Positions 1 to 64,000 of a stretch of 64,000 nucleotides of DNA are shown here, piece after piece. The notes under the pieces were generated by a model. The model saw only the letters and a list, made by a program, of their open reading frames with translations, had not been told where the DNA came from and searched no databases. Source of the DNA: SAR202 cluster bacterium AG-426-M11 (GTDB taxonomy: Bacteria > Chloroflexota > Dehalococcoidia > Lucifugimonadales > UBA826); assembly GCA_003213095.1 (NCBI GenBank), contig QCNV01000004.1, forward strand, positions 4,949-68,948. The letters are read 5' to 3'. Made by a program: the position numbers and the translations under genes. The stretch's first letter is position 1. Each line of letters begins with the position of its first letter.

Positions 1-1
1 A

Positions 2-3000
2 ATCGGTTCTGGTCCTATTGTAATCGGACAAGCCGCTGAGTTTGATTATGCAGGAACTCAAGCATGTAAATCATTAGAAGAAGAAAACATTAAAACAATC
101 CTAGTTAATTCAAATCCTGCAACAATCATGACAGATGAAGAAACTGCTGACAGAGTTTACATAGAACCTCTAAGTGTAGAAGTTATTTCTCAAATCATTG
201 AAAAAGAACAACCTGATGCTATTTTACCTACATTAGGAGGGCAAACGGGATTAAATTTAGCTGTAGAATTATCTGAACAAGGAGTTTTGGACAAATATAA
301 AGTTAAGTTAATTGGCAGTACAGTTGAAACAATTAAAAATGCTGAAGACAGAGAACTTTTCAGGAAGCTATTATCAGATTTGGGAGAACCTGTGCCTCCG
401 AGTGAAATTGTCGACTCACTTGAATCTGCCATAAAAGCTAAAGAAATTATTGGCCTACCAATGGTTATAAGACCTGCATATACGCTAGGCGGAACTGGCG
501 GTGGAATTGCAACTTCTTCCCAAGAGTATGAAGAAATAGTTCAATCTGGATTAGCCGCAAGCCCTATTCATCAAGTTCTAGTTGAAAAATCCATAGTTGG
601 ATGGAAGGAATTAGAATACGAAGTAATGAGAGATTCTGCTGATAATTGCATCACAATATGTAATATGGAAAATATCGATCCAATGGGAGTGCATACAGGA
701 GATAGTATAGTAGTAGCTCCTAGCCAAACATTATCCGACCAAGACCATCAAATGCTAAGGTCTGCCAGCCTAAGAATCATTAGAGCATTAGGAATTGAAG
801 GCGGTTGCAACGTTCAATTTGCACTTGCACCAGGCAATGTAGTAGGTGACACTTTACCTGACAGTGGTGAATCGGCAAACAGTTACTATGTAATTGAAGT
901 AAACCCTCGAGTAAGCAGAAGTTCTGCACTAGCAAGTAAAGCTACGGGTTATCCTATAGCAAGAGTAGCGGCTAAAATTGCTATTGGAAGAACTTTAGAT
1001 GAAATCCCAAATCAAATCACACGCAAAACATTTGCAGCATTTGAACCAGCCCTGGATTATTGTGTAGTAAAAATCCCTAGATGGCCTTTTGATAAATTTA
1101 ATTCAGGAGACAGAATTCTTGGAACACAAATGAAAGCTACTGGTGAAGTGATGGCTATTGATAGAATTTTTGAATCAGCGTTTCAAAAAGCTATCAGATC
1201 TTTAGAAATATCTAACAAATCACTTGTATGGGAAGATCCTGAATGGCAAAGTACTGAACAAATCATAGAATCTATTCGAACTCCGCATGATGAAAGAATT
1301 TGGGGTGTTCTAGCAGCTTTAAGGCGAGGAGTTTCGCCAGAAAAAATTTCACAAACTACTGGAATAGATCCATGGTTTACTAGAGCGTTTCAAAAAATCA
1401 CAGAGTTTGAAAAAGCAATCACTCAATCTCCTACAGATCCTCAAATCATTAAAAAAGCTAAAAAATTAGGATTCCCCGATGAAATTATAGCTGAGTTATC
1501 TACTCAAAACACATCTGAAATCAGAAAATTTAGAATTGAAAAAGGAATTATTCCCGTCTATAAAATGGTAGATACTTGTGCGGCAGAATTTGAGGCAGTA
1601 ACTCCATACTTTTATAGTACTTACGAAACAGAAAATGAAGCATTTCCACTTAGAGGTGAAAAAGCAATAGTATTAGGAAGTGGTCCGATTAGAATTGGTC
1701 AGGGAATAGAATTTGACTATTGCTCTGTTCATGCAGCTAAAGCTTTATTAAAGAATAATATCAAAAGTATTATGATTAATTCTAACCCTGAAACAGTTTC
1801 AACTGACTTTGATATAAGTGACAGATTATATGTAGAACCCTTAGATTCAGAATCAGTTTTAGACATCATTGATAATGAAAATAATTTTGGAATCAAAAAA
1901 CAAAACTTTCATATACCATCTATAGTCCAATTTGGTGGACAAACAGCTATCAATTTGTCCCAAATTTTAGATCAGACCAATAATCCCGTTTTAGGTTCTT
2001 CTGCTCAATCAATAGACATAGCCTCAGACAGACATCTTTTTGAAGAATTTCTGTCAAAAACAGGAATTCCAAACCCACCAGGGGATACTGTTCTAACTAT
2101 CGAAGAATCTGTCACTGTTGCTAATAATTTAGGTTATCCTGTTTTGGTTCGCCCTAGCTATGTTTTAGGTGGGAGAGCTATGGAAATTGTTCACAACGAC
2201 ACAGAATTAAAAAATTATATGCATAAAGCTATAGAGGCAGGAAGTGGCAAAAGAATTTTAATTGACAAATACTTTGAAGGAAGAGAGGTAGAAGTAGATG
2301 CAATTTGTGATGGTGACAACATTTTAATTCCTGGAATCATGGAACATGTTGAACGAGCAGGAGTTCATAGTGGCGATTCAATGGCAATATATCCAGCTCT
2401 AACATTATCTGACCAAGAAATAAATACGATAGTTAATTACACAGAAACTATAGGTAAGTCCCTAAATATAAAAGGATTAATGAATATTCAGTATGTTGTG
2501 GTAGGTGGAGATACGTATAGAAATCCTTCAGAAAAACCCAAAACAGATGATACTGAAATATATGTAATAGAAGTCAACCCTAGATCAAGTAGAACTATTC
2601 CATTTATCTCAAAAATTACTGGGATTCCCATGGTGCAATTAGCAGTAGACATTATGTTGGGGAAAAAACTTTCTGATAGCAAATATGGGACAGGTTTATG
2701 GAAAAAACAACAATTAGTTGGGGTAAAAGCACCTGTTTTTTCAATGTCAAAATTAGCCGGAGTCGATACTTACGTCGGCCCAGAAATGAAGTCAACAGGT
2801 GAAGTCATGGGATTAGACTCCAATTACGAGTCTGCCACTACAAAAGCTTTGATTGCATCAAACATGATGCTGCCAGATAGTGGATCAATCCTATTAAGTA
2901 TTGCAGACCAAGATAAGGAAAATGCAATACCATTGATTAATGCACTACATAAAAACTCGTACAAAATTTTTGCCACACAAGGAACTGCAAAATTCATAAA

Positions 3001-3292
3001 CTCACTAGGAATCCCTGTAATTGAAATTAACAAAAGGTTAGAAGATGGGCATCCAAACGTAGTAGATATAATCCAAAATTCTACTGTCGATGCAGTAGTG
3101 AATACCGTCACAGGAGACAGAAGCGTTTTACAAGATGGATTCCACATCAGAAGAGCTGCAGTAGAAATGAGAATCCCATGCTTTACATCATTAGATACCG
3201 CAAGAACAGCTTCAGAGAATATCAGTTCAAGATCATTAAACTATAATGTAAAAACTATCGATGAGTACTTAAACAACACAAAACAGGAATAA
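2..3292 (+). CDS. carB: Carbamoyl-phosphate synthase large subunit (5' end lies outside the window)
   Basis: Frame is open from base 2 ([18 protein letters not shown]). Two ATP-grasp halves ([19 protein letters not shown]) and a C-terminal MGS domain. Confidence 0.98.
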
Positions 3293-3293
3293 C

Positions 3294-3803
3294 ATGCCAA
3301 GTGACATACCACCTCATATTCATGGAAAAGATTTACCAAAAGGGGTGAAGAAGTCTACGGTTTCTGTTACATGTGATCATTTAGAAAAAATGCTTCATGT
3401 AGCTTCTCAAGGAGAATTTTCTTTTTTTTCTGATGAACCCGAAAAAATGGGTGGAGAAAATGAATTTCCTGCTCCTTTAACTTATGTAGCCTCTGGAATA
3501 GGGTTTTGACTACTGACTAACCTGAAGCGGTACGCTTCAATGAAAAAAATTTCAATAAAATCTGCTCAAGTCAAAATCGAGTTGGATTTTTACTTATTTG
3601 GATCTATTGTTGATGAAAATATTGAAAGTGGTGTTTCAGAAGTTCGAAGCTTTTTTGAAGTCTCTTCAGAGGACAATTTTGAAGATGTTTTAAGCGTTAT
3701 AAAACTTGCTAAAAAAGGGTGTTTTGCAGAAAGTCTAGTTATTAACCCAGTAAATCTAGAAAGTGTTTGTATAATCAATGGCAAAAAAATAGAAAATCTC
3801 TAA
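3294..3803 (+). CDS. OsmC/Ohr-family peroxiredoxin-like selenoprotein (UGA recoded as Sec at 3507-3509)
   Basis: ORFs 3294-3509 and 3540-3803 are in the same frame. Read-through gives DEPEKMGG...PAPLTYVASGIGF-U-LLTNL...AKKGCFAE, with TGA at the peroxidatic Cys position and the second Cys retained. Confidence 0.88.
3523..3539 (+). promoter_or_regulatory. Bacterial SECIS-like hairpin
   Basis: Perfect stem TGAAGCG-GTA-CGCTTCA begins 13 nt after the in-frame TGA, with a G in the apical loop. It is GC-rich in an AT-rich gene. Confidence 0.75.
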
Positions 3804-3818
3804 ACTGAATATTTCAAT

Positions 3819-6389
3819 ATGATTCCCTTAAAATTATCAATCGAAAACTTTATGTGTTACCAAAGTAATGTACCTACTTTAGATTTCGATTTACTTCATG
3901 TCTCTTGTATATCAGGTGAAAATGGACATGGTAAAACAGCAATTTTAGATGCAATTACTTGGGTTTTATGGGGGAAATCTAGAACAAGAACACAAGAAGA
4001 ATTAGTAAATCAAAAATCTGATCACATGAGTGTTTCATTAGATTTTTCAATTGATTCAGACAAATACCGTGTAGCTAGAAAATTTTCAAAAACAAGTTCA
4101 CAGGGTAAAACTGAATTAAATTTCTTTTTGTTAAATGAATCCGAAGCTACCTCCATAATGGGCAATACGATTAAAGACACCCAAGAAAAAATTATAGATG
4201 TAATTCACATGAATTACGAAACTTTTATTAATACTTCCTATTTAAAACAAGGTAACTCAGATAATTTCAGCAAATCTACACCTTCTGACAGAAAAAAAAT
4301 TTTGTCAGAAGTTTTAAATTTAGAATTTTATGAAAACATATCAAATCACTCTAAAGAAATTGCCCGTCAATTAAATGAGAACCTAAACAAAAATAACGCC
4401 TTATTAAGCCTAAGAAAAGAAGATTTAATCAACCCTAAAGAATTATCAAAATCATTAAAAAACAAACGGCAGCAACTTGCCGAAATAGAAGATGAAATCT
4501 CTAATCTTAAACAAAATATGTTGGATTTACAAAATCAAAAAACTAATTTATCTGTACTCGAACAAAAAAAAATTACAAATTTATCACTTATTCAAACTAA
4601 TGAAAAAGACATAGAATCCTTAAATGATCAAGTGGAAAATTGGAACAAAGAATCAATTAAATTTCAAAAAATCCTCCAACAAACTGAAAAAATTCAATCC
4701 AATGTAATAATCCTCAATGATTATCAAAAACAAGTAGCTGAATTATCTAAAACATTTTCAATTTTAAGAGACCTTGAAAAACAACAATCTGAACAAAAAC
4801 ATTCTATAGATTTAGAAAAACAAAAAAAACAAATCGACCTAAAAACACTCCAAGAAACTTATACATCATTAAAAACATACCAGAAAATCACAATCCCTAA
4901 AATTGAATCAGATTTAAAAAATGCTGAAATAAAATTAAAAGATTTGAATAAATCTATTATTTTATTAGACAAGAATTTAGATCTGATATCTGAAATCAAT
5001 TCAAAAATTGCATTAATCGAAATCAATAATGCATCACTTAAAAACACCATGAATGATACTAGGCAAAAATTTGATTTATTGCAAACATCAAATAATCATT
5101 GTCCATTATGTTCTCAATCATTAAATGAACAAACTCATATGCATATAGAAAAGGAATTAAAAAATCTAGGGCAAAATAGTCAAGAAACATTTTTAAATAA
5201 TCAAAAAGAAATTGCCCAATACAAAGATCAAATATCTAAAATTGAATCTGAAAATTCTCCTCAAAAAACTCTAGCTTTAAATGAAAAACCAATGATTGAA
5301 TCTGAAATCACTTTACTAAAATCTAAATTAGAAGAAGAAAAGAAAAAGATTGTAAACATACATGAAACGGCCAAAACAATTGAAAATTTAAAACTAGAAA
5401 TTTCTGGAGATAACTTTGCTAAACATCACAGAGCCAAATTGATTGAAATCGACTCTCAAATTCAATCTTTAAATTACGACCCAAAAATTCACACACAACT
5501 TGAACAGGAAATTTCAAGATTAATGCCATACTTAGATTTAAATTCAAAATTGCATGAATCTGAAAACAATCTAAAATCTTTGAATTCAAACATTACAATC
5601 TCTCAAAAAAATATATTAGAAAAAAAATCTCAAAATTCAGACTTATATAATCAAAATTCAAAAATAGAAAAAGAAATCACAAATTTTACCAACGTTGATA
5701 ATTTACTGATTTCCACGTCAACAAAGATAGACCAATCATCTCAATCGAAACAAAACTTGATCTCAGAAATTATAATTTTAGAAAGAGATTTAACAAAAAA
5801 CCAATCTATTCAAAATGAGGTATTACAATTAGAAACCTCCGTTACATCTATTCAAAATGAATTAGAAATTTATCAAGAGTTAAGTGCAGCCTTTGGAAGA
5901 AATGGAATTCAAGCATTATTAATCGAACAAGCAGTACCTGAAATACAAAATAATGCAAACGAATTAATTGAAAAACTATCAGAAAACAAAATGCAAATTT
6001 TATTAAACCTTACTGGGGGGAGATTAGATAGACAAACCGGAATTCCTTCCGAGGAATTAGAAATCAAAATTTCAGACGAAATGGGAATTCGTAACTATGA
6101 AACTTATAGTGGAGGAGAATCATTTAGAATAGATTTTGCCATTAGAATAGCTCTTTCAAAATTATTAGCTTCAAGATCAGGTGCTCCATTGCCAATACTA
6201 TTTATAGACGAAGGTTTTGGTTCTCAAGACTTCAGGGGACAACAGACTATGATTGAAGCAATACAATCCATTCGAAATGATTTCAAAAAAATAATAGTAA
6301 TTACTCATGTTGACAGCATGAAAGAAAGTTTTGAAGAAAAAATAGAAGTTTTCAAATCTCCAGAAGGATCTACATTTCAGATCATTTAA
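3819..6389 (+). CDS. sbcC: SbcC/Rad50-like SMC ATPase
   Basis: Walker A GENGHGKT, long coiled coil with CPLC zinc hook, YSGGE signature, Walker B LFIDEGFG. Confidence 0.9.
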   Translation: MIPLKLSIENFMCYQSNVPTLDFDLLHVSCISGENGHGKTAILDAITWVLWGKSRTRTQEELVNQKSDHMSVSLDFSIDSDKYRVARKFSKTSSQGKTELNFFLLNESEATSIMGNTIKDTQEKIIDVIHMNYETFINTSYLKQGNSDNFSKSTPSDRKKILSEVLNLEFYENISNHSKEIARQLNENLNKNNALLSLRKEDLINPKELSKSLKNKRQQLAEIEDEISNLKQNMLDLQNQKTNLSVLEQKKITNLSLIQTNEKDIESLNDQVENWNKESIKFQKILQQTEKIQSNVIILNDYQKQVAELSKTFSILRDLEKQQSEQKHSIDLEKQKKQIDLKTLQETYTSLKTYQKITIPKIESDLKNAEIKLKDLNKSIILLDKNLDLISEINSKIALIEINNASLKNTMNDTRQKFDLLQTSNNHCPLCSQSLNEQTHMHIEKELKNLGQNSQETFLNNQKEIAQYKDQISKIESENSPQKTLALNEKPMIESEITLLKSKLEEEKKKIVNIHETAKTIENLKLEISGDNFAKHHRAKLIEIDSQIQSLNYDPKIHTQLEQEISRLMPYLDLNSKLHESENNLKSLNSNITISQKNILEKKSQNSDLYNQNSKIEKEITNFTNVDNLLISTSTKIDQSSQSKQNLISEIIILERDLTKNQSIQNEVLQLETSVTSIQNELEIYQELSAAFGRNGIQALLIEQAVPEIQNNANELIEKLSENKMQILLNLTGGRLDRQTGIPSEELEIKISDEMGIRNYETYSGGESFRIDFAIRIALSKLLASRSGAPLPILFIDEGFGSQDFRGQQTMIEAIQSIRNDFKKIIVITHVDSMKESFEEKIEVFKSPEGSTFQII

Positions 6390-7052
6390 TTACAATGTGA
6401 ACTCTTTAATTCCCTTTTCAAAAATCAATTCTACTTCGGTTTCATTTTGGACATCTTCCTTTGTCCACCCGGGAGCACATTCTAATAATTGCAAACCTGA
6501 CTTAACCACCTGAATTACCGCTATATCTGTAACTATCAAACTCACACAAGACTTACTAGTTAAAGGGAAGGAACATTCATTGACGATTTTACTTGAACCG
6601 TTTTTATCATTATGCTCCATTGCAACAATCACTTTTTTAGCTCCTACCGCTAAGTCCATAGCACCTCCAACATTTCCTATACCCCTAGATGGAATCATCC
6701 AATTTGCTAAATCTCCTGATTTTGATACTTGCAATGCTCCTAAAACTGTTACATCTATATGTCCTCCTCTTATCATCGCAAAAGCGTCAGAAGAACTAAA
6801 AAATGACATCCCATCAACTGGTGCAAGAAATTGTCCACTTGCATTAATTAGATCTTGATCCTCAAATCCCTCTTCTGCCATAGGACCATAATTTAAAACT
6901 CCACTTTCACTGTGATAAATCACTGTCTTACCTTCAGGAATAAATTGGGAACACAATGAAGGAATTCCTATTCCTAAATTAACTACATCACCATCCTGTA
7001 ATTCTTTTGCAACTCTCATAGCAATTATTTCTCGATTCAGTCTATCTTTCAT
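6390..7052 (-). CDS. 3-oxoacid CoA-transferase subunit B
   Basis: VNLGIGIP, SESG (catalytic Glu), GGAMDL motifs. Confidence 0.93.
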   Translation of the reverse strand: MKDRLNREIIAMRVAKELQDGDVVNLGIGIPSLCSQFIPEGKTVIYHSESGVLNYGPMAEEGFEDQDLINASGQFLAPVDGMSFFSSSDAFAMIRGGHIDVTVLGALQVSKSGDLANWMIPSRGIGNVGGAMDLAVGAKKVIVAMEHNDKNGSSKIVNECSFPLTSKSCVSLIVTDIAVIQVVKSGLQLLECAPGWTKEDVQNETEVELIFEKGIKEFTL

Positions 7053-7764
7053 TGTTTTCCTTAATTTCTACTATTCTGTCTACATACAGCAAAGGAGTAT
7101 CAATCAGGGCAGATTCTATAGCACCTGTTTCAACAATTTTATCTACCTCTACGATAGATATGGTAGCAGCAGTAACCATTACTGAATTAAAGTTTTTTGA
7201 AGTTCCCTTATAAACCAAATTGCCGAGTCTGTCAGATTGATATGCCCGAATCAAAGCAAAATCAGCCTTCAACGCAGTTTCTAAAACATATTTCTTTCCG
7301 TTAAACTCACGTATTTCTTTACCTTCTGATACTCTAGTATCTACTCCAGTGGGAGTAAAAAAAGCAGGAATTCCGGCTCCACCAGCACGAATTCTTTCCG
7401 CCAAAGTTCCTTGAGGAACTAGCTCTAACTCTACTTCATGTTTTGCATATGCCTTCTCAAAAGCAGTAGGTCTAGAAGGAGAAGGAGAAACTGGAAAAGA
7501 AGCAATAACTTTTTTCACTTGATTGTTCTCTACTAAAACACCTATATCTACAGGCGTTTGACCCGGTAGCGTTCCAAATCCAATCACACTTGCCAAACCT
7601 GCAGTGTTACTGATAATTGTTAGGTTTTTTGATCCCAGATTTCTCAAAGCAGCAATTAAATTCTGTGAAGTTCCACCTGGTCCTGCAAATCCATCTATCA
7701 TTAAAGTAGAATTATCAGGAATATCCGAAACGGCTTCATCAAATGAATTAAAAACCTTATTCAT
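7042..7764 (-). CDS. 3-oxoacid CoA-transferase subunit A
   Basis: PQGTLAERIRAGGAGIPAF motif. Overlaps the subunit B gene. Confidence 0.93.
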   Translation of the reverse strand: MNKVFNSFDEAVSDIPDNSTLMIDGFAGPGGTSQNLIAALRNLGSKNLTIISNTAGLASVIGFGTLPGQTPVDIGVLVENNQVKKVIASFPVSPSPSRPTAFEKAYAKHEVELELVPQGTLAERIRAGGAGIPAFFTPTGVDTRVSEGKEIREFNGKKYVLETALKADFALIRAYQSDRLGNLVYKGTSKNFNSVMVTAATISIVEVDKIVETGAIESALIDTPLLYVDRIVEIKENNER

Positions 7765-8450
7765 TATAAATTTCTCCCTATTTTTTGTGGGATTAACCAG
7801 ACTAAAATTGCAAAAAGAATTATTAGAAATCCTATTAACATAGTTGTATCAAAGAAAAACCCTTGAGGAAACATAGCTATCAAATAATCTGTACGAGGAT
7901 CCAAAATCCAAAAATCATTATTAAAACTAATTTCATGAAAATATATAAATAATTTATCAAACCCAAATAATGACCCTATAGCTAAAGCTCCAAAAATAAG
8001 TAACGTAAGAATTCCTCCTCTCGAAATTGAATGTAATAAATTTTTCAAACTATATAAACTGCCAAAAAGTAGAGTAAAAAAGGTTACTACTATAATCAAT
8101 AAAACAGAAATTTTTTGATAAAAAAACACAAAGTTAATTAATTGTTTGACGTCTTTCATATGAAATATTTCTTTAGAATTAAATAAGTTAGGAAAAAATA
8201 TATTATTTTTAGTCACCTGAATAGTGATCCATTCTTTATCATTGTTAAAATAATTTCTAATTTGATTTGCTGCAGACATCAATTCTGATTTATCTATCCC
8301 CGTGTACTCAGAAATCTCGTATCTCTCAAATCCATATTCATACAGTAAAGGAAAATTAATTACAAAAGAAGCTACAGAAGTAACAATTAAAATGGGAATT
8401 AAAATTGTTACAATGAGCGAATTAAATATTGAAAAAGTTTTTGTGAACAT
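7764..8450 (-). CDS. TIGR01906/DUF1461-family integral membrane protein
   Basis: EIFHMKDVK and FIYFHEISFNNDFWILDP...LIAMFPQGFF motifs, several TM helices. Confidence 0.8.
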   Translation of the reverse strand: MFTKTFSIFNSLIVTILIPILIVTSVASFVINFPLLYEYGFERYEISEYTGIDKSELMSAANQIRNYFNNDKEWITIQVTKNNIFFPNLFNSKEIFHMKDVKQLINFVFFYQKISVLLIIVVTFFTLLFGSLYSLKNLLHSISRGGILTLLIFGALAIGSLFGFDKLFIYFHEISFNNDFWILDPRTDYLIAMFPQGFFFDTTMLIGFLIILFAILVWLIPQKIGRNL

Positions 8451-8491
8451 GACTCCATACTAAATGATTCACAGATATTTTTACAATTCAA

Positions 8492-9310
8492 ATGGAGAAG
8501 AATATGGTAAAGGTCTCTCAAAAACAATTTCCCTATAATTTTACGGGATTGATGTCGTTAATAGAGTTTCTGTTGGGTCCTAATGGTTGCCCTTGGGATA
8601 AAAAACAAACTCCTATCACATTATCTCCCATGTTATTAGAAGAAAGTCATGAATTAACTGAAGCAATCGAAAAAAATGACATGCAAAATACTATGGAAGA
8701 AATTGGAGATGTAATGCTTCATTTAGCTTTTCAAATTTCATTAGCAAAAATGAGTTACTCATTTGATGAAGATGACATGTTTAAAGCTCTAATTGAAAAA
8801 TATATAAAAAGACATCCCCACGTTTTTTCTGACTCTGAAATTTCATCTGAAGATGAAATTAAAAAAACATGGGATGAGATTAAAAAAACTGAAAAAGGTA
8901 AACCTCAAGATAATTCAACTTTAGGAGAATTCCCAAAATCTCTACCAGCTCTAAGTACTGCTCAAAAATTACAAAAAAATGCTGCAAAAACAGGATTTGA
9001 CTGGGACAATATTCGCGATGTAAAAGAAAAAATTTTTGAAGAAATTGAAGAGATTAAATTTGCGAAAACTAATGATGATAAACTTGAAGAAATTGGAGAT
9101 TTATTATTCAGTGTTGTAAATTTTTCAAGACATTTATCCATCGATGCAGAGCAAGCACTAAGACTATCTAATATGAAATTCCAAAAAAGATTTACCCAAA
9201 TGGAAATGTTAGCCATAAAAAAATCTCAAGAATTTGCAAAATTACCTATTATTGAAAAGGATAAGTTATGGAATGAAATCAAAGCCCAAGAAAAACGTTC
9301 ACTTCACTGA
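8492..9310 (+). CDS. mazG: Nucleoside triphosphate pyrophosphohydrolase
   Basis: GCPWDKKQT, EEIGD twice, RHPHVF. Confidence 0.95.
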   Translation: MEKNMVKVSQKQFPYNFTGLMSLIEFLLGPNGCPWDKKQTPITLSPMLLEESHELTEAIEKNDMQNTMEEIGDVMLHLAFQISLAKMSYSFDEDDMFKALIEKYIKRHPHVFSDSEISSEDEIKKTWDEIKKTEKGKPQDNSTLGEFPKSLPALSTAQKLQKNAAKTGFDWDNIRDVKEKIFEEIEEIKFAKTNDDKLEEIGDLLFSVVNFSRHLSIDAEQALRLSNMKFQKRFTQMEMLAIKKSQEFAKLPIIEKDKLWNEIKAQEKRSLH

Positions 9311-9349
9311 TATAATCGCCAAACAGGTTGATGAAAAGGAAGGTAAATT

Positions 9350-9688
9350 ATGTTCGCTGTATTTGTTACATTAAATATCAAAGATGGTTATGTAGAAGAA
9401 TTTCAAAAAGCAAGTTTCGGTGACTCTCAAGGATCAGTTAGAGATGAACCTGGATGTTTCAGATTTGACATATTAAAAAATGTAGAAATTCCTAACCAGT
9501 TTCATCTATATGAAGTGTATGAAGATGAACAAGCATTCCAAGCACATCAACAGACTCCTCATTACAAAAAATGGCGTCAAACTGTTCAGCCATGGTTTGA
9601 AGGAACTTCACAAAGGGTCACAATGGATACTATTTTCCCTTCAGATCAAGGGTGGAAAGATCAAAAACCTTGTTTGTTAAATTGGTGA
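9350..9688 (+). CDS. Antibiotic-biosynthesis monooxygenase / LsrG-like protein
   Basis: EPGCFRFDI...FHLYEVYEDEQAFQAHQQTPHY. Confidence 0.85.
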   Translation: MFAVFVTLNIKDGYVEEFQKASFGDSQGSVRDEPGCFRFDILKNVEIPNQFHLYEVYEDEQAFQAHQQTPHYKKWRQTVQPWFEGTSQRVTMDTIFPSDQGWKDQKPCLLNW

Positions 9689-9698
9689 TATAGAACAA

Positions 9699-11432
9699 CT
9701 ACCTTCTGCCAAAATATGTCTCTATAGTTTTAGTATCAACATTTAATACTGTAGGACGTCCATGGGGACAATTGTTTGAATTCTCAGCAAACTTCAATTG
9801 ATTAATCAAATCTTGCATCTGTGTAATTGCTAATTGATCTCCCGCCCTTACGGAACCATGACAAGCAATAGTTGCTACTATTTTCTCAAATGAGGATGGC
9901 ATATTCATAAACTTTCTAGAATCATTATTAATAAGTTCTACAAAAGAATCTACAGGATCTTTTGTAGAAATAATTTTAGGAACACCTCTAAGAATCATCG
10001 AATTTGTACCAAATTCTTCAACTAGATACCCTAGGGAAGTAATTGATTCTAAGTTCTCTTCTAGAAATTCTCTCTGAAAATCATCCACCTCTAGTACAAA
10101 TGGGTCCAAGAATCTCTGAATCTCAACATCTTCATTCAAGTTTCTAGATAAAATCCTCTCAAATAAAATTCTTTCATGAGCTGCATGCTGATCTACCAAA
10201 TACAACCCATTGTTCCCCTCACAAACTATATATGTTGATGAAATTTGACCTATAACTAATAAAGAATCTAAAATTACTTTTAAGCTTGATTCAGATCCAC
10301 GTAAATCATTAGTACTTGAATTTTTTTCAAAATAATTGAGATTATTATCATTTGATTTTGGAATAGGCCAAAATTCAGAAGGATCTGAATGTTGAGTAGA
10401 AAGACTTATATTATTTTGAAAAACCGGAACTCTTTTCACTAAACTATCTGAATTTAAAGTTTTTCTTACAGTTCTCTGTAAAAGTGAGAAAATTTGATTC
10501 TCATTAATCAATCTAACTTCTGTCTTTGCAGGATGAATATTGACATCAATCTCATCAAAAGGAACTTGTATATTGATTACACCAATCGGAAATTTTTTGT
10601 TGGGAATATGGTCATGATAAGCTTGTTCTAAGCTAAATGATAAAGATCTATTTTGTACCATTCTCCCATTGATGTATAAAGAAATACCATTCCTGTTTTG
10701 TCTATGTTGAAAAACAGAACCAATTAAACCAGTAATTTTAATTTCTTGATTAGAATCTGAAATAATTTCTAACATCTCTGAAGAAGTCTCATCTCCATAC
10801 ACAGACGATACAGCATCCCGTAAATCTCCATTTCCTACAGAAAAAAACTTTTTAGAGTTATTCTGAATCAATTCAAATGAAATACCGGGATGGCTCAAAA
10901 TAAATTGTTGAACCAATGAAGTAATTTTCGCAGCCTCTGACCTAGGTGTTTTCATAAATTTTTTTCTGGCAGGAAAATTTTTAAAAAGATTTGAAACACA
11001 AATCATTGTTCCAACTACAGAAGCAGTATAAGAAATAGAATTAATTTTTCCTTGATCCACAAAAATTTGAGTAGCTAATTTGTCTGAAATAGTTTTTGTT
11101 ATCATTTCTATTTCAGAAACGGCAGCTATACTGAATAAGGCTTCCCCTCTAAAGCCTAAGGTCGTAATCTGCATCAAGTCATCTTTATTTCTCACTTTAC
11201 TAGTAGCAAATCTCTCAAACACTAGTGGTGAATCTTCCGAATTTATACCTGATCCATTATCAGAAATTTTGATTTGATCCAATCCTCCGGATACTGTCTC
11301 AATATTTATCCTAGTAGCTCCTGAATCAATAGAATTTTCAATTAATTCCTTTATAACTGACACAGGTCTTTCTATTACTTCACCTGCCGCGATTAATGAT
11401 GAAATTTGTGGGTCTAAAACTTCAATTCTCAT
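9699..11432 (-). CDS. mutL: DNA mismatch repair endonuclease MutL
   Basis: IAAGEVIERP, GFRGEAL, endonuclease motif DQHAAHERILFE, CPHGRP. Confidence 0.97.
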   Translation of the reverse strand: MRIEVLDPQISSLIAAGEVIERPVSVIKELIENSIDSGATRINIETVSGGLDQIKISDNGSGINSEDSPLVFERFATSKVRNKDDLMQITTLGFRGEALFSIAAVSEIEMITKTISDKLATQIFVDQGKINSISYTASVVGTMICVSNLFKNFPARKKFMKTPRSEAAKITSLVQQFILSHPGISFELIQNNSKKFFSVGNGDLRDAVSSVYGDETSSEMLEIISDSNQEIKITGLIGSVFQHRQNRNGISLYINGRMVQNRSLSFSLEQAYHDHIPNKKFPIGVINIQVPFDEIDVNIHPAKTEVRLINENQIFSLLQRTVRKTLNSDSLVKRVPVFQNNISLSTQHSDPSEFWPIPKSNDNNLNYFEKNSSTNDLRGSESSLKVILDSLLVIGQISSTYIVCEGNNGLYLVDQHAAHERILFERILSRNLNEDVEIQRFLDPFVLEVDDFQREFLEENLESITSLGYLVEEFGTNSMILRGVPKIISTKDPVDSFVELINNDSRKFMNMPSSFEKIVATIACHGSVRAGDQLAITQMQDLINQLKFAENSNNCPHGRPTVLNVDTKTIETYFGRR

Positions 11433-11862
11433 GATTATTTAGATGGGGATTAGGAAACAATTTTCTGGAATCAGATAAACCTGTCTCAAAATACTTCAGC
11501 GTGCTTTCAAACAATTCTAAAATTTCTTGATCTAAATCATTTTTAAAATAATATGGAGAGACGTGGTATCCTCCAAAAAACTCAACAATTTCCGGATGGT
11601 CGTCTATGACAAAATCTGGTCTAGGGTTAACTTGAAATCTTTGTATGCCTGTTTCATATTCAGTCACGGGTTTCACGAATATACCTGAAACATATTCAGA
11701 TAATTCTAATCTATCAATATCTTTATGCCTCAAACCCACACCTGACCAAATAAAAATAGTATGGCCCAAAGATATAAATTTAGAAAAAACCTCCTGAGTG
11801 TGCGGTCTAATTTTGCCATCCATAGACATTATTGTGTAATCGACATCAAAAAAAATATTCAT
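11422..11862 (-). CDS. Small HAD-superfamily hydrolase (capless)
   Basis: FFDVDYT motif I, IWSG motif II, VIDD motif IV. Confidence 0.7.
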   Translation of the reverse strand: MNIFFDVDYTIMSMDGKIRPHTQEVFSKFISLGHTIFIWSGVGLRHKDIDRLELSEYVSGIFVKPVTEYETGIQRFQVNPRPDFVIDDHPEIVEFFGGYHVSPYYFKNDLDQEILELFESTLKYFETGLSDSRKLFPNPHLNNHEN

Positions 11863-12791
11863 GAATTGAAAATACCATTTACTACTTGTTTAATAGGATT
11901 TCTTTTTCTAGAAATTTTATTTTTTAATTCATTAATATAATTAGTTGGAGCAATCAACATGGGGTTTGTTTTGCGTCGCAGGTCTGACAATTTTGTCTCG
12001 CCTAAATCCCATTCTTCTACTAGTGTATCTATTTTAGACCAATGTGTTTCATTATTATTAATATTAATTTTTAAAGCTGAACAATTAGATTCGTTAATGA
12101 TTGCTAATCCACCACTGATATCCCACATATACGCAGAAGAAATGACAGCGTATTGAGAAATATTCAGAGCTACCATAAGAATTTCATAAGCAATGCTTCC
12201 CCCCATTCTCAATTCTCCAGATAGTGGTAAAAAATCATTAGAAAACTTATATCTTCTAGAAAAAAAACCTGGAAGGGTGATCAATGAATTAGCATCAAGT
12301 TTTCTGTTTTTAGAGGTATCAATAGATTTCCCATCAAGACTAATACCATTTCCGGCACTGGCATGAACAACTCGTCCAGAATTTATAGAATTTGGCCAAG
12401 GAATAAAAATAGCCCCAACAACTGGTTCTCCTTTATACAAAACTCCTATAGAACAAGCATAAATTGGAAAACCGTACATAAAATTCCTAGTCCCATCCAA
12501 GGGATCTAATACCCAAACATAATCTGGAGCTAAATCATTCTGAGATTCGCTTTCCTCACCCACAATTCCATGATCAGGAAATTCTTTTTTGATTTCATCA
12601 GATAAGAAAGATTGAACTTTTTTGTCAGCTTTCGTAACAGGATCACGTAAATTTGAATCTTTAAATTCAATAGATAAATCAAATTTTGTAAGGAGATCGG
12701 GAAAATAGGAATGTAAAATTTCTCCAGATTCTCGCGCTATTTTAAAAGCATGATTTTCAATTTTTTTTAAAAAATCTTGATCCAATGTCAT
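11859..12791 (-). CDS. Inositol monophosphatase family protein
   Basis: GEE, WVLDPLDGTRNF, WDISGG. Confidence 0.92.
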   Translation of the reverse strand: MTLDQDFLKKIENHAFKIARESGEILHSYFPDLLTKFDLSIEFKDSNLRDPVTKADKKVQSFLSDEIKKEFPDHGIVGEESESQNDLAPDYVWVLDPLDGTRNFMYGFPIYACSIGVLYKGEPVVGAIFIPWPNSINSGRVVHASAGNGISLDGKSIDTSKNRKLDANSLITLPGFFSRRYKFSNDFLPLSGELRMGGSIAYEILMVALNISQYAVISSAYMWDISGGLAIINESNCSALKININNNETHWSKIDTLVEEWDLGETKLSDLRRKTNPMLIAPTNYINELKNKISRKRNPIKQVVNGIFNS

Positions 12792-12793
12792 AT

Positions 12794-13261
12794 TTAATTT
12801 ATCTGACTCATTGAATCAATTGCTTTTAATGCAGCTATTGCATAATCCTCACCCTCATTACCTTTTTTACCTCCTACTCGATCTAGAGCTTGTTCAACAT
12901 TATGAGTAGTAAGAACTCCGAAAATCACTGGAATATCATTATCTATAGCGACTCTGCCAATTCCTTGAGTAACAGCTAAAGACACGTATTCATAATGATC
13001 AGTGTCTCCTTTTATTACTGCTCCTAGACAAATTATTGCATCAAATTTTTTAGATTTCGCGAGTTTTGAAGCTATCACAGGAATTTCAAATGACCCTGAG
13101 ACTTCTAGCTCTAAAATATTTTCAGAACGTACATGGTTAGAAATTAAAGTTTTTTTAGTTGCATCTAATAGTTTTGAAGTAATAAAACTGTTATATTCTG
13201 CAACTATAATTCCAATAGAAATTTCTGACCTATCAGGGTTTTGTTTTAAAGATTCATTCAT
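12794..13261 (-). CDS. ribH: 6,7-dimethyl-8-ribityllumazine synthase
   Basis: VSGSFEIP, LGAVIKGDTDHYEYV, FGVLT. Confidence 0.96.
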   Translation of the reverse strand: MNESLKQNPDRSEISIGIIVAEYNSFITSKLLDATKKTLISNHVRSENILELEVSGSFEIPVIASKLAKSKKFDAIICLGAVIKGDTDHYEYVSLAVTQGIGRVAIDNDIPVIFGVLTTHNVEQALDRVGGKKGNEGEDYAIAALKAIDSMSQIN

Positions 13262-14486
13262 TTATATCTTCGTCCACTACAAGATCATCTGAATCCAATA
13301 AATGTCCCATTCTTGTTCTTTTTGTGTCCATATAATCAATATTCTCTTTTCGATATTTTGCAATTATTGGAATAGTTTCTGTAATTTCAAGATTAAAACC
13401 TTCTAATCCAACTCTTTTTGTAGGATTGTTAGTGATTAATCTCATTTTTCTAACTCCTAAATCCTCTAAAATTTGCGCCCCAATTCCATATTGTCTTGGA
13501 TCAGGCGGAAATCCTAATTGAACATTAGCATCCACTGTGTCATATCCTTGTTCCTGTAATGCATATGCTTTTATTTTATTATGGATTCCTATTCCTCTTC
13601 CTTCCTGACGCATATATAGCAAAACTCCAGATCCTTCTAGAGAAATTTGCTCCATGGCTATTTCTACTTGATCTCCACAATCACATTTGTTACTTCCAAA
13701 AACATCTCCTGTCAGACACTCACTATGTACTCTCACAAGTAAAGGTTTACTAGAATCAATTTCACCTTTAATTAAAGCAATGTGATCAGCTTGATCAACC
13801 ATACTAGAATAAGAAACAATCCTGAAATCTCCATAGGAGGTGGGAATTTTTGCCTCTGCAATTCTTTCAATCAATTTTTCATGAGTTCTGCGATATTTGA
13901 TTAAATCAGCAACAGTTATAATTTTTATATCATGTGTCTTAGCAAAAATTTCTAAGTCTGGCATCCTTGCCATTTCTCCATTGTCACCTACAATTTCACA
14001 AATCACAGCTGCTTCTTTTAAACCTGCGATTCTACAAATATCTACAGAAGCTTCAGTTTGACCTGTCCTTTTTAATACTCCTCCATCCATATATTTAAGA
14101 GGGAAAATATGACCAGGACGGCCTAAATCTTCAGGTTTAGTATCGGGATCAATTAAAGCTTTGATTGTCGCAGACCTATCGGAGGCAGAAATTCCAGTAG
14201 AGGTGCCTTTAAGATAATCGACTGAAACAGTAAAGGCAGTACTTAATGGAGCTGTGTTTTGAGGAACCATAAGAGGCAAATTCAAATGCTCTAAATCTTC
14301 TCCCAACATTGGCACGCATATCAAACCTTTCCCATAAGTAGCCATGAAATTTATAGCTTCAGGAGTAATTTTCTCCGCTGCCATAGTCAAATCGCCTTCG
14401 TTTTCTCTATCCTCATCATCAACAATAATTACCATTTTGCCTTGCTTAATATCATTGACAGCATCTTCGATTTTGGAAAGTGGCAT
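13254..14486 (-). CDS. ribBA: Bifunctional DHBP synthase / GTP cyclohydrolase II
   Basis: DDEDRENEGD, RVHSECLTGD...CDCG, QEGRGIG. Confidence 0.97.
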   Translation of the reverse strand: MPLSKIEDAVNDIKQGKMVIIVDDEDRENEGDLTMAAEKITPEAINFMATYGKGLICVPMLGEDLEHLNLPLMVPQNTAPLSTAFTVSVDYLKGTSTGISASDRSATIKALIDPDTKPEDLGRPGHIFPLKYMDGGVLKRTGQTEASVDICRIAGLKEAAVICEIVGDNGEMARMPDLEIFAKTHDIKIITVADLIKYRRTHEKLIERIAEAKIPTSYGDFRIVSYSSMVDQADHIALIKGEIDSSKPLLVRVHSECLTGDVFGSNKCDCGDQVEIAMEQISLEGSGVLLYMRQEGRGIGIHNKIKAYALQEQGYDTVDANVQLGFPPDPRQYGIGAQILEDLGVRKMRLITNNPTKRVGLEGFNLEITETIPIIAKYRKENIDYMDTKRTRMGHLLDSDDLVVDEDINE

Positions 14487-14496
14487 AATAAATCCT

Positions 14497-15078
14497 TTAG
14501 TTATTAAACTTTAGAATATTCTCAACATATTTTGAAATCATGTCTACTTCAATATTCACTATAGACCCTACGGGTTTAATTCCAAAAACTGTATGATCTC
14601 TAGTATATGGAATTAGAGTAATAGCAAATGAATTTTTGTCGCATTTTACAACTGTCAAACTAGCTCCGTCCACGCAGATATATCCTTTTTCCACAATATA
14701 TTTTGAAAGTTCACTGTCAATATTAACAACAATCAGCTGAGCATCACCGTCGGGTATAATGGCTGAAATTTCTCCTGTGCCATCAACATGCCCTTGAACT
14801 AAATGACCTCCAATTCGCCCACCGTATACAACTGATCGTTCCAAATTTACAGGTGAATCAACAGATAACCCTTTCAAATTAGTTCTACGTAAAGTTTCAG
14901 GCACAACATTAACCAAAAAATTATCTTGTTTTTTTTCTACTACCGTCAGACAAACTCCATTTACAGCAATACTATCTTTCACATTCAAATCAGGCAAAAC
15001 AATATCTGCTTGAATAGAAATTTCAGAATCCGAAATTTTTAAAATTTTTCCTAACTCTTCTACAATTCCTGTAAACAT
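14497..15078 (-). CDS. ribE: Riboflavin synthase alpha chain
   Basis: MFTGIVEE N-terminus, GGHLVQGHVDG. Confidence 0.97.
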   Translation of the reverse strand: MFTGIVEELGKILKISDSEISIQADIVLPDLNVKDSIAVNGVCLTVVEKKQDNFLVNVVPETLRRTNLKGLSVDSPVNLERSVVYGGRIGGHLVQGHVDGTGEISAIIPDGDAQLIVVNIDSELSKYIVEKGYICVDGASLTVVKCDKNSFAITLIPYTRDHTVFGIKPVGSIVNIEVDMISKYVENILKFNN

Positions 15079-15083
15079 ATAAC

Positions 15084-16157
15084 TTATTTTACATATCCTG
15101 TAATTAAAATATCATCATCAAATTCAGTAATACTAACATTAGATAGATTTTGTACATCTTTCATTGTGATTGCCCCTTCCCCACCTATTGGAGATTTTGA
15201 AAATTCTCCCCCAATGATTTTGGGTGCAATAAAAGCCTCAATTTTATCGACAAGATTTTTATCAAAAAAATCTCCAATCAATTGATTCCCTCCTTCAACA
15301 AGAATTGATTTAATATCCATTTCGCCTAAATTTTTTAAAATTTCATCTAAATTTAATTTACCTTCATTTGTTCCAAATTTTTTAATAATATGTTGTTTAG
15401 ATATGTTTTTTAACTCAGTAGATTGAGATGTTGCAACGAATGTTTTAGATTCAGAATTAAAAATATTTGAATCAGTGGGAATTTTTAGGCTAGAATCCAA
15501 AACAATTCTAAGGGGCTGTCTTCCTGATAAAGGGGCATGCCTACCTCTAGATGTTAAAGTTGGATTGTCAACTATTGCAGTATTTGAACCCACCATAACT
15601 CCATCATTGATTGATCTAAGAAAATGAACATAATCTCTAGATTTATCGTTTGTAATCCATTTGGATTGGCCTGATTTTGTAGATATTTTACCGTCTAAAC
15701 TCATTGCAAATTTAACTGTTATAAAAGGAATAGCTGTACGAGAAAATTTAAAGTGAGCTTCCATGATTTTTTTAGATTCCATTTCATTGTCACCGATTTC
15801 AACTTTTAAACCTGCATCTAGTAATGCTTGTACTCCGTGACCATTAACTCTTTTGTCTGGATCTTTTACAGAAATAAATATTTGTGTAATCCCAGAATTA
15901 ATAATCAAATCAGTACACGGTGGAGTTCTCCCATAATGACAACAAGGTTCTAAAGTCACATACAAAGATGCGCCTGATAAATCAGTTTTACAATTTTGAA
16001 TAGCCATCTTTTCAGCATGATCAAATCCAGGAATGTCTGTCCAACCTGTAGAAATTACTTTTCCATCTTTAACAATTACCGCACCCACAGGTGGATTTGG
16101 ATTACAAATACCTAAAGATTTTTTGCTAGCTTCTAAAGCTAAATGCATATATGACAT
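15084..16157 (-). CDS. ribD: Riboflavin deaminase/reductase
   Basis: PNPPVGAV, HAE, LEPCCHYGRTPPC, SLDGK, VEGG. ATG at 16157 preferred because it avoids overlap with dcd. Confidence 0.96.
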   Translation of the reverse strand: MSYMHLALEASKKSLGICNPNPPVGAVIVKDGKVISTGWTDIPGFDHAEKMAIQNCKTDLSGASLYVTLEPCCHYGRTPPCTDLIINSGITQIFISVKDPDKRVNGHGVQALLDAGLKVEIGDNEMESKKIMEAHFKFSRTAIPFITVKFAMSLDGKISTKSGQSKWITNDKSRDYVHFLRSINDGVMVGSNTAIVDNPTLTSRGRHAPLSGRQPLRIVLDSSLKIPTDSNIFNSESKTFVATSQSTELKNISKQHIIKKFGTNEGKLNLDEILKNLGEMDIKSILVEGGNQLIGDFFDKNLVDKIEAFIAPKIIGGEFSKSPIGGEGAITMKDVQNLSNVSITEFDDDILITGYVK

Positions 16158-16158
16158 T

Positions 16159-16731
16159 CTAATCTGTCGTTTCAAAATCCTGATGAATTTTACTTGCTGT
16201 AGGTACTGATTGTCCTTGATATTTACTTCCTAAAATTGGTGAACCATAAGGATGATCAGCTGGAGTAGTTAATCTTAAATAAGACAATTGACCAATTTTC
16301 ATTTTGTAATACAAAGTGATAGGAAGGTTAGCAACATTACTAAGTTCTAAAGTCAAATGTCCTTTAAATCCCGGGTCAACATACCCAGCTGTAGAATGAA
16401 TCAATAAACCTAACCTACCTAAAGAACTTTTTCCTTCTACCCTTGCAACCAAATCGTCAGGTAGTTCAATTTGTTCAAGAGTGCTACCTAAAACAAATTC
16501 TCCCGGATGCAATATAAATGGGACATCTTCTTTAATTTGAACTTTCTCAGTTAAATCTTTCAAATCTTTTCTGACATCAATATATGGAAGTCTAGAATTT
16601 CTAAAAACTAAAAACGTATTGTCCAAGTGTACGTCTACACTAGCAGGTTGAATCGAATTCTTACCAAGCGGGTCAACGACTATTCTCCCTGCAGCTATTT
16701 CTTCTCTTATAGTTCTATCACTTAAAACCAT
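16159..16731 (-). CDS. dcd: dCTP deaminase
   Basis: [34 protein letters not shown]. Confidence 0.95.
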
Positions 16732-16748
16732 TTGAATCCCCCAAAATT

Positions 16749-17591
16749 TTATTGAATACCAAACATCACATTAACAGTTAAAGATAATTCTAATTCACCC
16801 CCACTGATAGAAGTAGAGTAAGGGGCAGAAGCCATAGCTCTCATTCCATAATTTTCGAAAGTAGAAGAAACTGATGAGCTGCCTTCTGACAATAATAATA
16901 CAGGGCCTAAAATTATCCCTGTTAAATCAGCATAATGCGATGCTTTCTCTAATGCTTCCTGTATAGCCAATTCTCGTAACTCTGATTGATGTGAACTAGG
17001 ATCATCAACACTGAAACTAATACTGTTGATCCTAGTAAAATCTCCTCCAGCATTCGATGCATCATCTATGATTTTTCCAACCTTATCCAAATTTCTTATC
17101 TTCACTTTTAGTGAATTTGTGACAGTATATCCCACTAAAATTTGAGAACCAATTCTTCGACCATTCATAGTAATTTCTTCATAATCATATCGAGGTAATA
17201 TATCAAAACGATTGGTCTGAACATCAATTTGACTTACTTTGTTTTTAAACAAAGATGATTCTATATCTTCAATGGATTTTGCTGCAGTATTTCTTGCTAA
17301 AGTCACAGTTTCAGCAAAAACTTCAACTCCAACATTTAATAATGCTAAATCGGGCTCTACCATTTTACTCCCTTGACCTGAAACAGAAATTCCATGAGAT
17401 GTATTTGAGCTCAAATCAGGTGAGAATCCATTCCTATTTAATACGGAGGAATTTGTAGAAAATTGATTGGTTAATGTACCAGAAAAGGCGGGAGTTTCAA
17501 TTTTTGTATTAGTAACATCTTCAGATTCACAGCCTACTAATGTAAAAAGTACTCCAGAGAGTATAAGTAATAAGTTTAATTTTTTATTCAT
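16749..17591 (-). CDS. SIMPL (DUF541) domain lipoprotein
   Basis: Lipobox LVGC, ISVSGQG...[17 protein letters not shown]. Confidence 0.85.
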
Positions 17592-17646
17592 GGATCTCTC
17601 CTTTCACCCAAGAATGATTAATACAACTATGATAGAGGATATATAA

Positions 17647-18249
17647 TTGATGTCTATGAAAATTTTATCTCATTCAACTAAATCACTAATTAGAGAAAGT
17701 ATTGAAACAATTTTATTGATTTCACTAATCATATCTGTATTTCATATTTCTCTTCAAAATTTCCAAGTAGAGGGGTCTAGTATGGATCCAAATATTAAAG
17801 AAGGAAATTGCGTAGTGGCCGAAAAAGTAACATATTGGAAAAAACCTGAATTATTTTCTAATTACCTCCATGATAATTACATTTTCGATCAACCTAACAG
17901 GGGTGAAGTCGTCATATTTAAATTCCCCAACGATCCTAGTAGGTTTTTTGTAAAAAGAATTATTGCTATAGAAGGGGATTCTGTTGAAATCAAATACGGG
18001 AATGTCTATGTAAATAATATTAAAATCGATGAGCCATATTTAACTCACCTTAATTCTGAATCTGAATATCTATCTCCAGCCATCATAGGGGAAAATCAAT
18101 ATTATGTTCTTGGAGACAACAGAACAGGTAGTAACGATTCCCGAAACTGGGGGACAATTTCAGACGAGCATATTATAGGAAAATATTTTTTCAAATATGG
18201 ATCAAACATATGCAATTCTTTTCTCACTTCATCTAAAGGATTGCGATAA
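17647..18249 (+). CDS. lepB: Signal peptidase I
   Basis: GSSMDP (Ser), FVKRII (Lys), GDNRTGSNDSRNWG. Confidence 0.95.
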   Translation: MMSMKILSHSTKSLIRESIETILLISLIISVFHISLQNFQVEGSSMDPNIKEGNCVVAEKVTYWKKPELFSNYLHDNYIFDQPNRGEVVIFKFPNDPSRFFVKRIIAIEGDSVEIKYGNVYVNNIKIDEPYLTHLNSESEYLSPAIIGENQYYVLGDNRTGSNDSRNWGTISDEHIIGKYFFKYGSNICNSFLTSSKGLR

Positions 18250-18291
18250 ACACGTTACTATCTGATAATACGTGTTTGTGTTAAATAGTTA

Positions 18292-18367
18292 GGGCCGGTA
18301 GCTCAGTTGGTAGAGCAATGGACTTTTAATCCATGTGTCGTGAGTTCGAATCTCACCCGGCTCACCA
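18292..18367 (+). tRNA. tRNA-Lys(TTT)
   Basis: Cloverleaf GGGCCGG...CCGGCTC-ACCA, anticodon loop CTTTTAA, T-loop TTCGAAT. Confidence 0.96.
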
Positions 18368-18447
18368 ACTATTTAATTTTTTTGATAATTCCACTACTAT
18401 ATTCAATCTTAAGCATCAAAAATTACTAGACTACAGATCCTAATTTT

Positions 18448-19629
18448 ATGGAAAAATCTTATCAACAAAAACAAAACCTGTACGAACCCCTCAAAGGTAT
18501 CAAAGTCGTTGAAGTTGCTCAGGGAGTTGCCGGACCACATTGCGGTAAAATCCTGGCAGGACTAGGCGCGGAAGTATTAAAAGTTGAGATTCCACCAGAT
18601 GGAGACTGGAGCAGAAAATTTGGTCCAATGATTCCGAGTAAAGATGATTTAGAATCTAGTGCACTTTTTCTTCATAACAACACAGGGAAAAAAAGTGTAG
18701 TCATGGATTGGACAGAAAAAGAAGGATTTGTAAATCTACAAAATCTCATTAACAAATCTGATATTCTCATAGAAGACTGGGATTTAAAAGATAGAAAATC
18801 ACTAAACATTTCAAAAGATTTTTTTATCAAACAAAACCCTAAGCTTATTGAAATGTGTGTCACGGCATTTGGATTATCCGGACCTTACAGCACATATAAA
18901 TCTACGCCTATGATTTTATTCGCTTTAGGAGGGTTCATGAACATCATGGGATCTCCTGACAAAAAACCTATCATGTTGCCAGGATTTCAGGCTGATTATG
19001 TTACAGGAATCAACGCTAATAATGCGATTCAAATCGCTTTATGGGAAAGAGATTCCATTTCTAACAAAGGCCAATTTCTTGAATTATCAATGATAGAAAC
19101 TCTAATCAACTTACACCAAGCACCATTCGAAATGGATCATGGGGGCAATAGACAAAGAATGGGGCATAGACAATCTGCATTAAGCGCTAAAGGATTCCCT
19201 CCAGGAGTCAGTTCAGTTCCTGCGGAAGACGGATATTTGACTTTTGGCGGAGGCTCACAACCAATTTTTGAAACACTTTGTCTAATGTTAGGTAGACCAG
19301 AATTAATTGAAACTGAAGAATTTCAGAATGTATTCAAAAACCCTGAATCTGGAGTGCTAATGGATAAATACATGATTGACTGGATGAAAGGAAAAACAAA
19401 ACAAGAAGTTTTCATTGAAGTTTCAACACAATGGCTGCTACCAGTATCACCTATCAACACAATCCGTGACATATTAGAAGACGAGCAATTCAATCATAAA
19501 AATGCTTTTCAAGAAATAGATCACCCAATGGTAGGATTAGCCAAATACGCTAGATTACCTTTTTCTATTAACAATAAAAAATTAAACATCAAACGAGCAC
19601 CATTATTAGGTGAAAACTCAAATGAATAA
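18448..19629 (+). CDS. Class III (CaiB/BaiF) CoA-transferase
   Basis: LKGIKVVE...AGP...LGAEVLKVE, NTGKKSV, ADYVTG (catalytic Asp position). Confidence 0.92.
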   Translation: MEKSYQQKQNLYEPLKGIKVVEVAQGVAGPHCGKILAGLGAEVLKVEIPPDGDWSRKFGPMIPSKDDLESSALFLHNNTGKKSVVMDWTEKEGFVNLQNLINKSDILIEDWDLKDRKSLNISKDFFIKQNPKLIEMCVTAFGLSGPYSTYKSTPMILFALGGFMNIMGSPDKKPIMLPGFQADYVTGINANNAIQIALWERDSISNKGQFLELSMIETLINLHQAPFEMDHGGNRQRMGHRQSALSAKGFPPGVSSVPAEDGYLTFGGGSQPIFETLCLMLGRPELIETEEFQNVFKNPESGVLMDKYMIDWMKGKTKQEVFIEVSTQWLLPVSPINTIRDILEDEQFNHKNAFQEIDHPMVGLAKYARLPFSINNKKLNIKRAPLLGENSNE

Positions 19630-20809
19630 TTCTCCTTCTTTAAACAATTTAAGAATTTTAGACCTCACCAGAATCTGGGCTGGACCATTAGGAACACGTA
19701 CTCTAGGTGATTTTGGCGCAGACGTGATTAAAGTGAGTGATCCAAGAAATCCTATTTCATCTGAAGCACATGTTAATGAGAAACTAAATCGAAACAAAAA
19801 AAATATAGCCCTAAGACTAGATACTAAAAAGGGAAGAGATATTTTTCTAGAATTAGTCAGAATTTCTGATGTACTCGTAGAAAATTACAGACCTCGCGTG
19901 ATGAGAAATTTTAACCTTACATATGATGATATTAAAAAGGTCAATCCAAACATCATTATGTGTTCAATGCCCGGGTTTGGATTAGATGGACCATATTCTG
20001 AATTTCCAGCATTTGGATCTACTGCCGAAGCAATGTCAGGAATAGTTTCTATGATGGGATATGAAGAAAACCACCCTATTCAAACAGGTATGTCTTATGC
20101 TGATCCAGTCTCAGCTATTAATTTAGTAGGAACTCTCTTAACTTATGCTCGCCACAGAAGTATTACTGGGGAGGGATGTTTCATTGAAATTGATCTATCT
20201 GATAGCCCTTTGGGAGGAATTGGTGAATATATCGTCGCAAATTCTGTAACAGGATACCAACGACCAATTCAAGGAAACTCTCATGAACAATTTAGCCCTC
20301 ATGATGCATTTCCATCAAAGAATACTGATGAATGGATTGCTATAAGCATCACAACAGAAAATGAATGGGGTAAATTTAAAGAAATTACCTCTATAGAATC
20401 CTTAAATGACTCAAAATTTTCATCCTTTAAATCAAGAAAAAAACATGAAGTAGATTTATATGAAATAATTTCAAAATGGACTCAAAAATTTTCATCTACA
20501 GAATTGATGGAATTACTTCAACAAAACGAAATTCCTGCAGGAAGATTATCTAACTACCATCAGATACTATCTGACCCGCATTTAAATTCAAGAGAGTACT
20601 TCGTAGATTTTTCTGATATAAATCAACGATACGATGGCCAAGCTATCCCTGGCCACCAATTATCAAAAGAAAAGTGGACACCTATGGATGAATTAGGTAA
20701 GTCATCTAAATATATTTTACGAAACTATTTGGGATATACTCAATCTGAAATAGACTCTCTCGAAGAAGAAGAAATTATAAAACCCGCAACGGGAGATTAT
20801 TTCATTTGA
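19622..20809 (+). CDS. Class III (CaiB/BaiF) CoA-transferase
   Basis: LRILDLTRIWAGP...GADVIKV, NRNKK, ENYRP, ADPVSA. ATG overlaps the upstream stop. Confidence 0.92.
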   Translation: MNNSPSLNNLRILDLTRIWAGPLGTRTLGDFGADVIKVSDPRNPISSEAHVNEKLNRNKKNIALRLDTKKGRDIFLELVRISDVLVENYRPRVMRNFNLTYDDIKKVNPNIIMCSMPGFGLDGPYSEFPAFGSTAEAMSGIVSMMGYEENHPIQTGMSYADPVSAINLVGTLLTYARHRSITGEGCFIEIDLSDSPLGGIGEYIVANSVTGYQRPIQGNSHEQFSPHDAFPSKNTDEWIAISITTENEWGKFKEITSIESLNDSKFSSFKSRKKHEVDLYEIISKWTQKFSSTELMELLQQNEIPAGRLSNYHQILSDPHLNSREYFVDFSDINQRYDGQAIPGHQLSKEKWTPMDELGKSSKYILRNYLGYTQSEIDSLEEEEIIKPATGDYFI

Positions 20810-20876
20810 TTTTTATCTGGTAGTTAATAATTATGAATCCAAAAGTAAAAAACTTTGAATTTTAAAGGAGATATCT

Positions 20877-22478
20877 ATGCCTATAGACCCTAACAGAGAA
20901 ATGTGGAAACCAGGAATGCCGTGGGAAGATGCAATTTCGGATATTGAATATATCAAAAACATAGCAAAAGAAATGGGTGGAAAAGATAGAATTGAGAGGC
21001 AACACAAAGCTGGGCTCTACACTATAAGAGAGCGAATTGACAAAATTCTCGACACAGACAGTTTTCTAGAATACGGACCCATGATTGGCGCAGCAGAATT
21101 TGATGATAACGGAAACATTACCGAATTCACACCTGGTGGATATGTAATGGGTCTTGGTGAAATTGATGGCAGACCAGTTGCTATTGGAGGTGACGATTTC
21201 ACAATCTCTGGAGGAAGTCCACATAATGTTCATAAATCCCCAAGAGATTTTGTCCAACCTTTAGCTATCCAGTACGGTATCCCTTATGTTCAATTGATTC
21301 AAGGAGCTGGACATAGCTCAAAAGCGGACGAAGCAGCAGGTCATATGGGATTACCCGACGGTGGAATGTGGTGGAGAAATGTAGAAACTCTTAAAAATGT
21401 TCCTGTAGCAACAGGAATTCTAGGCCCGGTAGCAGGATGGCCTGCAGCCCATGCTCTAATGTCTCATTTTACTGTAATGATTAAAGAAAAATCTCAGATT
21501 TTCCCTTCGGGACCACCTGTTGTTCAAAGAGCGATCGGAGAAACACTTTCAAAAGAAGAACTGGGTGGATACAAAATGCATGTTTATGAAAGCGGTCAGG
21601 TAGATAATGTCGCTGAATCTGAAGAAGATGCATACGAACAAATCAAAAAATTTCTTTCATTTCTACCAAACAACACTAGTGAGGTAGCAGCTCGAGTTGA
21701 AACTGGTGATTCCCCTGATAGAAGACCTGAAGAATTATTAAATATTATTCCACCAAACAGAAAAAGATCTTACGATCCCAGAAAATTAATTCGTTTAGTT
21801 GTGGATAACGGAGACTTCTTTGAAATGCGTGAACATTATGCAGGTTCAATCATCACAGGTTTCGCTAGAATGGATGGTTACAGTGTAGGAATTCTAGCCA
21901 GTGACCCTAAAGTTTTAGCTGGTGCTATGGATGGGTGGGCCGCAGAAAAATATGCACATTTTGTAGATTTATGTGATGCATTCAATATGCCTGTAATGAT
22001 TTTCTTAGATATGCCAGGATTCATGTTAGGCTCTCATGCAGAAAGAAAAGCAACAATGAGAAGAGGTATTTCAGCTCTCATAGCCAGCTATGAGGCTGAT
22101 GTTCCTAAAATAGAATTCAACATCAGAAAATCTTATGGAGTTGCAGCAGATGCTCCTAATAGTCTGGGGCATCCAAATGGAGTGAACCTAAGATACGGAT
22201 GGCCTGCAGGAGAATACGGTGGAATTCCTATTGAAGGAGGAGTTGCAGCGGCTTACAGACGTGAAATTGAAAACGCACCTGATCCTGAAGCTCACAGAAC
22301 GATGATAGAAGACAGATTACTAAAATTACGCTCTCCATTTAGAGCTGCTTTCCATGGAGACATGGTTGATTTAATTGACCCTAGAGAGACTAGATACTTG
22401 GCGTGCAAATTTGTAAAACTAGCTCAACCTGTGTTGAAAAAACTAGCTCAACGTCCAAAACGAACAGTCCGACCATAA
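20877..22478 (+). CDS. Acyl-CoA carboxylase/decarboxylase carboxyltransferase subunit (PccB-like)
   Basis: MGG...ERQH...TIRERI, DFTISGGS, EELGG, DMPGF, IDPRETR. Confidence 0.9.
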   Translation: MPIDPNREMWKPGMPWEDAISDIEYIKNIAKEMGGKDRIERQHKAGLYTIRERIDKILDTDSFLEYGPMIGAAEFDDNGNITEFTPGGYVMGLGEIDGRPVAIGGDDFTISGGSPHNVHKSPRDFVQPLAIQYGIPYVQLIQGAGHSSKADEAAGHMGLPDGGMWWRNVETLKNVPVATGILGPVAGWPAAHALMSHFTVMIKEKSQIFPSGPPVVQRAIGETLSKEELGGYKMHVYESGQVDNVAESEEDAYEQIKKFLSFLPNNTSEVAARVETGDSPDRRPEELLNIIPPNRKRSYDPRKLIRLVVDNGDFFEMREHYAGSIITGFARMDGYSVGILASDPKVLAGAMDGWAAEKYAHFVDLCDAFNMPVMIFLDMPGFMLGSHAERKATMRRGISALIASYEADVPKIEFNIRKSYGVAADAPNSLGHPNGVNLRYGWPAGEYGGIPIEGGVAAAYRREIENAPDPEAHRTMIEDRLLKLRSPFRAAFHGDMVDLIDPRETRYLACKFVKLAQPVLKKLAQRPKRTVRP

Positions 22479-22487
22479 GGAGAATTC

Positions 22488-23210
22488 ATGGTAGATTTAA
22501 ATCAAATCAAAGTCTTAACTTGGGATATAGGGGGCACTGTTTTTGACTGGAGAGGTACAGTTCAAGAAGAAGTAAGTCGCCTTGCTAAAGAACAGGGGGC
22601 AGATATAGATATTTATCAATTTGCCAGTGACTGGAGATATGGCATGTTTGATATGCTCGCCAAGGTAAGAAAAGGTGAATTACCTCACATGAATGCTGAT
22701 GAAATTCACAGAAAAATGTTAGATATAGTCTTAGATACCCATACTGATTTAAAACTGTCAAATGATCAAAGAACCCAGTTAAATACTATATGGAGACGAT
22801 TAAAAGCTTGGGATGATGCCCCAGAAGCTATTGAAAGACTTAGAGGCAGATTTACAGTAGTTCCATTAACAGTTCTTAGTTGGTCGATCGGCGTGAACTG
22901 CTCTAAACATAACGGCATTAGCTGGGATGGATTATTATCTTGTGAATTTTTAAGACAATATAAACCAGATGCTGGAGCATATTTACATGCAGCTGAATTA
23001 CTGGATACAGACCCATCACAAATCATGATGTGTGCAGCACATACTAGAGACTTAAGATCAGCTATGGAAGCAGGTTTTAAATCAGCGTTCGTATACAGAG
23101 CTGGAGAAAAATCATTAGAAACAATGACTGAAGAACCCACTGTGCCATTAGAAACATTTGATTTTGCTGCTACAGATTTTAAAGATTTAGCAAACCAACT
23201 ACTTAACTAA
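22488..23210 (+). CDS. Haloacid dehalogenase type II-like hydrolase, copy 1
   Basis: WDIGGTVFDW, YKPD, MCAAHTRDL. Confidence 0.85.
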   Translation: MVDLNQIKVLTWDIGGTVFDWRGTVQEEVSRLAKEQGADIDIYQFASDWRYGMFDMLAKVRKGELPHMNADEIHRKMLDIVLDTHTDLKLSNDQRTQLNTIWRRLKAWDDAPEAIERLRGRFTVVPLTVLSWSIGVNCSKHNGISWDGLLSCEFLRQYKPDAGAYLHAAELLDTDPSQIMMCAAHTRDLRSAMEAGFKSAFVYRAGEKSLETMTEEPTVPLETFDFAATDFKDLANQLLN

Positions 23211-23248
23211 AAATTTTTTAGTTTGACAAAGAGCAATAAAAGGAAAGA

Positions 23249-23983
23249 ATGGTAGATTTAAATCAAATCAAAGTCTTAACTTGGGATATAGGCGGCACAG
23301 TTTTTGATTGGCGTGGCACTATACAAGACGAAGTGGGACACCTTGCTAAACAACAAGGTGTAGAAATAGATATTTATCAATTTGCCAGTGACTGGAGATA
23401 TGGCATGTTTGATATGCTCGCTAAGGTAAGAAAAGGTGAATTACCTCACATGAATGCTGATGAAATTCACAGAAAAATGCTCGATATAGTATTAGAAACT
23501 CATTCAGATTTAAAACTTTCTAACGATGAACGAGATCAATTAAACATGATTTGGAGAAGATTGAAAGCTTGGGATGATGCTCCTATAGCTATAGAAAAAC
23601 TCAGAAGCAGATACACTGTAGTGCCATTAACTGTTCTTAGTTGGGCTATCGGAGTGAATTGCTCTAAACATAATGGAATTAGCTGGGATGGGTTACTATC
23701 TTGTGAATTTTTACGACAGTACAAACCAGATCCAGGGGCATATGTACATGCAGCCGAATTACTGGATACTCACCCATCACAAATCATGATGTGTGCAGCA
23801 CATACTGGAGATTTAAAAGCAGCTATGAATGCAGGTTTTAAATCTGCTTTTGTTTATAGAGCTGGAGAGATAGATCCTACTGTTCCATCTGAAAGAAGGT
23901 CAGAGGAACCAACAGTTCCACTAGAAACTTTTGATATTGCAGCTACAGACTTTAACGACTTGGCTGAAAAATTACTCAGTTAA
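23249..23983 (+). CDS. Haloacid dehalogenase type II-like hydrolase, copy 2
   Basis: Near-identical tandem paralogue of 22488-23210. Confidence 0.85.
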   Translation: MVDLNQIKVLTWDIGGTVFDWRGTIQDEVGHLAKQQGVEIDIYQFASDWRYGMFDMLAKVRKGELPHMNADEIHRKMLDIVLETHSDLKLSNDERDQLNMIWRRLKAWDDAPIAIEKLRSRYTVVPLTVLSWAIGVNCSKHNGISWDGLLSCEFLRQYKPDPGAYVHAAELLDTHPSQIMMCAAHTGDLKAAMNAGFKSAFVYRAGEIDPTVPSERRSEEPTVPLETFDIAATDFNDLAEKLLS

Positions 23984-24026
23984 ATGTGTATTTGGCTGGA
24001 TTACCAGCCAAATACACATAAAAAAA
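23984..24026. terminator. Intrinsic terminator between convergent genes (probably bidirectional)
   Basis: Perfect 16-bp inverted repeat ATGTGTATTTGGCTGG-ATTA-CCAGCCAAATACACAT with a flanking A run. Confidence 0.85.
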
Positions 24027-24668
24027 CTAATCAGCTGTAGCGAAAGATCGTCCTACGTAAATGTAGAAAGCTGAAATGATAATAAAACACAGTCCGCTAA
24101 CGGCTGTACCCATGTTTATAAAACCATCGTCAAATCCAGCAAGTAAACTGACCAAACCAGCTACTAGGCCTGCTAGAGCAGCTATGTATGCAAAAATAGT
24201 ATTGTATTCATCTCTTGTCGAAGCTCCAAGAGCTATCAAAAGATTCCCAATTCCAAAAAGAGGCCCTGAAACAACATTGATTCCTAAAAATGTCCCTACA
24301 AATGCCGCATTTGTGAATCCCATTGCAGTAGATGAAGCAATTCCCAATGAAATTGTCCAACAGATTATAGCTACAAAAATCATAGGAAGACCCAATCTAG
24401 CTATTGCATGGCCACTTCCACCTTCCATACTTTGAACCCAATGCATAGAACCAGAAAAAACAGCTATTAACCCCAAAGGAATTAACATACTGACAATTAT
24501 TGCTATCCCTCTATTAGCCACTAATGCAGCAGCTTGAGCAGCAGTATCATCAGCATCACCAGGATCAATTATCAAACCTCCAGGTTGCAAAAAGAACATT
24601 ACTAAAGCAATGACAGGTCCTATCATCAATGAATATCCTGCTACCTTATTAACAGAAAGTGTGCCCAT
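24027..24668 (-). CDS. Multi-pass membrane protein of unknown function
   Basis: About six hydrophobic segments. AAGGAGG RBS precedes ATG 24668. Confidence 0.7.
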   Translation of the reverse strand: MGTLSVNKVAGYSLMIGPVIALVMFFLQPGGLIIDPGDADDTAAQAAALVANRGIAIIVSMLIPLGLIAVFSGSMHWVQSMEGGSGHAIARLGLPMIFVAIICWTISLGIASSTAMGFTNAAFVGTFLGINVVSGPLFGIGNLLIALGASTRDEYNTIFAYIAALAGLVAGLVSLLAGFDDGFINMGTAVSGLCFIIISAFYIYVGRSFATAD

Positions 24669-24814
24669 TTGAGTACCTCCTTTTATTTGCATGTTTGCAT
24701 TCTCAAATCACACGATGAAAAAATATTCTGATAAAACAAATACAAACACAAGCAGTTTTTGTATTATTTATACTTTCAATATTGCTGATTAATATTATTG
24801 ATAATATTAATCAT

Positions 24815-25231
24815 TTAAAAAAGATTCGAATCAGAAAGGCTATTATCTAAAAATGAGGATCTGATTTTTACTCCCCACCTTCCATTAACTTCAATAAATA
24901 TCCATAAAGTTTGGAATGAATTATACGGAGTACCATCAGGGTGCCGGCGAGTTTGCAAAAAAGTTAAATGAACTTTTTTATCACCAAACTGAACAGCTGA
25001 CATATCAGTAGTAGTAGTTTCTCCCCAATTTTCATCGATCAATTTTTGAGTATCATCTTCTAACATGATTTGATGTTCTTCAGATGTTTCCCATATTTTT
25101 ACATCATTACGTCCGGACAGTCGATAATGCGGGAAATGCATTTCTTCTAACATTCCTTCTATATTTCTAGAATTAAAAGCTTGTGACCATCTGTAAAATG
25201 AATCAATTGCTAAATCCTTAGCCTCTTTCAT
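24815..25231 (-). CDS. NTF2/SnoaL-like small protein
   Basis: WSQAFNSRN...MHFPHYRL...WGVKIRSS pattern. GGAGG RBS before ATG 25231. Confidence 0.6.
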   Translation of the reverse strand: MKEAKDLAIDSFYRWSQAFNSRNIEGMLEEMHFPHYRLSGRNDVKIWETSEEHQIMLEDDTQKLIDENWGETTTTDMSAVQFGDKKVHLTFLQTRRHPDGTPYNSFQTLWIFIEVNGRWGVKIRSSFLDNSLSDSNLF

Positions 25232-25289
25232 AGTTACCTCCATGGATTGATCTAGTACAATCATACTCAAACATTTACCGGATCTGATA

Positions 25290-27110
25290 ATGAGATTTAA
25301 AAAGTTTTATTTAATAGCTACAACTACATTATTAATTGTGATGACTCCTATTTTAATTATGACTATCATCACATTAGGCAACAACTTAAAAGACAGGATT
25401 TCTGATGAAGAAACTAAAGTATCATCAGAAGTTCAATCGGCCATGCCAAATTCTGATTTTTTTAGAATCGCACCAACATTCACTCCTGTTCCTACATATA
25501 CTCCTGTTCCTACATATACTCCTGTTCCTACTTTTACTCCTGTTCCATTACCAAATCAAGTGCCTACACCACAACCAACTCCCACACCAATCCCTATGTA
25601 CATTTCTCCAACCCCATTGATCGCTTTATGCACTTATGCTAACCCTTCTATTCCTAAAATGACAGAAAACGAACTTCAACTTCTTAAGTCAAATATTGGC
25701 AATGCTATGTTCCTACCTTCAAAAATTTTCGGAGATGAGACAACTAAACTTGTTACCTTTGGAATTAACGAAATCAACATTGGAACAAATTCGCCTAACT
25801 CAATTCAACTTTATGACGATGGGACTCATGGTGATTCAGTAGCAGGTGACAATATTTTCACTAGAGCATGTCTAGACAGAAATGATCTTGAATTAGATTA
25901 CGATTTAATCAATGGGCAATCTGGAAGATTTACACTAAATAACGCAATGCTAAATGTTGTTCATCCCTCTTTAAGAAACAATATTCCCTATGAACAATTT
26001 ACTCAAAACCTTTTCTCCACACAAAATGTAATGTTTTATGCTTTAAGCGAAAAACATCTTAAAGCTCAACACGGGTCCCAAAATGACTTTTTAAATCCTA
26101 GAAGCTGTTTAGTATGTATAGAAATTTTAAAAACATTTGGAGATATTATTGATCACCTAATTCTTGTCCCCGATAATCCTATTAATACTACTAATTCTGA
26201 GTATTACCGAATCTCGGATAACGTTAAAGGAATCATGACTTACGGAGATGCTATTTGCGATCCAGTCAGATGGCAGGACCAAGGGAAAAATGAAAGCATC
26301 AATGAATATTACATTCAGACTAAATTTGGATGTCCCGCAAAATTTGTCGATGGCAAAAATTACAATAAACTCAAAGGAAATATTTGGTTCAGCTCAACTT
26401 CTTTCGATGATTTAAACGAAACATTTGCTCAATGGATAGGAATTGGACCCAAAAACATTAAATTCCCTGGAAATGATATCGCGTGGAACTCTTTCTCTGA
26501 CTACAAAATAGACTCTTTTTCATCTGTTATGGGTCCATTAACTACTAATCTAGTTAACCCCAAAATTGGCAAAGATTCTACTCTTAAAATTAAAATTTCA
26601 GACACTCAAACATCTGAAGCAAAACTTCGATACAACCCTACTACTAAGACTTTTACTATGGTCCCAATCGATGAAGTTACAAAAGAGTATGACGACATTC
26701 TTTTATATATGATGGGCTTAAAATCTTATGATGATTCACAAAAAAGATATTTCTATCTAGACCCAAAAGAAATTAATTTAAAAGATTGTGAAAGTTCAGA
26801 AGAAAATGAACTGATTTGTAATAATTCATTGATCACTAAGGATGAATATGGTCGTATGATTGAGTTTGGGGTAAAGGAAATGGTTGAGCAATTTGGAGAA
26901 AGAGATCCGATTTACAACCCAAGTGCTATAAATTTAAATTCTCCCGTGATTGTATTAACTAAAAATCTACCTACTGAAGCAGAGATAGCTTATTATCACA
27001 CGTTATTTAAGTGGTGGGGACAATCTTCACAATCTATCCCACAATTAGGACTATCTTACATAGAAGCAACTAAGGGATTAGGAGAAATCACAACTGGTAT
27101 CCCCAGATAA
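25290..27110 (+). CDS. Membrane-anchored/secreted protein with Pro-Thr linker and LYDDGTHGD (choice-of-anchor X-like) motif
   Basis: N-terminal TM helix, PTFTPVPTYTPV repeats, LYDDGTHGDSVAGDNIFT. Confidence 0.7.
   Translation: MRFKKFYLIATTTLLIVMTPILIMTIITLGNNLKDRISDEETKVSSEVQSAMPNSDFFRIAPTFTPVPTYTPVPTYTPVPTFTPVPLPNQVPTPQPTPTPIPMYISPTPLIALCTYANPSIPKMTENELQLLKSNIGNAMFLPSKIFGDETTKLVTFGINEINIGTNSPNSIQLYDDGTHGDSVAGDNIFTRACLDRNDLELDYDLINGQSGRFTLNNAMLNVVHPSLRNNIPYEQFTQNLFSTQNVMFYALSEKHLKAQHGSQNDFLNPRSCLVCIEILKTFGDIIDHLILVPDNPINTTNSEYYRISDNVKGIMTYGDAICDPVRWQDQGKNESINEYYIQTKFGCPAKFVDGKNYNKLKGNIWFSSTSFDDLNETFAQWIGIGPKNIKFPGNDIAWNSFSDYKIDSFSSVMGPLTTNLVNPKIGKDSTLKIKISDTQTSEAKLRYNPTTKTFTMVPIDEVTKEYDDILLYMMGLKSYDDSQKRYFYLDPKEINLKDCESSEENELICNNSLITKDEYGRMIEFGVKEMVEQFGERDPIYNPSAINLNSPVIVLTKNLPTEAEIAYYHTLFKWWGQSSQSIPQLGLSYIEATKGLGEITTGIPR
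25482..25546 (+). repeat. 18-bp coding tandem repeat (about 3.6 units) encoding TPVPT(Y/F)
   Basis: ACTCCTGTTCCTACATAT x2, ACTCCTGTTCCTACTTTT, ACTCCTGTTCC. Confidence 0.9.
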
Positions 27111-27111
27111 T

Positions 27112-27978
27112 CTACTCTGATTCCCACTCAACTTCAAAAACTGTATGGGTACCTGGTAGCCCTTTTAATTCAAATTCTATTTCTTCCCCAAACTTTAAGT
27201 CTCCTGCAGAATCAGTCATTCTCTTAGTGACAGAGGATATTAAAATTTGTTCAGCTGTTGCTTTAGCTGAAATTCGAGCAGCTTCATTTACTGCACGTCC
27301 AAAATAATCACCATTTTCTAAAATAGCCTCTCCAGTATTTAATCCAATTCTTACATTTATAGGTAAATCAGGTTGCCTTTCTCTTAATTGTTTGAGTTCT
27401 TTTTGTATTTGAATTGCGCACAAAACACCATTTCTACTACTAGTAAACGCTGCCATAAAACCGTCACCCATTTCTTTAACAATAAAACCTTCGTTTTGTC
27501 TAATTAAATCACTCAAAACTTCTTCATGAATTCTAGAAACTTCTCGGGATTTAATATCTCCCAAAGTTCTAACTAAGTCTGTAGAACCAAACATATCACT
27601 AAACAAAAAGGTGACTGTTCCACTTGGAGGAGGAGCAATATTTTTACCGTCAACTTCTTGGATTTGTTCTATGACTACTACTGTCGCTTTACCTTCTGCC
27701 AAATCAAACCTATCTCCATCAGTTAATTGAATTACTTCAGATGGATTTAAAAATTTACCATTAAAATTAGAACCGTTTGAACTATTCAAGTCTCTAGCAA
27801 AAGCCTGATCTTTTTCCAACCAAAATTCAATGTGGGTCCCAGACACATAAGGATCATCTATCACAACATTGCATGACGGAGATCTCCCAACAGTCATCCT
27901 GTTGGTTGTTAAAATTTGCCTGTCACCTTTGGATTTTGCTGATGAAACTTCTATAAAAAATGCCATATTAACCCTCAA
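27112..27978 (-). CDS. FHA domain fused to a class III adenylate cyclase
   Basis: FHA: VGRS...VSGTH...DLNSSNGS. Cyclase: FSDMFGST, KEMGDG, DYFGRAVNEAAR (K/D pair typical of ATP specificity). Confidence 0.92.
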   Translation of the reverse strand: MRVNMAFFIEVSSAKSKGDRQILTTNRMTVGRSPSCNVVIDDPYVSGTHIEFWLEKDQAFARDLNSSNGSNFNGKFLNPSEVIQLTDGDRFDLAEGKATVVVIEQIQEVDGKNIAPPPSGTVTFLFSDMFGSTDLVRTLGDIKSREVSRIHEEVLSDLIRQNEGFIVKEMGDGFMAAFTSSRNGVLCAIQIQKELKQLRERQPDLPINVRIGLNTGEAILENGDYFGRAVNEAARISAKATAEQILISSVTKRMTDSAGDLKFGEEIEFELKGLPGTHTVFEVEWESE

Positions 27979-28113
27979 AACTAATCATAAAAATTTTAGC
28001 ATATTATAATTTCAAAATCTGAAGCTATATTTCTAACAGATAAAAAATACTGTGCAACAACATTTTAATTTAACATTGAAAAAGATATCAAAAAAATATT
28101 ATTTAGAACAAAT

Positions 28114-29601
28114 CTAATTATTGATCATTTTTTCGTAAAGATTCGAATGCAACCCTATTAAATCTTGATGTATTTTGTGGTTTTTTAGATTGGGATAATA
28201 TTTGTCTTCTATTTCCGTTTCAATCTGATCAAAATCTCTTATTTTCCCTAATGCCTTTAATATCAAAATTGATACCCCTCTTCCTGTATCTTGATTATCT
28301 TTCGAAATATTTATCTGGTGCCCTAAAACATCAGATGTCGTTTGAATCCACCAAGGTAAGTTTTTTATGGCTCCTCCACTGGCTATCACTTGTGTTTCAA
28401 CATCTACAAAACTTTCTAACATTTTATAAACCAAAAATAATCTATAACTCACGGACTCTAACATTGACTGCAAAATTTCTATAGAAGTATTGGAATATTT
28501 CAATCCAGTAATTGTAGCTTTAGAATTATTTGACCAGCCTAATGCTCTTTCTCCTAATAAAAAAGGTAATGATAAAACTCCATGTCCACCTGGTTGTAAT
28601 TTTATTAATTCATTATTTAATTGATTTATTTCAGGAACTTTCAAGTTACTATTTGCCCAATTAATCAGATTCCCTCCTTCTGAAAAAGAACCTCCCAAAA
28701 GAGAATATTTACTATGTAATTGATAGCACCACAAACCTTGTGGGATTTTATCTATTTTTGAATCTGAAAGAATTCTTATTGCAGCAGTACTTCCTATCGT
28801 TATAGCAATTTTATTTCTATTATTACAACCACTTCCAACAGTTGCTGCTAAACCATCTCCAACTGATAAAAAGAATGGAGTGTCTGATAATTTCTTCCAT
28901 CTTTTTAAGTATTTTTTATTTAAACCCATTTCATATTTGTCATAAGGATTTAAATTAGGTAGATTTTCTTCAGATATGCCTAAATATTTAATAAATTCTG
29001 CGTGCCATTCTAATTTGTTTCTATCAAATAATCCGCTCCAAGAAGAAATAGAATAACTTGCATTAAAACTTGGATTTTCAAACCATTTTGAATAAATATA
29101 AGTAGAAACATCTATAAATTTGTCGATTTCTTGATAATCGTTGAGGTTATCTTTCATCCACATTATTTTTGAAGGAACATACGAAGTATGTTGAGCTGTT
29201 CCAGTTTGTTGATGAAGTATTTTTTCGTCAAAATCGTTTTTTATTTGATCAACTTGTTGATTGGATCTAGTATCTGCATAAGTAAAAATTGGGGTAATTG
29301 GGTCTCCATATTTATCAACCCCTAATAAAGTGCTTGCCATAGAATCAAAACCAACTCCGATAACTTTTTCAATATATCCTTCAGATTTTTCAAGGACGTC
29401 ATCTATGGATTTCTCAACTATAGAACATAACAGTTCTGCATCTTGCTCAGAAGTGCCATCATTCTTACTTATAATCGTATGTGGAATAGTTACGGAAAAT
29501 TGGGGCAAAATATTTCCGCTCAAATCAAAAAATGAAGTTTTTACAGATGAAGTTCCTATATCTACTATAAGTAATGACTCATTTATTTTTGTTTGTTCCA
29601 A
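28114..29601 (-). CDS. FGGY-family carbohydrate kinase (gluconokinase-like)
   Basis: VDIGTSSVK, TYADTRS, GDG, PFLLGERA, ASGG. Confidence 0.85.
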   Translation of the reverse strand: MEQTKINESLLIVDIGTSSVKTSFFDLSGNILPQFSVTIPHTIISKNDGTSEQDAELLCSIVEKSIDDVLEKSEGYIEKVIGVGFDSMASTLLGVDKYGDPITPIFTYADTRSNQQVDQIKNDFDEKILHQQTGTAQHTSYVPSKIMWMKDNLNDYQEIDKFIDVSTYIYSKWFENPSFNASYSISSWSGLFDRNKLEWHAEFIKYLGISEENLPNLNPYDKYEMGLNKKYLKRWKKLSDTPFFLSVGDGLAATVGSGCNNRNKIAITIGSTAAIRILSDSKIDKIPQGLWCYQLHSKYSLLGGSFSEGGNLINWANSNLKVPEINQLNNELIKLQPGGHGVLSLPFLLGERALGWSNNSKATITGLKYSNTSIEILQSMLESVSYRLFLVYKMLESFVDVETQVIASGGAIKNLPWWIQTTSDVLGHQINISKDNQDTGRGVSILILKALGKIRDFDQIETEIEDKYYPNLKNHKIHQDLIGLHSNLYEKMINN

Positions 29602-29743
29602 AATTTTATACTTCTTTACTGTTCATATGATCAAGATTACAAAAAATCATAGATACAAATCTACACAAACTTAAATTAATTAGTTAAAGCGGTAAAGTCT
29701 TGTAAAATGATTTGTCTTGATTTAGATAGAATTTTATCAGATT

Positions 29744-32700
29744 CTATCTACCAAAATCTGATTCATAGACTTGAGGTGCGCCAGAAAAATTAGTAACCCC
29801 AGGATCTCCTACCCAATAATTCAAAATTAAATTTGAGTTAGAAATAGCAGCAAACTCTAACAAACCATACTGATTAGTTCCGGGATTAAACATCAACATC
29901 AATTCTGATGAATTGGAACTTTCTTGTGTACAAATTCCAATAGTATAGGTACTCGAAAATTCATGATTATTTGCGTCTACCAATAAATCTACATTATCAA
30001 AATTTTTATAACCAGAGTTACCAGAAAAACATCCTGAAGAATTAATACCTGCTACTAAATTAGCATTTGGATAAAAGTATGCATTCTGAGCATTCGCACT
30101 AGTTATACTCCAAAAAAATGGTGCTAAACCTTCAATAAAAATATCGTTAGAATCATATACAGAGACAGTTCCTGTCTTTCCTGACCAATCGCCAATAGAA
30201 GTAAATCCTCCGCCTCGGTTATTAAAATTGGATGATTGATTAAAACCTGAATTTTGAGACATTATTTCTATAGATAAATAGTCCGAAGGTTCGCTATTAC
30301 CACCATTTTCATAATAAGCAATAGCATATAGTTGATATTTACCAGGTTCTAAATAAATATCATCGATATTCCAATAATTCCCATCGAATTGGGATATAAA
30401 TGTACCACCTATAAAAGTGCCATCTGAAGTATATAAATCAATGTATGCACCACCACTATTATTTCCAAGATCTAACTTCCCTTCAAATGAGACATTAGGA
30501 GAATAAGAAGTCGACGTAAATTCTCCTTCAGATATCATGCCACCAATGACAGGGGCATTACGAATTTCTTCTGTAACTTCAATAAATAAAGTTTCAGAGG
30601 GTTCACTATAAATTTGATTATTAGAATATTGATCCATCATCACAGATTCTGCCCAAATCTCATAACTACCAACTTCCAATTCACCATTTGGATATATAGT
30701 CCAACTACCCTGATAGTCAGCATATCCTTTTCCTAATTGTCTGCCATTACCCCACAAAATTACCTCAGAATTTGAATCTGCAAATCCTCTGAAAAACGGA
30801 TCCTGAAACCTAGTTATTGTTTTAGCATTAACTTCTCGTCCAGAATCATTATCAAAATAATACATAGTCAAATCACGTGGAGCATTAATGTTTTCAGAAG
30901 TAATTTCAATATATAAATAATCTGAATCATCACTAACTCTTTGCGGATCACCAGGATCATATGAATATGCCCATATTGCATATTCACCTATAGGCATTTC
31001 ACTTTTTGAACATATATTCCATTCGCCATAATCAGACCAACCTTGGCCTATTTCACCAAATTCAGATTGTAATACAACTTCTGTAAATTGATCTGCTTGT
31101 CCTCTAAAACAAGGAAATCGTTCTGAAGTGCTAGTACCAGTAATTTGTGTCCTAGCATCATTATCCCAAAAGACCATACTTAACCCACTAGGCGGTTGAA
31201 GTGTTTCAACAAATATCTCAATATATAGATAATCTGAATCATCACTAATTCTTTGACGATCATCAGGATCATATGAGTACGCCCATACTGCATACTCTCC
31301 TATAGGCATTTCACTTTGTGGACATATATTCCATTGGCCATAATCAGACCAACCTCTACCTATTTCCCCAAATTCAGATTGTAATACAACTTCTGTAAAT
31401 TGATCTGCTTGTCCTCTAAAACAAGGGAATCTTTCTGAAGTATTAGTGCCAGTAAGTTCTCTTTGAGAGTCATTATCCCAATAAACCATGCTTAATTTAC
31501 TAGGAGCACTTGGTGGGGGTGATGGAATAATCTCAAAATTATAGTCTTCTGAAGGAATGCTTAAAAAGCCATCATCGGGATCATATGAAATAGCATATAT
31601 TGAATATTTTCCTATAGATAAGAAATCAAAATTTTGAGAATACCAATTTCCATTAAAATCCGAGAATGATTCACCAATCAATCTTCCATTAGAAGAATCA
31701 AAAATTTCAATTCTATGGAATGGCTCAGAGGTACCTGAAATGCTTATCCAACCATCAGTAAATGTAGAATCGTAAGAAGAACCCCATGTTCCATTTTCAG
31801 TTGAACCTTCAATTGAATTTATTTCAGGTTGTTGTATAGATTGACCTTTAATTATTATTGGAAGACCTGGAGAGATTTGACTCATATTTCCAGCGATATC
31901 AGTCGCAAAATACTGAATCAAATAATCGCCCGGTTGCAATGAAAAGATTTCTAAGTCCCAGCTACTACCTTCGACTTCAGTCTCTCCTATAAAGTACCCA
32001 TCACTGGTTACTACTTCTATAAGAGCTTCTTCAGTAAAAGTGCCACCAATAATCGTAGGGGAATCCGAATCACCTTCTTCAAAAAGAATTGGTTGCCTTA
32101 AGCCTGAAGGAGCCTGAGTATCAATATTTACTGTAGATGAAGGTGAAGGGTCTCCTTCATTTCCTGCTTCATCTGTAAGAATCACATAAACATCATGTTT
32201 ACCATCATTAATATAAGAGGATTGAAGTGTCCAAACTCCATTACTTCTTACTGTACTAGAGCCTAGTTCATTCCCTCTAGTGTCAAATAAAGTTACATTA
32301 ACATCAGGCTTTGCATTACCCGTAAATGAAGGAGTTGATTCATTTGTAATGCCATCATACGAGTATCTTCCCGAATCACTTGATGCAACCAATTGAGGTG
32401 CAGAAGATTGACCAACTCCTTGAACTAAAACTTCTACTAAAAGCTCACTAGAACTTGAACTTTCATTTCCAGCCCTATCTGTTGCAACAGCATAAACTTC
32501 TTGTTTTCCAAACATTCCTTCTGTAGTAATAGACCAAATACCCCTAGAATTAGAATATCCAGTACCTATAACTGCCGATCCTACAAAAAGTTCAATCAAT
32601 GTAGTCGGATCAGAAGTTCCTTTAAATGTTGGACTTGTATCTGTTGTCACATTATCTGAATCAGATTGGCCTGTATCACTTTCATCGCTCAAATCGGGCT

Positions 32701-35191
32701 TTGAGGGAGTTGATATTTCTGTATCAATAGTAATTTTTAATGGAATTTCGCTTTCAGTTACATTACCTACAGCATCAGTAGATCTAGCTGTAATTTCATG
32801 AGACCCTTCATCAAGAGGCTCAGATTTTATTGACCATTTACCAGATTCTGAGACAGTAGTCTCACCTATAACTTGTCCACGAGTATTTAATAGCTCAATT
32901 TTAATTCCAGGAGAAGATTTGCCTTCAAAAACTGGAGAAGGATTTTTAGTAATGTTATCCGAATTTGATTCACCGGAATCATCTCTAGACATCAAATCAA
33001 CATCTGAAGGGGCACTAGCAGTAGATTCAATTTTAACAAAAACGGGCTCAGAAAGATCACTTTGATTACCAGCCACATCTTGTGATCGTGCAATAATCAC
33101 ATACTCTCCATCTGATAAGGTTTCAGAAATAATAGACCATAGACCTGTATTTCCAGCTGTAGTTGAGCCCAAAACGAGACCATCGCCATCTACAAGTTCT
33201 ATGTATGCCAGAGGGTCAGCTATACCAGTAAATTCTGGATTCAAGCTTGATGTAAGGTCATCAGTACTTGAAGCGCCCGTATCAGTTTCTCTAGTCATGT
33301 CAGGTTTTGAAGGAGAAGTAATAGATCTATCTACTGTCACCATTAAAACAGGAGAAGGTTCGCTAAAAACATCATTATCATTCAATATTTTTGTATAAAT
33401 TTGATGTTCCCCTTCAGATATATCAGAATTAGAAATGGTACATATACCAGTTTCTTGATAAGAATTCGATCCTGGGAGACATTCTCCAAGAAATATATCG
33501 TTACCTCTGTAAAAAATTACTTCATCAGATTCTGGATTTATATTTGGATGTTCAACCGAAAGATAAATTGTATTTGCGTTAGTAATGTTATCTGTGTCAG
33601 ATTGCCCAGTATCGGAAGAAGTAGGATCATCAAAATTCACTATGTTCGGATTAAGATACGGAATTCCTGAAGCTATAGGCATAGTGGCGTCAAATTGGGT
33701 GATATTAAACACATAATCACCTACACCACCGCCACTATATAATCTAATTGTGTAAGTACCTGTTTGACGAATAGTCCATTCTGAAATCCTTGCGTTGTAA
33801 TTGCCCCCAGAATCATCATCTGAGACTTCGATTTTCCCTTTTGGATCCAATAGCTCTATATACGCATCTACATCTCCAGTACTAGCACCTATCATTGAAA
33901 AATTGAATATCTGACCTTCAACACCTTCAAATGGAATTTCATGAACTTCATTAGAATCTTCAAACACAGAAATCAATTCTTCGTCAATACTCATAGGGTC
34001 TTTAGAAATTATTACTTCTCCCTGTTTTGGTTCTGAAGATGAAACAACAGGGTCGGAAGGAGTTGGTAATGGTTCTGGAATAATCGCGGGTGCAGGTTGT
34101 TGTGGTAACGTTGGTTCCGGTATAGATGCTTGAGGTGGTACCGAAGAAGAATCAGCTCCAGTAGCTAAACCTACAGTATCGCCTTGATTCAAAAAGAAAA
34201 ACCCTCCGCCACCTGCTACTAATAAAACTACTATTCCAACTACTGCCAAAACAGGCATAGGAACAGGAGAGTTAGATTTTGCAGAAGATTTAGCTGGAGT
34301 GGCTGGAGTTTTTGCCATTACTTGAGTTCCTAACCCCTTAGGCATTACTCTAGTTCTTGCTACGGTAGCAGGACCTTCAGATAAAATTTTTTCTACTTTT
34401 TCTAACTCAGTAATTAATTCTTCTGCTGATTGAAATCTATTCTCATTATCTTTTGCCAACGATTTCAATAATGTTTCTTCTAATTCAGGAGGGAATTCAT
34501 CTAAATAATCATTTAATGGAGGGGGTTCATTATTCATATGCCCGTTTAAAATATCAAAATCACTTTTACCATTGAATGGGGGTTCAGCCGTAAGCATTTG
34601 ATATAAAACACAGCCCAAAGAATATATATCTGTCCTTGAATCTACTCCTTCACCCTGAATTTGCTCGGGGGACATATATAAAGGGGTACCGACTGTGGCA
34701 TTAGCATTAGTCACTTTTGATAAAACTTCTGCTGAAGCTATTCCGAAATCAATTAACTTTACATCACCACTGTCAGTAATAAGCACATTAGCCGGTTTAA
34801 TATCTCTATGGGTTATTCCAGAAGAGTGAGAAACAGCAAGTGCTGCAGCAACCTGTTTTGTCACTGCGACAGCTCTTTGAATAGGAAGTTTTCCACCTCT
34901 TTCTAAAATTCTTTCCAAGTTTTCTGTAACGAATTCTGTGACAATATAATGTTGACCATTCTCTTCTCCATGATCAAACACTTGGATAATATTAGGATGC
35001 TGAATGGTAGCAAGTATTGAAGCTTCTCTTTGAAATCTCTCTAGAAATTCTCCATCGCTGATTGAAGCAGACAAAACTTTAACAGCCACAATTTGACCAG
35101 AAGCAGGATCTTGGGCTCTGTAAACAGCTCCCTGACCACCTTCACCTATAAGGTCTAGTATCTGATAACCACCAATCTCATTTAATTGCAT
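29744..35191 (-). CDS. Transmembrane Hanks-type Ser/Thr kinase with PPC-like domain and many bacterial Ig-like repeats (1815 aa)
   Basis: GEGGQG, VAVK, HRDIKPAN, DFG, GTPLYMSPE, one TM helix (VLAVVGIVVLLVAGGGGFFFL), repeated DTGxSxxDNIT Ig-like units. Confidence 0.93.
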   Translation of the reverse strand: MQLNEIGGYQILDLIGEGGQGAVYRAQDPASGQIVAVKVLSASISDGEFLERFQREASILATIQHPNIIQVFDHGEENGQHYIVTEFVTENLERILERGGKLPIQRAVAVTKQVAAALAVSHSSGITHRDIKPANVLITDSGDVKLIDFGIASAEVLSKVTNANATVGTPLYMSPEQIQGEGVDSRTDIYSLGCVLYQMLTAEPPFNGKSDFDILNGHMNNEPPPLNDYLDEFPPELEETLLKSLAKDNENRFQSAEELITELEKVEKILSEGPATVARTRVMPKGLGTQVMAKTPATPAKSSAKSNSPVPMPVLAVVGIVVLLVAGGGGFFFLNQGDTVGLATGADSSSVPPQASIPEPTLPQQPAPAIIPEPLPTPSDPVVSSSEPKQGEVIISKDPMSIDEELISVFEDSNEVHEIPFEGVEGQIFNFSMIGASTGDVDAYIELLDPKGKIEVSDDDSGGNYNARISEWTIRQTGTYTIRLYSGGGVGDYVFNITQFDATMPIASGIPYLNPNIVNFDDPTSSDTGQSDTDNITNANTIYLSVEHPNINPESDEVIFYRGNDIFLGECLPGSNSYQETGICTISNSDISEGEHQIYTKILNDNDVFSEPSPVLMVTVDRSITSPSKPDMTRETDTGASSTDDLTSSLNPEFTGIADPLAYIELVDGDGLVLGSTTAGNTGLWSIISETLSDGEYVIIARSQDVAGNQSDLSEPVFVKIESTASAPSDVDLMSRDDSGESNSDNITKNPSPVFEGKSSPGIKIELLNTRGQVIGETTVSESGKWSIKSEPLDEGSHEITARSTDAVGNVTESEIPLKITIDTEISTPSKPDLSDESDTGQSDSDNVTTDTSPTFKGTSDPTTLIELFVGSAVIGTGYSNSRGIWSITTEGMFGKQEVYAVATDRAGNESSSSSELLVEVLVQGVGQSSAPQLVASSDSGRYSYDGITNESTPSFTGNAKPDVNVTLFDTRGNELGSSTVRSNGVWTLQSSYINDGKHDVYVILTDEAGNEGDPSPSSTVNIDTQAPSGLRQPILFEEGDSDSPTIIGGTFTEEALIEVVTSDGYFIGETEVEGSSWDLEIFSLQPGDYLIQYFATDIAGNMSQISPGLPIIIKGQSIQQPEINSIEGSTENGTWGSSYDSTFTDGWISISGTSEPFHRIEIFDSSNGRLIGESFSDFNGNWYSQNFDFLSIGKYSIYAISYDPDDGFLSIPSEDYNFEIIPSPPPSAPSKLSMVYWDNDSQRELTGTNTSERFPCFRGQADQFTEVVLQSEFGEIGRGWSDYGQWNICPQSEMPIGEYAVWAYSYDPDDRQRISDDSDYLYIEIFVETLQPPSGLSMVFWDNDARTQITGTSTSERFPCFRGQADQFTEVVLQSEFGEIGQGWSDYGEWNICSKSEMPIGEYAIWAYSYDPGDPQRVSDDSDYLYIEITSENINAPRDLTMYYFDNDSGREVNAKTITRFQDPFFRGFADSNSEVILWGNGRQLGKGYADYQGSWTIYPNGELEVGSYEIWAESVMMDQYSNNQIYSEPSETLFIEVTEEIRNAPVIGGMISEGEFTSTSYSPNVSFEGKLDLGNNSGGAYIDLYTSDGTFIGGTFISQFDGNYWNIDDIYLEPGKYQLYAIAYYENGGNSEPSDYLSIEIMSQNSGFNQSSNFNNRGGGFTSIGDWSGKTGTVSVYDSNDIFIEGLAPFFWSITSANAQNAYFYPNANLVAGINSSGCFSGNSGYKNFDNVDLLVDANNHEFSSTYTIGICTQESSNSSELMLMFNPGTNQYGLLEFAAISNSNLILNYWVGDPGVTNFSGAPQVYESDFGR
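30900..31502 (-). repeat. Tandem 312-bp (104-aa) domain duplication inside the kinase ectodomain
   Basis: Two copies of SERFPCFRGQADQFTEVVLQSEFGEIG...SDDSDYLYIEI, near-identical at DNA level and offset by 312 bp. Confidence 0.9.
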
Positions 35192-35382
35192 AACATTTTT
35201 CTATTTTTATTGTGCCAATTGATTTATCAAAGTTTATAGAACATTTTATTACACTCATTGAATAACGAACAGACAAATTACTACAGAGTGGTGACACCTA
35301 CTCAATTCAAGTGTAACTACTTGAATTTTTTTTAGATTTTAACAAAAATAGACTATATAAAATCAAATTAGGATTTAAACCA

Positions 35383-36039
35383 ATGGATAATAGTTCTGAT
35401 TTAATAAAAATTATCATCGCAGATGATCATGCAATTTTTAGAGCAGGAATTATCAAAGTGCTGAATCTAGATTCTCAATTCCAAATTATAGGTGAAGCCA
35501 CAAACGGTTTAGACGCTATTTCATTAATCAATAATTTGTCACCAGATGTAGCACTCCTAGACATCAAAATGCCTGGAAAAACAGGAATTGAAATTGTTAG
35601 AGAATTAAACACAATCAACTCGTCTACAAAATGTTTGGTTTTGACAAACTACGATGACCCAGAATATATCCTAGATGCTATAGGTGAAGGTGCAAATGGC
35701 TATGTATTAAAAACTATTGAACCATCAAATCTAATAGATAGCGTTAAGGCTGTATCTGAAGGTGAAATAGTTTTAGATCCCGCAATAGCAACCTTAGTAG
35801 CAAAACTATGGCGCCAAAGACAGTCTCCCAATAATGATATTGTAGGAATAAAATCTCTTACAGACCGAGAAAAAGAAACTTTAGAGTTAGCATGTGGGGG
35901 ATTACGAAACAAAGATATTTCCAGTGAAATGGGTATTAGCGTAAGAACTGTAGAAGGTCATTTCAATAGAATTTTTTCTAAATTAGGCGTTTCTTCAAGA
36001 ACTGAAGCTGTGTTACAAGCAGTTTCAGAAAATGTTTAA
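35383..36039 (+). CDS. NarL/LuxR-family response regulator
   Basis: IIADDH, LLDIKMP, YVLK, LTDREKE...SVRTVEGH...KLGVSSRTEA. Confidence 0.95.
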   Translation: MDNSSDLIKIIIADDHAIFRAGIIKVLNLDSQFQIIGEATNGLDAISLINNLSPDVALLDIKMPGKTGIEIVRELNTINSSTKCLVLTNYDDPEYILDAIGEGANGYVLKTIEPSNLIDSVKAVSEGEIVLDPAIATLVAKLWRQRQSPNNDIVGIKSLTDREKETLELACGGLRNKDISSEMGISVRTVEGHFNRIFSKLGVSSRTEAVLQAVSENV

Positions 36040-36040
36040 T

Positions 36041-36826
36041 TTATAACTTGAAAATTTTAGAGAAAAAACCACTTTTATTTTTACCCGTAGTAACACATCC
36101 AACCAAAACAGTAATATTATCTGTTCCGCCATTCTGATTTGCTAACTGAATTAATAGATTTGGAGTTTCAGCAAGTTCTTTTTTAATCAGAGTATCTTGA
36201 ATCACATGATCTGATACCAACCCAGACAAACCATCAGAACAAACTAATACTACATCACCTTCATATATATCCATTGAAGTTACATCAACCTCTACTTCAG
36301 AGTTCAATCCAATTGCTCTTGTGATTACATTATTTCTAGGATGGTTGATAGCATCTTCAGGCTTAATAATGCCCAATGCAACCTGCTCTGCAACCCAGCT
36401 ATGATCTTGAGTAATTTGAATAATTTTTTCAGATCTCAAAAGATATGCTCTACTATCTCCTACATGAGCATAAAACAATCTATTGTCATAAAACAGAACT
36501 GAAGTAAATGTTGTACCCATACCTAAAGTTTCAGATTCTTTAGACTTTTCATAGACTTTAAAATTTGCGTGCTTTAAAGAATTTATAAGATGTTCTTCAA
36601 TACGATTAGATTTTAATATTTTAAAATTTTCAACAAAATATCTTACAGACAATTCACTTGCTACTTCTCCAGCTTCATGGCCTCCCATTCCATCTGCAAC
36701 AACTAACAAAGTGTAATCTTTTTGTTTGTCAGCATGATGAATAAAATAATAATCCTCATTGTGATCTCTTACGAGACCTACATCTGTAGCACCATGTGAT
36801 TCAACAACGAATTGCGTTTTTTTCAT
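36041..36826 (-). CDS. PP2C/Stp1-family Ser/Thr protein phosphatase
   Basis: TDVGLVRDHNED, VADGMGG, HVGDSRAY, CSDGL, GGTDNIT. Confidence 0.95.
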   Translation of the reverse strand: MKKTQFVVESHGATDVGLVRDHNEDYYFIHHADKQKDYTLLVVADGMGGHEAGEVASELSVRYFVENFKILKSNRIEEHLINSLKHANFKVYEKSKESETLGMGTTFTSVLFYDNRLFYAHVGDSRAYLLRSEKIIQITQDHSWVAEQVALGIIKPEDAINHPRNNVITRAIGLNSEVEVDVTSMDIYEGDVVLVCSDGLSGLVSDHVIQDTLIKKELAETPNLLIQLANQNGGTDNITVLVGCVTTGKNKSGFFSKIFKL

Positions 36827-36924
36827 TCCTGTTTCCCAATTAAAGTATTTATACAATAATTAATTAATCTTATTACGTTCTACATTGTTATAATAGTGGA
36901 AAAATTGAAGAAATAAATTTACAT

Positions 36925-37848
36925 ATGTTTTCAAATTTATCTTACATAATAGATGTTATAGTTTTCTCTCTCTCTTTATTAATCATTATGGGAGCAGTGA
37001 GTTCTTTAGTTCTATTAGTATGGAAATTATCTAAAGACAAAGAGAAACAATCTTCATTGCAAATCATAGAAGAGATCAAAAATTCGCCTAACCTTCAGCC
37101 ACAAACAACAAATCTAACTGTTTCAAACTCTGAAATTCAACAAAGAGAAATGACTTTGGAAGTAGCAAAAAATCTTCTTGAAAGAGAAGGGTTCAAAATT
37201 TCCACACAAAGTGAAAAACAAACAAATTCCAGATCAACTGTTCCAACTGTATCCAACTCAAACTTTTCACAGAATCTTCCTACAAATCATCCTGCATTTA
37301 TGTTGTTAAAAACTGGGAATGTCCACATGAAACATGGAGATTTCCCAGCTGCTATAAAAGATTTTAGCGATGCATTAATACTAAATCCGTCTTATGCTGG
37401 TGCGTACAATGCAAGAGGTATGGCTAACCGCAAAATGAAAGATTTTCAGTCAGCACTTCAAGACTACAATTCAGCCTTAAAATTACACAATAATCTAGCT
37501 GCAGCTTATAACAATCGTGGAGTAATATTCATGGAAATCAGACAATTTGAAGCTGCTTTAAAAGACTTCGATAAAGCTTTAGATTTAGAACCTCAAAATT
37601 CATACGGTTATTCTAATAGAGCTGTAGCGTACAATTACATGCGAGATTTCAATAAAAGTATTAGTGAAAGTACTAGAGCGGTAGAGATCAATCCCCATTT
37701 GCCAGAGGCATATGTAGTCAGGGGAATCGCAAAAATCCAGATTGGAGCCAATCAGGCTGCAACATTAGATTTTGACGTTGCTGAATCATTGGGCTACAAA
37801 AGAGTTGATATAGAAGATCGTCTTAATGCGATTAAACAATCCATTTAA
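36925..37848 (+). CDS. Membrane-anchored TPR protein
   Basis: N-terminal TM helix and several TPRs (AYNARG, AYNNRG, YSNRA, AYVVRG). Confidence 0.88.
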   Translation: MFSNLSYIIDVIVFSLSLLIIMGAVSSLVLLVWKLSKDKEKQSSLQIIEEIKNSPNLQPQTTNLTVSNSEIQQREMTLEVAKNLLEREGFKISTQSEKQTNSRSTVPTVSNSNFSQNLPTNHPAFMLLKTGNVHMKHGDFPAAIKDFSDALILNPSYAGAYNARGMANRKMKDFQSALQDYNSALKLHNNLAAAYNNRGVIFMEIRQFEAALKDFDKALDLEPQNSYGYSNRAVAYNYMRDFNKSISESTRAVEINPHLPEAYVVRGIAKIQIGANQAATLDFDVAESLGYKRVDIEDRLNAIKQSI

Positions 37849-38386
37849 AATTAGCAAGAAATCTACCTTACTGATATCAATTATATTTTCTGCAATTGTA
37901 TCTATAGATTTCAACACATCGATTTATGAAAACATATATTTATTTCTAAATTTATCAATAATTTTTTGGGGATTAATAGTACTAGGAATTTCAGATTATT
38001 CCTCTAATAAAATTTCAAACAAAATCATCTTAATGTTAATTTCTATTAGCCTGATATTTAGCGCTATTGATTTACAAAATAATTCATTTACATTAGACAA
38101 CCAATCTCTTCTAATACATATAAGCGGCGGAATACTAGGATTTACTGTTTTTTTGGTGGTTTATCTTCTCCCAAAACAAATATTAGGAGGTGGAGATGTA
38201 AAACTGGCAGGGTTAATTGGAATAATTACAGGATTCCCAATGGTCACCATAGTCCTATTGTTAGGATTATTTAGTTGTGTGATTATAGAACGAATCAAAA
38301 ACACATCTTCATCTATTCCTTTAGGATTCTACCTAGTAATAATCACTATAATCTATTTAGGAATATTTAATATTTTCTTTCAATAA
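37826..38386 (+). CDS. A24-family prepilin/pre-archaellin peptidase (short form)
   Basis: ISDYSSNKISN (first Asp) and LGGGDVKL (GxGD), multiple TM helices. Confidence 0.82.
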   Translation: MRLNNPFKISKKSTLLISIIFSAIVSIDFNTSIYENIYLFLNLSIIFWGLIVLGISDYSSNKISNKIILMLISISLIFSAIDLQNNSFTLDNQSLLIHISGGILGFTVFLVVYLLPKQILGGGDVKLAGLIGIITGFPMVTIVLLLGLFSCVIIERIKNTSSSIPLGFYLVIITIIYLGIFNIFFQ

Positions 38387-39479
38387 TTTCTTGTGTCAAT
38401 TTATCGGAATTCCTAGTAATTGGAATATTCCCTACGACAGAAGTACCAGAACCTAATTTAGAAACTACATCGACATTGCCTCCAACTCTTTCAGCTCGTA
38501 ATTTCAAATTCAAAAGTCCGAAGTGTCCTGCTTGAGGAACATTTGAAATATTATCTTCTTCAAATCCAATTCCATCATCTTGAATTTCAAAATCAATACT
38601 CTTTTCATTCCAAATAATAGATATAACCACCATTTCAGCTTTTGCATGTTTAAGTGAATTTAACAAAGCTTGACGAACAATATGAAAAATATCTTTTGAT
38701 ACGGGTCCAGGTAATTTATCTTGATCTAAATTTGACCTATAAATAATTTTAGTATCACCTTTTGTAGGATTTAAATCAATATTTTGAAGTAAAGCTACTA
38801 TAGCACTATCTAATCCAGTCAAAGCTAAATCATCATGACCTTTTTCTTTTACTAATTGTCTCAAATTTTGATCTGCATTTTTCACCATACTTACAATTTC
38901 ATCAACTTGATCTAATAAAGCTGAATCAGAAGATAATGTGTATTTCATTAAACCTAAATTCATCAGAATAGCACTAAGTTCACTCATAGTTTGATCATGT
39001 AAATCTGCAGCTAATTCTTTACGCATATCTTCTCGGCCTTGCTCAATCGCATCAAACTGCTCTATTCTTCTGAGCCTGTAGGCTAAAATTTGAGCTATTC
39101 TCTTTAAAAAGTTCTGCGAAATTTCAGGGTGATCAACAGATAATTTATCAAAAGAGTCTCTTGAAATCCTAAATAGGGAGCATTCAGTTCTCGCAATCAC
39201 TCTCGCAGTACGGGGGTTGGAGTCTAAAAATGCTATTTCACCAATAATAGACCCCGGTTTAATCCAAGCAACTGTAATCCATAAATCATTGACCTTTATT
39301 TCAACTAATGCCTCGCCTTTAACAAGTAAATCTAAGTTAGTAGAAATCTCTCCATAATCAACGATAATTTGATCTGATGAAACTATAACTTCGTTTCCAT
39401 AATCATTGAGAGATTCAATCAAATTTCCCATTTCATCAACTGAAAATATAGGCTCATCCAGTGAATTTTGCATTTCCAC
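38367..39479 (-). CDS. Soluble histidine kinase with N-terminal cyclic-nucleotide-binding domain (HisKA_3 type)
   Basis: GEIAFLDSNPRTARV phosphate-binding cassette, H-box ELAADLHD, NSLKHA, QDDGIGF, GHFGLLNL. No TM helix. Confidence 0.92.
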   Translation of the reverse strand: MEMQNSLDEPIFSVDEMGNLIESLNDYGNEVIVSSDQIIVDYGEISTNLDLLVKGEALVEIKVNDLWITVAWIKPGSIIGEIAFLDSNPRTARVIARTECSLFRISRDSFDKLSVDHPEISQNFLKRIAQILAYRLRRIEQFDAIEQGREDMRKELAADLHDQTMSELSAILMNLGLMKYTLSSDSALLDQVDEIVSMVKNADQNLRQLVKEKGHDDLALTGLDSAIVALLQNIDLNPTKGDTKIIYRSNLDQDKLPGPVSKDIFHIVRQALLNSLKHAKAEMVVISIIWNEKSIDFEIQDDGIGFEEDNISNVPQAGHFGLLNLKLRAERVGGNVDVVSKLGSGTSVVGNIPITRNSDKLTQEIIERKY

Positions 39480-39489
39480 TCATTTTCAC

Positions 39490-40158
39490 CTATTGGGCTG
39501 AGGATTGATTATATAAATTGACGCAATGATCCAAAAATGCGACACCAACGCTAGGCTGCAAATTTTCAGAAATTTGGATACCCAATGATTCTGCAATTAC
39601 CTGCAATTCTTTTTCCAATTGATTTAAAGTTATGTCTAATTCATTAGAAATTTCATTTAAATCCATACCATTACAATTTAAAGCTATGATTTCCAATTGT
39701 TGATCAGTGAAATTACTATTCGATGAATCTGAATGCCGATTATAATATCCAATTAATTTTTCAACTAAAACTTTATCTAAAACAAAATATCTTTGCTGAA
39801 CCAAATTCACAGTCCTAATCAACTCTCCAATATCATCTAGTGAGCTTTTTAAAACATACGCTTTTGCAATAGGATCATCGCCAATCAAATCTTGAATATA
39901 TGTCCAATCATCATAAGCAGAGACTATTACTATTCCAATTTCTGGAGATTGGCTTCTTATCAATTTACTTGCAGAAATCCCATCTAGTTTAGGCATTCGG
40001 ACATCTAAAACAGCAACATCTATTTTATGTTCAGAAATTGCTTCCACAGCTTGTAACCCATCTTCTACAACTGAAGATACATCAAAATTGATAGATAGAA
40101 CTCTTTTATATAAAGATCTTATGGGTTCCGAATCATCGGCTATTAAAATTTTTGACAT
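39490..40158 (-). CDS. Response regulator, REC domain plus degenerate LuxR-type HTH
   Basis: ILIADD, VLDVRMP, VSAY, YVLK. C-terminal FTDQQLEII...NEISNEL. Confidence 0.88.
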   Translation of the reverse strand: MSKILIADDSEPIRSLYKRVLSINFDVSSVVEDGLQAVEAISEHKIDVAVLDVRMPKLDGISASKLIRSQSPEIGIVIVSAYDDWTYIQDLIGDDPIAKAYVLKSSLDDIGELIRTVNLVQQRYFVLDKVLVEKLIGYYNRHSDSSNSNFTDQQLEIIALNCNGMDLNEISNELDITLNQLEKELQVIAESLGIQISENLQPSVGVAFLDHCVNLYNQSSAQ

Positions 40159-40163
40159 AAACC

Positions 40164-40772
40164 TTACTTTTTAGAAAGTAATTCATATACTTCTAATAAT
40201 TCTTGTTTGAGCTGTTCGATAGTGACTGTACCATGTTTATCTAATAGCTGTCCCACTTGAGGACGTACTTCAATTTTATCGGCAAACAGATCATCCATCT
40301 CACTTGAATCCTCATCAATAATTTCTGATACTTGAATTTCTTCAAATTCTTCATCAGAGTCTTCTTCTGAATCTGATTCTTCATCAGATGAGACTGATAC
40401 TGTTTTAAGATTTTTAGGTTTTTCAAAATTTGGAGTAACTGATGTCGCAGTAGATTCGGGACTAAGATCTTCAGCATCGATAATATTAATATCAGAATCT
40501 GAGTCTATACCTGCAGATTCAGATTGATCAGCTTCATCAACTTTCAATACAGGTTCGAATACATCTTCATAAATTTCAGGATCTAATTCACTCAAATCCC
40601 AAAGAGCTTCGGTATTGTTTGATGGATCTGTATCGTCAAACTTTTCTTCAATTATTTCAGAATCCAATCCATCTAAATCTGGTGTATCTTCTTTTTTGCC
40701 TCCAGTAATACCACTATCTATCTTCTTCATTACGTCGCCAAATTTATCGTAAATAGTTCTTCTTACATCCAT
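40164..40772 (-). CDS. Highly acidic archaellum-operon-associated protein
   Basis: D/E-rich disordered core with a short helical C-terminus (DDLF...VTIEQLKQELLEV). Lies 15 bp after arlJ. Confidence 0.6.
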   Translation of the reverse strand: MDVRRTIYDKFGDVMKKIDSGITGGKKEDTPDLDGLDSEIIEEKFDDTDPSNNTEALWDLSELDPEIYEDVFEPVLKVDEADQSESAGIDSDSDINIIDAEDLSPESTATSVTPNFEKPKNLKTVSVSSDEESDSEEDSDEEFEEIQVSEIIDEDSSEMDDLFADKIEVRPQVGQLLDKHGTVTIEQLKQELLEVYELLSKK

Positions 40773-40787
40773 TTATTTTTTCTCCTA

Positions 40788-42359
40788 CTAAACTGACAAC
40801 AATGCTTTTGTGATTGGAGGAACAATTAATAATACTATTCCAGAACAAAGGGAAGTGGAAGATAAATACGAAATTATTCTTAAATTATTTCCACCTTCTG
40901 AAAATTTTGGTGCCAACGAATTCGCTATGGTAAGTATAGCGACTGCAAAAATAATTGTATATTGTAACGAACCCATATTAGTCATCTGAAATACATCTAA
41001 CCCTGATGACAGATCTTGTGTCTGAGGTATATTTAAACCCGGAGGAGCAGTTAAACCAGTTGGAGCCTCAAATTCTGCAGTCACCATAGTACTTTCACCC
41101 GAGACAACTTCATTTAATTTAGAATTGAAATTGATAATAATTTCTAAAACAAAAACTAATATAAATGCCATTACCAAATTCATAGTAAGAGTAAGAAATG
41201 AAAAAGTAGATGATGTTAATTTCCGTTTAGCTCTTAGTTCTGTAATATTTTGAGCATAATCAGAGCAAATTTCTCCAATTTGAGCTGGATCACAACCTAC
41301 TTCTACTCCATCAACAAACATACCTGTTGTTCTTGCAGCTAGTTCACTGCCAGTTTCTCGATTAAAAGTTTCCCATGATTCAGTAGAAGGTAAACCCGAT
41401 TCTAATCTAGTTCTCAATCTTTCTAGAGGTAATCTCAAATGTTGATATGAAGCTGAATCTATTCTTCTCAAAGACTCAGTTAAAGTAACTCCTGCAGAAC
41501 CTGCAATACTTCCAATTGCTCTTAAAAACATTGGTAATTCTTCATCGATTTTATTGACTCGACTAGCATCTCGAGAAGCTAAATATCCTGAAGGAAGTAA
41601 AGCAATCCCTAACAATATAAAAACTGCAGATGAGGATCTAACAGGGCTAATATCGTTAGAAGTAAGTACAAAAAATAACAACATGCCTACTGCAAAAGCT
41701 GCAGGACCTAAAATCAATGCTAAAAATCTAGAAATTTTTCTATCTCTTGTAGCTCCAGAAACTGGGTCATAAGTAAATCTTTCATAAGGTGCTACTTTAT
41801 AAATAAGATATACTCCGACTGAAGTAACTCCAGTCAATGTAAATAACATCAAATATATAAAAGATTCACTGGTAGAACCCAATAAACTTGAAACCTGAGA
41901 AACAACCATAATCAGAGTAACAGCTACTAACACAGCAGCATATGCATCTGTCCATTTCCTTAAATTTTCAACATTTCTTTCATAATCATTCCTATAATGT
42001 TCACCTTCTGATCTGGTTTCAGATAACACAAAATCAGACTCAGAACTGCCAGAGGAAATGGATGCCGAAAATCTCAGCAACAAACTTTTAATTCTTGGAG
42101 CTTTTGCTTTTTGTGCTACAGCTTGGAATGCTCGCGTATACTCAACACCCATAGACCTAGCCATTAAATTGATATATTCAAAGAAAACTGCTGTAACAAA
42201 TTTTTGCCTTCCACAATATTCCAATAATCTATCTCTACCTACACCACCTCTTGCTAATATAGACATGTAAGTTAATTGTGAAAAAAGATCAAATCCAATT
42301 ACTTGGTTATCAGAAGAGACCTTCTCTATTTGCCTGGGCGAGGATGTTGTGGAGTTCAT
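40788..42359 (-). CDS. arlJ: Archaellum membrane platform protein ArlJ (FlaJ)
   Basis: DLFSQLTYMS, LLLRFSASISSG, YERNVENLRKWTDAY, two GspF-like cytoplasmic domains, multiple TM helices. Follows arlI. Confidence 0.92.
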   Translation of the reverse strand: MNSTTSSPRQIEKVSSDNQVIGFDLFSQLTYMSILARGGVGRDRLLEYCGRQKFVTAVFFEYINLMARSMGVEYTRAFQAVAQKAKAPRIKSLLLRFSASISSGSSESDFVLSETRSEGEHYRNDYERNVENLRKWTDAYAAVLVAVTLIMVVSQVSSLLGSTSESFIYLMLFTLTGVTSVGVYLIYKVAPYERFTYDPVSGATRDRKISRFLALILGPAAFAVGMLLFFVLTSNDISPVRSSSAVFILLGIALLPSGYLASRDASRVNKIDEELPMFLRAIGSIAGSAGVTLTESLRRIDSASYQHLRLPLERLRTRLESGLPSTESWETFNRETGSELAARTTGMFVDGVEVGCDPAQIGEICSDYAQNITELRAKRKLTSSTFSFLTLTMNLVMAFILVFVLEIIINFNSKLNEVVSGESTMVTAEFEAPTGLTAPPGLNIPQTQDLSSGLDVFQMTNMGSLQYTIIFAVAILTIANSLAPKFSEGGNNLRIISYLSSTSLCSGIVLLIVPPITKALLSV

Positions 42360-44097
42360 AAAAGTTTGTATTATCCCGTTCTGCTAATCTTCTTAAAATC
42401 TCTGCTCTACGATCTAATTCCTCATAAATTTTTCTATATTCCAAAGGTGGAAGACCTCTTCTAGAAGCCACTACCTGTTCTAATAAATAAGTATTCATAT
42501 AACCAGGGAATTCATGTTCATCAGTAGCTGGATTCCATTTAAATACTTCAATAAATCCAAAAGAATTAGATTCTGGATCATATTCTACTATTTCATTAAT
42601 ACTTAAACATCTTCTTGCAGGAGTCCCGTCAGGTAACCTTACAGCACTCATAATGATTACCATATTGAGGTTATCAACGTAAGTTTTTGGAACATTAATT
42701 GGATTACCAGTTAATCTTTGAATCAATTTTTCCACAGATGAAGCGTGGAATGTAGCCATACAGGCATGACCTGTTTGCATAGCCTGAAAAGCAATAGCGC
42801 CCTCTGCGCCTCGAATTTCTCCAATAACTATTTCTTCAGGTCTTTGTCTCAAAGCAGCCACAAGTAAATCAAACATTGTAACTGAACCACTATTATCCCC
42901 ACCTCCACGTACAACTTCTCTAATCCAATTTTGGTGAGGAACTTGCAATTCAGGAGTATCTTCAATACTTACTATTTTTGCATTAGGAGGAATAAACGTA
43001 CTAATAGCATTTAAGATAGTAGTTTTGCCTGATGCTGTCTCTCCCGAAACGAAAGTGTTCATTCCTTCTGATAGCATTAATGAAATATAAGCTGCCATCT
43101 CAAATGTCATAGACTTAAAATTAATTAAATCTAATATGCTAAATGGAGTTGCACTGAATTTCCTGATAGTGTAATTACTACCCCTCTTAGAAACATCCCC
43201 ACCATAAACAATATTTATTCTAGAACCATCAGGAAGAGTTGCGTCAACAATTGGATCTCGTAGTGTTACAGGTCTTCCTATTTTTTCAGATAATTGAATG
43301 ACATATTGATCCAATTTTTCAGTGTCAGTAAATTCCACACTAGCTTTTAATCCACCAAAAGTTTTGTGTTCAATGTACAAAGGACCAACACCACTACAAC
43401 TAATATCTTCTATATAAGGATCTTCAACCAAAGGATCCATGATACCCATCCCAACTTTTTCTCTCTTCATCAAGTAGCGTAGACCTTGAAATTGATCATC
43501 AGAAATATCTAATACATTTTGAATTTTTTTTGAATTATTCTTTGATCTACCACAAATTTCATCTACTGCAGTCATAATCACATCTAATCGAGCATCTTTA
43601 TCAGGTGCTTCACGTAATTCATCGATATAATCCATTAATTGAACATCAACTTCTTTAACTATATCCTCAACTCCAGGAACCAATGAAGGCTCTACAGCCA
43701 AGTAGTAATCTCTAGTATCATCTGGGTCATGAATCACATGAATAAATACTCCTCCACCTACTGGATAAAGTAAATTTCTTTTATCTTGTGAATCAGCTGA
43801 TTTATTAACAAAACTTTTAAACTCTGGAATACCAATTTCATCAATTGGTAATTCGGAAACATATGCTCCTAAATGCCTATATTGTTCAGCCTGCTCTTTA
43901 AATTCTTTAGGTAATTTTTGAATAATTTTTTCGTCCAATTCAAAATTAGGTGAAATCCCATTTGAAACGTTGTCTAAATAACCTCTAATACCTTCACGAG
44001 CAACCTGATTGGAGCCTGAAAAAGGCAAAGTGCCATTTTTAGATTTTTGTGAACCCATTTGAACAACAACTTTAAAGCTGTCTAACCCAAATTTCAT
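42310..44097 (-). CDS. arlI: Archaellum assembly/motor ATPase ArlI (FlaI)
   Basis: DPYIEDISCSG, Walker A GETASGKT, SIEDTPEL, ALRQRPEEIVIGEIRG, GHACMATFHA. Start placed just after the arlH stop. Confidence 0.94.
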   Translation of the reverse strand: MKFGLDSFKVVVQMGSQKSKNGTLPFSGSNQVAREGIRGYLDNVSNGISPNFELDEKIIQKLPKEFKEQAEQYRHLGAYVSELPIDEIGIPEFKSFVNKSADSQDKRNLLYPVGGGVFIHVIHDPDDTRDYYLAVEPSLVPGVEDIVKEVDVQLMDYIDELREAPDKDARLDVIMTAVDEICGRSKNNSKKIQNVLDISDDQFQGLRYLMKREKVGMGIMDPLVEDPYIEDISCSGVGPLYIEHKTFGGLKASVEFTDTEKLDQYVIQLSEKIGRPVTLRDPIVDATLPDGSRINIVYGGDVSKRGSNYTIRKFSATPFSILDLINFKSMTFEMAAYISLMLSEGMNTFVSGETASGKTTILNAISTFIPPNAKIVSIEDTPELQVPHQNWIREVVRGGGDNSGSVTMFDLLVAALRQRPEEIVIGEIRGAEGAIAFQAMQTGHACMATFHASSVEKLIQRLTGNPINVPKTYVDNLNMVIIMSAVRLPDGTPARRCLSINEIVEYDPESNSFGFIEVFKWNPATDEHEFPGYMNTYLLEQVVASRRGLPPLEYRKIYEELDRRAEILRRLAERDNTNFYELHNILAQANREGLF

Positions 44098-44098
44098 A

Positions 44099-44803
44099 TT
44101 AAGCCTTAGCCCTAGAAACCGGAACAATTCGTATTCCCATAGCGGGTTCAACTTCAAATCCCATAATATTTCCAGTTTTATTATCTGCGCCTCGAATCTT
44201 AGCAACTTCCATAGTCTTTATAAGATTTGTCCCAGAAGAAGTCACTTGTAATCTCAAATAAGCATCACATATAGATCTAACTCTTAAAAGAAAATCTTCA
44301 TCAAAAGCATTTTCATGAACTGTGCAAGCAATAACCTGACCTTTTTCACAAACATCTTTTAAACCATTAAAAAAATCTTGAATTTTTTCACCCCCTGCCC
44401 TAGACACAAATGTAGTCAAAGAATCAATCACGATCATTTTTGAAGAATGCTGTTGTTGTATATGATTAGATAATTGATCGAAAAATAAATCGGGATCCTC
44501 GTTTTCAGCAGAAGAAGTAATAGGAAAAACTTGCAAGTCATTCATGAGAAAATAATCAGTAACTTCTTGCCCCAAACTTTCCATCTGTCTTAAAAATGCA
44601 TGAATATTTTGTTCAGTAGTATAAATTGTTGCTGATTTACCATCTCTTAAAGTACCCCAAATTAATTGCTGAGCAAAGGTACTTTTCCCTGATGCATCTT
44701 GACCTTCAATTAACATAACAGTTTTAAGTGGAATCCCTCCACCCAAACGCCTGTCAATTTCTACACTACCAGTACTGATTACTTCTGAAGATTGAGTTGT
44801 CAT
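44099..44803 (-). CDS. arlH: KaiC-like archaellum ATPase ArlH (FlaH)
   Basis: EIDRRLGGGIP, GQDASGKS, VIDSLT, RSICDAY, KIRGA...FEVEPAMGIRIVP. Confidence 0.94.
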   Translation of the reverse strand: MTTQSSEVISTGSVEIDRRLGGGIPLKTVMLIEGQDASGKSTFAQQLIWGTLRDGKSATIYTTEQNIHAFLRQMESLGQEVTDYFLMNDLQVFPITSSAENEDPDLFFDQLSNHIQQQHSSKMIVIDSLTTFVSRAGGEKIQDFFNGLKDVCEKGQVIACTVHENAFDEDFLLRVRSICDAYLRLQVTSSGTNLIKTMEVAKIRGADNKTGNIMGFEVEPAMGIRIVPVSRAKA

Positions 44804-44829
44804 TTTATGATCCTGATAACTTTATTTAG

Positions 44830-45804
44830 TTAATTGTTACACAAAGAGTCAAAATTTTCTGTAGTTTTCAACCCATTTGGCCAAATCACGATCAATGTGC
44901 CGGGTTCTTTATTGTAATTATTTAACTTTGTTGAAATCTGAATAGTTTCATTATTATTCAAAATACTAGGTTCATATTGATCATTAGATTGCAGTATTCC
45001 ATTTTCAGTAATAGTTGCAGGAAGCACAAAAGACCATTCATCATTCCCGGGGGTTGCATTCAATGATTTATTCAATTTCAAGAAAGTTTCTGGTTGATTT
45101 GCAGGACGTAATTGAATAAAAATATCGATTTTTTCAGAAAAATACATCGAACCTACCGGAAAAGAAGTTTGGCCAACATTTTTTAAACGAAATTTATCAA
45201 CACATTGAAAATCAGATAAATTCACAGCTACACCATGAGTGATATCTACAGAATATTTTCCATGATAATCACCGTTTGATCCAAACGACCAAACTTTCAA
45301 ATGGTGTTTGTTTGTATCTGTTGAATTCGTTAAAGAGGTAACGTCTAATGATCCAAATCTACTAAGTGAATCAATATATTTAGACCCGAAATTGGTAGCA
45401 GTAACATTTTCTCCAACACCGTAATAATCCAAAGATAACCTATTTGCTGTACTACGCCCCATTTCAGTCAAAAAATCCCTAACATAATTAATTTGGAAAT
45501 TTAATCCTGCGGGAGCATCAAACCAATAACATTGATATGGATCAGTCCCAGTAACCTCCCCTTGTCTTGGTATACCAGTAAAAAGTGGTTTACAACCTAA
45601 AGCGTCAACTTCATTATAACTAGCTAATGTAGATACTTCTGAGGTTAATTCAAATGCTGAGTCTAATTTTTCTGCTCTATACTCAGCAGCAGTACGATTC
45701 GCTTCAGCTAATAAATTCATTCCAATCTGATTAGATCTAAACATAACTATAACTGAAGTTAGTAGAACAGAAATGATTAATAATGCAGAAATGCTTGAAC
45801 CCAT
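44830..45804 (-). CDS. arlF: ArlF (FlaF)-like stator protein with a large inserted domain
   Basis: MGSS plus hydrophobic N-terminus, LKNVGQT, ILNNNETIQI...PNG. Positioned between arlG and arlH. Confidence 0.7.
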   Translation of the reverse strand: MGSSISALLIISVLLTSVIVMFRSNQIGMNLLAEANRTAAEYRAEKLDSAFELTSEVSTLASYNEVDALGCKPLFTGIPRQGEVTGTDPYQCYWFDAPAGLNFQINYVRDFLTEMGRSTANRLSLDYYGVGENVTATNFGSKYIDSLSRFGSLDVTSLTNSTDTNKHHLKVWSFGSNGDYHGKYSVDITHGVAVNLSDFQCVDKFRLKNVGQTSFPVGSMYFSEKIDIFIQLRPANQPETFLKLNKSLNATPGNDEWSFVLPATITENGILQSNDQYEPSILNNNETIQISTKLNNYNKEPGTLIVIWPNGLKTTENFDSLCNN

Positions 45805-45819
45805 TTAGGTCACCAAGAT

Positions 45820-46308
45820 CTATTGATCAAACTTAAATTGATAATTTGATTGAATTCCGTTAGATGTCGCAAAACGTAAAAAATAAATTTTAGGTTTAAT
45901 CAATGCGCTAGCATTATTAAGTTTAATTGAAATTTCAACAGTCTCACCTTGAGTCCATGGACCTGTTTTAGTTGTACTCCAGTTATTGTCTGCAAGATTC
46001 CCAGTAGAATCATAGGATAAAACATAAAATTGAGTCTGATCATTAGATCCAATAAAAATATCGGATAAACTCAATTGAGTAATATTTGCTCCACCTATGT
46101 TTTTAACCCAAGCATTTACCGTTGTAGAATTCGTTGAGTGAACAGTTACAATTTCTACATCTGTAGAAATTCTTACTGATAAATCTTTTTGAGATTCAAC
46201 AATTGATCTACTACTACTCCCAACAATAGGTGTAAGCGTAGTAGTAACTAATGCAGCAGCAGTAACTCCAGCAATAACCAATAAGGCAGTAACAATCACT
46301 TTATCCAT
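45820..46308 (-). CDS. arlG: ArlG (FlaG)-like stator protein
   Basis: N-terminal TM helix, WVKNIG, DIFIG, WTQGETVEI, TSNG. Confidence 0.8.
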   Translation of the reverse strand: MDKVIVTALLVIAGVTAAALVTTTLTPIVGSSSRSIVESQKDLSVRISTDVEIVTVHSTNSTTVNAWVKNIGGANITQLSLSDIFIGSNDQTQFYVLSYDSTGNLADNNWSTTKTGPWTQGETVEISIKLNNASALIKPKIYFLRFATSNGIQSNYQFKFDQ

Positions 46309-46323
46309 GATTTACTCCTGATA

Positions 46324-46851
46324 TTAAGCAGAGTCTATAGAAATACAAACTAACTTATGTAGTTCTGATACCACCTCAGAATAAGCAGATGGAGACATAG
46401 GGTCGTCTGAAGAATACATCTCATCTAACATAGACATATTCTTCAAAATAAATTTTGCCATTAATGGACTAATCATTCCTGAATTCTCATAGGCTTCTAA
46501 AATAGGAAATAATCTAGCAGCAGTCAGTCCTTTTTCTTTAGAGTTTCCCATCCATCCCAATAAGTCATTTAATGTGCCTTTATTGTTCTGATCAGCAGAC
46601 ATATCTAACCCCGAATCATTACCAAAGTATGGTTGAGGCTTTCCTGCTGGGGCAGGCATTGGAGAAGAATTAGATACAGGTGAGGCGGCAGCTGCTGCCT
46701 GAACGATTTGAGGTGCAGAAATCACATCAGATTTCCTTAACCAAATATCTCTCATATCTATCAAAATCTGTCTAATTTCAGATTTTAATAAATTAACTTC
46801 ACCCTCTAGAGCTTCTACTCTTTGTTGTAATTGTGAATTCGAGGTAGTCAT
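46324..46851 (-). CDS. ArlC/D/E-like switch-complex protein
   Basis: N-terminal coiled coil (RVEALEGEVNLLKSEIRQILIDMR). C-terminal W...G...ILEAYENSGMIS...L resembles the archaeal FlaD/E domain. Confidence 0.6.
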   Translation of the reverse strand: MTTSNSQLQQRVEALEGEVNLLKSEIRQILIDMRDIWLRKSDVISAPQIVQAAAAASPVSNSSPMPAPAGKPQPYFGNDSGLDMSADQNNKGTLNDLLGWMGNSKEKGLTAARLFPILEAYENSGMISPLMAKFILKNMSMLDEMYSSDDPMSPSAYSEVVSELHKLVCISIDSA

Positions 46852-46861
46852 TTATCACCTA

Positions 46862-47509
46862 TTATTCTAAGTTCATCACGCGCATTAACTCTGGAGGTGT
46901 CTTTCTAGACAAAATTAACGATCCACCTTGCTGTGGAATAATTTCAAGTCTAAAAATCATATTAGGACCTAATAAAGTTGCACCACCAGCTTGAGTATCA
47001 TTCAATACCACTCTAATTTCAGCGACATCACCTTGTTGTAACAATTCTGGAGTATTGGCAGTAGTTTCCACAACTTTAGTAACAGTTACAGTGCTCAAAA
47101 TACCGTCAGCTGCAGCTCTTCCATTTATCTCAGCATTAGAAGAATCTCTCTGATTATCATCGGAATAAATCAAAGCAATTTTATCTCTAGCAATAGATGT
47201 ACCTGTAGATCCACTAGCTGTAGTAATCTGAAAAGTTAATGCTTCTACACGAGTACAAGCACCTTGAGCATTCTGCGCACATTCAGCAATCAGCCCGCCT
47301 TTAGGTGCAAAAGTAGAGCTAGCTTCAGCTATTCCAGCTTGTGCAGTAGTTTTTGCTTTCTCTGTACTAAACAAACCAGTTGTCATAACTGTAAAAGCGA
47401 ATACAGCAGCAACAACGATAAATGCGATCAAAATAATCGCAGTTTCAAGACCAGTAATTCCTCTTTGATCTTTCCAAAGTCCATTCATTCTGTCAAACAT
47501 ATTTTTCAT
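46862..47509 (-). CDS. arlB: Archaellin ArlB (FlaB)
   Basis: Class III signal peptide KDQRG/ITGLETAIILIAFIVVAAVFAF, LLQQGD, FRLEIIPQQG...RKTP. Confidence 0.95.
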   Translation of the reverse strand: MKNMFDRMNGLWKDQRGITGLETAIILIAFIVVAAVFAFTVMTTGLFSTEKAKTTAQAGIAEASSTFAPKGGLIAECAQNAQGACTRVEALTFQITTASGSTGTSIARDKIALIYSDDNQRDSSNAEINGRAAADGILSTVTVTKVVETTANTPELLQQGDVAEIRVVLNDTQAGGATLLGPNMIFRLEIIPQQGGSLILSRKTPPELMRVMNLE

Positions 47510-47596
47510 GTCTAATTATTCCTTATAAATAACTAAATCAATTTTTCAATCTACATTCTAACAGTACTACAAAGAAGATTGTAAGTATTGTTAAAT

Positions 47597-48478
47597 TTAT
47601 TCTACAAATTGAAGAATGTATGCAGGCCAATAATTCTCAACTATCGCTCCTATAATCACGATCACAAAAGCGATTATAGCTAGAACTAATACGGCATTTA
47701 AAACTTTATACAATCTAGGATTTTTAAAACCGTATATTGTTACCCCACGTGATAAAAATATACCAGCTAAAGAACCTACTATATAAGCTAATCCCTCTAA
47801 GATAATGTGAGGAATCAAGGCTACAAAAGCATAAATAATATACATTGTAGGGTCAGCAGCAGATTCCAGGCCAACTTTTGTTAGAAGGACTAAAGTAATA
47901 CTCCATCTCCCCGCATTCCAACCTAAAGCTAGACTAGCTCCCAAACTTCTAAACATAAATGAAAACCAAAAAAACAATATCAAAATAGCGGTATTGTTAA
48001 AGAAAAATTGCCAACCATGGCCGGCAAATCTGTCTCCTGTTAAGACAAATTGCTCACTGGGATATGCAGCCCCAACAAAAGTAAATCTCTCAACAAGAAT
48101 GTCTCTCTCAATAATTGAAGCCAATATAGCCCAAACAACTAGCATACTAACTAAAATCACTGTTCCAGAAACAATACTTTTCCTGTTTGCAGTCCATCCG
48201 CCCACCCCTTGATCCCAAATCCTCTCACGATTAATTCTTAAAATTTGATTTACTCTAGGCACTATTGCGGCGGTAGCAATCGCTAATGACGCTAAACCTG
48301 CTTCACTCATGGGGATAATAACGGTAGTAACAACAACACCAATAAAAACTGCTAACGCAGCCTCAATCCCTATTAATAGATTCCATCTAAAATCAGATTC
48401 AACCTTAATATGATCTAGTGTTGCTCCTATAACAGAACCTGGCTCTTCAGAAGACCTGATATTTGCAAACATGTTCAT
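47597..48478 (-). CDS. SpoIIM-family membrane protein
   Basis: FFFNN...GWNA...LIPHIILEGLAY...GAIVE. Confidence 0.75.
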   Translation of the reverse strand: MNMFANIRSSEEPGSVIGATLDHIKVESDFRWNLLIGIEAALAVFIGVVVTTVIIPMSEAGLASLAIATAAIVPRVNQILRINRERIWDQGVGGWTANRKSIVSGTVILVSMLVVWAILASIIERDILVERFTFVGAAYPSEQFVLTGDRFAGHGWQFFFNNTAILILFFWFSFMFRSLGASLALGWNAGRWSITLVLLTKVGLESAADPTMYIIYAFVALIPHIILEGLAYIVGSLAGIFLSRGVTIYGFKNPRLYKVLNAVLVLAIIAFVIVIIGAIVENYWPAYILQFVE

Positions 48479-48549
48479 TAATGTCTACTCCCAGAAAAAT
48501 TTCCAATATTATTTCCGACATAGTACATAATAAACATGTTTTTTTCACC

Positions 48550-49248
48550 CTATTTTTTCTTGAAAATCATTATGTTTTTTGTGTTTAAAATAATATCCCA
48601 ATCCCAAATTTCTTCAATAAACTTCAATGTTTCTGGAGAATAAAAAGCTATATGAGTTGGATCTAATTTGTAATACCAATCCGAAAATTCAATATCTTCA
48701 TAAAAAATAGATGTCATGATACCCAAAACCCCGTTTGGTTTAAGTAATTTATGCAATCTATCGAATTCAAATCTAATATTTTCAAAATGTTCTACTGTTT
48801 CAGAACAAACTACAAAATCATAATTCTCTTCTAATACAATTTCATCATTAGCAAAAAACTTATCAAACACATTGACTTTTATTCCCTCTTCTTGAAACAT
48901 CAAAGATAAAGTGGGCTCTGGGCCAGACCCGAAATCTAATCCAACTGAATCAGATTTTATCAATGGATCTATTTGCATTTTAAGTCTGTTTAAAAATTTC
49001 CTGTAATTGGGATCGTATGGCAAATTTTCATGTTCTAAATAACGTTTTTTTTCATCTTCTTCATTTAAATGGAATTCAAGAGGCACAAAAACCAGATCAC
49101 AAATTTCACATTTTAAATAATCCCGAAGAAGGTTTTTTCTATTACTCTCAAAAAACAAATCTAATTTTGCAGACAAACAAAGGGGACATTGATTCAAATT
49201 ATTCTCCTGTAACAGGAAACACATAAAGATGACACCTAAATTTAACAA
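48550..49248 (-). CDS. Class I SAM-dependent methyltransferase with N-terminal Zn ribbon
   Basis: CPLC...CEIC, GLDFGSGP, ETVEHF, WYYKLDPTH. Confidence 0.85.
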   Translation of the reverse strand: MLNLGVIFMCFLLQENNLNQCPLCLSAKLDLFFESNRKNLLRDYLKCEICDLVFVPLEFHLNEEDEKKRYLEHENLPYDPNYRKFLNRLKMQIDPLIKSDSVGLDFGSGPEPTLSLMFQEEGIKVNVFDKFFANDEIVLEENYDFVVCSETVEHFENIRFEFDRLHKLLKPNGVLGIMTSIFYEDIEFSDWYYKLDPTHIAFYSPETLKFIEEIWDWDIILNTKNIMIFKKK

Positions 49249-49329
49249 AAAATCAGCATTGATTAAATGGCAGATTCACACATAAAGTTATAAAATGATT
49301 TTGGTGAAAATTATCACAAATTTGCAAAT

Positions 49330-50154
49330 TTGGAGTCAAATAAATTGGTTGCTTATGTCCCTGAGTATAAATCCATATTCATTAGCGATACTCATTTAGG
49401 TTCTAGGGGTGCTCAAGCACACCACCTAAATAATTTCCTACAAAAATACAACAGCGAAAATTTATTTTTAGTTGGCGATATTGTCGATGGCTGGAGATTA
49501 GAAAGAAAATTTTTTTGGCCCGAACAACACACTAAAGTTCTTGAACAAATAAATAAAAAGGCATTATCAGGAACACATGTACATTACCTTATAGGAAATC
49601 ATGACGAATCAGTAAAAAACTTTTCTGATCGCGGGTTAAACATAGCAGAATTAGATACTCTTGCAGAAAATGTGAATTTTGAAACACAGATAGATTACAT
49701 TGGAATCGATGGGAAAAAATACTTAGTTTGTCATGGAGACATGTTCGATACTCTAATGGACTCAAACACTGGTAGATGGGTAATGTTTTTAGGAACTACA
49801 TCTTATGATCTTTTACTCTACATAAACACTGCAGTAAACATCATCACACGTAAACTAAATCTTCCATACATAAATATTACGGGGTTTGCCAAAAGAAGAG
49901 CAAAAGCTGCTTGTAATTTATTACTCAAATTTGAAGGTATATTGAGTAACCATGCAAGCGAAAAACAATATGATGGGGTAATATGTGGACACATCCATAC
50001 ACCCGAAATAAAAAATATTAGCGGTACCGTTTACATGAACAGTGGTGACTGGGTGGAAAACTGTAGCGCTTTAGTTGAACATCATGACGGGAGCTGGGAA
50101 ATTATAAATTGGCGAGAATCACATAGTAAAACCAAAACTAGCACTCATAACTGA
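49330..50154 (+). CDS. plcP: PlcP-like phospholipase C (LpxH-like metallophosphoesterase)
   Basis: FISDTHLG, LVGDIVDGW, FFWP, GNHDE, HGD, ICGHIH, NSGDWVE. Immediately upstream of a GT4 gene. Confidence 0.8.
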   Translation: MESNKLVAYVPEYKSIFISDTHLGSRGAQAHHLNNFLQKYNSENLFLVGDIVDGWRLERKFFWPEQHTKVLEQINKKALSGTHVHYLIGNHDESVKNFSDRGLNIAELDTLAENVNFETQIDYIGIDGKKYLVCHGDMFDTLMDSNTGRWVMFLGTTSYDLLLYINTAVNIITRKLNLPYINITGFAKRRAKAACNLLLKFEGILSNHASEKQYDGVICGHIHTPEIKNISGTVYMNSGDWVENCSALVEHHDGSWEIINWRESHSKTKTSTHN

Positions 50155-51169
50155 AGCTTGGCACCCACAAATTAATGGGGTTGTTACAACATTAACTAGC
50201 ATTATTCCTCATGTTAAGGCTCATGGAATAGATGTAGAAGTTGTGGACCCTTCTATGTTCATGTCATTAAATCTACCTGGATATAATGAAATTGATCTTT
50301 CATTTCCAATCAATTCAATTGGGAAAAAATTATCTTCAATTGATCCTACCTATTTTCATATCGCAACAGAAGGACCTATGGGAATAGCTGCTAGACGATG
50401 GATTAAAAAAAATGGGTATGCATTCACAACAAGTTATCATACTAATCTTCCTGAATATTCAAAAATGTTATACAAAATCCCAGAATCTTGGATTTGGAAA
50501 TACGTTAGATGGTTTCACTCACCTTCACATCAAGTATTGGTACCTACCCCAACTGTAATCAATACATTAGATTCTAAGGGATTCCAAAACCTTAAACTTT
50601 GGTCTAGAGGCATTGATCCTTCACTATTTCCACAACCAAATGCAGACTTAATTTCTAAAAACAACCTAGAGGCTAAAGCTCTACTATATGTAGGAAGAGT
50701 AAGTAAAGAAAAAAATATTGAGACTTTATGTCAACTATCAAAAAACTCTGATTTTGAAGTTTGGATAGTAGGGGACGGCCCTTATAAGTCAACTCTAGAA
50801 AAAAAATATTCTTCTTCGGGAGTTAGATTTTTTGGAGCTATCAAACATGACAAATTAGCTCCTTACTTTCAATCAGCTGATGTCTTCGTATTCCCTAGTA
50901 AAACAGATACTTTTGGGATAGTAATGATAGAAAGTATGGCTTGTGGAACTCCAGTTGCTGCATATCCTGTTCAAGGTCCAATTGATGTGGTCAAACATAG
51001 AGTTTCAGGTTTTTTGGATGAAGATCTAGAAATCGCAGTACTAGAGGCACTAAAACTTTCAACAGAATCTGTTGAAAGTTACGGGCGAAATTTTACTTGG
51101 GAAAAATGTGCAGAAACATTTATTGAAACTCTTGTACCAAAAGAAATTAACCTCGAGGATGCACAATGA
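50123..51169 (+). CDS. GT4 glycosyltransferase (Agt-like), true start uncertain
   Basis: Conserved N-terminus LITEAWHPQINGVV lies upstream of the called GTG 50243. HIATEGPMG, YHT, YVGRVSKEKN, FPSKTDTFG. Confidence 0.82.
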   Translation: MVKPKLALITEAWHPQINGVVTTLTSIIPHVKAHGIDVEVVDPSMFMSLNLPGYNEIDLSFPINSIGKKLSSIDPTYFHIATEGPMGIAARRWIKKNGYAFTTSYHTNLPEYSKMLYKIPESWIWKYVRWFHSPSHQVLVPTPTVINTLDSKGFQNLKLWSRGIDPSLFPQPNADLISKNNLEAKALLYVGRVSKEKNIETLCQLSKNSDFEVWIVGDGPYKSTLEKKYSSSGVRFFGAIKHDKLAPYFQSADVFVFPSKTDTFGIVMIESMACGTPVAAYPVQGPIDVVKHRVSGFLDEDLEIAVLEALKLSTESVESYGRNFTWEKCAETFIETLVPKEINLEDAQ

Positions 51170-52485
51170 AAATAAGCGTAATAGGAATGGGTTATGCAGG
51201 AGCAGTAACCTCTGCATGTTTAGCAGAATTAGGCCATTATGTTACAGGCTATGATATTGATCATCGTAGAATTAACTCTTTAAATTCATTTAAACCACAA
51301 ATCTTTGAACCTGGGTTAGAAAAACTAATTGAAAAAAACTGCGAAATTAAACGACTTAAATTTCAACATGTCGATGATTCTGATCTTGATCTCGGAGAAA
51401 TAACTATTATCACAGTGGGTACTCCGTCTGATCCAAATGGGTCGCCTAATTTAGAGTACATTTGGAAATCCGTTGAATGGGCTACAGAACATTTGCAACA
51501 AAACTCCATACTTTTGATGAGAAGTACAGTTCAACCAGGCACTGGAGATCTGATTTCTACCAGATTTTGTGAGAACAAAAATATCAATTACATTTCATGT
51601 CCTGAATTTTTAAAAGAGGGCGAAGCTGTTAGTGATTTTTTTACTCCTGACAGAATTATCATTGGAGGAAACAATTCTGATGCTATAGAAAAAGTAGTTG
51701 ATCTTCATTCGGGAATCAGTTCCCCAATTATTAAAACAAAAATCATAGCTGCAGAAATGATTAAATTCGCAAGCAATGCTTTCTTAGCTACTAAGATTTC
51801 ATTTATTAATGAAATGGCCAACTTTTGTGAAGCATGGGGAGCAGACGTTGATGATGTAAAAGAAGGATTGGGATTGGACCATAGAATTGGAAAATCATTT
51901 TTAAATGCTGGAGTGGGTTTCGGGGGCTCTTGTCTTCCAAAAGAAACTAGAGCTTTTACTTCTTTAGCTTCAAATTATGGAATCAAATCTAATCTATTAG
52001 AATCTGTCCTTGAAGTAAATGAATATCAGTCTCAAATCCCTTTCAGAATAATTAAAGATGTGTTTGCAGATATGAATAATGTAAAAGTTGGAATATTAGG
52101 AATGTCATTTAAGCCAAACACAGATGATATTAGAGAATCCCCTTCTATTAAAATCGCCCAAACTTTGTCAAAACTGGGATGCCAAGTTTCGTGTTTTGAT
52201 CCTGTATCAAATCAAAAAAGTGAAGAAAAATTAGGATCTACAGTTAAATTTGAAACATCTATTGAAAATTTAACTACAAACAAAAATATAATTTTGTTAA
52301 TGACTCCATGGGAAATAATATTAAATTCAAATTGGCATCAAATATTTGAATCTATGATCGAGCCTAAAATTTTATTTGACGGAAGAAACTCTTTGGATCC
52401 CGCAATCATGAAAAATATCGGATTCAATTACATTGGGGTGGGTCGAGGAATTTCATCTTCGCATCTTGATCATTTAAGTTGGTGA
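51166..52485 (+). CDS. ugd: UDP-glucose 6-dehydrogenase
   Basis: GMGYAG, PEFLKEG, KFASNAFLA, GFGGSCLPK, FKPNTDDIRES. Confidence 0.92.
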   Translation: MKISVIGMGYAGAVTSACLAELGHYVTGYDIDHRRINSLNSFKPQIFEPGLEKLIEKNCEIKRLKFQHVDDSDLDLGEITIITVGTPSDPNGSPNLEYIWKSVEWATEHLQQNSILLMRSTVQPGTGDLISTRFCENKNINYISCPEFLKEGEAVSDFFTPDRIIIGGNNSDAIEKVVDLHSGISSPIIKTKIIAAEMIKFASNAFLATKISFINEMANFCEAWGADVDDVKEGLGLDHRIGKSFLNAGVGFGGSCLPKETRAFTSLASNYGIKSNLLESVLEVNEYQSQIPFRIIKDVFADMNNVKVGILGMSFKPNTDDIRESPSIKIAQTLSKLGCQVSCFDPVSNQKSEEKLGSTVKFETSIENLTTNKNIILLMTPWEIILNSNWHQIFESMIEPKILFDGRNSLDPAIMKNIGFNYIGVGRGISSSHLDHLSW

Positions 52486-52556
52486 CCCCAGCGGGATTCG
52501 AACCCGCGATTTCCGCCTTGAGAGGGCAGCGTCCTAGACCGCTAGACGATGGGGCC
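52480..52556 (-). tRNA. tRNA-Glu(CTC)
   Basis: Reverse complement GGCCCCATCGTCTAGCGG...CT-CTC-AA...GGTTCGAATCC...GGGGTCACCA. Confidence 0.95.
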
Positions 52557-52568
52557 TAAATTTTTAAT

Positions 52569-52642
52569 TGGCTGGGGATATAGGATTCGAACCTATGCTT
52601 ACAGAGTCAGAGTCTGTCGTCCTACCACTAGACGAATCCCCA
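52569..52642 (-). tRNA. tRNA-Gln(CTG)
   Basis: Reverse complement TGGGGATTCGTCTAGTGG...CT-CTG-AC...GGTTCGAATCC...ATCCCCAGCCA. Confidence 0.95.
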
Positions 52643-52748
52643 CAGTTAAATAGATTTTATCACTAACCCCCACACTGTCTTCAATTTGCTTGCTCTAATA
52701 TGATCAAAATCATAAAATCAACGAATCACATCATATCAAGAGGCAAGT

Positions 52749-53522
52749 ATGTACACATTAGATCTTTCTGGTAAAAAAGCTGTAGTATTTGGTATTGCTA
52801 ACCAAAGAAGTATTGCTTGGGCAATTTCAAAACGACTAAACGAAGCTGGCGCTACAATAATTTCAGCATACCAAAACGAAAGAGTTAAAGACTCTGTCAC
52901 TAAGTTAACTTCAGAATTATCTGATGTCACTTTAATTGAATGTGATGTAAGTCAAGAAGAAAACGTTGCAAAATGCTTTGAAGAAATTCAAAACATTCAC
53001 GGTAATATAGATATTTTGGTTCATTCGATTGCTTTTGCACAAAAAGAAGACCTAGGTGGCAGGTTTGTTGATACCGACAGGTCAGGTTTTCAAATAGCTT
53101 TGGATATCAGCGCATACTCACTAATATCAATCACTCGACATGCTTCAAAAATGATGAATCCAAAAGGGGCAATTATCACGATGTCATTTATGGCAGCAGA
53201 AAAAGTTTTCCCTGGATATAACGTAATGAGTACTGCAAAAGCTGCACTAGAAAACGAGGTTAGACAAATTGCAAATGACTTAGGTCCAGATGACATTCGA
53301 ATTAATGCTATTTCTGCCGGCCCACTAGACACACTCTCTTCTAGAGTAATTAGTGGATATAGAGATATGAAATCAGCTCACTCTGAAAGGGCTCCATTGA
53401 GAAGAAACATTACTCATGATGAAGTTGCTACTACAGCTTTATACCTATGTAGCGACATGTCTAGCGGAGTGACTGGAGAAGTAATTCACGTTGATACTGG
53501 CTATCATGTAATGGGAATTTAG
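52749..53522 (+). CDS. fabI: Enoyl-ACP reductase
   Basis: GIANQRSIAW, HSIAFA, YNVMSTAKAALE, NAISAGP. Confidence 0.95.
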   Translation: MYTLDLSGKKAVVFGIANQRSIAWAISKRLNEAGATIISAYQNERVKDSVTKLTSELSDVTLIECDVSQEENVAKCFEEIQNIHGNIDILVHSIAFAQKEDLGGRFVDTDRSGFQIALDISAYSLISITRHASKMMNPKGAIITMSFMAAEKVFPGYNVMSTAKAALENEVRQIANDLGPDDIRINAISAGPLDTLSSRVISGYRDMKSAHSERAPLRRNITHDEVATTALYLCSDMSSGVTGEVIHVDTGYHVMGI

Positions 53523-53523
53523 A

Positions 53524-54771
53524 TTAATTATCAGGAATAATACGACCTCTAATAGAAGTCATTTTGTATCCTGAAATAATTACCAATACCAATCCAATAA
53601 CTGAATTAATTATTAGAGCGTTAGATGTACTAAACATTTCAGATGACAATCCTAAAATTATTGAGCCAACAGGTGCAGCACCTATACATAGTGTTACAAG
53701 CCCCATACATCTTCCTCTAAACTCCTTTTTAGACACTAATAAAACAATTACAGATTGCATAGTACCAAACGCTGAAGTCCCCAAACCTAAAGCAAAAAGT
53801 AAAATCATAGATATGAAATAAATATCTGAAATACCAAATAGTAATAACCCTGATAAAGATAGAATAGATCCATAAAGATAATATCTGCCGTGAAATTCCA
53901 TTTTAGATTTAGATGCTAATGCAGTCGATCCAATTAATGCACCAAAGCCATCGCTAGCCATTAATATACCCATTAACAATGGTCCCACAGACAATACTTC
54001 TTTTGAAATAATTGAAACCATTTGCATGTATGGAAAAAGTAATAAGTTCATGAAAAATGTAATTACTAAAACAGCGAAAATAGTTTGATTATTTAAAGCG
54101 TACTTAAACGCATCGGCAAGCTCTATAAAAAAGAATTTAATCCCACTTAACATTGAAAAATGATTCTTATTTCTCTGATTAAAATCATCCTGATTCATAT
54201 TTACTTGAAAAATAGAAACAGTACCTACAAAAATTATGACTGACATAAAAACGTAAGTACCTAGCACTCCTGTAAATGCAATTAAAGCGCCAGCTATAGC
54301 TGGACCAACCATTTTACTAGTGTGCATCCCTACTGCATCCAATGAAATACCATTAGTAATTCTATCTGGACCTAAAATATCCATTACTAATGCTCTTCTT
54401 GATGGCATATCCAGTGCCCAACTCACTCCAGGAACAAATATCGCAACATAAACATGCCAAAGTTGTAAAAAGTCAAACAATAGCAAAAAAGTCATCACCA
54501 CAGCACCAGAAAAAGTGATGATTTGACTAATAATGATTAATACTTTTTTATTAAAAAAATCAGCAATTACTCCTCCAAACAAACCGAAAAACATTAATGG
54601 AGCAAGTCCGAAAAATCCAATCAAACTAACCATAAAAGCTGATTCAGTCTGATCAAAAACAAACCACGACAATGTCGTCATTTGCATCCACCTAGAAATA
54701 TATAAAGATATATTTGAAGCCCAGCAAAACCTGAAGTTTTGATTTGTAAAAGCAGAAAAAGTACTCATCAT
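53524..54771 (-). CDS. MFS transporter
   Basis: About 12 TM helices, GGVIADFFNKK, DMPSRRA. Confidence 0.88.
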   Translation of the reverse strand: MMSTFSAFTNQNFRFCWASNISLYISRWMQMTTLSWFVFDQTESAFMVSLIGFFGLAPLMFFGLFGGVIADFFNKKVLIIISQIITFSGAVVMTFLLLFDFLQLWHVYVAIFVPGVSWALDMPSRRALVMDILGPDRITNGISLDAVGMHTSKMVGPAIAGALIAFTGVLGTYVFMSVIIFVGTVSIFQVNMNQDDFNQRNKNHFSMLSGIKFFFIELADAFKYALNNQTIFAVLVITFFMNLLLFPYMQMVSIISKEVLSVGPLLMGILMASDGFGALIGSTALASKSKMEFHGRYYLYGSILSLSGLLLFGISDIYFISMILLFALGLGTSAFGTMQSVIVLLVSKKEFRGRCMGLVTLCIGAAPVGSIILGLSSEMFSTSNALIINSVIGLVLVIISGYKMTSIRGRIIPDN

Positions 54772-54829
54772 CTAACCTGACGTTTGAATTCAGGAATAGT
54801 ATTTCATGTATATTGTTTTTACAACTTAT

Positions 54830-55927
54830 TTATACATTGAATCTAAACAAAATCACATCACCATCTTGGACAATATAATCTTTTCCTTCAACTCTCATTT
54901 TCCCTGCTTCACGAGATTTATGCTCTCCCTGAAATTCGACATAGTCCTCATAAGATATTACCTCAGCACGAATAAAACCTTTTTCAAAGTCTGTATGAAT
55001 CTCCCTAGCTGCTCTAGGAGCTGTAGAATTTCTAGGAATAGTCCAAGCTCTGGATTCTTTGGCACCAGATGTAAAATATGTTATGAGTCCTAATAGCTCA
55101 TAACCAGCCTGAATCACACGAACTAAACCAGGCTCATGTAACCCCAAATCCTCCAAGAGTTCAGATTGATCTTCTTTATCTAATTGAGATAATTCGGATT
55201 CTATAGAAGCCGAAATAATCACAGATTTTGCACCTTCTGATTTTGCAAGTTGAAAAACTTTTTCAGAAAATTTATTGCCAGAAGCTGCAGAAGATTCATC
55301 TACATTACATACATATAAAACTGGTTTTGAAGTCAAAAGTTGTAGCGAATGAATTAGATTACAATCAGATTCATTAAATTTGATAGATCTAATAGGATTT
55401 CCATTTTGTAAGGCTTCTAAACAAAGATTAATCAACTTAAGTAAGTCCTTTGATTCAGAATCATTACTTTTAGATTTTTTTTCCAATGCAGGAAGACGTT
55501 TTTCCAGATTTTCTAAATCTGACAACATCAATTCAGTTTCAACTGTTTCAGCATCACTAATGGGATCAACATTACCATCTACATGAATAATGTTTGGGTC
55601 TTCAAAACATCTTAAAACATAGGCGATAGCATCCATCTCACGAATATTTGCTAAAAATTGATTACCTAACCCCTCACCTTTAGAGGCACCTTTCACTAAT
55701 CCTGCAATATCTACAAAAGTCATTCTAGTAGGCACAACATTCTGAGAATTAGAGATTATAGAAAGATCATTCAAACGAGGGTCAGGAATTGCTACTTCAC
55801 CTACATTAGGCTCTATAGTACAAAAAGGATAGTTTTCAGCTTGAGCAACAGCAGTACTAGTCAGGGCATTAAAAAGGGTGGACTTTCCTACATTAGGAAG
55901 GCCTACTATCCCACATTTAAAACCCAT
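54830..55927 (-). CDS. ychF: Ribosome-binding ATPase YchF
   Basis: GIVGLPNVGKST, NYPFCTIEPN, DIAGLV, C-terminal TGS domain (IHTDFEKGFIRAE). Confidence 0.97.
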   Translation of the reverse strand: MGFKCGIVGLPNVGKSTLFNALTSTAVAQAENYPFCTIEPNVGEVAIPDPRLNDLSIISNSQNVVPTRMTFVDIAGLVKGASKGEGLGNQFLANIREMDAIAYVLRCFEDPNIIHVDGNVDPISDAETVETELMLSDLENLEKRLPALEKKSKSNDSESKDLLKLINLCLEALQNGNPIRSIKFNESDCNLIHSLQLLTSKPVLYVCNVDESSAASGNKFSEKVFQLAKSEGAKSVIISASIESELSQLDKEDQSELLEDLGLHEPGLVRVIQAGYELLGLITYFTSGAKESRAWTIPRNSTAPRAAREIHTDFEKGFIRAEVISYEDYVEFQGEHKSREAGKMRVEGKDYIVQDGDVILFRFNV

Positions 55928-55967
55928 AGAAACACTCCAAAAACAGATCTAAATCAGTGGAAGTTAT

Positions 55968-56000
55968 GAAAAAAGATACGGGTGACTCAATGAGTCACCC
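55968..56000 (-). terminator. Intrinsic terminator of the small four-Cys gene
   Basis: GGGTGACTCA/TGAGTCACCC inverted repeat followed on the minus strand by GTATCTTTTTT. Confidence 0.75.
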
Positions 56001-56007
56001 ATTCTAT

Positions 56008-56157
56008 TTAACTGCTTTTACCAATCCTAAACACATTGGTATCACAATCGCTCTTAGAACAAGTACCTTTGGTTGCAGGCCTGCCATTCTTCAAAGTAAC
56101 CTGTTCAGGATTATCTATAGTCACTTTTTCTCGACATTTAACGCAATAGGCTTCCAT
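56008..56157 (-). CDS. 49-aa four-cysteine microprotein (DUF5679-like)
   Basis: MEAYCVKCREKVTIDNPEQVTLKNGRPATKGTCSKSDCDTNVFRIGKSS, with AGGAG RBS and its own terminator. Absent from the ORF track. Confidence 0.85.
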   Translation of the reverse strand: MEAYCVKCREKVTIDNPEQVTLKNGRPATKGTCSKSDCDTNVFRIGKSS

Positions 56158-56420
56158 TTTTATACTCCTTGCGACATTTTATTAGGAACAACTCTAGTTA
56201 ATCTAAAGTATATTACCCATACCTTAAATATTTATGCAAGTGTTTTTTGGGCTTTTTTTAAAAAATACATACTATTTTCTACTATTTATTGTGTTCTGAA
56301 CCCAAACATCAACCACTATATATTGTTAGGTCGCTAATTTGATTGATAAATGCAACAAATAATTAACTTTAAAGAAATATTGAGTTAACAAGTAATCAAT
56401 ATTATTTAATTACTCCTTTT

Positions 56421-56458
56421 TGTCTGTCTAGAAATACATAACAATTTCTAGACAGACA
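56421..56458. repeat. Perfect 15-bp inverted repeat upstream of amtB1
   Basis: TGTCTGTCTAGAAAT-ACATAACA-ATTTCTAGACAGACA. Confidence 0.85.
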
Positions 56459-56462
56459 TCTT

Positions 56463-56526
56463 GAAACATAACTGTTACATGTAGTTTACAAAAATTTAAC
56501 AACAATCCATTTTTCGTAAATAGAAT
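56463..56526 (+). promoter_or_regulatory. amtB1 promoter with 11-bp-periodic GlnR-like boxes
   Basis: GAAAC-n6-GTTAC-n6-TTTAC-n6-TTAAC, then 20 nt, then the -10 element TAGAAT. Confidence 0.7.
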
Positions 56527-56562
56527 GATTTCGATCTAAATTATTCAATAAAGGAGATTAAA

Positions 56563-57783
56563 ATGGATTCTGGACATACCGCCTGGATGCTCACCGCATC
56601 TGCATTAGTATTTTTTATGACCCCGGGATTGGCCTTTTTTTACGGGGGATTAGTTAGAGCCAAAAGCCTAGTCAATACAATCATGCTTAGCTTTATGACC
56701 ATAGGTGTCGTAAGTATAGTATGGACTTTATGGGGATACTCATTGGCCTACGGAAACGGTGAATTAATAGAAAACTTCATCGGAGACTTTTCATTGCTAG
56801 GACTAGATGGAGTTGCAATGATGTCAGGAGAAGAAGATGCAATCAGTCCCTTATATGATGTTTTATTCCAAATGATGTTTGCAATTATCACTCCTGCTCT
56901 TATTACTGGAGCATTTGTAGAGAGATTTAAATTTTCAACATACTTAATATTTACAGTAATATGGATTACGATCGTTTACGCACCTGTAGCTCACTGGGTA
57001 TGGGGTGGTGGATGGATTGGAGACGCAGGAGCATTAGATTTTGCCGGGGGTACTGTTATACACATTAATGCAGGAGCTGCAGCAGTTGCCGCTGCATTAC
57101 TAGTAGGAAAAAGAGCTAATCCCGGATTGCAACCAAACAATGTGCCCTTTGTAGTTTTGGGCGCTTCAATTCTTTGGTTTGGATGGTTTGGATTTAATGG
57201 AGGATCTGCGTTAGCTGCTGACGATTTTGCAGTAAACGCAATGCTAGTCACTCAAATTGCTGCTGGTACTGCCGCTACTACTTGGGGGTTAATCGGATTA
57301 TTTGCCACCAAAAAAATTAGTGCAGTTGGAGTTGCCACTGGAGCAGTTGCAGGGTTAGTAGCTATCACTCCTGCAGCTGGAGCAGTAAATGCATTAGGCG
57401 CTATAGCTATAGGATTAGGAGCTGGGGCAATTTGTTATTTCGCAGTTGAATTAATTCACAGGACTAACCTAGATGATGCTCTGGACGTTTTTGCAGTACA
57501 TGGAATCGGAGGAATTTGGGGCTGTATTGCAACCGGAATTTTTGCAGTAGAAAGCATTGCCGGTGTCAAAGGATTAATTTCAGGTAGTTTCGAACAAGTT
57601 TGGATCCAAATTTACACTGCAGGAGGTACTTTAGCCTACTCATTCATTTTATCTTTTGCAATCTTATTTGTATTAGATAAAATACCGGGACTTGGACTTA
57701 GAGTATCTGAGTCTGCAGAAAGCCAAGGATTAGACTTGTCTGAACATGGCGAACAAGCTGTAGTAAATGATGGAGCAAATTAA
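56563..57783 (+). CDS. amtB: Ammonium transporter
   Basis: FQMMFA, HWVW, DFAGGTVIH, WFGFNGGS, DDALDVFAVHG. Confidence 0.97.
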   Translation: MDSGHTAWMLTASALVFFMTPGLAFFYGGLVRAKSLVNTIMLSFMTIGVVSIVWTLWGYSLAYGNGELIENFIGDFSLLGLDGVAMMSGEEDAISPLYDVLFQMMFAIITPALITGAFVERFKFSTYLIFTVIWITIVYAPVAHWVWGGGWIGDAGALDFAGGTVIHINAGAAAVAAALLVGKRANPGLQPNNVPFVVLGASILWFGWFGFNGGSALAADDFAVNAMLVTQIAAGTAATTWGLIGLFATKKISAVGVATGAVAGLVAITPAAGAVNALGAIAIGLGAGAICYFAVELIHRTNLDDALDVFAVHGIGGIWGCIATGIFAVESIAGVKGLISGSFEQVWIQIYTAGGTLAYSFILSFAILFVLDKIPGLGLRVSESAESQGLDLSEHGEQAVVNDGAN

Positions 57784-57808
57784 ATTAGTTTCCTAAACGG
57801 AGGGAAAA

Positions 57809-58153
57809 ATGCTAAAAATTGAAGCAATTTTCAGACCAGAACGAGTTAATGCCGTTACTGATGCATTAACAAGTGTGGGTGTTACAGGATTCCATTACCA
57901 AAATATTACCGGACAGGGTCAGCAACAAGGAGTAGAGGTAATTACTGGCAGAGGTAGTCAAACTGCCACAAGAGCCTCTGTATCAAAAACTCTCCTAGTT
58001 ACTATAGTTTCGGATGACAAAAAGGACGAGGTGGTAAATGCAATTATCGAATCAACACGTAGTGGAGATATCGGTGACGGTAAAATATTTATCAGTGAAA
58101 TTGCAGATATCATCAGAGTAAGAACAGGAGAAACAGGAGAAGAAGCAATTTAG
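57809..58153 (+). CDS. glnK: PII signal transduction protein
   Basis: KIEAIFRP, GDIGDGKIF, IRVRTGE. Lies between the two amtB genes. Confidence 0.92.
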   Translation: MLKIEAIFRPERVNAVTDALTSVGVTGFHYQNITGQGQQQGVEVITGRGSQTATRASVSKTLLVTIVSDDKKDEVVNAIIESTRSGDIGDGKIFISEIADIIRVRTGETGEEAI

Positions 58154-58170
58154 CTCTTTTCTTAGAGGTT

Positions 58171-58210
58171 TTAGATAAATAGGGAGTTTCTACGATCTCT
58201 ATTTATCTAA
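58171..58210 (+). terminator. Hairpin after glnK
   Basis: TTAGATAAATAGGGA...TCTCTATTTATCTAA inverted repeat. Confidence 0.65.
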
Positions 58211-58225
58211 CCTCACCCAATATAT

Positions 58226-58278
58226 GTTACATATTTGTAACATATATTTAACATTTCCAATCTTTTCAAACATAGAAT
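58226..58278 (+). promoter_or_regulatory. amtB2 promoter with 11-bp-periodic GlnR-like boxes
   Basis: GTTAC-n6-GTAAC-n6-TTAAC, then 20 nt, then TAGAAT. Same geometry as upstream of amtB1. Confidence 0.7.
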
Positions 58279-58327
58279 CATTTGAAATTTCGTGCCATTT
58301 AAATAATGTGCAATAAAGGAGTTAAAA

Positions 58328-59572
58328 ATGGATTCTGGACATACAGCATGGATGTTAACAGCATCAGCACTAGTTTTTTTCATGACCCCTGGACTAGCGT
58401 TTTTTTACGGAGGATTAGTTAGAGCAAAAAGCTTAGTGAATACAATCATGTTGAGCTTTATGACAATTTGTGTAGTCACTATAGTATGGACTTTATGGGG
58501 ATATTCCTTAGCATACGGTCCAAATGTAGGTGGAGACCCAATCATTCAAGGTCTTATAGGCAATTTCAGTGCCTTAGGATTAGATGGAATCAGATGGGAT
58601 CCAATAGACTCGAGCGGTTCTTTCGGAGGTAGCGGAGTTGATGTTCTATTTCAAATGATGTTTGCAATTATCACTCCTGCATTAATAACCGGAGCATTTG
58701 TGGAGCGATTCAAATTCTCTACATATTTAATATTTACTATTATTTGGATCACAGTAGTATATGCCCCCGTTGCTCACTGGGTTTGGGGTGGAGGATGGAT
58801 TGGAGCTGACGGAGCAGGTGCTTTAGATTTTGCTGGAGGAATAGTGATACACATTACTGCAGGATCTGCTGCTGTAGCAGCAGCATTATTAGTTGGTAAA
58901 AGAGCAAACCCTGGCTTACAACCTAACAATGTTCCATATGTACTATTAGGAGCAGCTATTCTTTGGTTTGGATGGTTTGGTTTTAATGGGGGATCAGCTT
59001 TATTAGCTGATGGATATGCAGTTAATGCCATGCTAGTAACTCAGATTTCTGCCGCCACAGCAGCAACAACTTGGGGATTAATAGGACTATTTACAACAGG
59101 CAAAATTAGTGGAGTGGGTGTAGCCACAGGTGCTATTGCCGGATTAGCTGCTGTGACGCCAGCTGCTGGTTCAGTCAATCCATTAGGAGCTTTAGCCATA
59201 GGATTAGGTGCAGGGGTAATTTGTTATTATGCAGTTGAATTAATCCACAGAACTAATTTAGATGATGCTTTAGACGTTTTTGCAGTTCATGGAATTGGAG
59301 GGCTTTGGGGATGTATTGCAGCTGGAATTTTTGCAGTAGAAAGCATTGCAGGAGTCAAAGGTTTAATTGAAGGTAGCTTTGATCAAGTTTGGATTCAAGC
59401 TTATACATCCATAGCTGTATTAATTTATACATTTGTCATCTCCTATGTGATTCTATTCGTCCTAGATAAAATACCCGGTTTAGGATTACGAGTCTCTGAA
59501 ACTAATGAGAATCAAGGATTAGATCTCGCTGAACATGGAGAACAAGCAGAAGTTAACGATGGTGCAAATTAA
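58328..59572 (+). CDS. amtB: Ammonium transporter, second paralogue
   Basis: Same motifs as 56563-57783, twin His retained. Confidence 0.97.
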   Translation: MDSGHTAWMLTASALVFFMTPGLAFFYGGLVRAKSLVNTIMLSFMTICVVTIVWTLWGYSLAYGPNVGGDPIIQGLIGNFSALGLDGIRWDPIDSSGSFGGSGVDVLFQMMFAIITPALITGAFVERFKFSTYLIFTIIWITVVYAPVAHWVWGGGWIGADGAGALDFAGGIVIHITAGSAAVAAALLVGKRANPGLQPNNVPYVLLGAAILWFGWFGFNGGSALLADGYAVNAMLVTQISAATAATTWGLIGLFTTGKISGVGVATGAIAGLAAVTPAAGSVNPLGALAIGLGAGVICYYAVELIHRTNLDDALDVFAVHGIGGLWGCIAAGIFAVESIAGVKGLIEGSFDQVWIQAYTSIAVLIYTFVISYVILFVLDKIPGLGLRVSETNENQGLDLAEHGEQAEVNDGAN

Positions 59573-59588
59573 AAACCAGATATGATAT

Positions 59589-59625
59589 AAAAATAGGAAG
59601 TGCTGAGTCACTTCCTATTTTTTTT
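59589..59625 (+). terminator. Intrinsic terminator after amtB2
   Basis: ATAGGAAGTG-CTGAGT-CACTTCCTAT followed by a T run. Confidence 0.9.
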
Positions 59626-59658
59626 GAGTTAAGTAAAATATAGACGAGACTTAAATTC

Positions 59659-60663
59659 ATGCCTACTAACGTACCACCTCAATATAGAGACGCAGAACAA
59701 AGATTCAGAGATGCTGTAACTATTCAATCAAAAATTGCAGCTCTTCAAGAAATGCTACAAATCATGCCCAAGCATAAAGGGACAGATCACCTTAAAGCTC
59801 AACTTAGATCTAGATTATCTAAATTAATGACAGAACTTGATACTTCATCTAGTTCAGGAAAAGGGTCCAAAACTGAACCTTTTTCATTACCTAAAGAAGG
59901 TGCAGGCAGATGCACTCTAATTGGTCCTACTAATGTAGGAAAATCATTGCTTTTATCTTCTTCCACTGGCGCTAAAAGCAAAGTTGGAGCATATGCATTA
60001 AGTACACAAGAACCTATTCCTGGGATGTTTCCTTTTGAAGATATTTATATTCAGATGGTAGATACTCCTCCAATTACAAACAGATCAACTCAAAGTAGGT
60101 TATATGGTCTTCTAAGAACCACAGACATTTTTATATTTGTAGCTGATTTAACAAACCAAGCTGTAGAAAACACCAATGAATCATTCTCTGAATTAAAAGA
60201 GTGGGGATTCAAACTGATAGAAAAAAATGTTGATTTACAAGAACGTGATTTTTTTACTATGAAACCCACAATTATTGCTTGTAATAAAGCTGATATCCCT
60301 GGAGCTTTAGACAATTATGAAATGATGGAAAATGAATTTGGTGAACACTTTCCTTTAGTTCTTACAAGCGCCGAAGAAGAAGTTGGAATTGAAGAATTAG
60401 GAATTGAAATCTTCAACTCTCTAAAAATCATTCGTGTTTATACAAAATCTCCTAGAGAAAAGCTAGATACTTTTGAGAAAAAAAACCCAATAGTTTTACC
60501 CATAGGGAGTACAGTTGAAGAAGCAGCTCTTCAAGTTCATAAAGAGCTGAGTAAAAGTTTTAAATACGCCGTGCTATGGGGATCGTCTGGAAAATTTAGT
60601 GGTCAAAGGGTTGGCAGAAGTCATGAATTGTCAGACGGTGACATCATAGAAATTCATATATAA
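59659..60663 (+). CDS. DRG-like OBG-family GTPase with TGS domain
   Basis: N-terminal PKHKGTDHLKAQLR, GPTNVGKS, DTPP, NKAD, IRVYTK...FKYAVLWG...GQRVG...LSDGDIIEI. Confidence 0.85.
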   Translation: MPTNVPPQYRDAEQRFRDAVTIQSKIAALQEMLQIMPKHKGTDHLKAQLRSRLSKLMTELDTSSSSGKGSKTEPFSLPKEGAGRCTLIGPTNVGKSLLLSSSTGAKSKVGAYALSTQEPIPGMFPFEDIYIQMVDTPPITNRSTQSRLYGLLRTTDIFIFVADLTNQAVENTNESFSELKEWGFKLIEKNVDLQERDFFTMKPTIIACNKADIPGALDNYEMMENEFGEHFPLVLTSAEEEVGIEELGIEIFNSLKIIRVYTKSPREKLDTFEKKNPIVLPIGSTVEEAALQVHKELSKSFKYAVLWGSSGKFSGQRVGRSHELSDGDIIEIHI

Positions 60664-60665
60664 AA

Positions 60666-62984
60666 CTAAATTTCACCTAAAGCCTTGACAATTTTACCTG
60701 GTGACATTGGCAACTCATTCATTCTAATGCCAACAGCATCATTAATAGCGTTAGCTATAGCAGCCATTGGTGGAATCAAACAAGCCTCACCCACTCCTCT
60801 TACTCCAAATGGATGGCCTGGATTAGCTACTTCCACTAATACCGTATCTATCATTGGCAAATCCAAAGATATCGGCATTCTGTAATCTAAAAAGGAGGAA
60901 TTAAGCATATCTCCACTTTCATTAAAAAAATACTCTTCATTAAGTGCCCATCCTATTCCTTGGACTGCACCACCCTGTAATTGTCCCTCGACATAACTGG
61001 GATGAATTGCCTTACCTACATCTTGAATTGAAGTGTATCGTAAGATTTCCACCTTCCCAGTTTCTGAGTCAACTTCTACATCCACTATATGAATAGCAAA
61101 AGCATTGCCAACACCACTGGGGTTCACTGTAGCTCTACCTACTATTGGGCCACCAGTCCCATTAAGTTTTGCTGCAAGTTCTCTAAATTCAAATTTCAAT
61201 TCAGGGTCACTGACATGCTTAATCTTAGATTTATCATATTCAACATCATTTACGTCAACGTCCCAAATTTTTGCTGCCCTTTCTTGCATTTGAATTTTAA
61301 TATCTTCTGCAGCCTCAACCGAAGCAATTCCTGTTTTAAAAGTAACACTACTTCCTCCAGCTCCAGAGCTATACCCAATAGAATCTGTACTAGCTATAGA
61401 TGGTTGGACATCTTCAGATTTAAGACCCAATACATCCGCTACTTGCATCGCCATAGCTGCACGGCTTCCTCCTATATCAGGAGAGCCTTCAACTAAAGCA
61501 ACTGTACCGTCAGCATTAACGCTTACAATCGCAGTAGCTGGTCCAGTAAAATTAAACCATGCTCCTGCAGCAATTCCCCTTCCTTGTTTTTTATGATTTA
61601 AGGGTGCCGAATAATGAGGATGATTTTTTGCAGCATCCAAAGTCTCCATATATCCGATTTTTCTGTAAACTGGGCCATTTGCTGGTTGCCTAGTCCCTTC
61701 TTTAGCACCATTGATTCTACGAAATTCAATTGGATCAATATTTAATTGTTTAGCGATTTCATCAACTACAGTTTCCATTGCAAATGCAGCAGAAGGGGAA
61801 CCCGGTGCTCGATAAGCTGAAGATTTTTGTACGTTAGTAACTACATCCCAGCCTTCGACAACAGCATTAGGAATCACATATGGACCCAACATAGTTCTAC
61901 TACCTCCAGCAACTGGAGAGCCTGGAAAAGCTCCTGCATCAAACATTAATTTTGCTTTTACAGCTGTCAATTTACCATCTTTATTTGCAGATAATTTAAT
62001 ATCAATTTTGGTAGCAGCAGTTGGTCCAGTCCCTTTAAAAACTTCAGATCTTGTCATAGTAATTTTTACTGGATTACCAGATTTTTTAGATAGTACAGCA
62101 GCGACAGGTTCCAAATACACTCCACCCTGCCCTTTACCTCCAAAGCCACCACCAATCTCTAATGGGTTCACAGTAACGCTACCTACAGGGACATCTAAAA
62201 TAGCGGCAACATGATCCCTGAAAGCAAAAACTTGCTGCGTACTGCACCAAATATTAATCCGATCATTCTCATCCCAAAAAGCAGTTGTAGCTTGAGGTTC
62301 TATGTAACCTTGATGAACAGCTTTAGTACTAAAACTTCTCTCAATAACTACATCTGAGTCTTTGAACGCTTTTTCTACATCACCTTCAGTTGAAACAATT
62401 TTCATAGCCAAATTACTAGAAGGAATATTGGGCTCATCTCCCCACCCTCCAACACGAAATAAAACACTTGATTGGGTTAAAAGCCTATCGTGCAAAACAG
62501 GAGCACCATCTCGCATAGCTTCATCAATATTCAAAACTGGTTCTAAAACATCATATTTAACATCTATCAGTTCTAGAGCCTCTTCAGCATCATGTGCAGT
62601 AAGAGCTGCAATTGCTGCGACAGCATGCCCTTTATATAAAACTTTTTCACGGGCCATAACATTTCTACTGTAAAAACCATAATTAACTGCAGCTCCTTCT
62701 TCTAAATCAGCTATCTCAGCAGAGACATCAGGAAGATCAGCAGCTGTAACTACTGCCTTAACGCCAGGTAAAGCCAAAGCTTTTGAACAATCAATAGACA
62801 AAATACGAGCATGAGCATGAGGACTTCTTAATACTTTACCTATCAATAATCCATTAGGAAAAGAATCCGCACTATAACGAGCCCTGCCAGTTACTTTATC
62901 TACCCCGTCGTGCCTTACAGGTCTTGTACCAACCACATCATACTTCTCCCCAACTAGTACCATATTAGATTCATATGTAGCCAT
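60666..62984 (-). CDS. Xanthine dehydrogenase-family molybdopterin-binding subunit
   Basis: KVTGRARY, RSPHAHA, GGGFGGK, AYRAPG, EGQLQGG, GVGE. Confidence 0.93.
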   Translation of the reverse strand: MATYESNMVLVGEKYDVVGTRPVRHDGVDKVTGRARYSADSFPNGLLIGKVLRSPHAHARILSIDCSKALALPGVKAVVTAADLPDVSAEIADLEEGAAVNYGFYSRNVMAREKVLYKGHAVAAIAALTAHDAEEALELIDVKYDVLEPVLNIDEAMRDGAPVLHDRLLTQSSVLFRVGGWGDEPNIPSSNLAMKIVSTEGDVEKAFKDSDVVIERSFSTKAVHQGYIEPQATTAFWDENDRINIWCSTQQVFAFRDHVAAILDVPVGSVTVNPLEIGGGFGGKGQGGVYLEPVAAVLSKKSGNPVKITMTRSEVFKGTGPTAATKIDIKLSANKDGKLTAVKAKLMFDAGAFPGSPVAGGSRTMLGPYVIPNAVVEGWDVVTNVQKSSAYRAPGSPSAAFAMETVVDEIAKQLNIDPIEFRRINGAKEGTRQPANGPVYRKIGYMETLDAAKNHPHYSAPLNHKKQGRGIAAGAWFNFTGPATAIVSVNADGTVALVEGSPDIGGSRAAMAMQVADVLGLKSEDVQPSIASTDSIGYSSGAGGSSVTFKTGIASVEAAEDIKIQMQERAAKIWDVDVNDVEYDKSKIKHVSDPELKFEFRELAAKLNGTGGPIVGRATVNPSGVGNAFAIHIVDVEVDSETGKVEILRYTSIQDVGKAIHPSYVEGQLQGGAVQGIGWALNEEYFFNESGDMLNSSFLDYRMPISLDLPMIDTVLVEVANPGHPFGVRGVGEACLIPPMAAIANAINDAVGIRMNELPMSPGKIVKALGEI

Positions 62985-63216
62985 GAAGTCTCCTTACAAA
63001 TTTATCGTCTACGACAATCTAACATATTTTTTTTATGCAATAAACAAAGATATAAATCTCCAAAAAATTACATACAAGTGATTTCACTCTTTATTTCAAA
63101 TTATTACAAAAATAACATTAATAGATAGTAATATTTAAAATATGGATATAAAACATATTTCCAACCTGATAACGCTTTTAATATAATTTACATAACATTT
63201 AATTAAGGTATCTGAA

Positions 63217-64000
63217 ATGCTTGAAAACATTGGCAAGTATGAAATCAGAGAAAAAATTGGGGAAGGCGGGCAAGCTTCAGTATACATAGGACATGACACT
63301 GTTCTAAATAGTCGCGTTGCTATCAAAATTATCAACCCAAACTCGCAAAATAATGATCAAACCGTAAAAACGCAACAATACGAGAATTTAAAAACTCAAG
63401 TATTAGGTTTTACTCAATCTAGAAACAATGATCCTGACGAAGAATTAAAAAATGAAGCTAGTACAGCTAGAAATCTCACTCACCCCAATATCACGACAAT
63501 ATATGATTTTGTAATCCAAGATAATTATGCATGTATTGTTATGGAATATATTCCAAATAGCTTGGATAAAGAAATTTCTCAAACTACAAAATTAGATCCC
63601 ATAGTTTCTACAAAAATTATTATTCAAGTTTGCAAAGCCTTATTTCATGCTCATGAAAATGGGTTCATACACAAAGATATCAAACCTCAAAATATTCTAT
63701 TAACCGATGAAGGCATACCCAAAGTAACAGATTTCGGAATTTCTAATACTCAAGACACTGGAATTGGAACACCCTCATACATGTCTCCAGAACAAATCCA
63801 AGGAAATATACAACCAGATTCTAGAAGCGATATTTATGCACTAGGCATAACCCTTTATGAAATGCTAACAGGTGAAAAACCTTTCCTAGGAAATAAAGAT
63901 GAACTTTTTATTCAGCATATAGATAAAAACATTTCTGACGCTTCCAAATTTGCGGAAATTCCTGACAATCTTCAAAAAATAATCAAAAAATGTGTAGCAA
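63217..64000 (+). CDS. Hanks-type Ser/Thr kinase (3'-truncated by window end)
   Basis: MLENIGKY...GEGGQA...VAIK...HKDIKPQN...DFG...GTPSYMSPE. Frame is open to the end of the window. Not in the ORF track. Confidence 0.92.
   Translation, partial: MLENIGKYEIREKIGEGGQASVYIGHDTVLNSRVAIKIINPNSQNNDQTVKTQQYENLKTQVLGFTQSRNNDPDEELKNEASTARNLTHPNITTIYDFVIQDNYACIVMEYIPNSLDKEISQTTKLDPIVSTKIIIQVCKALFHAHENGFIHKDIKPQNILLTDEGIPKVTDFGISNTQDTGIGTPSYMSPEQIQGNIQPDSRSDIYALGITLYEMLTGEKPFLGNKDELFIQHIDKNISDASKFAEIPDNLQKIIKKCVA

Follow-up and report, generated by a model that had tools for sequence, protein, structure and literature searches.

A conserved bacterial signalling gene set beside the archaellum operon of marine Dehalococcoidia: a candidate control circuit

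In Synechocystis sp. PCC 6803, a chain leading from Cya1 through cAMP to SYCRP1 is described as controlling type IV pilus motility (PMC4284465). In Sulfolobus acidocaldarius, archaellum expression is set by the Arn proteins, which comprise an FHA protein together with phosphatases and Ser/Thr kinases (PMC10249747; PMC5300886), and for Haloferax volcanii the QarABC system, made up of a histidine kinase and two response regulators, is presented as governing the decision between the motile and the non-motile state (PMC13464002). An F1 chemosensory system was found in 58 of 226 arl-positive genomes of Chloroflexota (bioRxiv 10.64898/2026.05.11.724246). Litorilinea aerophila and Ca. Lucifugimonas marina possess the same horizontally acquired motor as the one considered here (PMC12488501; PMC10444878), and a lone 129-aa response regulator has previously been noted within the L. 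aerophila archaellum cluster. The module described below is mentioned neither in the available part of PMC12488501, where the words 'response regulator', 'histidine kinase', 'kinase' and 'cyclic' do not occur, nor in PMC10444878, where 'response regulator', 'two-component' and 'chemotaxis' are absent. A published description of it was not found in the literature, in agreement with the original prediction made from the DNA alone, according to which none was known.

The window, i.e., the whole stretch of DNA analysed, comprises 64,000 nucleotides of contig QCNV01000004.1 from the streamlined marine Dehalococcoidia MAG G000 (SAR202 cluster bacterium AG-426-M11; 1.16 Mb, 78% complete). A 13.7-kb block of mostly signalling genes adjoins the arl genes as follows, with f, g and G denoting families, genera and genomes:

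27112..27978, minus strand: fusion of an FHA domain and a class III adenylate cyclase, 288 aa (Pfam FHA, E 3.7e-17; Guanylate_cyc, E 3.6e-15)
28114..29601, minus strand: FGGY carbohydrate kinase (Pfam FGGY_N/C)
29744..35191, minus strand: receptor Ser/Thr kinase, 1815 aa (Pfam Pkinase, E 1.7e-55; Big_13/Big_6 repeats)
35383..36039, plus strand: NarL-family response regulator with canonical LuxR-type HTH (Pfam Response_reg and GerE)
36041..36856, minus strand: PP2C (PPM) Ser/Thr phosphatase (Pfam PP2C_2/PP2C)
36925..37848, plus strand: membrane-anchored TPR protein (Pfam TPR; N-terminal TM helix at 11-29)
37826..38386, plus strand: type IV prepilin (class III signal) peptidase (Pfam Peptidase_A24)
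38367..39479, minus strand: soluble cNMP-binding HisKA_3 histidine kinase, here cNMP-kinase (Pfam cNMP_binding, HisKA_3 and HATPase_c)
39490..40158, minus strand: RR222, NarL-family response regulator with degenerate acidic LuxR-type C-terminal domain (Pfam Response_reg only)
40164..40772, minus strand: acidic 202-aa protein, largely of low complexity, in which three short motifs are conserved (six orthologues aligned)
40788..42359, minus strand: arlJ, platform protein (Pfam T2SSF)
42310..44205, minus strand: arlI, ATPase (Pfam T2SSE)
44099..44803, minus strand: arlH, KaiC-like (Pfam ATPase/KaiC)
44830..46851, minus strand: three arl accessory genes (324, 162 and 175 aa), syntenic in relatives
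46862..47509, minus strand: arlB, archaellin (Pfam Arch_flagellin, E 2.9e-23)
47555..47564, minus strand: extended -10-like element upstream of arlB, conserved in g1 and g2
47597..48478, minus strand: SpoIIM-like five-TM membrane protein (weak SpoIIM match; the f36 orthologue passes the cut-off)

All domains named by the original prediction were found by Pfam where it had placed them; its gene list omitted the FGGY sugar kinase and the acidic 202-aa protein, and the last 609 bases (40164-40772) of the interval it had assigned to signalling, 27112-40772, hold no signalling gene.

Catalytic and ligand motifs of the enzymes in the block are intact and invariant among orthologues. In the FHA-cyclase, whose closest solved structure is the cyclase Ma1120 (4wp3, E 1.4e-30), this applies across five orthologues to R32/S46/H49/N68 of the FHA domain and D128/K168/D172/D224/R235 of the cyclase; the cyclase reading frame of G007 contains one internal TAA. 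The receptor Ser/Thr kinase combines a cytoplasmic Hanks kinase, a T/S/P-rich juxtamembrane stretch, one TM helix (residues 314-332) and an outer part of about 1480 aa with PPC and Ig-like repeats, and its sequence contains motifs that we take to be the G-loop, VAVK, HRD, DFG and SPE. PP2C has the canonical motifs. The PBC, H161, N, G1 and G2 boxes of the cNMP-kinase, for which no TM helix was predicted, are invariant in six orthologues, and its cNMP domain aligns with the cAMP-binding domains of PKA RI and contains the G-E...P-R-T-A cassette. The gene for the GerE-bearing NarL regulator is divergent from that for the Ser/Thr kinase and has orthologues in g1, g2 and g6 only. The FGGY kinase probably stands outside the circuit; its gene separates those for the Ser/Thr kinase and the FHA-cyclase in genus g1 only, and in g2 the cyclase gene follows directly. 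The end of the TPR gene overlaps the beginning of the gene for the A24 peptidase, and this pair is preserved in families f1 and f36. The peptidase is likely the archaellin peptidase: its gene lies inside the signalling block, no second A24 homologue was detected in G000 by tblastn, and ArlI and ArlJ are single-copy there as well.

The genes for RR222 and the cNMP-kinase are the final genes of the arl operon. The genes arlJ, 202-aa, RR222 and cNMP-kinase lie on the same strand, separated by 15, 5 and 10 bp, and orthologous loci are likewise packed (larger gaps of 20-90 bp in g2 and g6; 19-27 bp or overlap in f36). ArlJ is 72-96% identical among the family relatives, in all of which it is followed by the 202-aa gene, whose product matches no Pfam family and in the Atlas only uncharacterised Chloroflexota clusters. 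Among the accessory proteins, the 324-aa one has an N-terminal TM helix and the 162-aa one is ArlF/G-like with an Arch_flagellin match. A comparison of the region upstream of arlB between genera revealed no conserved regulator box, only the -10-like element, in which nine of ten columns are invariant and one is A/G (seven sequences, g1 and g2) within a variable spacer. The SpoIIM-like gene accompanies the module, adjoining arlB in f1 and the FHA-cyclase in f36. The response regulator that the original prediction placed next to the arl operon, RR222, is present as far as its receiver is concerned (D8, D9, D52, S80 and K104); a DNA-binding domain was not detected in it by Pfam.

The reported lack of che genes extends beyond the window to the whole G000 assembly (78% complete), in which neither CheW (PF01584, a family that takes in the CheA C-terminus as well) nor MCPsignal gave a match. 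None of the 13 family genomes sampled has a CheW match, a 97% complete congener included; absence calls depend on MAGs that are 55-99% complete. A single-domain receiver is not encoded in G000, as its three receiver ORFs each comprise 226-248 codons. The 13.7-kb block accounts for 1.2% of the assembly, yet holds its only FHA, class III cyclase, cNMP-binding, PP2C and HisKA_3 kinase genes, its only two NarL-type regulators, two of three receiver domains and one of two Pkinase genes, a clustering far beyond chance. Apart from this HisKA_3 kinase, the genus has two kinases, both of the HisKA type and each adjoining an OmpR-type regulator. For G000, G001, G002, G012 and G007, in this order, matches numbered 1, 1, 1, 1, 1 for FHA, 1, 1, 2, 3, 1 for Guanylate_cyc, 1, 1, 2, 4, 1 for cNMP_binding and 3, 4, 3, 6, 4 for Response_reg, with a single PP2C_2 match in each. 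In G000, G001 and G007, the FHA-cyclase is the sole FHA protein and sole cyclase and the cNMP-kinase the sole cNMP_binding match, so that cyclase-to-kinase is the only available wiring; it is not unique in G012 with its three cyclases and four cNMP-binding proteins.

The block is retained in three genera of family f1, entirely in g1 and g2 (Ser/Thr kinase domain of the g2 orthologues 61-64% identical) and, in g6, as far as the broken contigs reach, with protein identities down to 41-62%; the sole PP2C gene of g6 lies elsewhere, between those for an MFS transporter and a CoA-transferase. The 606-, 151- and 221-aa genes that flank the block are collinear in g1 and g2 as well, so that within-family synteny by itself proves little. 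Linkage of the module to arl recurs in another family, f36 (G063 and G111), where the gene order is rearranged and the set comprises arlH-I-J, a 202-aa-like gene, a regulator, the cNMP-kinase, A24, TPR, the SpoIIM-like gene, and FHA-cyclase, PP2C and Ser/Thr kinase as a tight co-directional run. The f36 cluster lacks the second NarL regulator, and its Ser/Thr kinase has no Ig repeats; the originally proposed input from an Ig-repeat sensor is weaker on this count. In G286, genes for an RR222-type regulator and a cNMP-kinase come immediately after a cyclase gene about 14 kb from arlJ, and at locus L050 cNMP-kinase and regulator adjoin arlJ in yet another orientation. As f1 and f36 form a single clade in a quick ArlJ tree, the full module may have arisen once, and the genomes do not count as independent. 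Of 69 ArlJ loci from outside the family, 34 have a receiver domain at most 2.5 kb from the arl cluster; 57 receiver domains fall in 265 kb near the cluster, and 16 in 268 kb at distances above 5 kb.

An order-wide sample of 301 genomes (37 arlJ-positive, 264 arlJ-negative) contained the full-length cNMP-kinase in 12, namely 11 of the arlJ-positive and one of the arlJ-negative genomes. CheW occurs in six of the 37, never together with the cNMP-kinase, and 20 have neither. The lone arlJ-negative holder, G020, carries a clean 8.16-kb deletion that begins at the arlB promoter and ends within the regulator gene; the sequences on either side share 96-99% identity with an intact relative, and its loss of arl is a fresh deletion. 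Neither the cNMP-kinase nor the NarL regulator was found in any of 13 genomes from the family's seven arl-less genera, and the arl-less members G008, G009 and G015 have one receiver domain each versus three to six in arl-positive members. Equal occurrence of the signalling genes in arl-less relatives without linkage to arl elsewhere, named at the outset as the pattern that would speak against the circuit, was thus not observed.

The sequences themselves show which genes are present, that their catalytic motifs are intact, that they are packed as in an operon, what each genome's inventory is and which genes occur together; every arrow of the following circuit, the order of the arrows and the choice of transcription over motor control are what we infer. 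The membrane Ser/Thr kinase, with the single PP2C working against it, would make phosphothreonine sites that the cell's only FHA domain, on its only adenylate cyclase, would read, altering cAMP output. cAMP would then act on the only cNMP receptor, the soluble HisKA_3 kinase encoded by the final arl operon gene, which would phosphorylate its operon neighbour RR222 and probably also the orphan NarL regulator with the canonical DNA-binding domain. Both NarL-type regulators would act on arl gene expression and possibly also on the TPR/prepilin-peptidase pair. We consider it quite probable that the cNMP-kinase/regulator pair is arl-specific, and there is a reasonable likelihood that the cyclase feeds the cNMP-kinase; a transcriptional output is slightly favoured, and action of the Ser/Thr kinase and PP2C via the FHA domain is proposed tentatively, at somewhat less than even chances. 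The idea of one pathway has accordingly fared well for the regulator-arl and cyclase-kinase links and less well for the Ser/Thr kinase/PP2C input, both of these also occurring in the arl-less genera g7 and g8 and PP2C being unlinked in g6.

An adenylate cyclase and a cAMP receptor likewise govern a type IV filament machine and movement in Synechocystis (PMC4284465). The receptor is a CRP-type transcription factor there and a histidine kinase predicted to feed NarL-type regulators here, and the machine is a bacterial pilus there and an archaellum here, with signalling genes physically joined to its operon. Cya1 also bears an FHA domain. The FHA domain in the window matches the solved ArnA chain 5a8i with E 1.7e-4, a generic FHA likeness, since GarA and OdhI score alike; moreover, the Arn FHA protein is a repressor partner rather than an enzyme, whereas FHA is fused to a cyclase here, and Arn is without the cyclase, cAMP step and two-component system of the present module. 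As in the F1 Che route (CheY-CheF-ArlCDE), a receiver-domain protein would be the last link to the archaellum, but CheA, CheW, MCP and single-domain receiver are lacking and the kinase is of the HisKA_3 type with cNMP input. QarABC shares a histidine kinase and two response regulators in an archaellated cell; unlike the present module it belongs to an archaeon and answers to a quorum signal, a layer of cAMP or Ser/Thr kinase signalling is missing from it, and its abstract reports no linkage to the arl operon.

Compact genomes pack unrelated genes tightly, and with synteny reaching past the block the neighbourhood could be coincidental, a signalling cluster without functional tie to the archaellum. 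This is very improbable in view of the distribution of the cNMP-kinase (11 of 12 holders arlJ-positive, versus one holder among 264 arlJ-negative genomes), the re-clustering of the genes in f36, the loss of the regulator together with arl in G020 and the prepilin peptidase embedded in the block. Another reading confines the relation with arl to the cNMP-kinase and the regulator encoded beside it; the Ser/Thr kinase, the PP2C, the FHA-cyclase and the second NarL regulator would serve general purposes (envelope, growth or nutrient state) and lie beside arl by descent, with cAMP as a global state signal to which the arl kinase merely listens. With one to two Ser/Thr kinases and one PP2C per genome, pleiotropy would be expected, Pkinase and PP2C genes are present in g7 and g8, and one arl-less g8 genome (G015, without a cNMP-binding match) encodes the FHA-cyclase; the unlinked PP2C of g6 and the collinear flanks point the same way. 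We nevertheless regard this reading as unlikely, because f36 retained FHA-cyclase, PP2C and kinase beside arl despite rearrangement, the cyclase has no other cNMP receptor in G000, G001, G007 and G111, and neither Pkinase nor PP2C nor cyclase was found in ten genomes of five arl-less genera.

A further alternative concerns the output: phosphorylated RR222 might act on protein instead of DNA, binding ArlH/I/J or the 202-aa protein and switching rotation or assembly, comparable to CheY through CheF in archaea. The LuxR-type domain of RR222 is missed by Pfam, its HTH has a net charge of -10, and the recognition helix, being acidic and different in every genus, argues against simple DNA binding by RR222. 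Relatives at other arl loci have a canonical, identical helix. The RR222 gene also comes directly after arlJ and the conserved 202-aa gene, CheF is reportedly absent in Chloroflexota, and switching behaviour is described for L. aerophila (PMC12488501). On the other hand, the fold-defining HTH helices are still alignable, GerE is found in 7 of 14 family members, although RR222 itself is among those without, relatives with a canonical HTH are encoded divergently upstream of arlB, the classic position of an activator, and control of a histidine kinase through a diffusible second messenger would be slow for taxis. Taken together, we judge control through protein binding to be rather improbable.

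The most likely reading of the genomic evidence is that a conserved bacterial signalling set, joined to the arl operon, decides when the archaellum is made or used. Chances are somewhat better than even that this Che-less clade of marine Dehalococcoidia possesses in it a dedicated signalling module for its horizontally acquired archaellum.

The window spans C4:4949-68948 of an assembly of 1.16 Mb in 50 contigs that is 78% complete, has about 34% G+C and contains a bacterial 16S gene. Pfam found every domain named in the original prediction, each at the position assigned to it there, and the named genes are all present; overlooked had been an FGGY sugar kinase gene and a gene for an acidic protein of 202 residues (the 202-aa protein). 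The signalling block and the adjoining arl cluster are composed as follows, with all assignments down to the receiver-only protein made by Pfam:

27112-27978, minus strand: FHA-cyclase
28114-29601: FGGY sugar kinase
29744-35191, minus strand: Ser/Thr kinase of 1815 aa with Big_13/Big_6 repeats
35383-36039, plus strand: receiver-GerE regulator (second regulator)
36041-36856, minus strand: PP2C phosphatase
36925-37848, plus strand: TPR protein
37826-38386, plus strand: A24 prepilin peptidase
38367-39479, minus strand: cNMP_binding-HisKA_3-HATPase_c histidine kinase (cNMP-kinase)
39490-40158, minus strand: receiver-only protein (operon regulator)
40164-47509, minus strand: 202-aa protein without a Pfam family, then arlJ, arlI, arlH, three accessory genes and arlB

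Pfam matches, together with single-copy occurrence in the window's own assembly (G000) by tblastn, identify the latter genes as an arl gene cluster with a predicted filament function. ArlI, ArlJ and the A24 peptidase each occur once in G000 (tblastn), and the peptidase encoded inside the signalling block is therefore likely to be the archaellin peptidase. The Ser/Thr kinase has one TM helix, located after a T/S/P-rich juxtamembrane stretch, and from this placement its Ig repeats are predicted to face outward. According to TM prediction the TPR protein is membrane-anchored, and no TM helices were found in the histidine kinase, the cyclase, PP2C or either regulator. Elsewhere in the window, two CoA-transferase family III genes and a carboxyl transferase gene (18448-22478, plus strand) are metabolic and unrelated to the module. 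Another Hanks-type kinase gene, the sole other one in G000, lies at 63217-64000 (plus strand) and runs past the window end; it is a 736-codon frame in G000 and has orthologues in the sampled genomes G001 and G002.

The genes for ArlJ, the 202-aa protein, the operon regulator and the cNMP-kinase share a strand, and 15, 5 and 10 bp separate them in this order. Synteny in the window's genus (g1) and in the arl-positive genus g2 covers the whole block, which begins with a SpoIIM-like gene upstream of arlB and ends with the FHA-cyclase gene, and in a third arl-positive genus of the family, g6, gene order is the same up to contig breaks, with identities of the signalling proteins down to 41-62%. Such synteny within the family is weak evidence on its own, because genes past the block are also collinear. 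Four further comparisons weigh more in favour of the proposed link to arl. Within the window's family (f1), the cNMP-kinase and the canonical NarL regulator were present in 0 of 13 genomes from seven arl-less genera. The module stands beside arl again, reordered, in a second family, f36 (genomes G063 and G111, 99% and 97% complete; Pfam-verified), where arlH-I-J are followed by a 202-aa-like gene, the regulator, the cNMP-kinase, A24 and TPR, then by the SpoIIM-like gene and finally by overlapping genes for FHA-cyclase, PP2C and kinase that form a single run. The FHA-cyclase is the sole cyclase in f36, and in G111 the cNMP-kinase is the sole cNMP receptor. The SpoIIM-like protein that accompanies the module has five TM helices and is encoded at 47597-48478 (minus strand) in the window, upstream of arlB as in f1, and at 6848-7732 (minus strand) of locus L112, between TPR and FHA-cyclase, in f36.

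Two further arrangements were encountered. At locus L050, the cNMP-kinase and regulator genes are inverted and adjoin arlJ, and in genome G286 a cyclase gene directly precedes an operon-regulator-type gene and the cNMP-kinase gene, about 14 kb from arlJ. The G286 cyclase (L114, G286:C4, 11670-13739, minus strand) is joined to a STAND NTPase frame, either fused or frameshifted, and two frames share the catalytic domain of the cyclase, perhaps through a frameshift or a sequencing error.

Across 301 genomes of the order, 37 have arlJ, 14 have CheW and 12 have a full-length cNMP-kinase. All but one of these cNMP-kinase holders (11 of 12) are arlJ-positive, CheW occurs in six of the 37 arlJ-positive genomes, and no genome has both CheW and the cNMP-kinase. 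The sole arlJ-negative holder, G020, carries a clean 8.16-kb deletion relative to genome G012, with flanks that are 96-99% identical (L026, G020:C18, 17738-17991, versus L022, 407-8564; 8-bp overlap at the joint). The deletion starts at the arlB promoter and ends in codon ~166 of the operon regulator; it has taken out the genes arlB to arlJ, the 202-aa gene and the regulator's first ~166 codons, and the cNMP-kinase, A24, TPR and PP2C genes are retained. In G020, motility genes were thus lost naturally and recently, and the genome is not a counter-example to the link with arl. Two g2 genomes, G023 and G043, lack the kinase and other module genes; they were not counted as co-loss because the missing genes are contiguous and a single unassembled region would explain their absence.

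Matches per genome for signalling domains in the window's assembly (G000) and in G001 (94% complete), G002 (97% complete), G012 and G007
Domain: G000, G001, G002, G012, G007
FHA: 1, 1, 1, 1, 1
Class III cyclase: 1, 1, 2, 3, 1
cNMP-binding: 1, 1, 2, 4, 1
PP2C_2: 1, 1, 1, 1, 1
Pkinase: 2, 2, 2 (one weak), 4, 1
Receiver: 3, 4, 3, 6, 4

The signalling gene set is very small, which makes its wiring readable, and, where there is one cyclase, one FHA domain and one cNMP receptor, nearly unambiguous. Besides the cNMP-kinase, the genus has two histidine kinases, both of the HisKA type and each adjoining an OmpR-type regulator, and the cNMP-kinase is therefore its only HisKA_3 kinase; the two regulators of the block are the only NarL-type ones. 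The absence of che genes, previously noted for the window, extends to the whole G000 assembly, in which CheW (a search that also covers CheA) and the MCP signalling domain gave 0 matches, and CheW was likewise found in 0 of 13 f1 genomes of the order-wide sample, with a search whose controls matched in 8 of 14 known genomes. No single-domain receiver is among the three receiver ORFs of G000.

The proteins of the block appear competent for signalling. Class III cyclases are characterized by two metal-binding aspartates, a Lys/Asp substrate pair in the ATP type, and a transition-state Asn and Arg. The cyclase domain scores 56.5 bits with PF00211 (curated cut-off 21.9), its closest solved relative is the mycobacterial cyclase Ma1120 (E 1.4e-30), and D128, K168, D172, D224 and R235 are invariant in five orthologues; N231 is present in the window protein and is S or I in two relatives. 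The protein can accordingly be classed as a class III adenylate/guanylate cyclase with predicted activity. In FHA domains, the pThr pocket contains a conserved Arg, Ser, His and Asn, and here (PF00498, 63 bits, cut-off 20.7) R32, S46, H49 and N68 are invariant in the five orthologues. Cyclic-nucleotide-binding domains have a phosphate-binding cassette with a Glu and an Arg. That of the cNMP-kinase (PF00027, 49.7 bits, cut-off 27.5) aligns best with the cAMP-binding domains of PKA RI and keeps the pattern G-E-I-A...P-R-T-A with the cassette Glu and Arg; all six orthologues have G80, P89, R90 and A92, and E81 is replaced by D in one relative. It is consequently assigned to this domain family, with cAMP or cGMP as the predicted ligand. 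The same protein has the HisKA_3 and HATPase_c domains (Pfam) of the NarX/DesK type, and the residues of its H, N, G1 and G2 boxes (H161, N274, D301/G303/G305 and G318-L322) do not vary among the six orthologues. The Ser/Thr kinase is of the Hanks type (Pkinase, 188.7 bits), with stretches that we take to be the Gly loop, VAVK, HRD, DFG and SPE, and the phosphatase belongs to the PP2C/PPM family (PP2C_2, 54.3 bits; PP2C, 51.8 bits), its stretches NED, DGMGGH, GDSR, SDGL and DNIT presumably representing the usual family motifs, among them those with the metal-binding aspartates.

The operon regulator is a receiver protein (Response_reg, 66.9 bits) whose acidic pocket, phospho-Asp, Ser/Thr and Lys (D8, D9, D52, S80, K104) vary little or not at all among 14 relatives, and its family is of the NarL type and found at arl clusters of several lineages. 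GerE gave no match in the window's protein at E 0.05; the domain is alignable, and 7 of the 14 aligned members do match (best 6e-13). Family members encoded divergently upstream of arlB share an identical canonical recognition helix. In the regulators paired with the cNMP-kinase, this helix changes from genus to genus within an acidic domain, with a net HTH charge of -10 in the window versus +3 in canonical members. Given its acidic domain and its acidic, variable helix, the operon regulator may no longer bind DNA. With its canonical HTH, the second regulator is the better candidate for transcriptional control in f1. No NarL-typical repeat was found upstream of arlB, where the only element common to g1 and g2 is an extended -10-like element of ten bases (47555-47564, minus strand, 46 nt upstream of the arlB start), with nine invariant columns and one A/G in a spacer that is otherwise variable. 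A complex prediction for the operon regulator with the 202-aa protein returned a score of 0.00 and speaks neither for nor against binding.

The 202-aa protein is acidic and mostly of low complexity, has three conserved short motifs and is always encoded after arlJ in this ArlJ clade; in the Protein Atlas it falls into unnamed Chloroflexota clusters only. Weak likenesses follow arlJ, without a regulator, at loci L044, L049, L052, L053 and L060. A scan of 26500-46400 gave 55 promoter-like elements (87.6 expected) and 7 terminator-like elements (8.5 expected) and was uninformative for operon borders. Six runs registered as RNA contain part of the window, and contigs of four metatranscriptomic libraries from two studies match the signalling and arl genes with at least 90% likeness, covering the Ser/Thr kinase, the FHA-cyclase, the cNMP-kinase, the regulator/202-aa gene and arlJ/I/H/B; uncovered parts carry no meaning. 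The arlJ/202-aa junction is covered in libraries X14 and X17. These contigs were not counted as evidence of co-transcription because they are assembled, have neither strand nor transcript ends, and could stem from DNA carry-over.

The genome counts are not independent events. In a quick ArlJ tree (SH-aLRT support; 82 rows, excluding ArlJ matches that were shorter than 1200 bases or interrupted by a stop), f1 and f36 fall together in one clade, nested in a 27-row clade with L050, G286 and loci bearing operon-regulator-type genes, and this single ArlJ clade suggests that the module probably arose once and was then retained and rearranged. Two archaeal rows, L069 and L102 (Methanosarcinales, Methanocellaceae), group with the window's 33-row Chloroflexota clade and not outside all Chloroflexota rows, a placement that is unsure given midpoint rooting only and long branches. 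L061, a 3.3-kb contig titled Proteobacteria bacterium UBA1148, carries arlI and arlJ, the latter 51% identical to the window's at the protein level, and is probably a mis-binned Chloroflexota contig.

The original prediction joined all these parts into one pathway, from Ser/Thr kinase to response regulator, and the comparisons grade its steps differently. The link of the cNMP-kinase and operon regulator with arl held, and the two very likely represent an arl-specific control pair. Elimination and neighbourhood point to the FHA-cyclase as the likely input of the cNMP-kinase; an FHA-cyclase is also present in the arl-less genome G015, where no cNMP-binding domain was matched. Ser/Thr kinase and PP2C form a plausible part of the circuit that is less specific to arl: Pkinase and PP2C also occur in the arl-less genera g7 and g8, PP2C sits elsewhere in the genome in g6, the f36 kinase is without Ig repeats, and the f36 cluster is without the second regulator. 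One in-frame TAA each, in the FHA-cyclase of G007 (G007:C72:4913-5767) and in PP2C of the arl-less genome G009 (G009:C58:13109-13783), may indicate decay or assembly error.

Receiver domains near arl are not restricted to the window's family. Outside f1, one lies within 2.5 kb of the arl cluster at 34 of 69 ArlJ loci. Near the clusters we counted 57 in 265 kb versus 16 in 268 kb more than 5 kb away, using single-sequence phmmer queries from the window, which may miss distant receivers, and an edge rule that missed regulators upstream of arlB in L045 and L047. At least four arrangements can be distinguished. In the first, kinase, regulator and receiver precede arlB; in the second, a regulator lies divergently upstream of arlB; the third, seen in Ca. 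Lucifugimonas marina, has receiver, regulator and receiver following arlJ; and the fourth is that of the window. The trio of receiver, receiver-HTH regulator and receiver after arlJ (SAR202-type) was seen in L086 (Ca. Lucifugimonas marina, 12911-14747) and also in L071, L083, L085, L089, L092, L095, L103-105 and L108, and a HisKA_3-like kinase, receiver-HTH regulator and receiver precede arlB in L075, L080, L084, L091, L097, L100, L107 and L110. The accessible literature on Chloroflexota archaella was not found to mention these arrangements.

A structural paper in Nature Microbiology on the Chloroflexota archaellum reports the absence of CheF and notes that some other component may connect signalling with the motor; the terms response regulator, histidine kinase, kinase and cyclic do not occur in its accessible text (PMC12488501). 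A follow-up preprint lists chemosensory systems in 82 of 226 arl-positive genomes (F1 in 58, ACF in 24), mentions one 129-aa regulator in L. aerophila and considers that another mechanism may exist (bioRxiv 10.64898/2026.05.11.724246). Regulators are unmentioned in the accessible text of the SAR202 cultivation paper (PMC10444878). The literature found on the archaellum together with cAMP, cyclases, two-component systems or response regulators did not describe the module, which supplementary gene-neighbourhood tables could list. Among the closest known systems, as far as the accessible texts go, are Cya1-cAMP-SYCRP1 in Synechocystis pilus motility (PMC4284465), QarABC of Haloferax (PMC13464002) and the Sulfolobus Arn network (PMC10249747, PMC5300886). 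The latter comprises the repressor pair ArnA (zinc ribbon and FHA) and ArnB (vWA) and the ArnR activators; the window's FHA domain matches ArnA (5a8i) at E 1.7e-4, a generic FHA likeness only.

A bolder reading, which we consider unlikely, is that a cAMP-gated two-component pair replaces the chemotaxis system in Che-less archaellated Dehalococcoidia and acts directly on the motor. The Ig-repeat receptor kinase would sense something extracellular and set cAMP via the FHA-cyclase, the cAMP-activated histidine kinase would phosphorylate a NarL-derived regulator that is past DNA binding, and the regulator would act directly on the archaellar motor or on its acidic 202-aa companion. If true, this would be a bacterial invention steering an archaeal motor without CheY or CheF.

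How bacteria control an acquired archaellum is an open question in print, and the circuit, partly supported by genomic comparison, bears directly on it. For a large group of abundant marine bacteria that lack Che systems, the locus offers a candidate that is concrete and can be put to the test. It would assign a first physiological role to a histidine kinase that senses cNMPs, would join a Ser/Thr-kinase layer, a second messenger and a two-component system within one short cascade, and would be a host-built regulator added to a motor that came from another domain of life. In many Dehalococcoidia, including the cultivated Ca. Lucifugimonas marina, NarL-type regulators and HisKA_3 kinases stand beside arl, and this pattern may be the general solution in the phylum.
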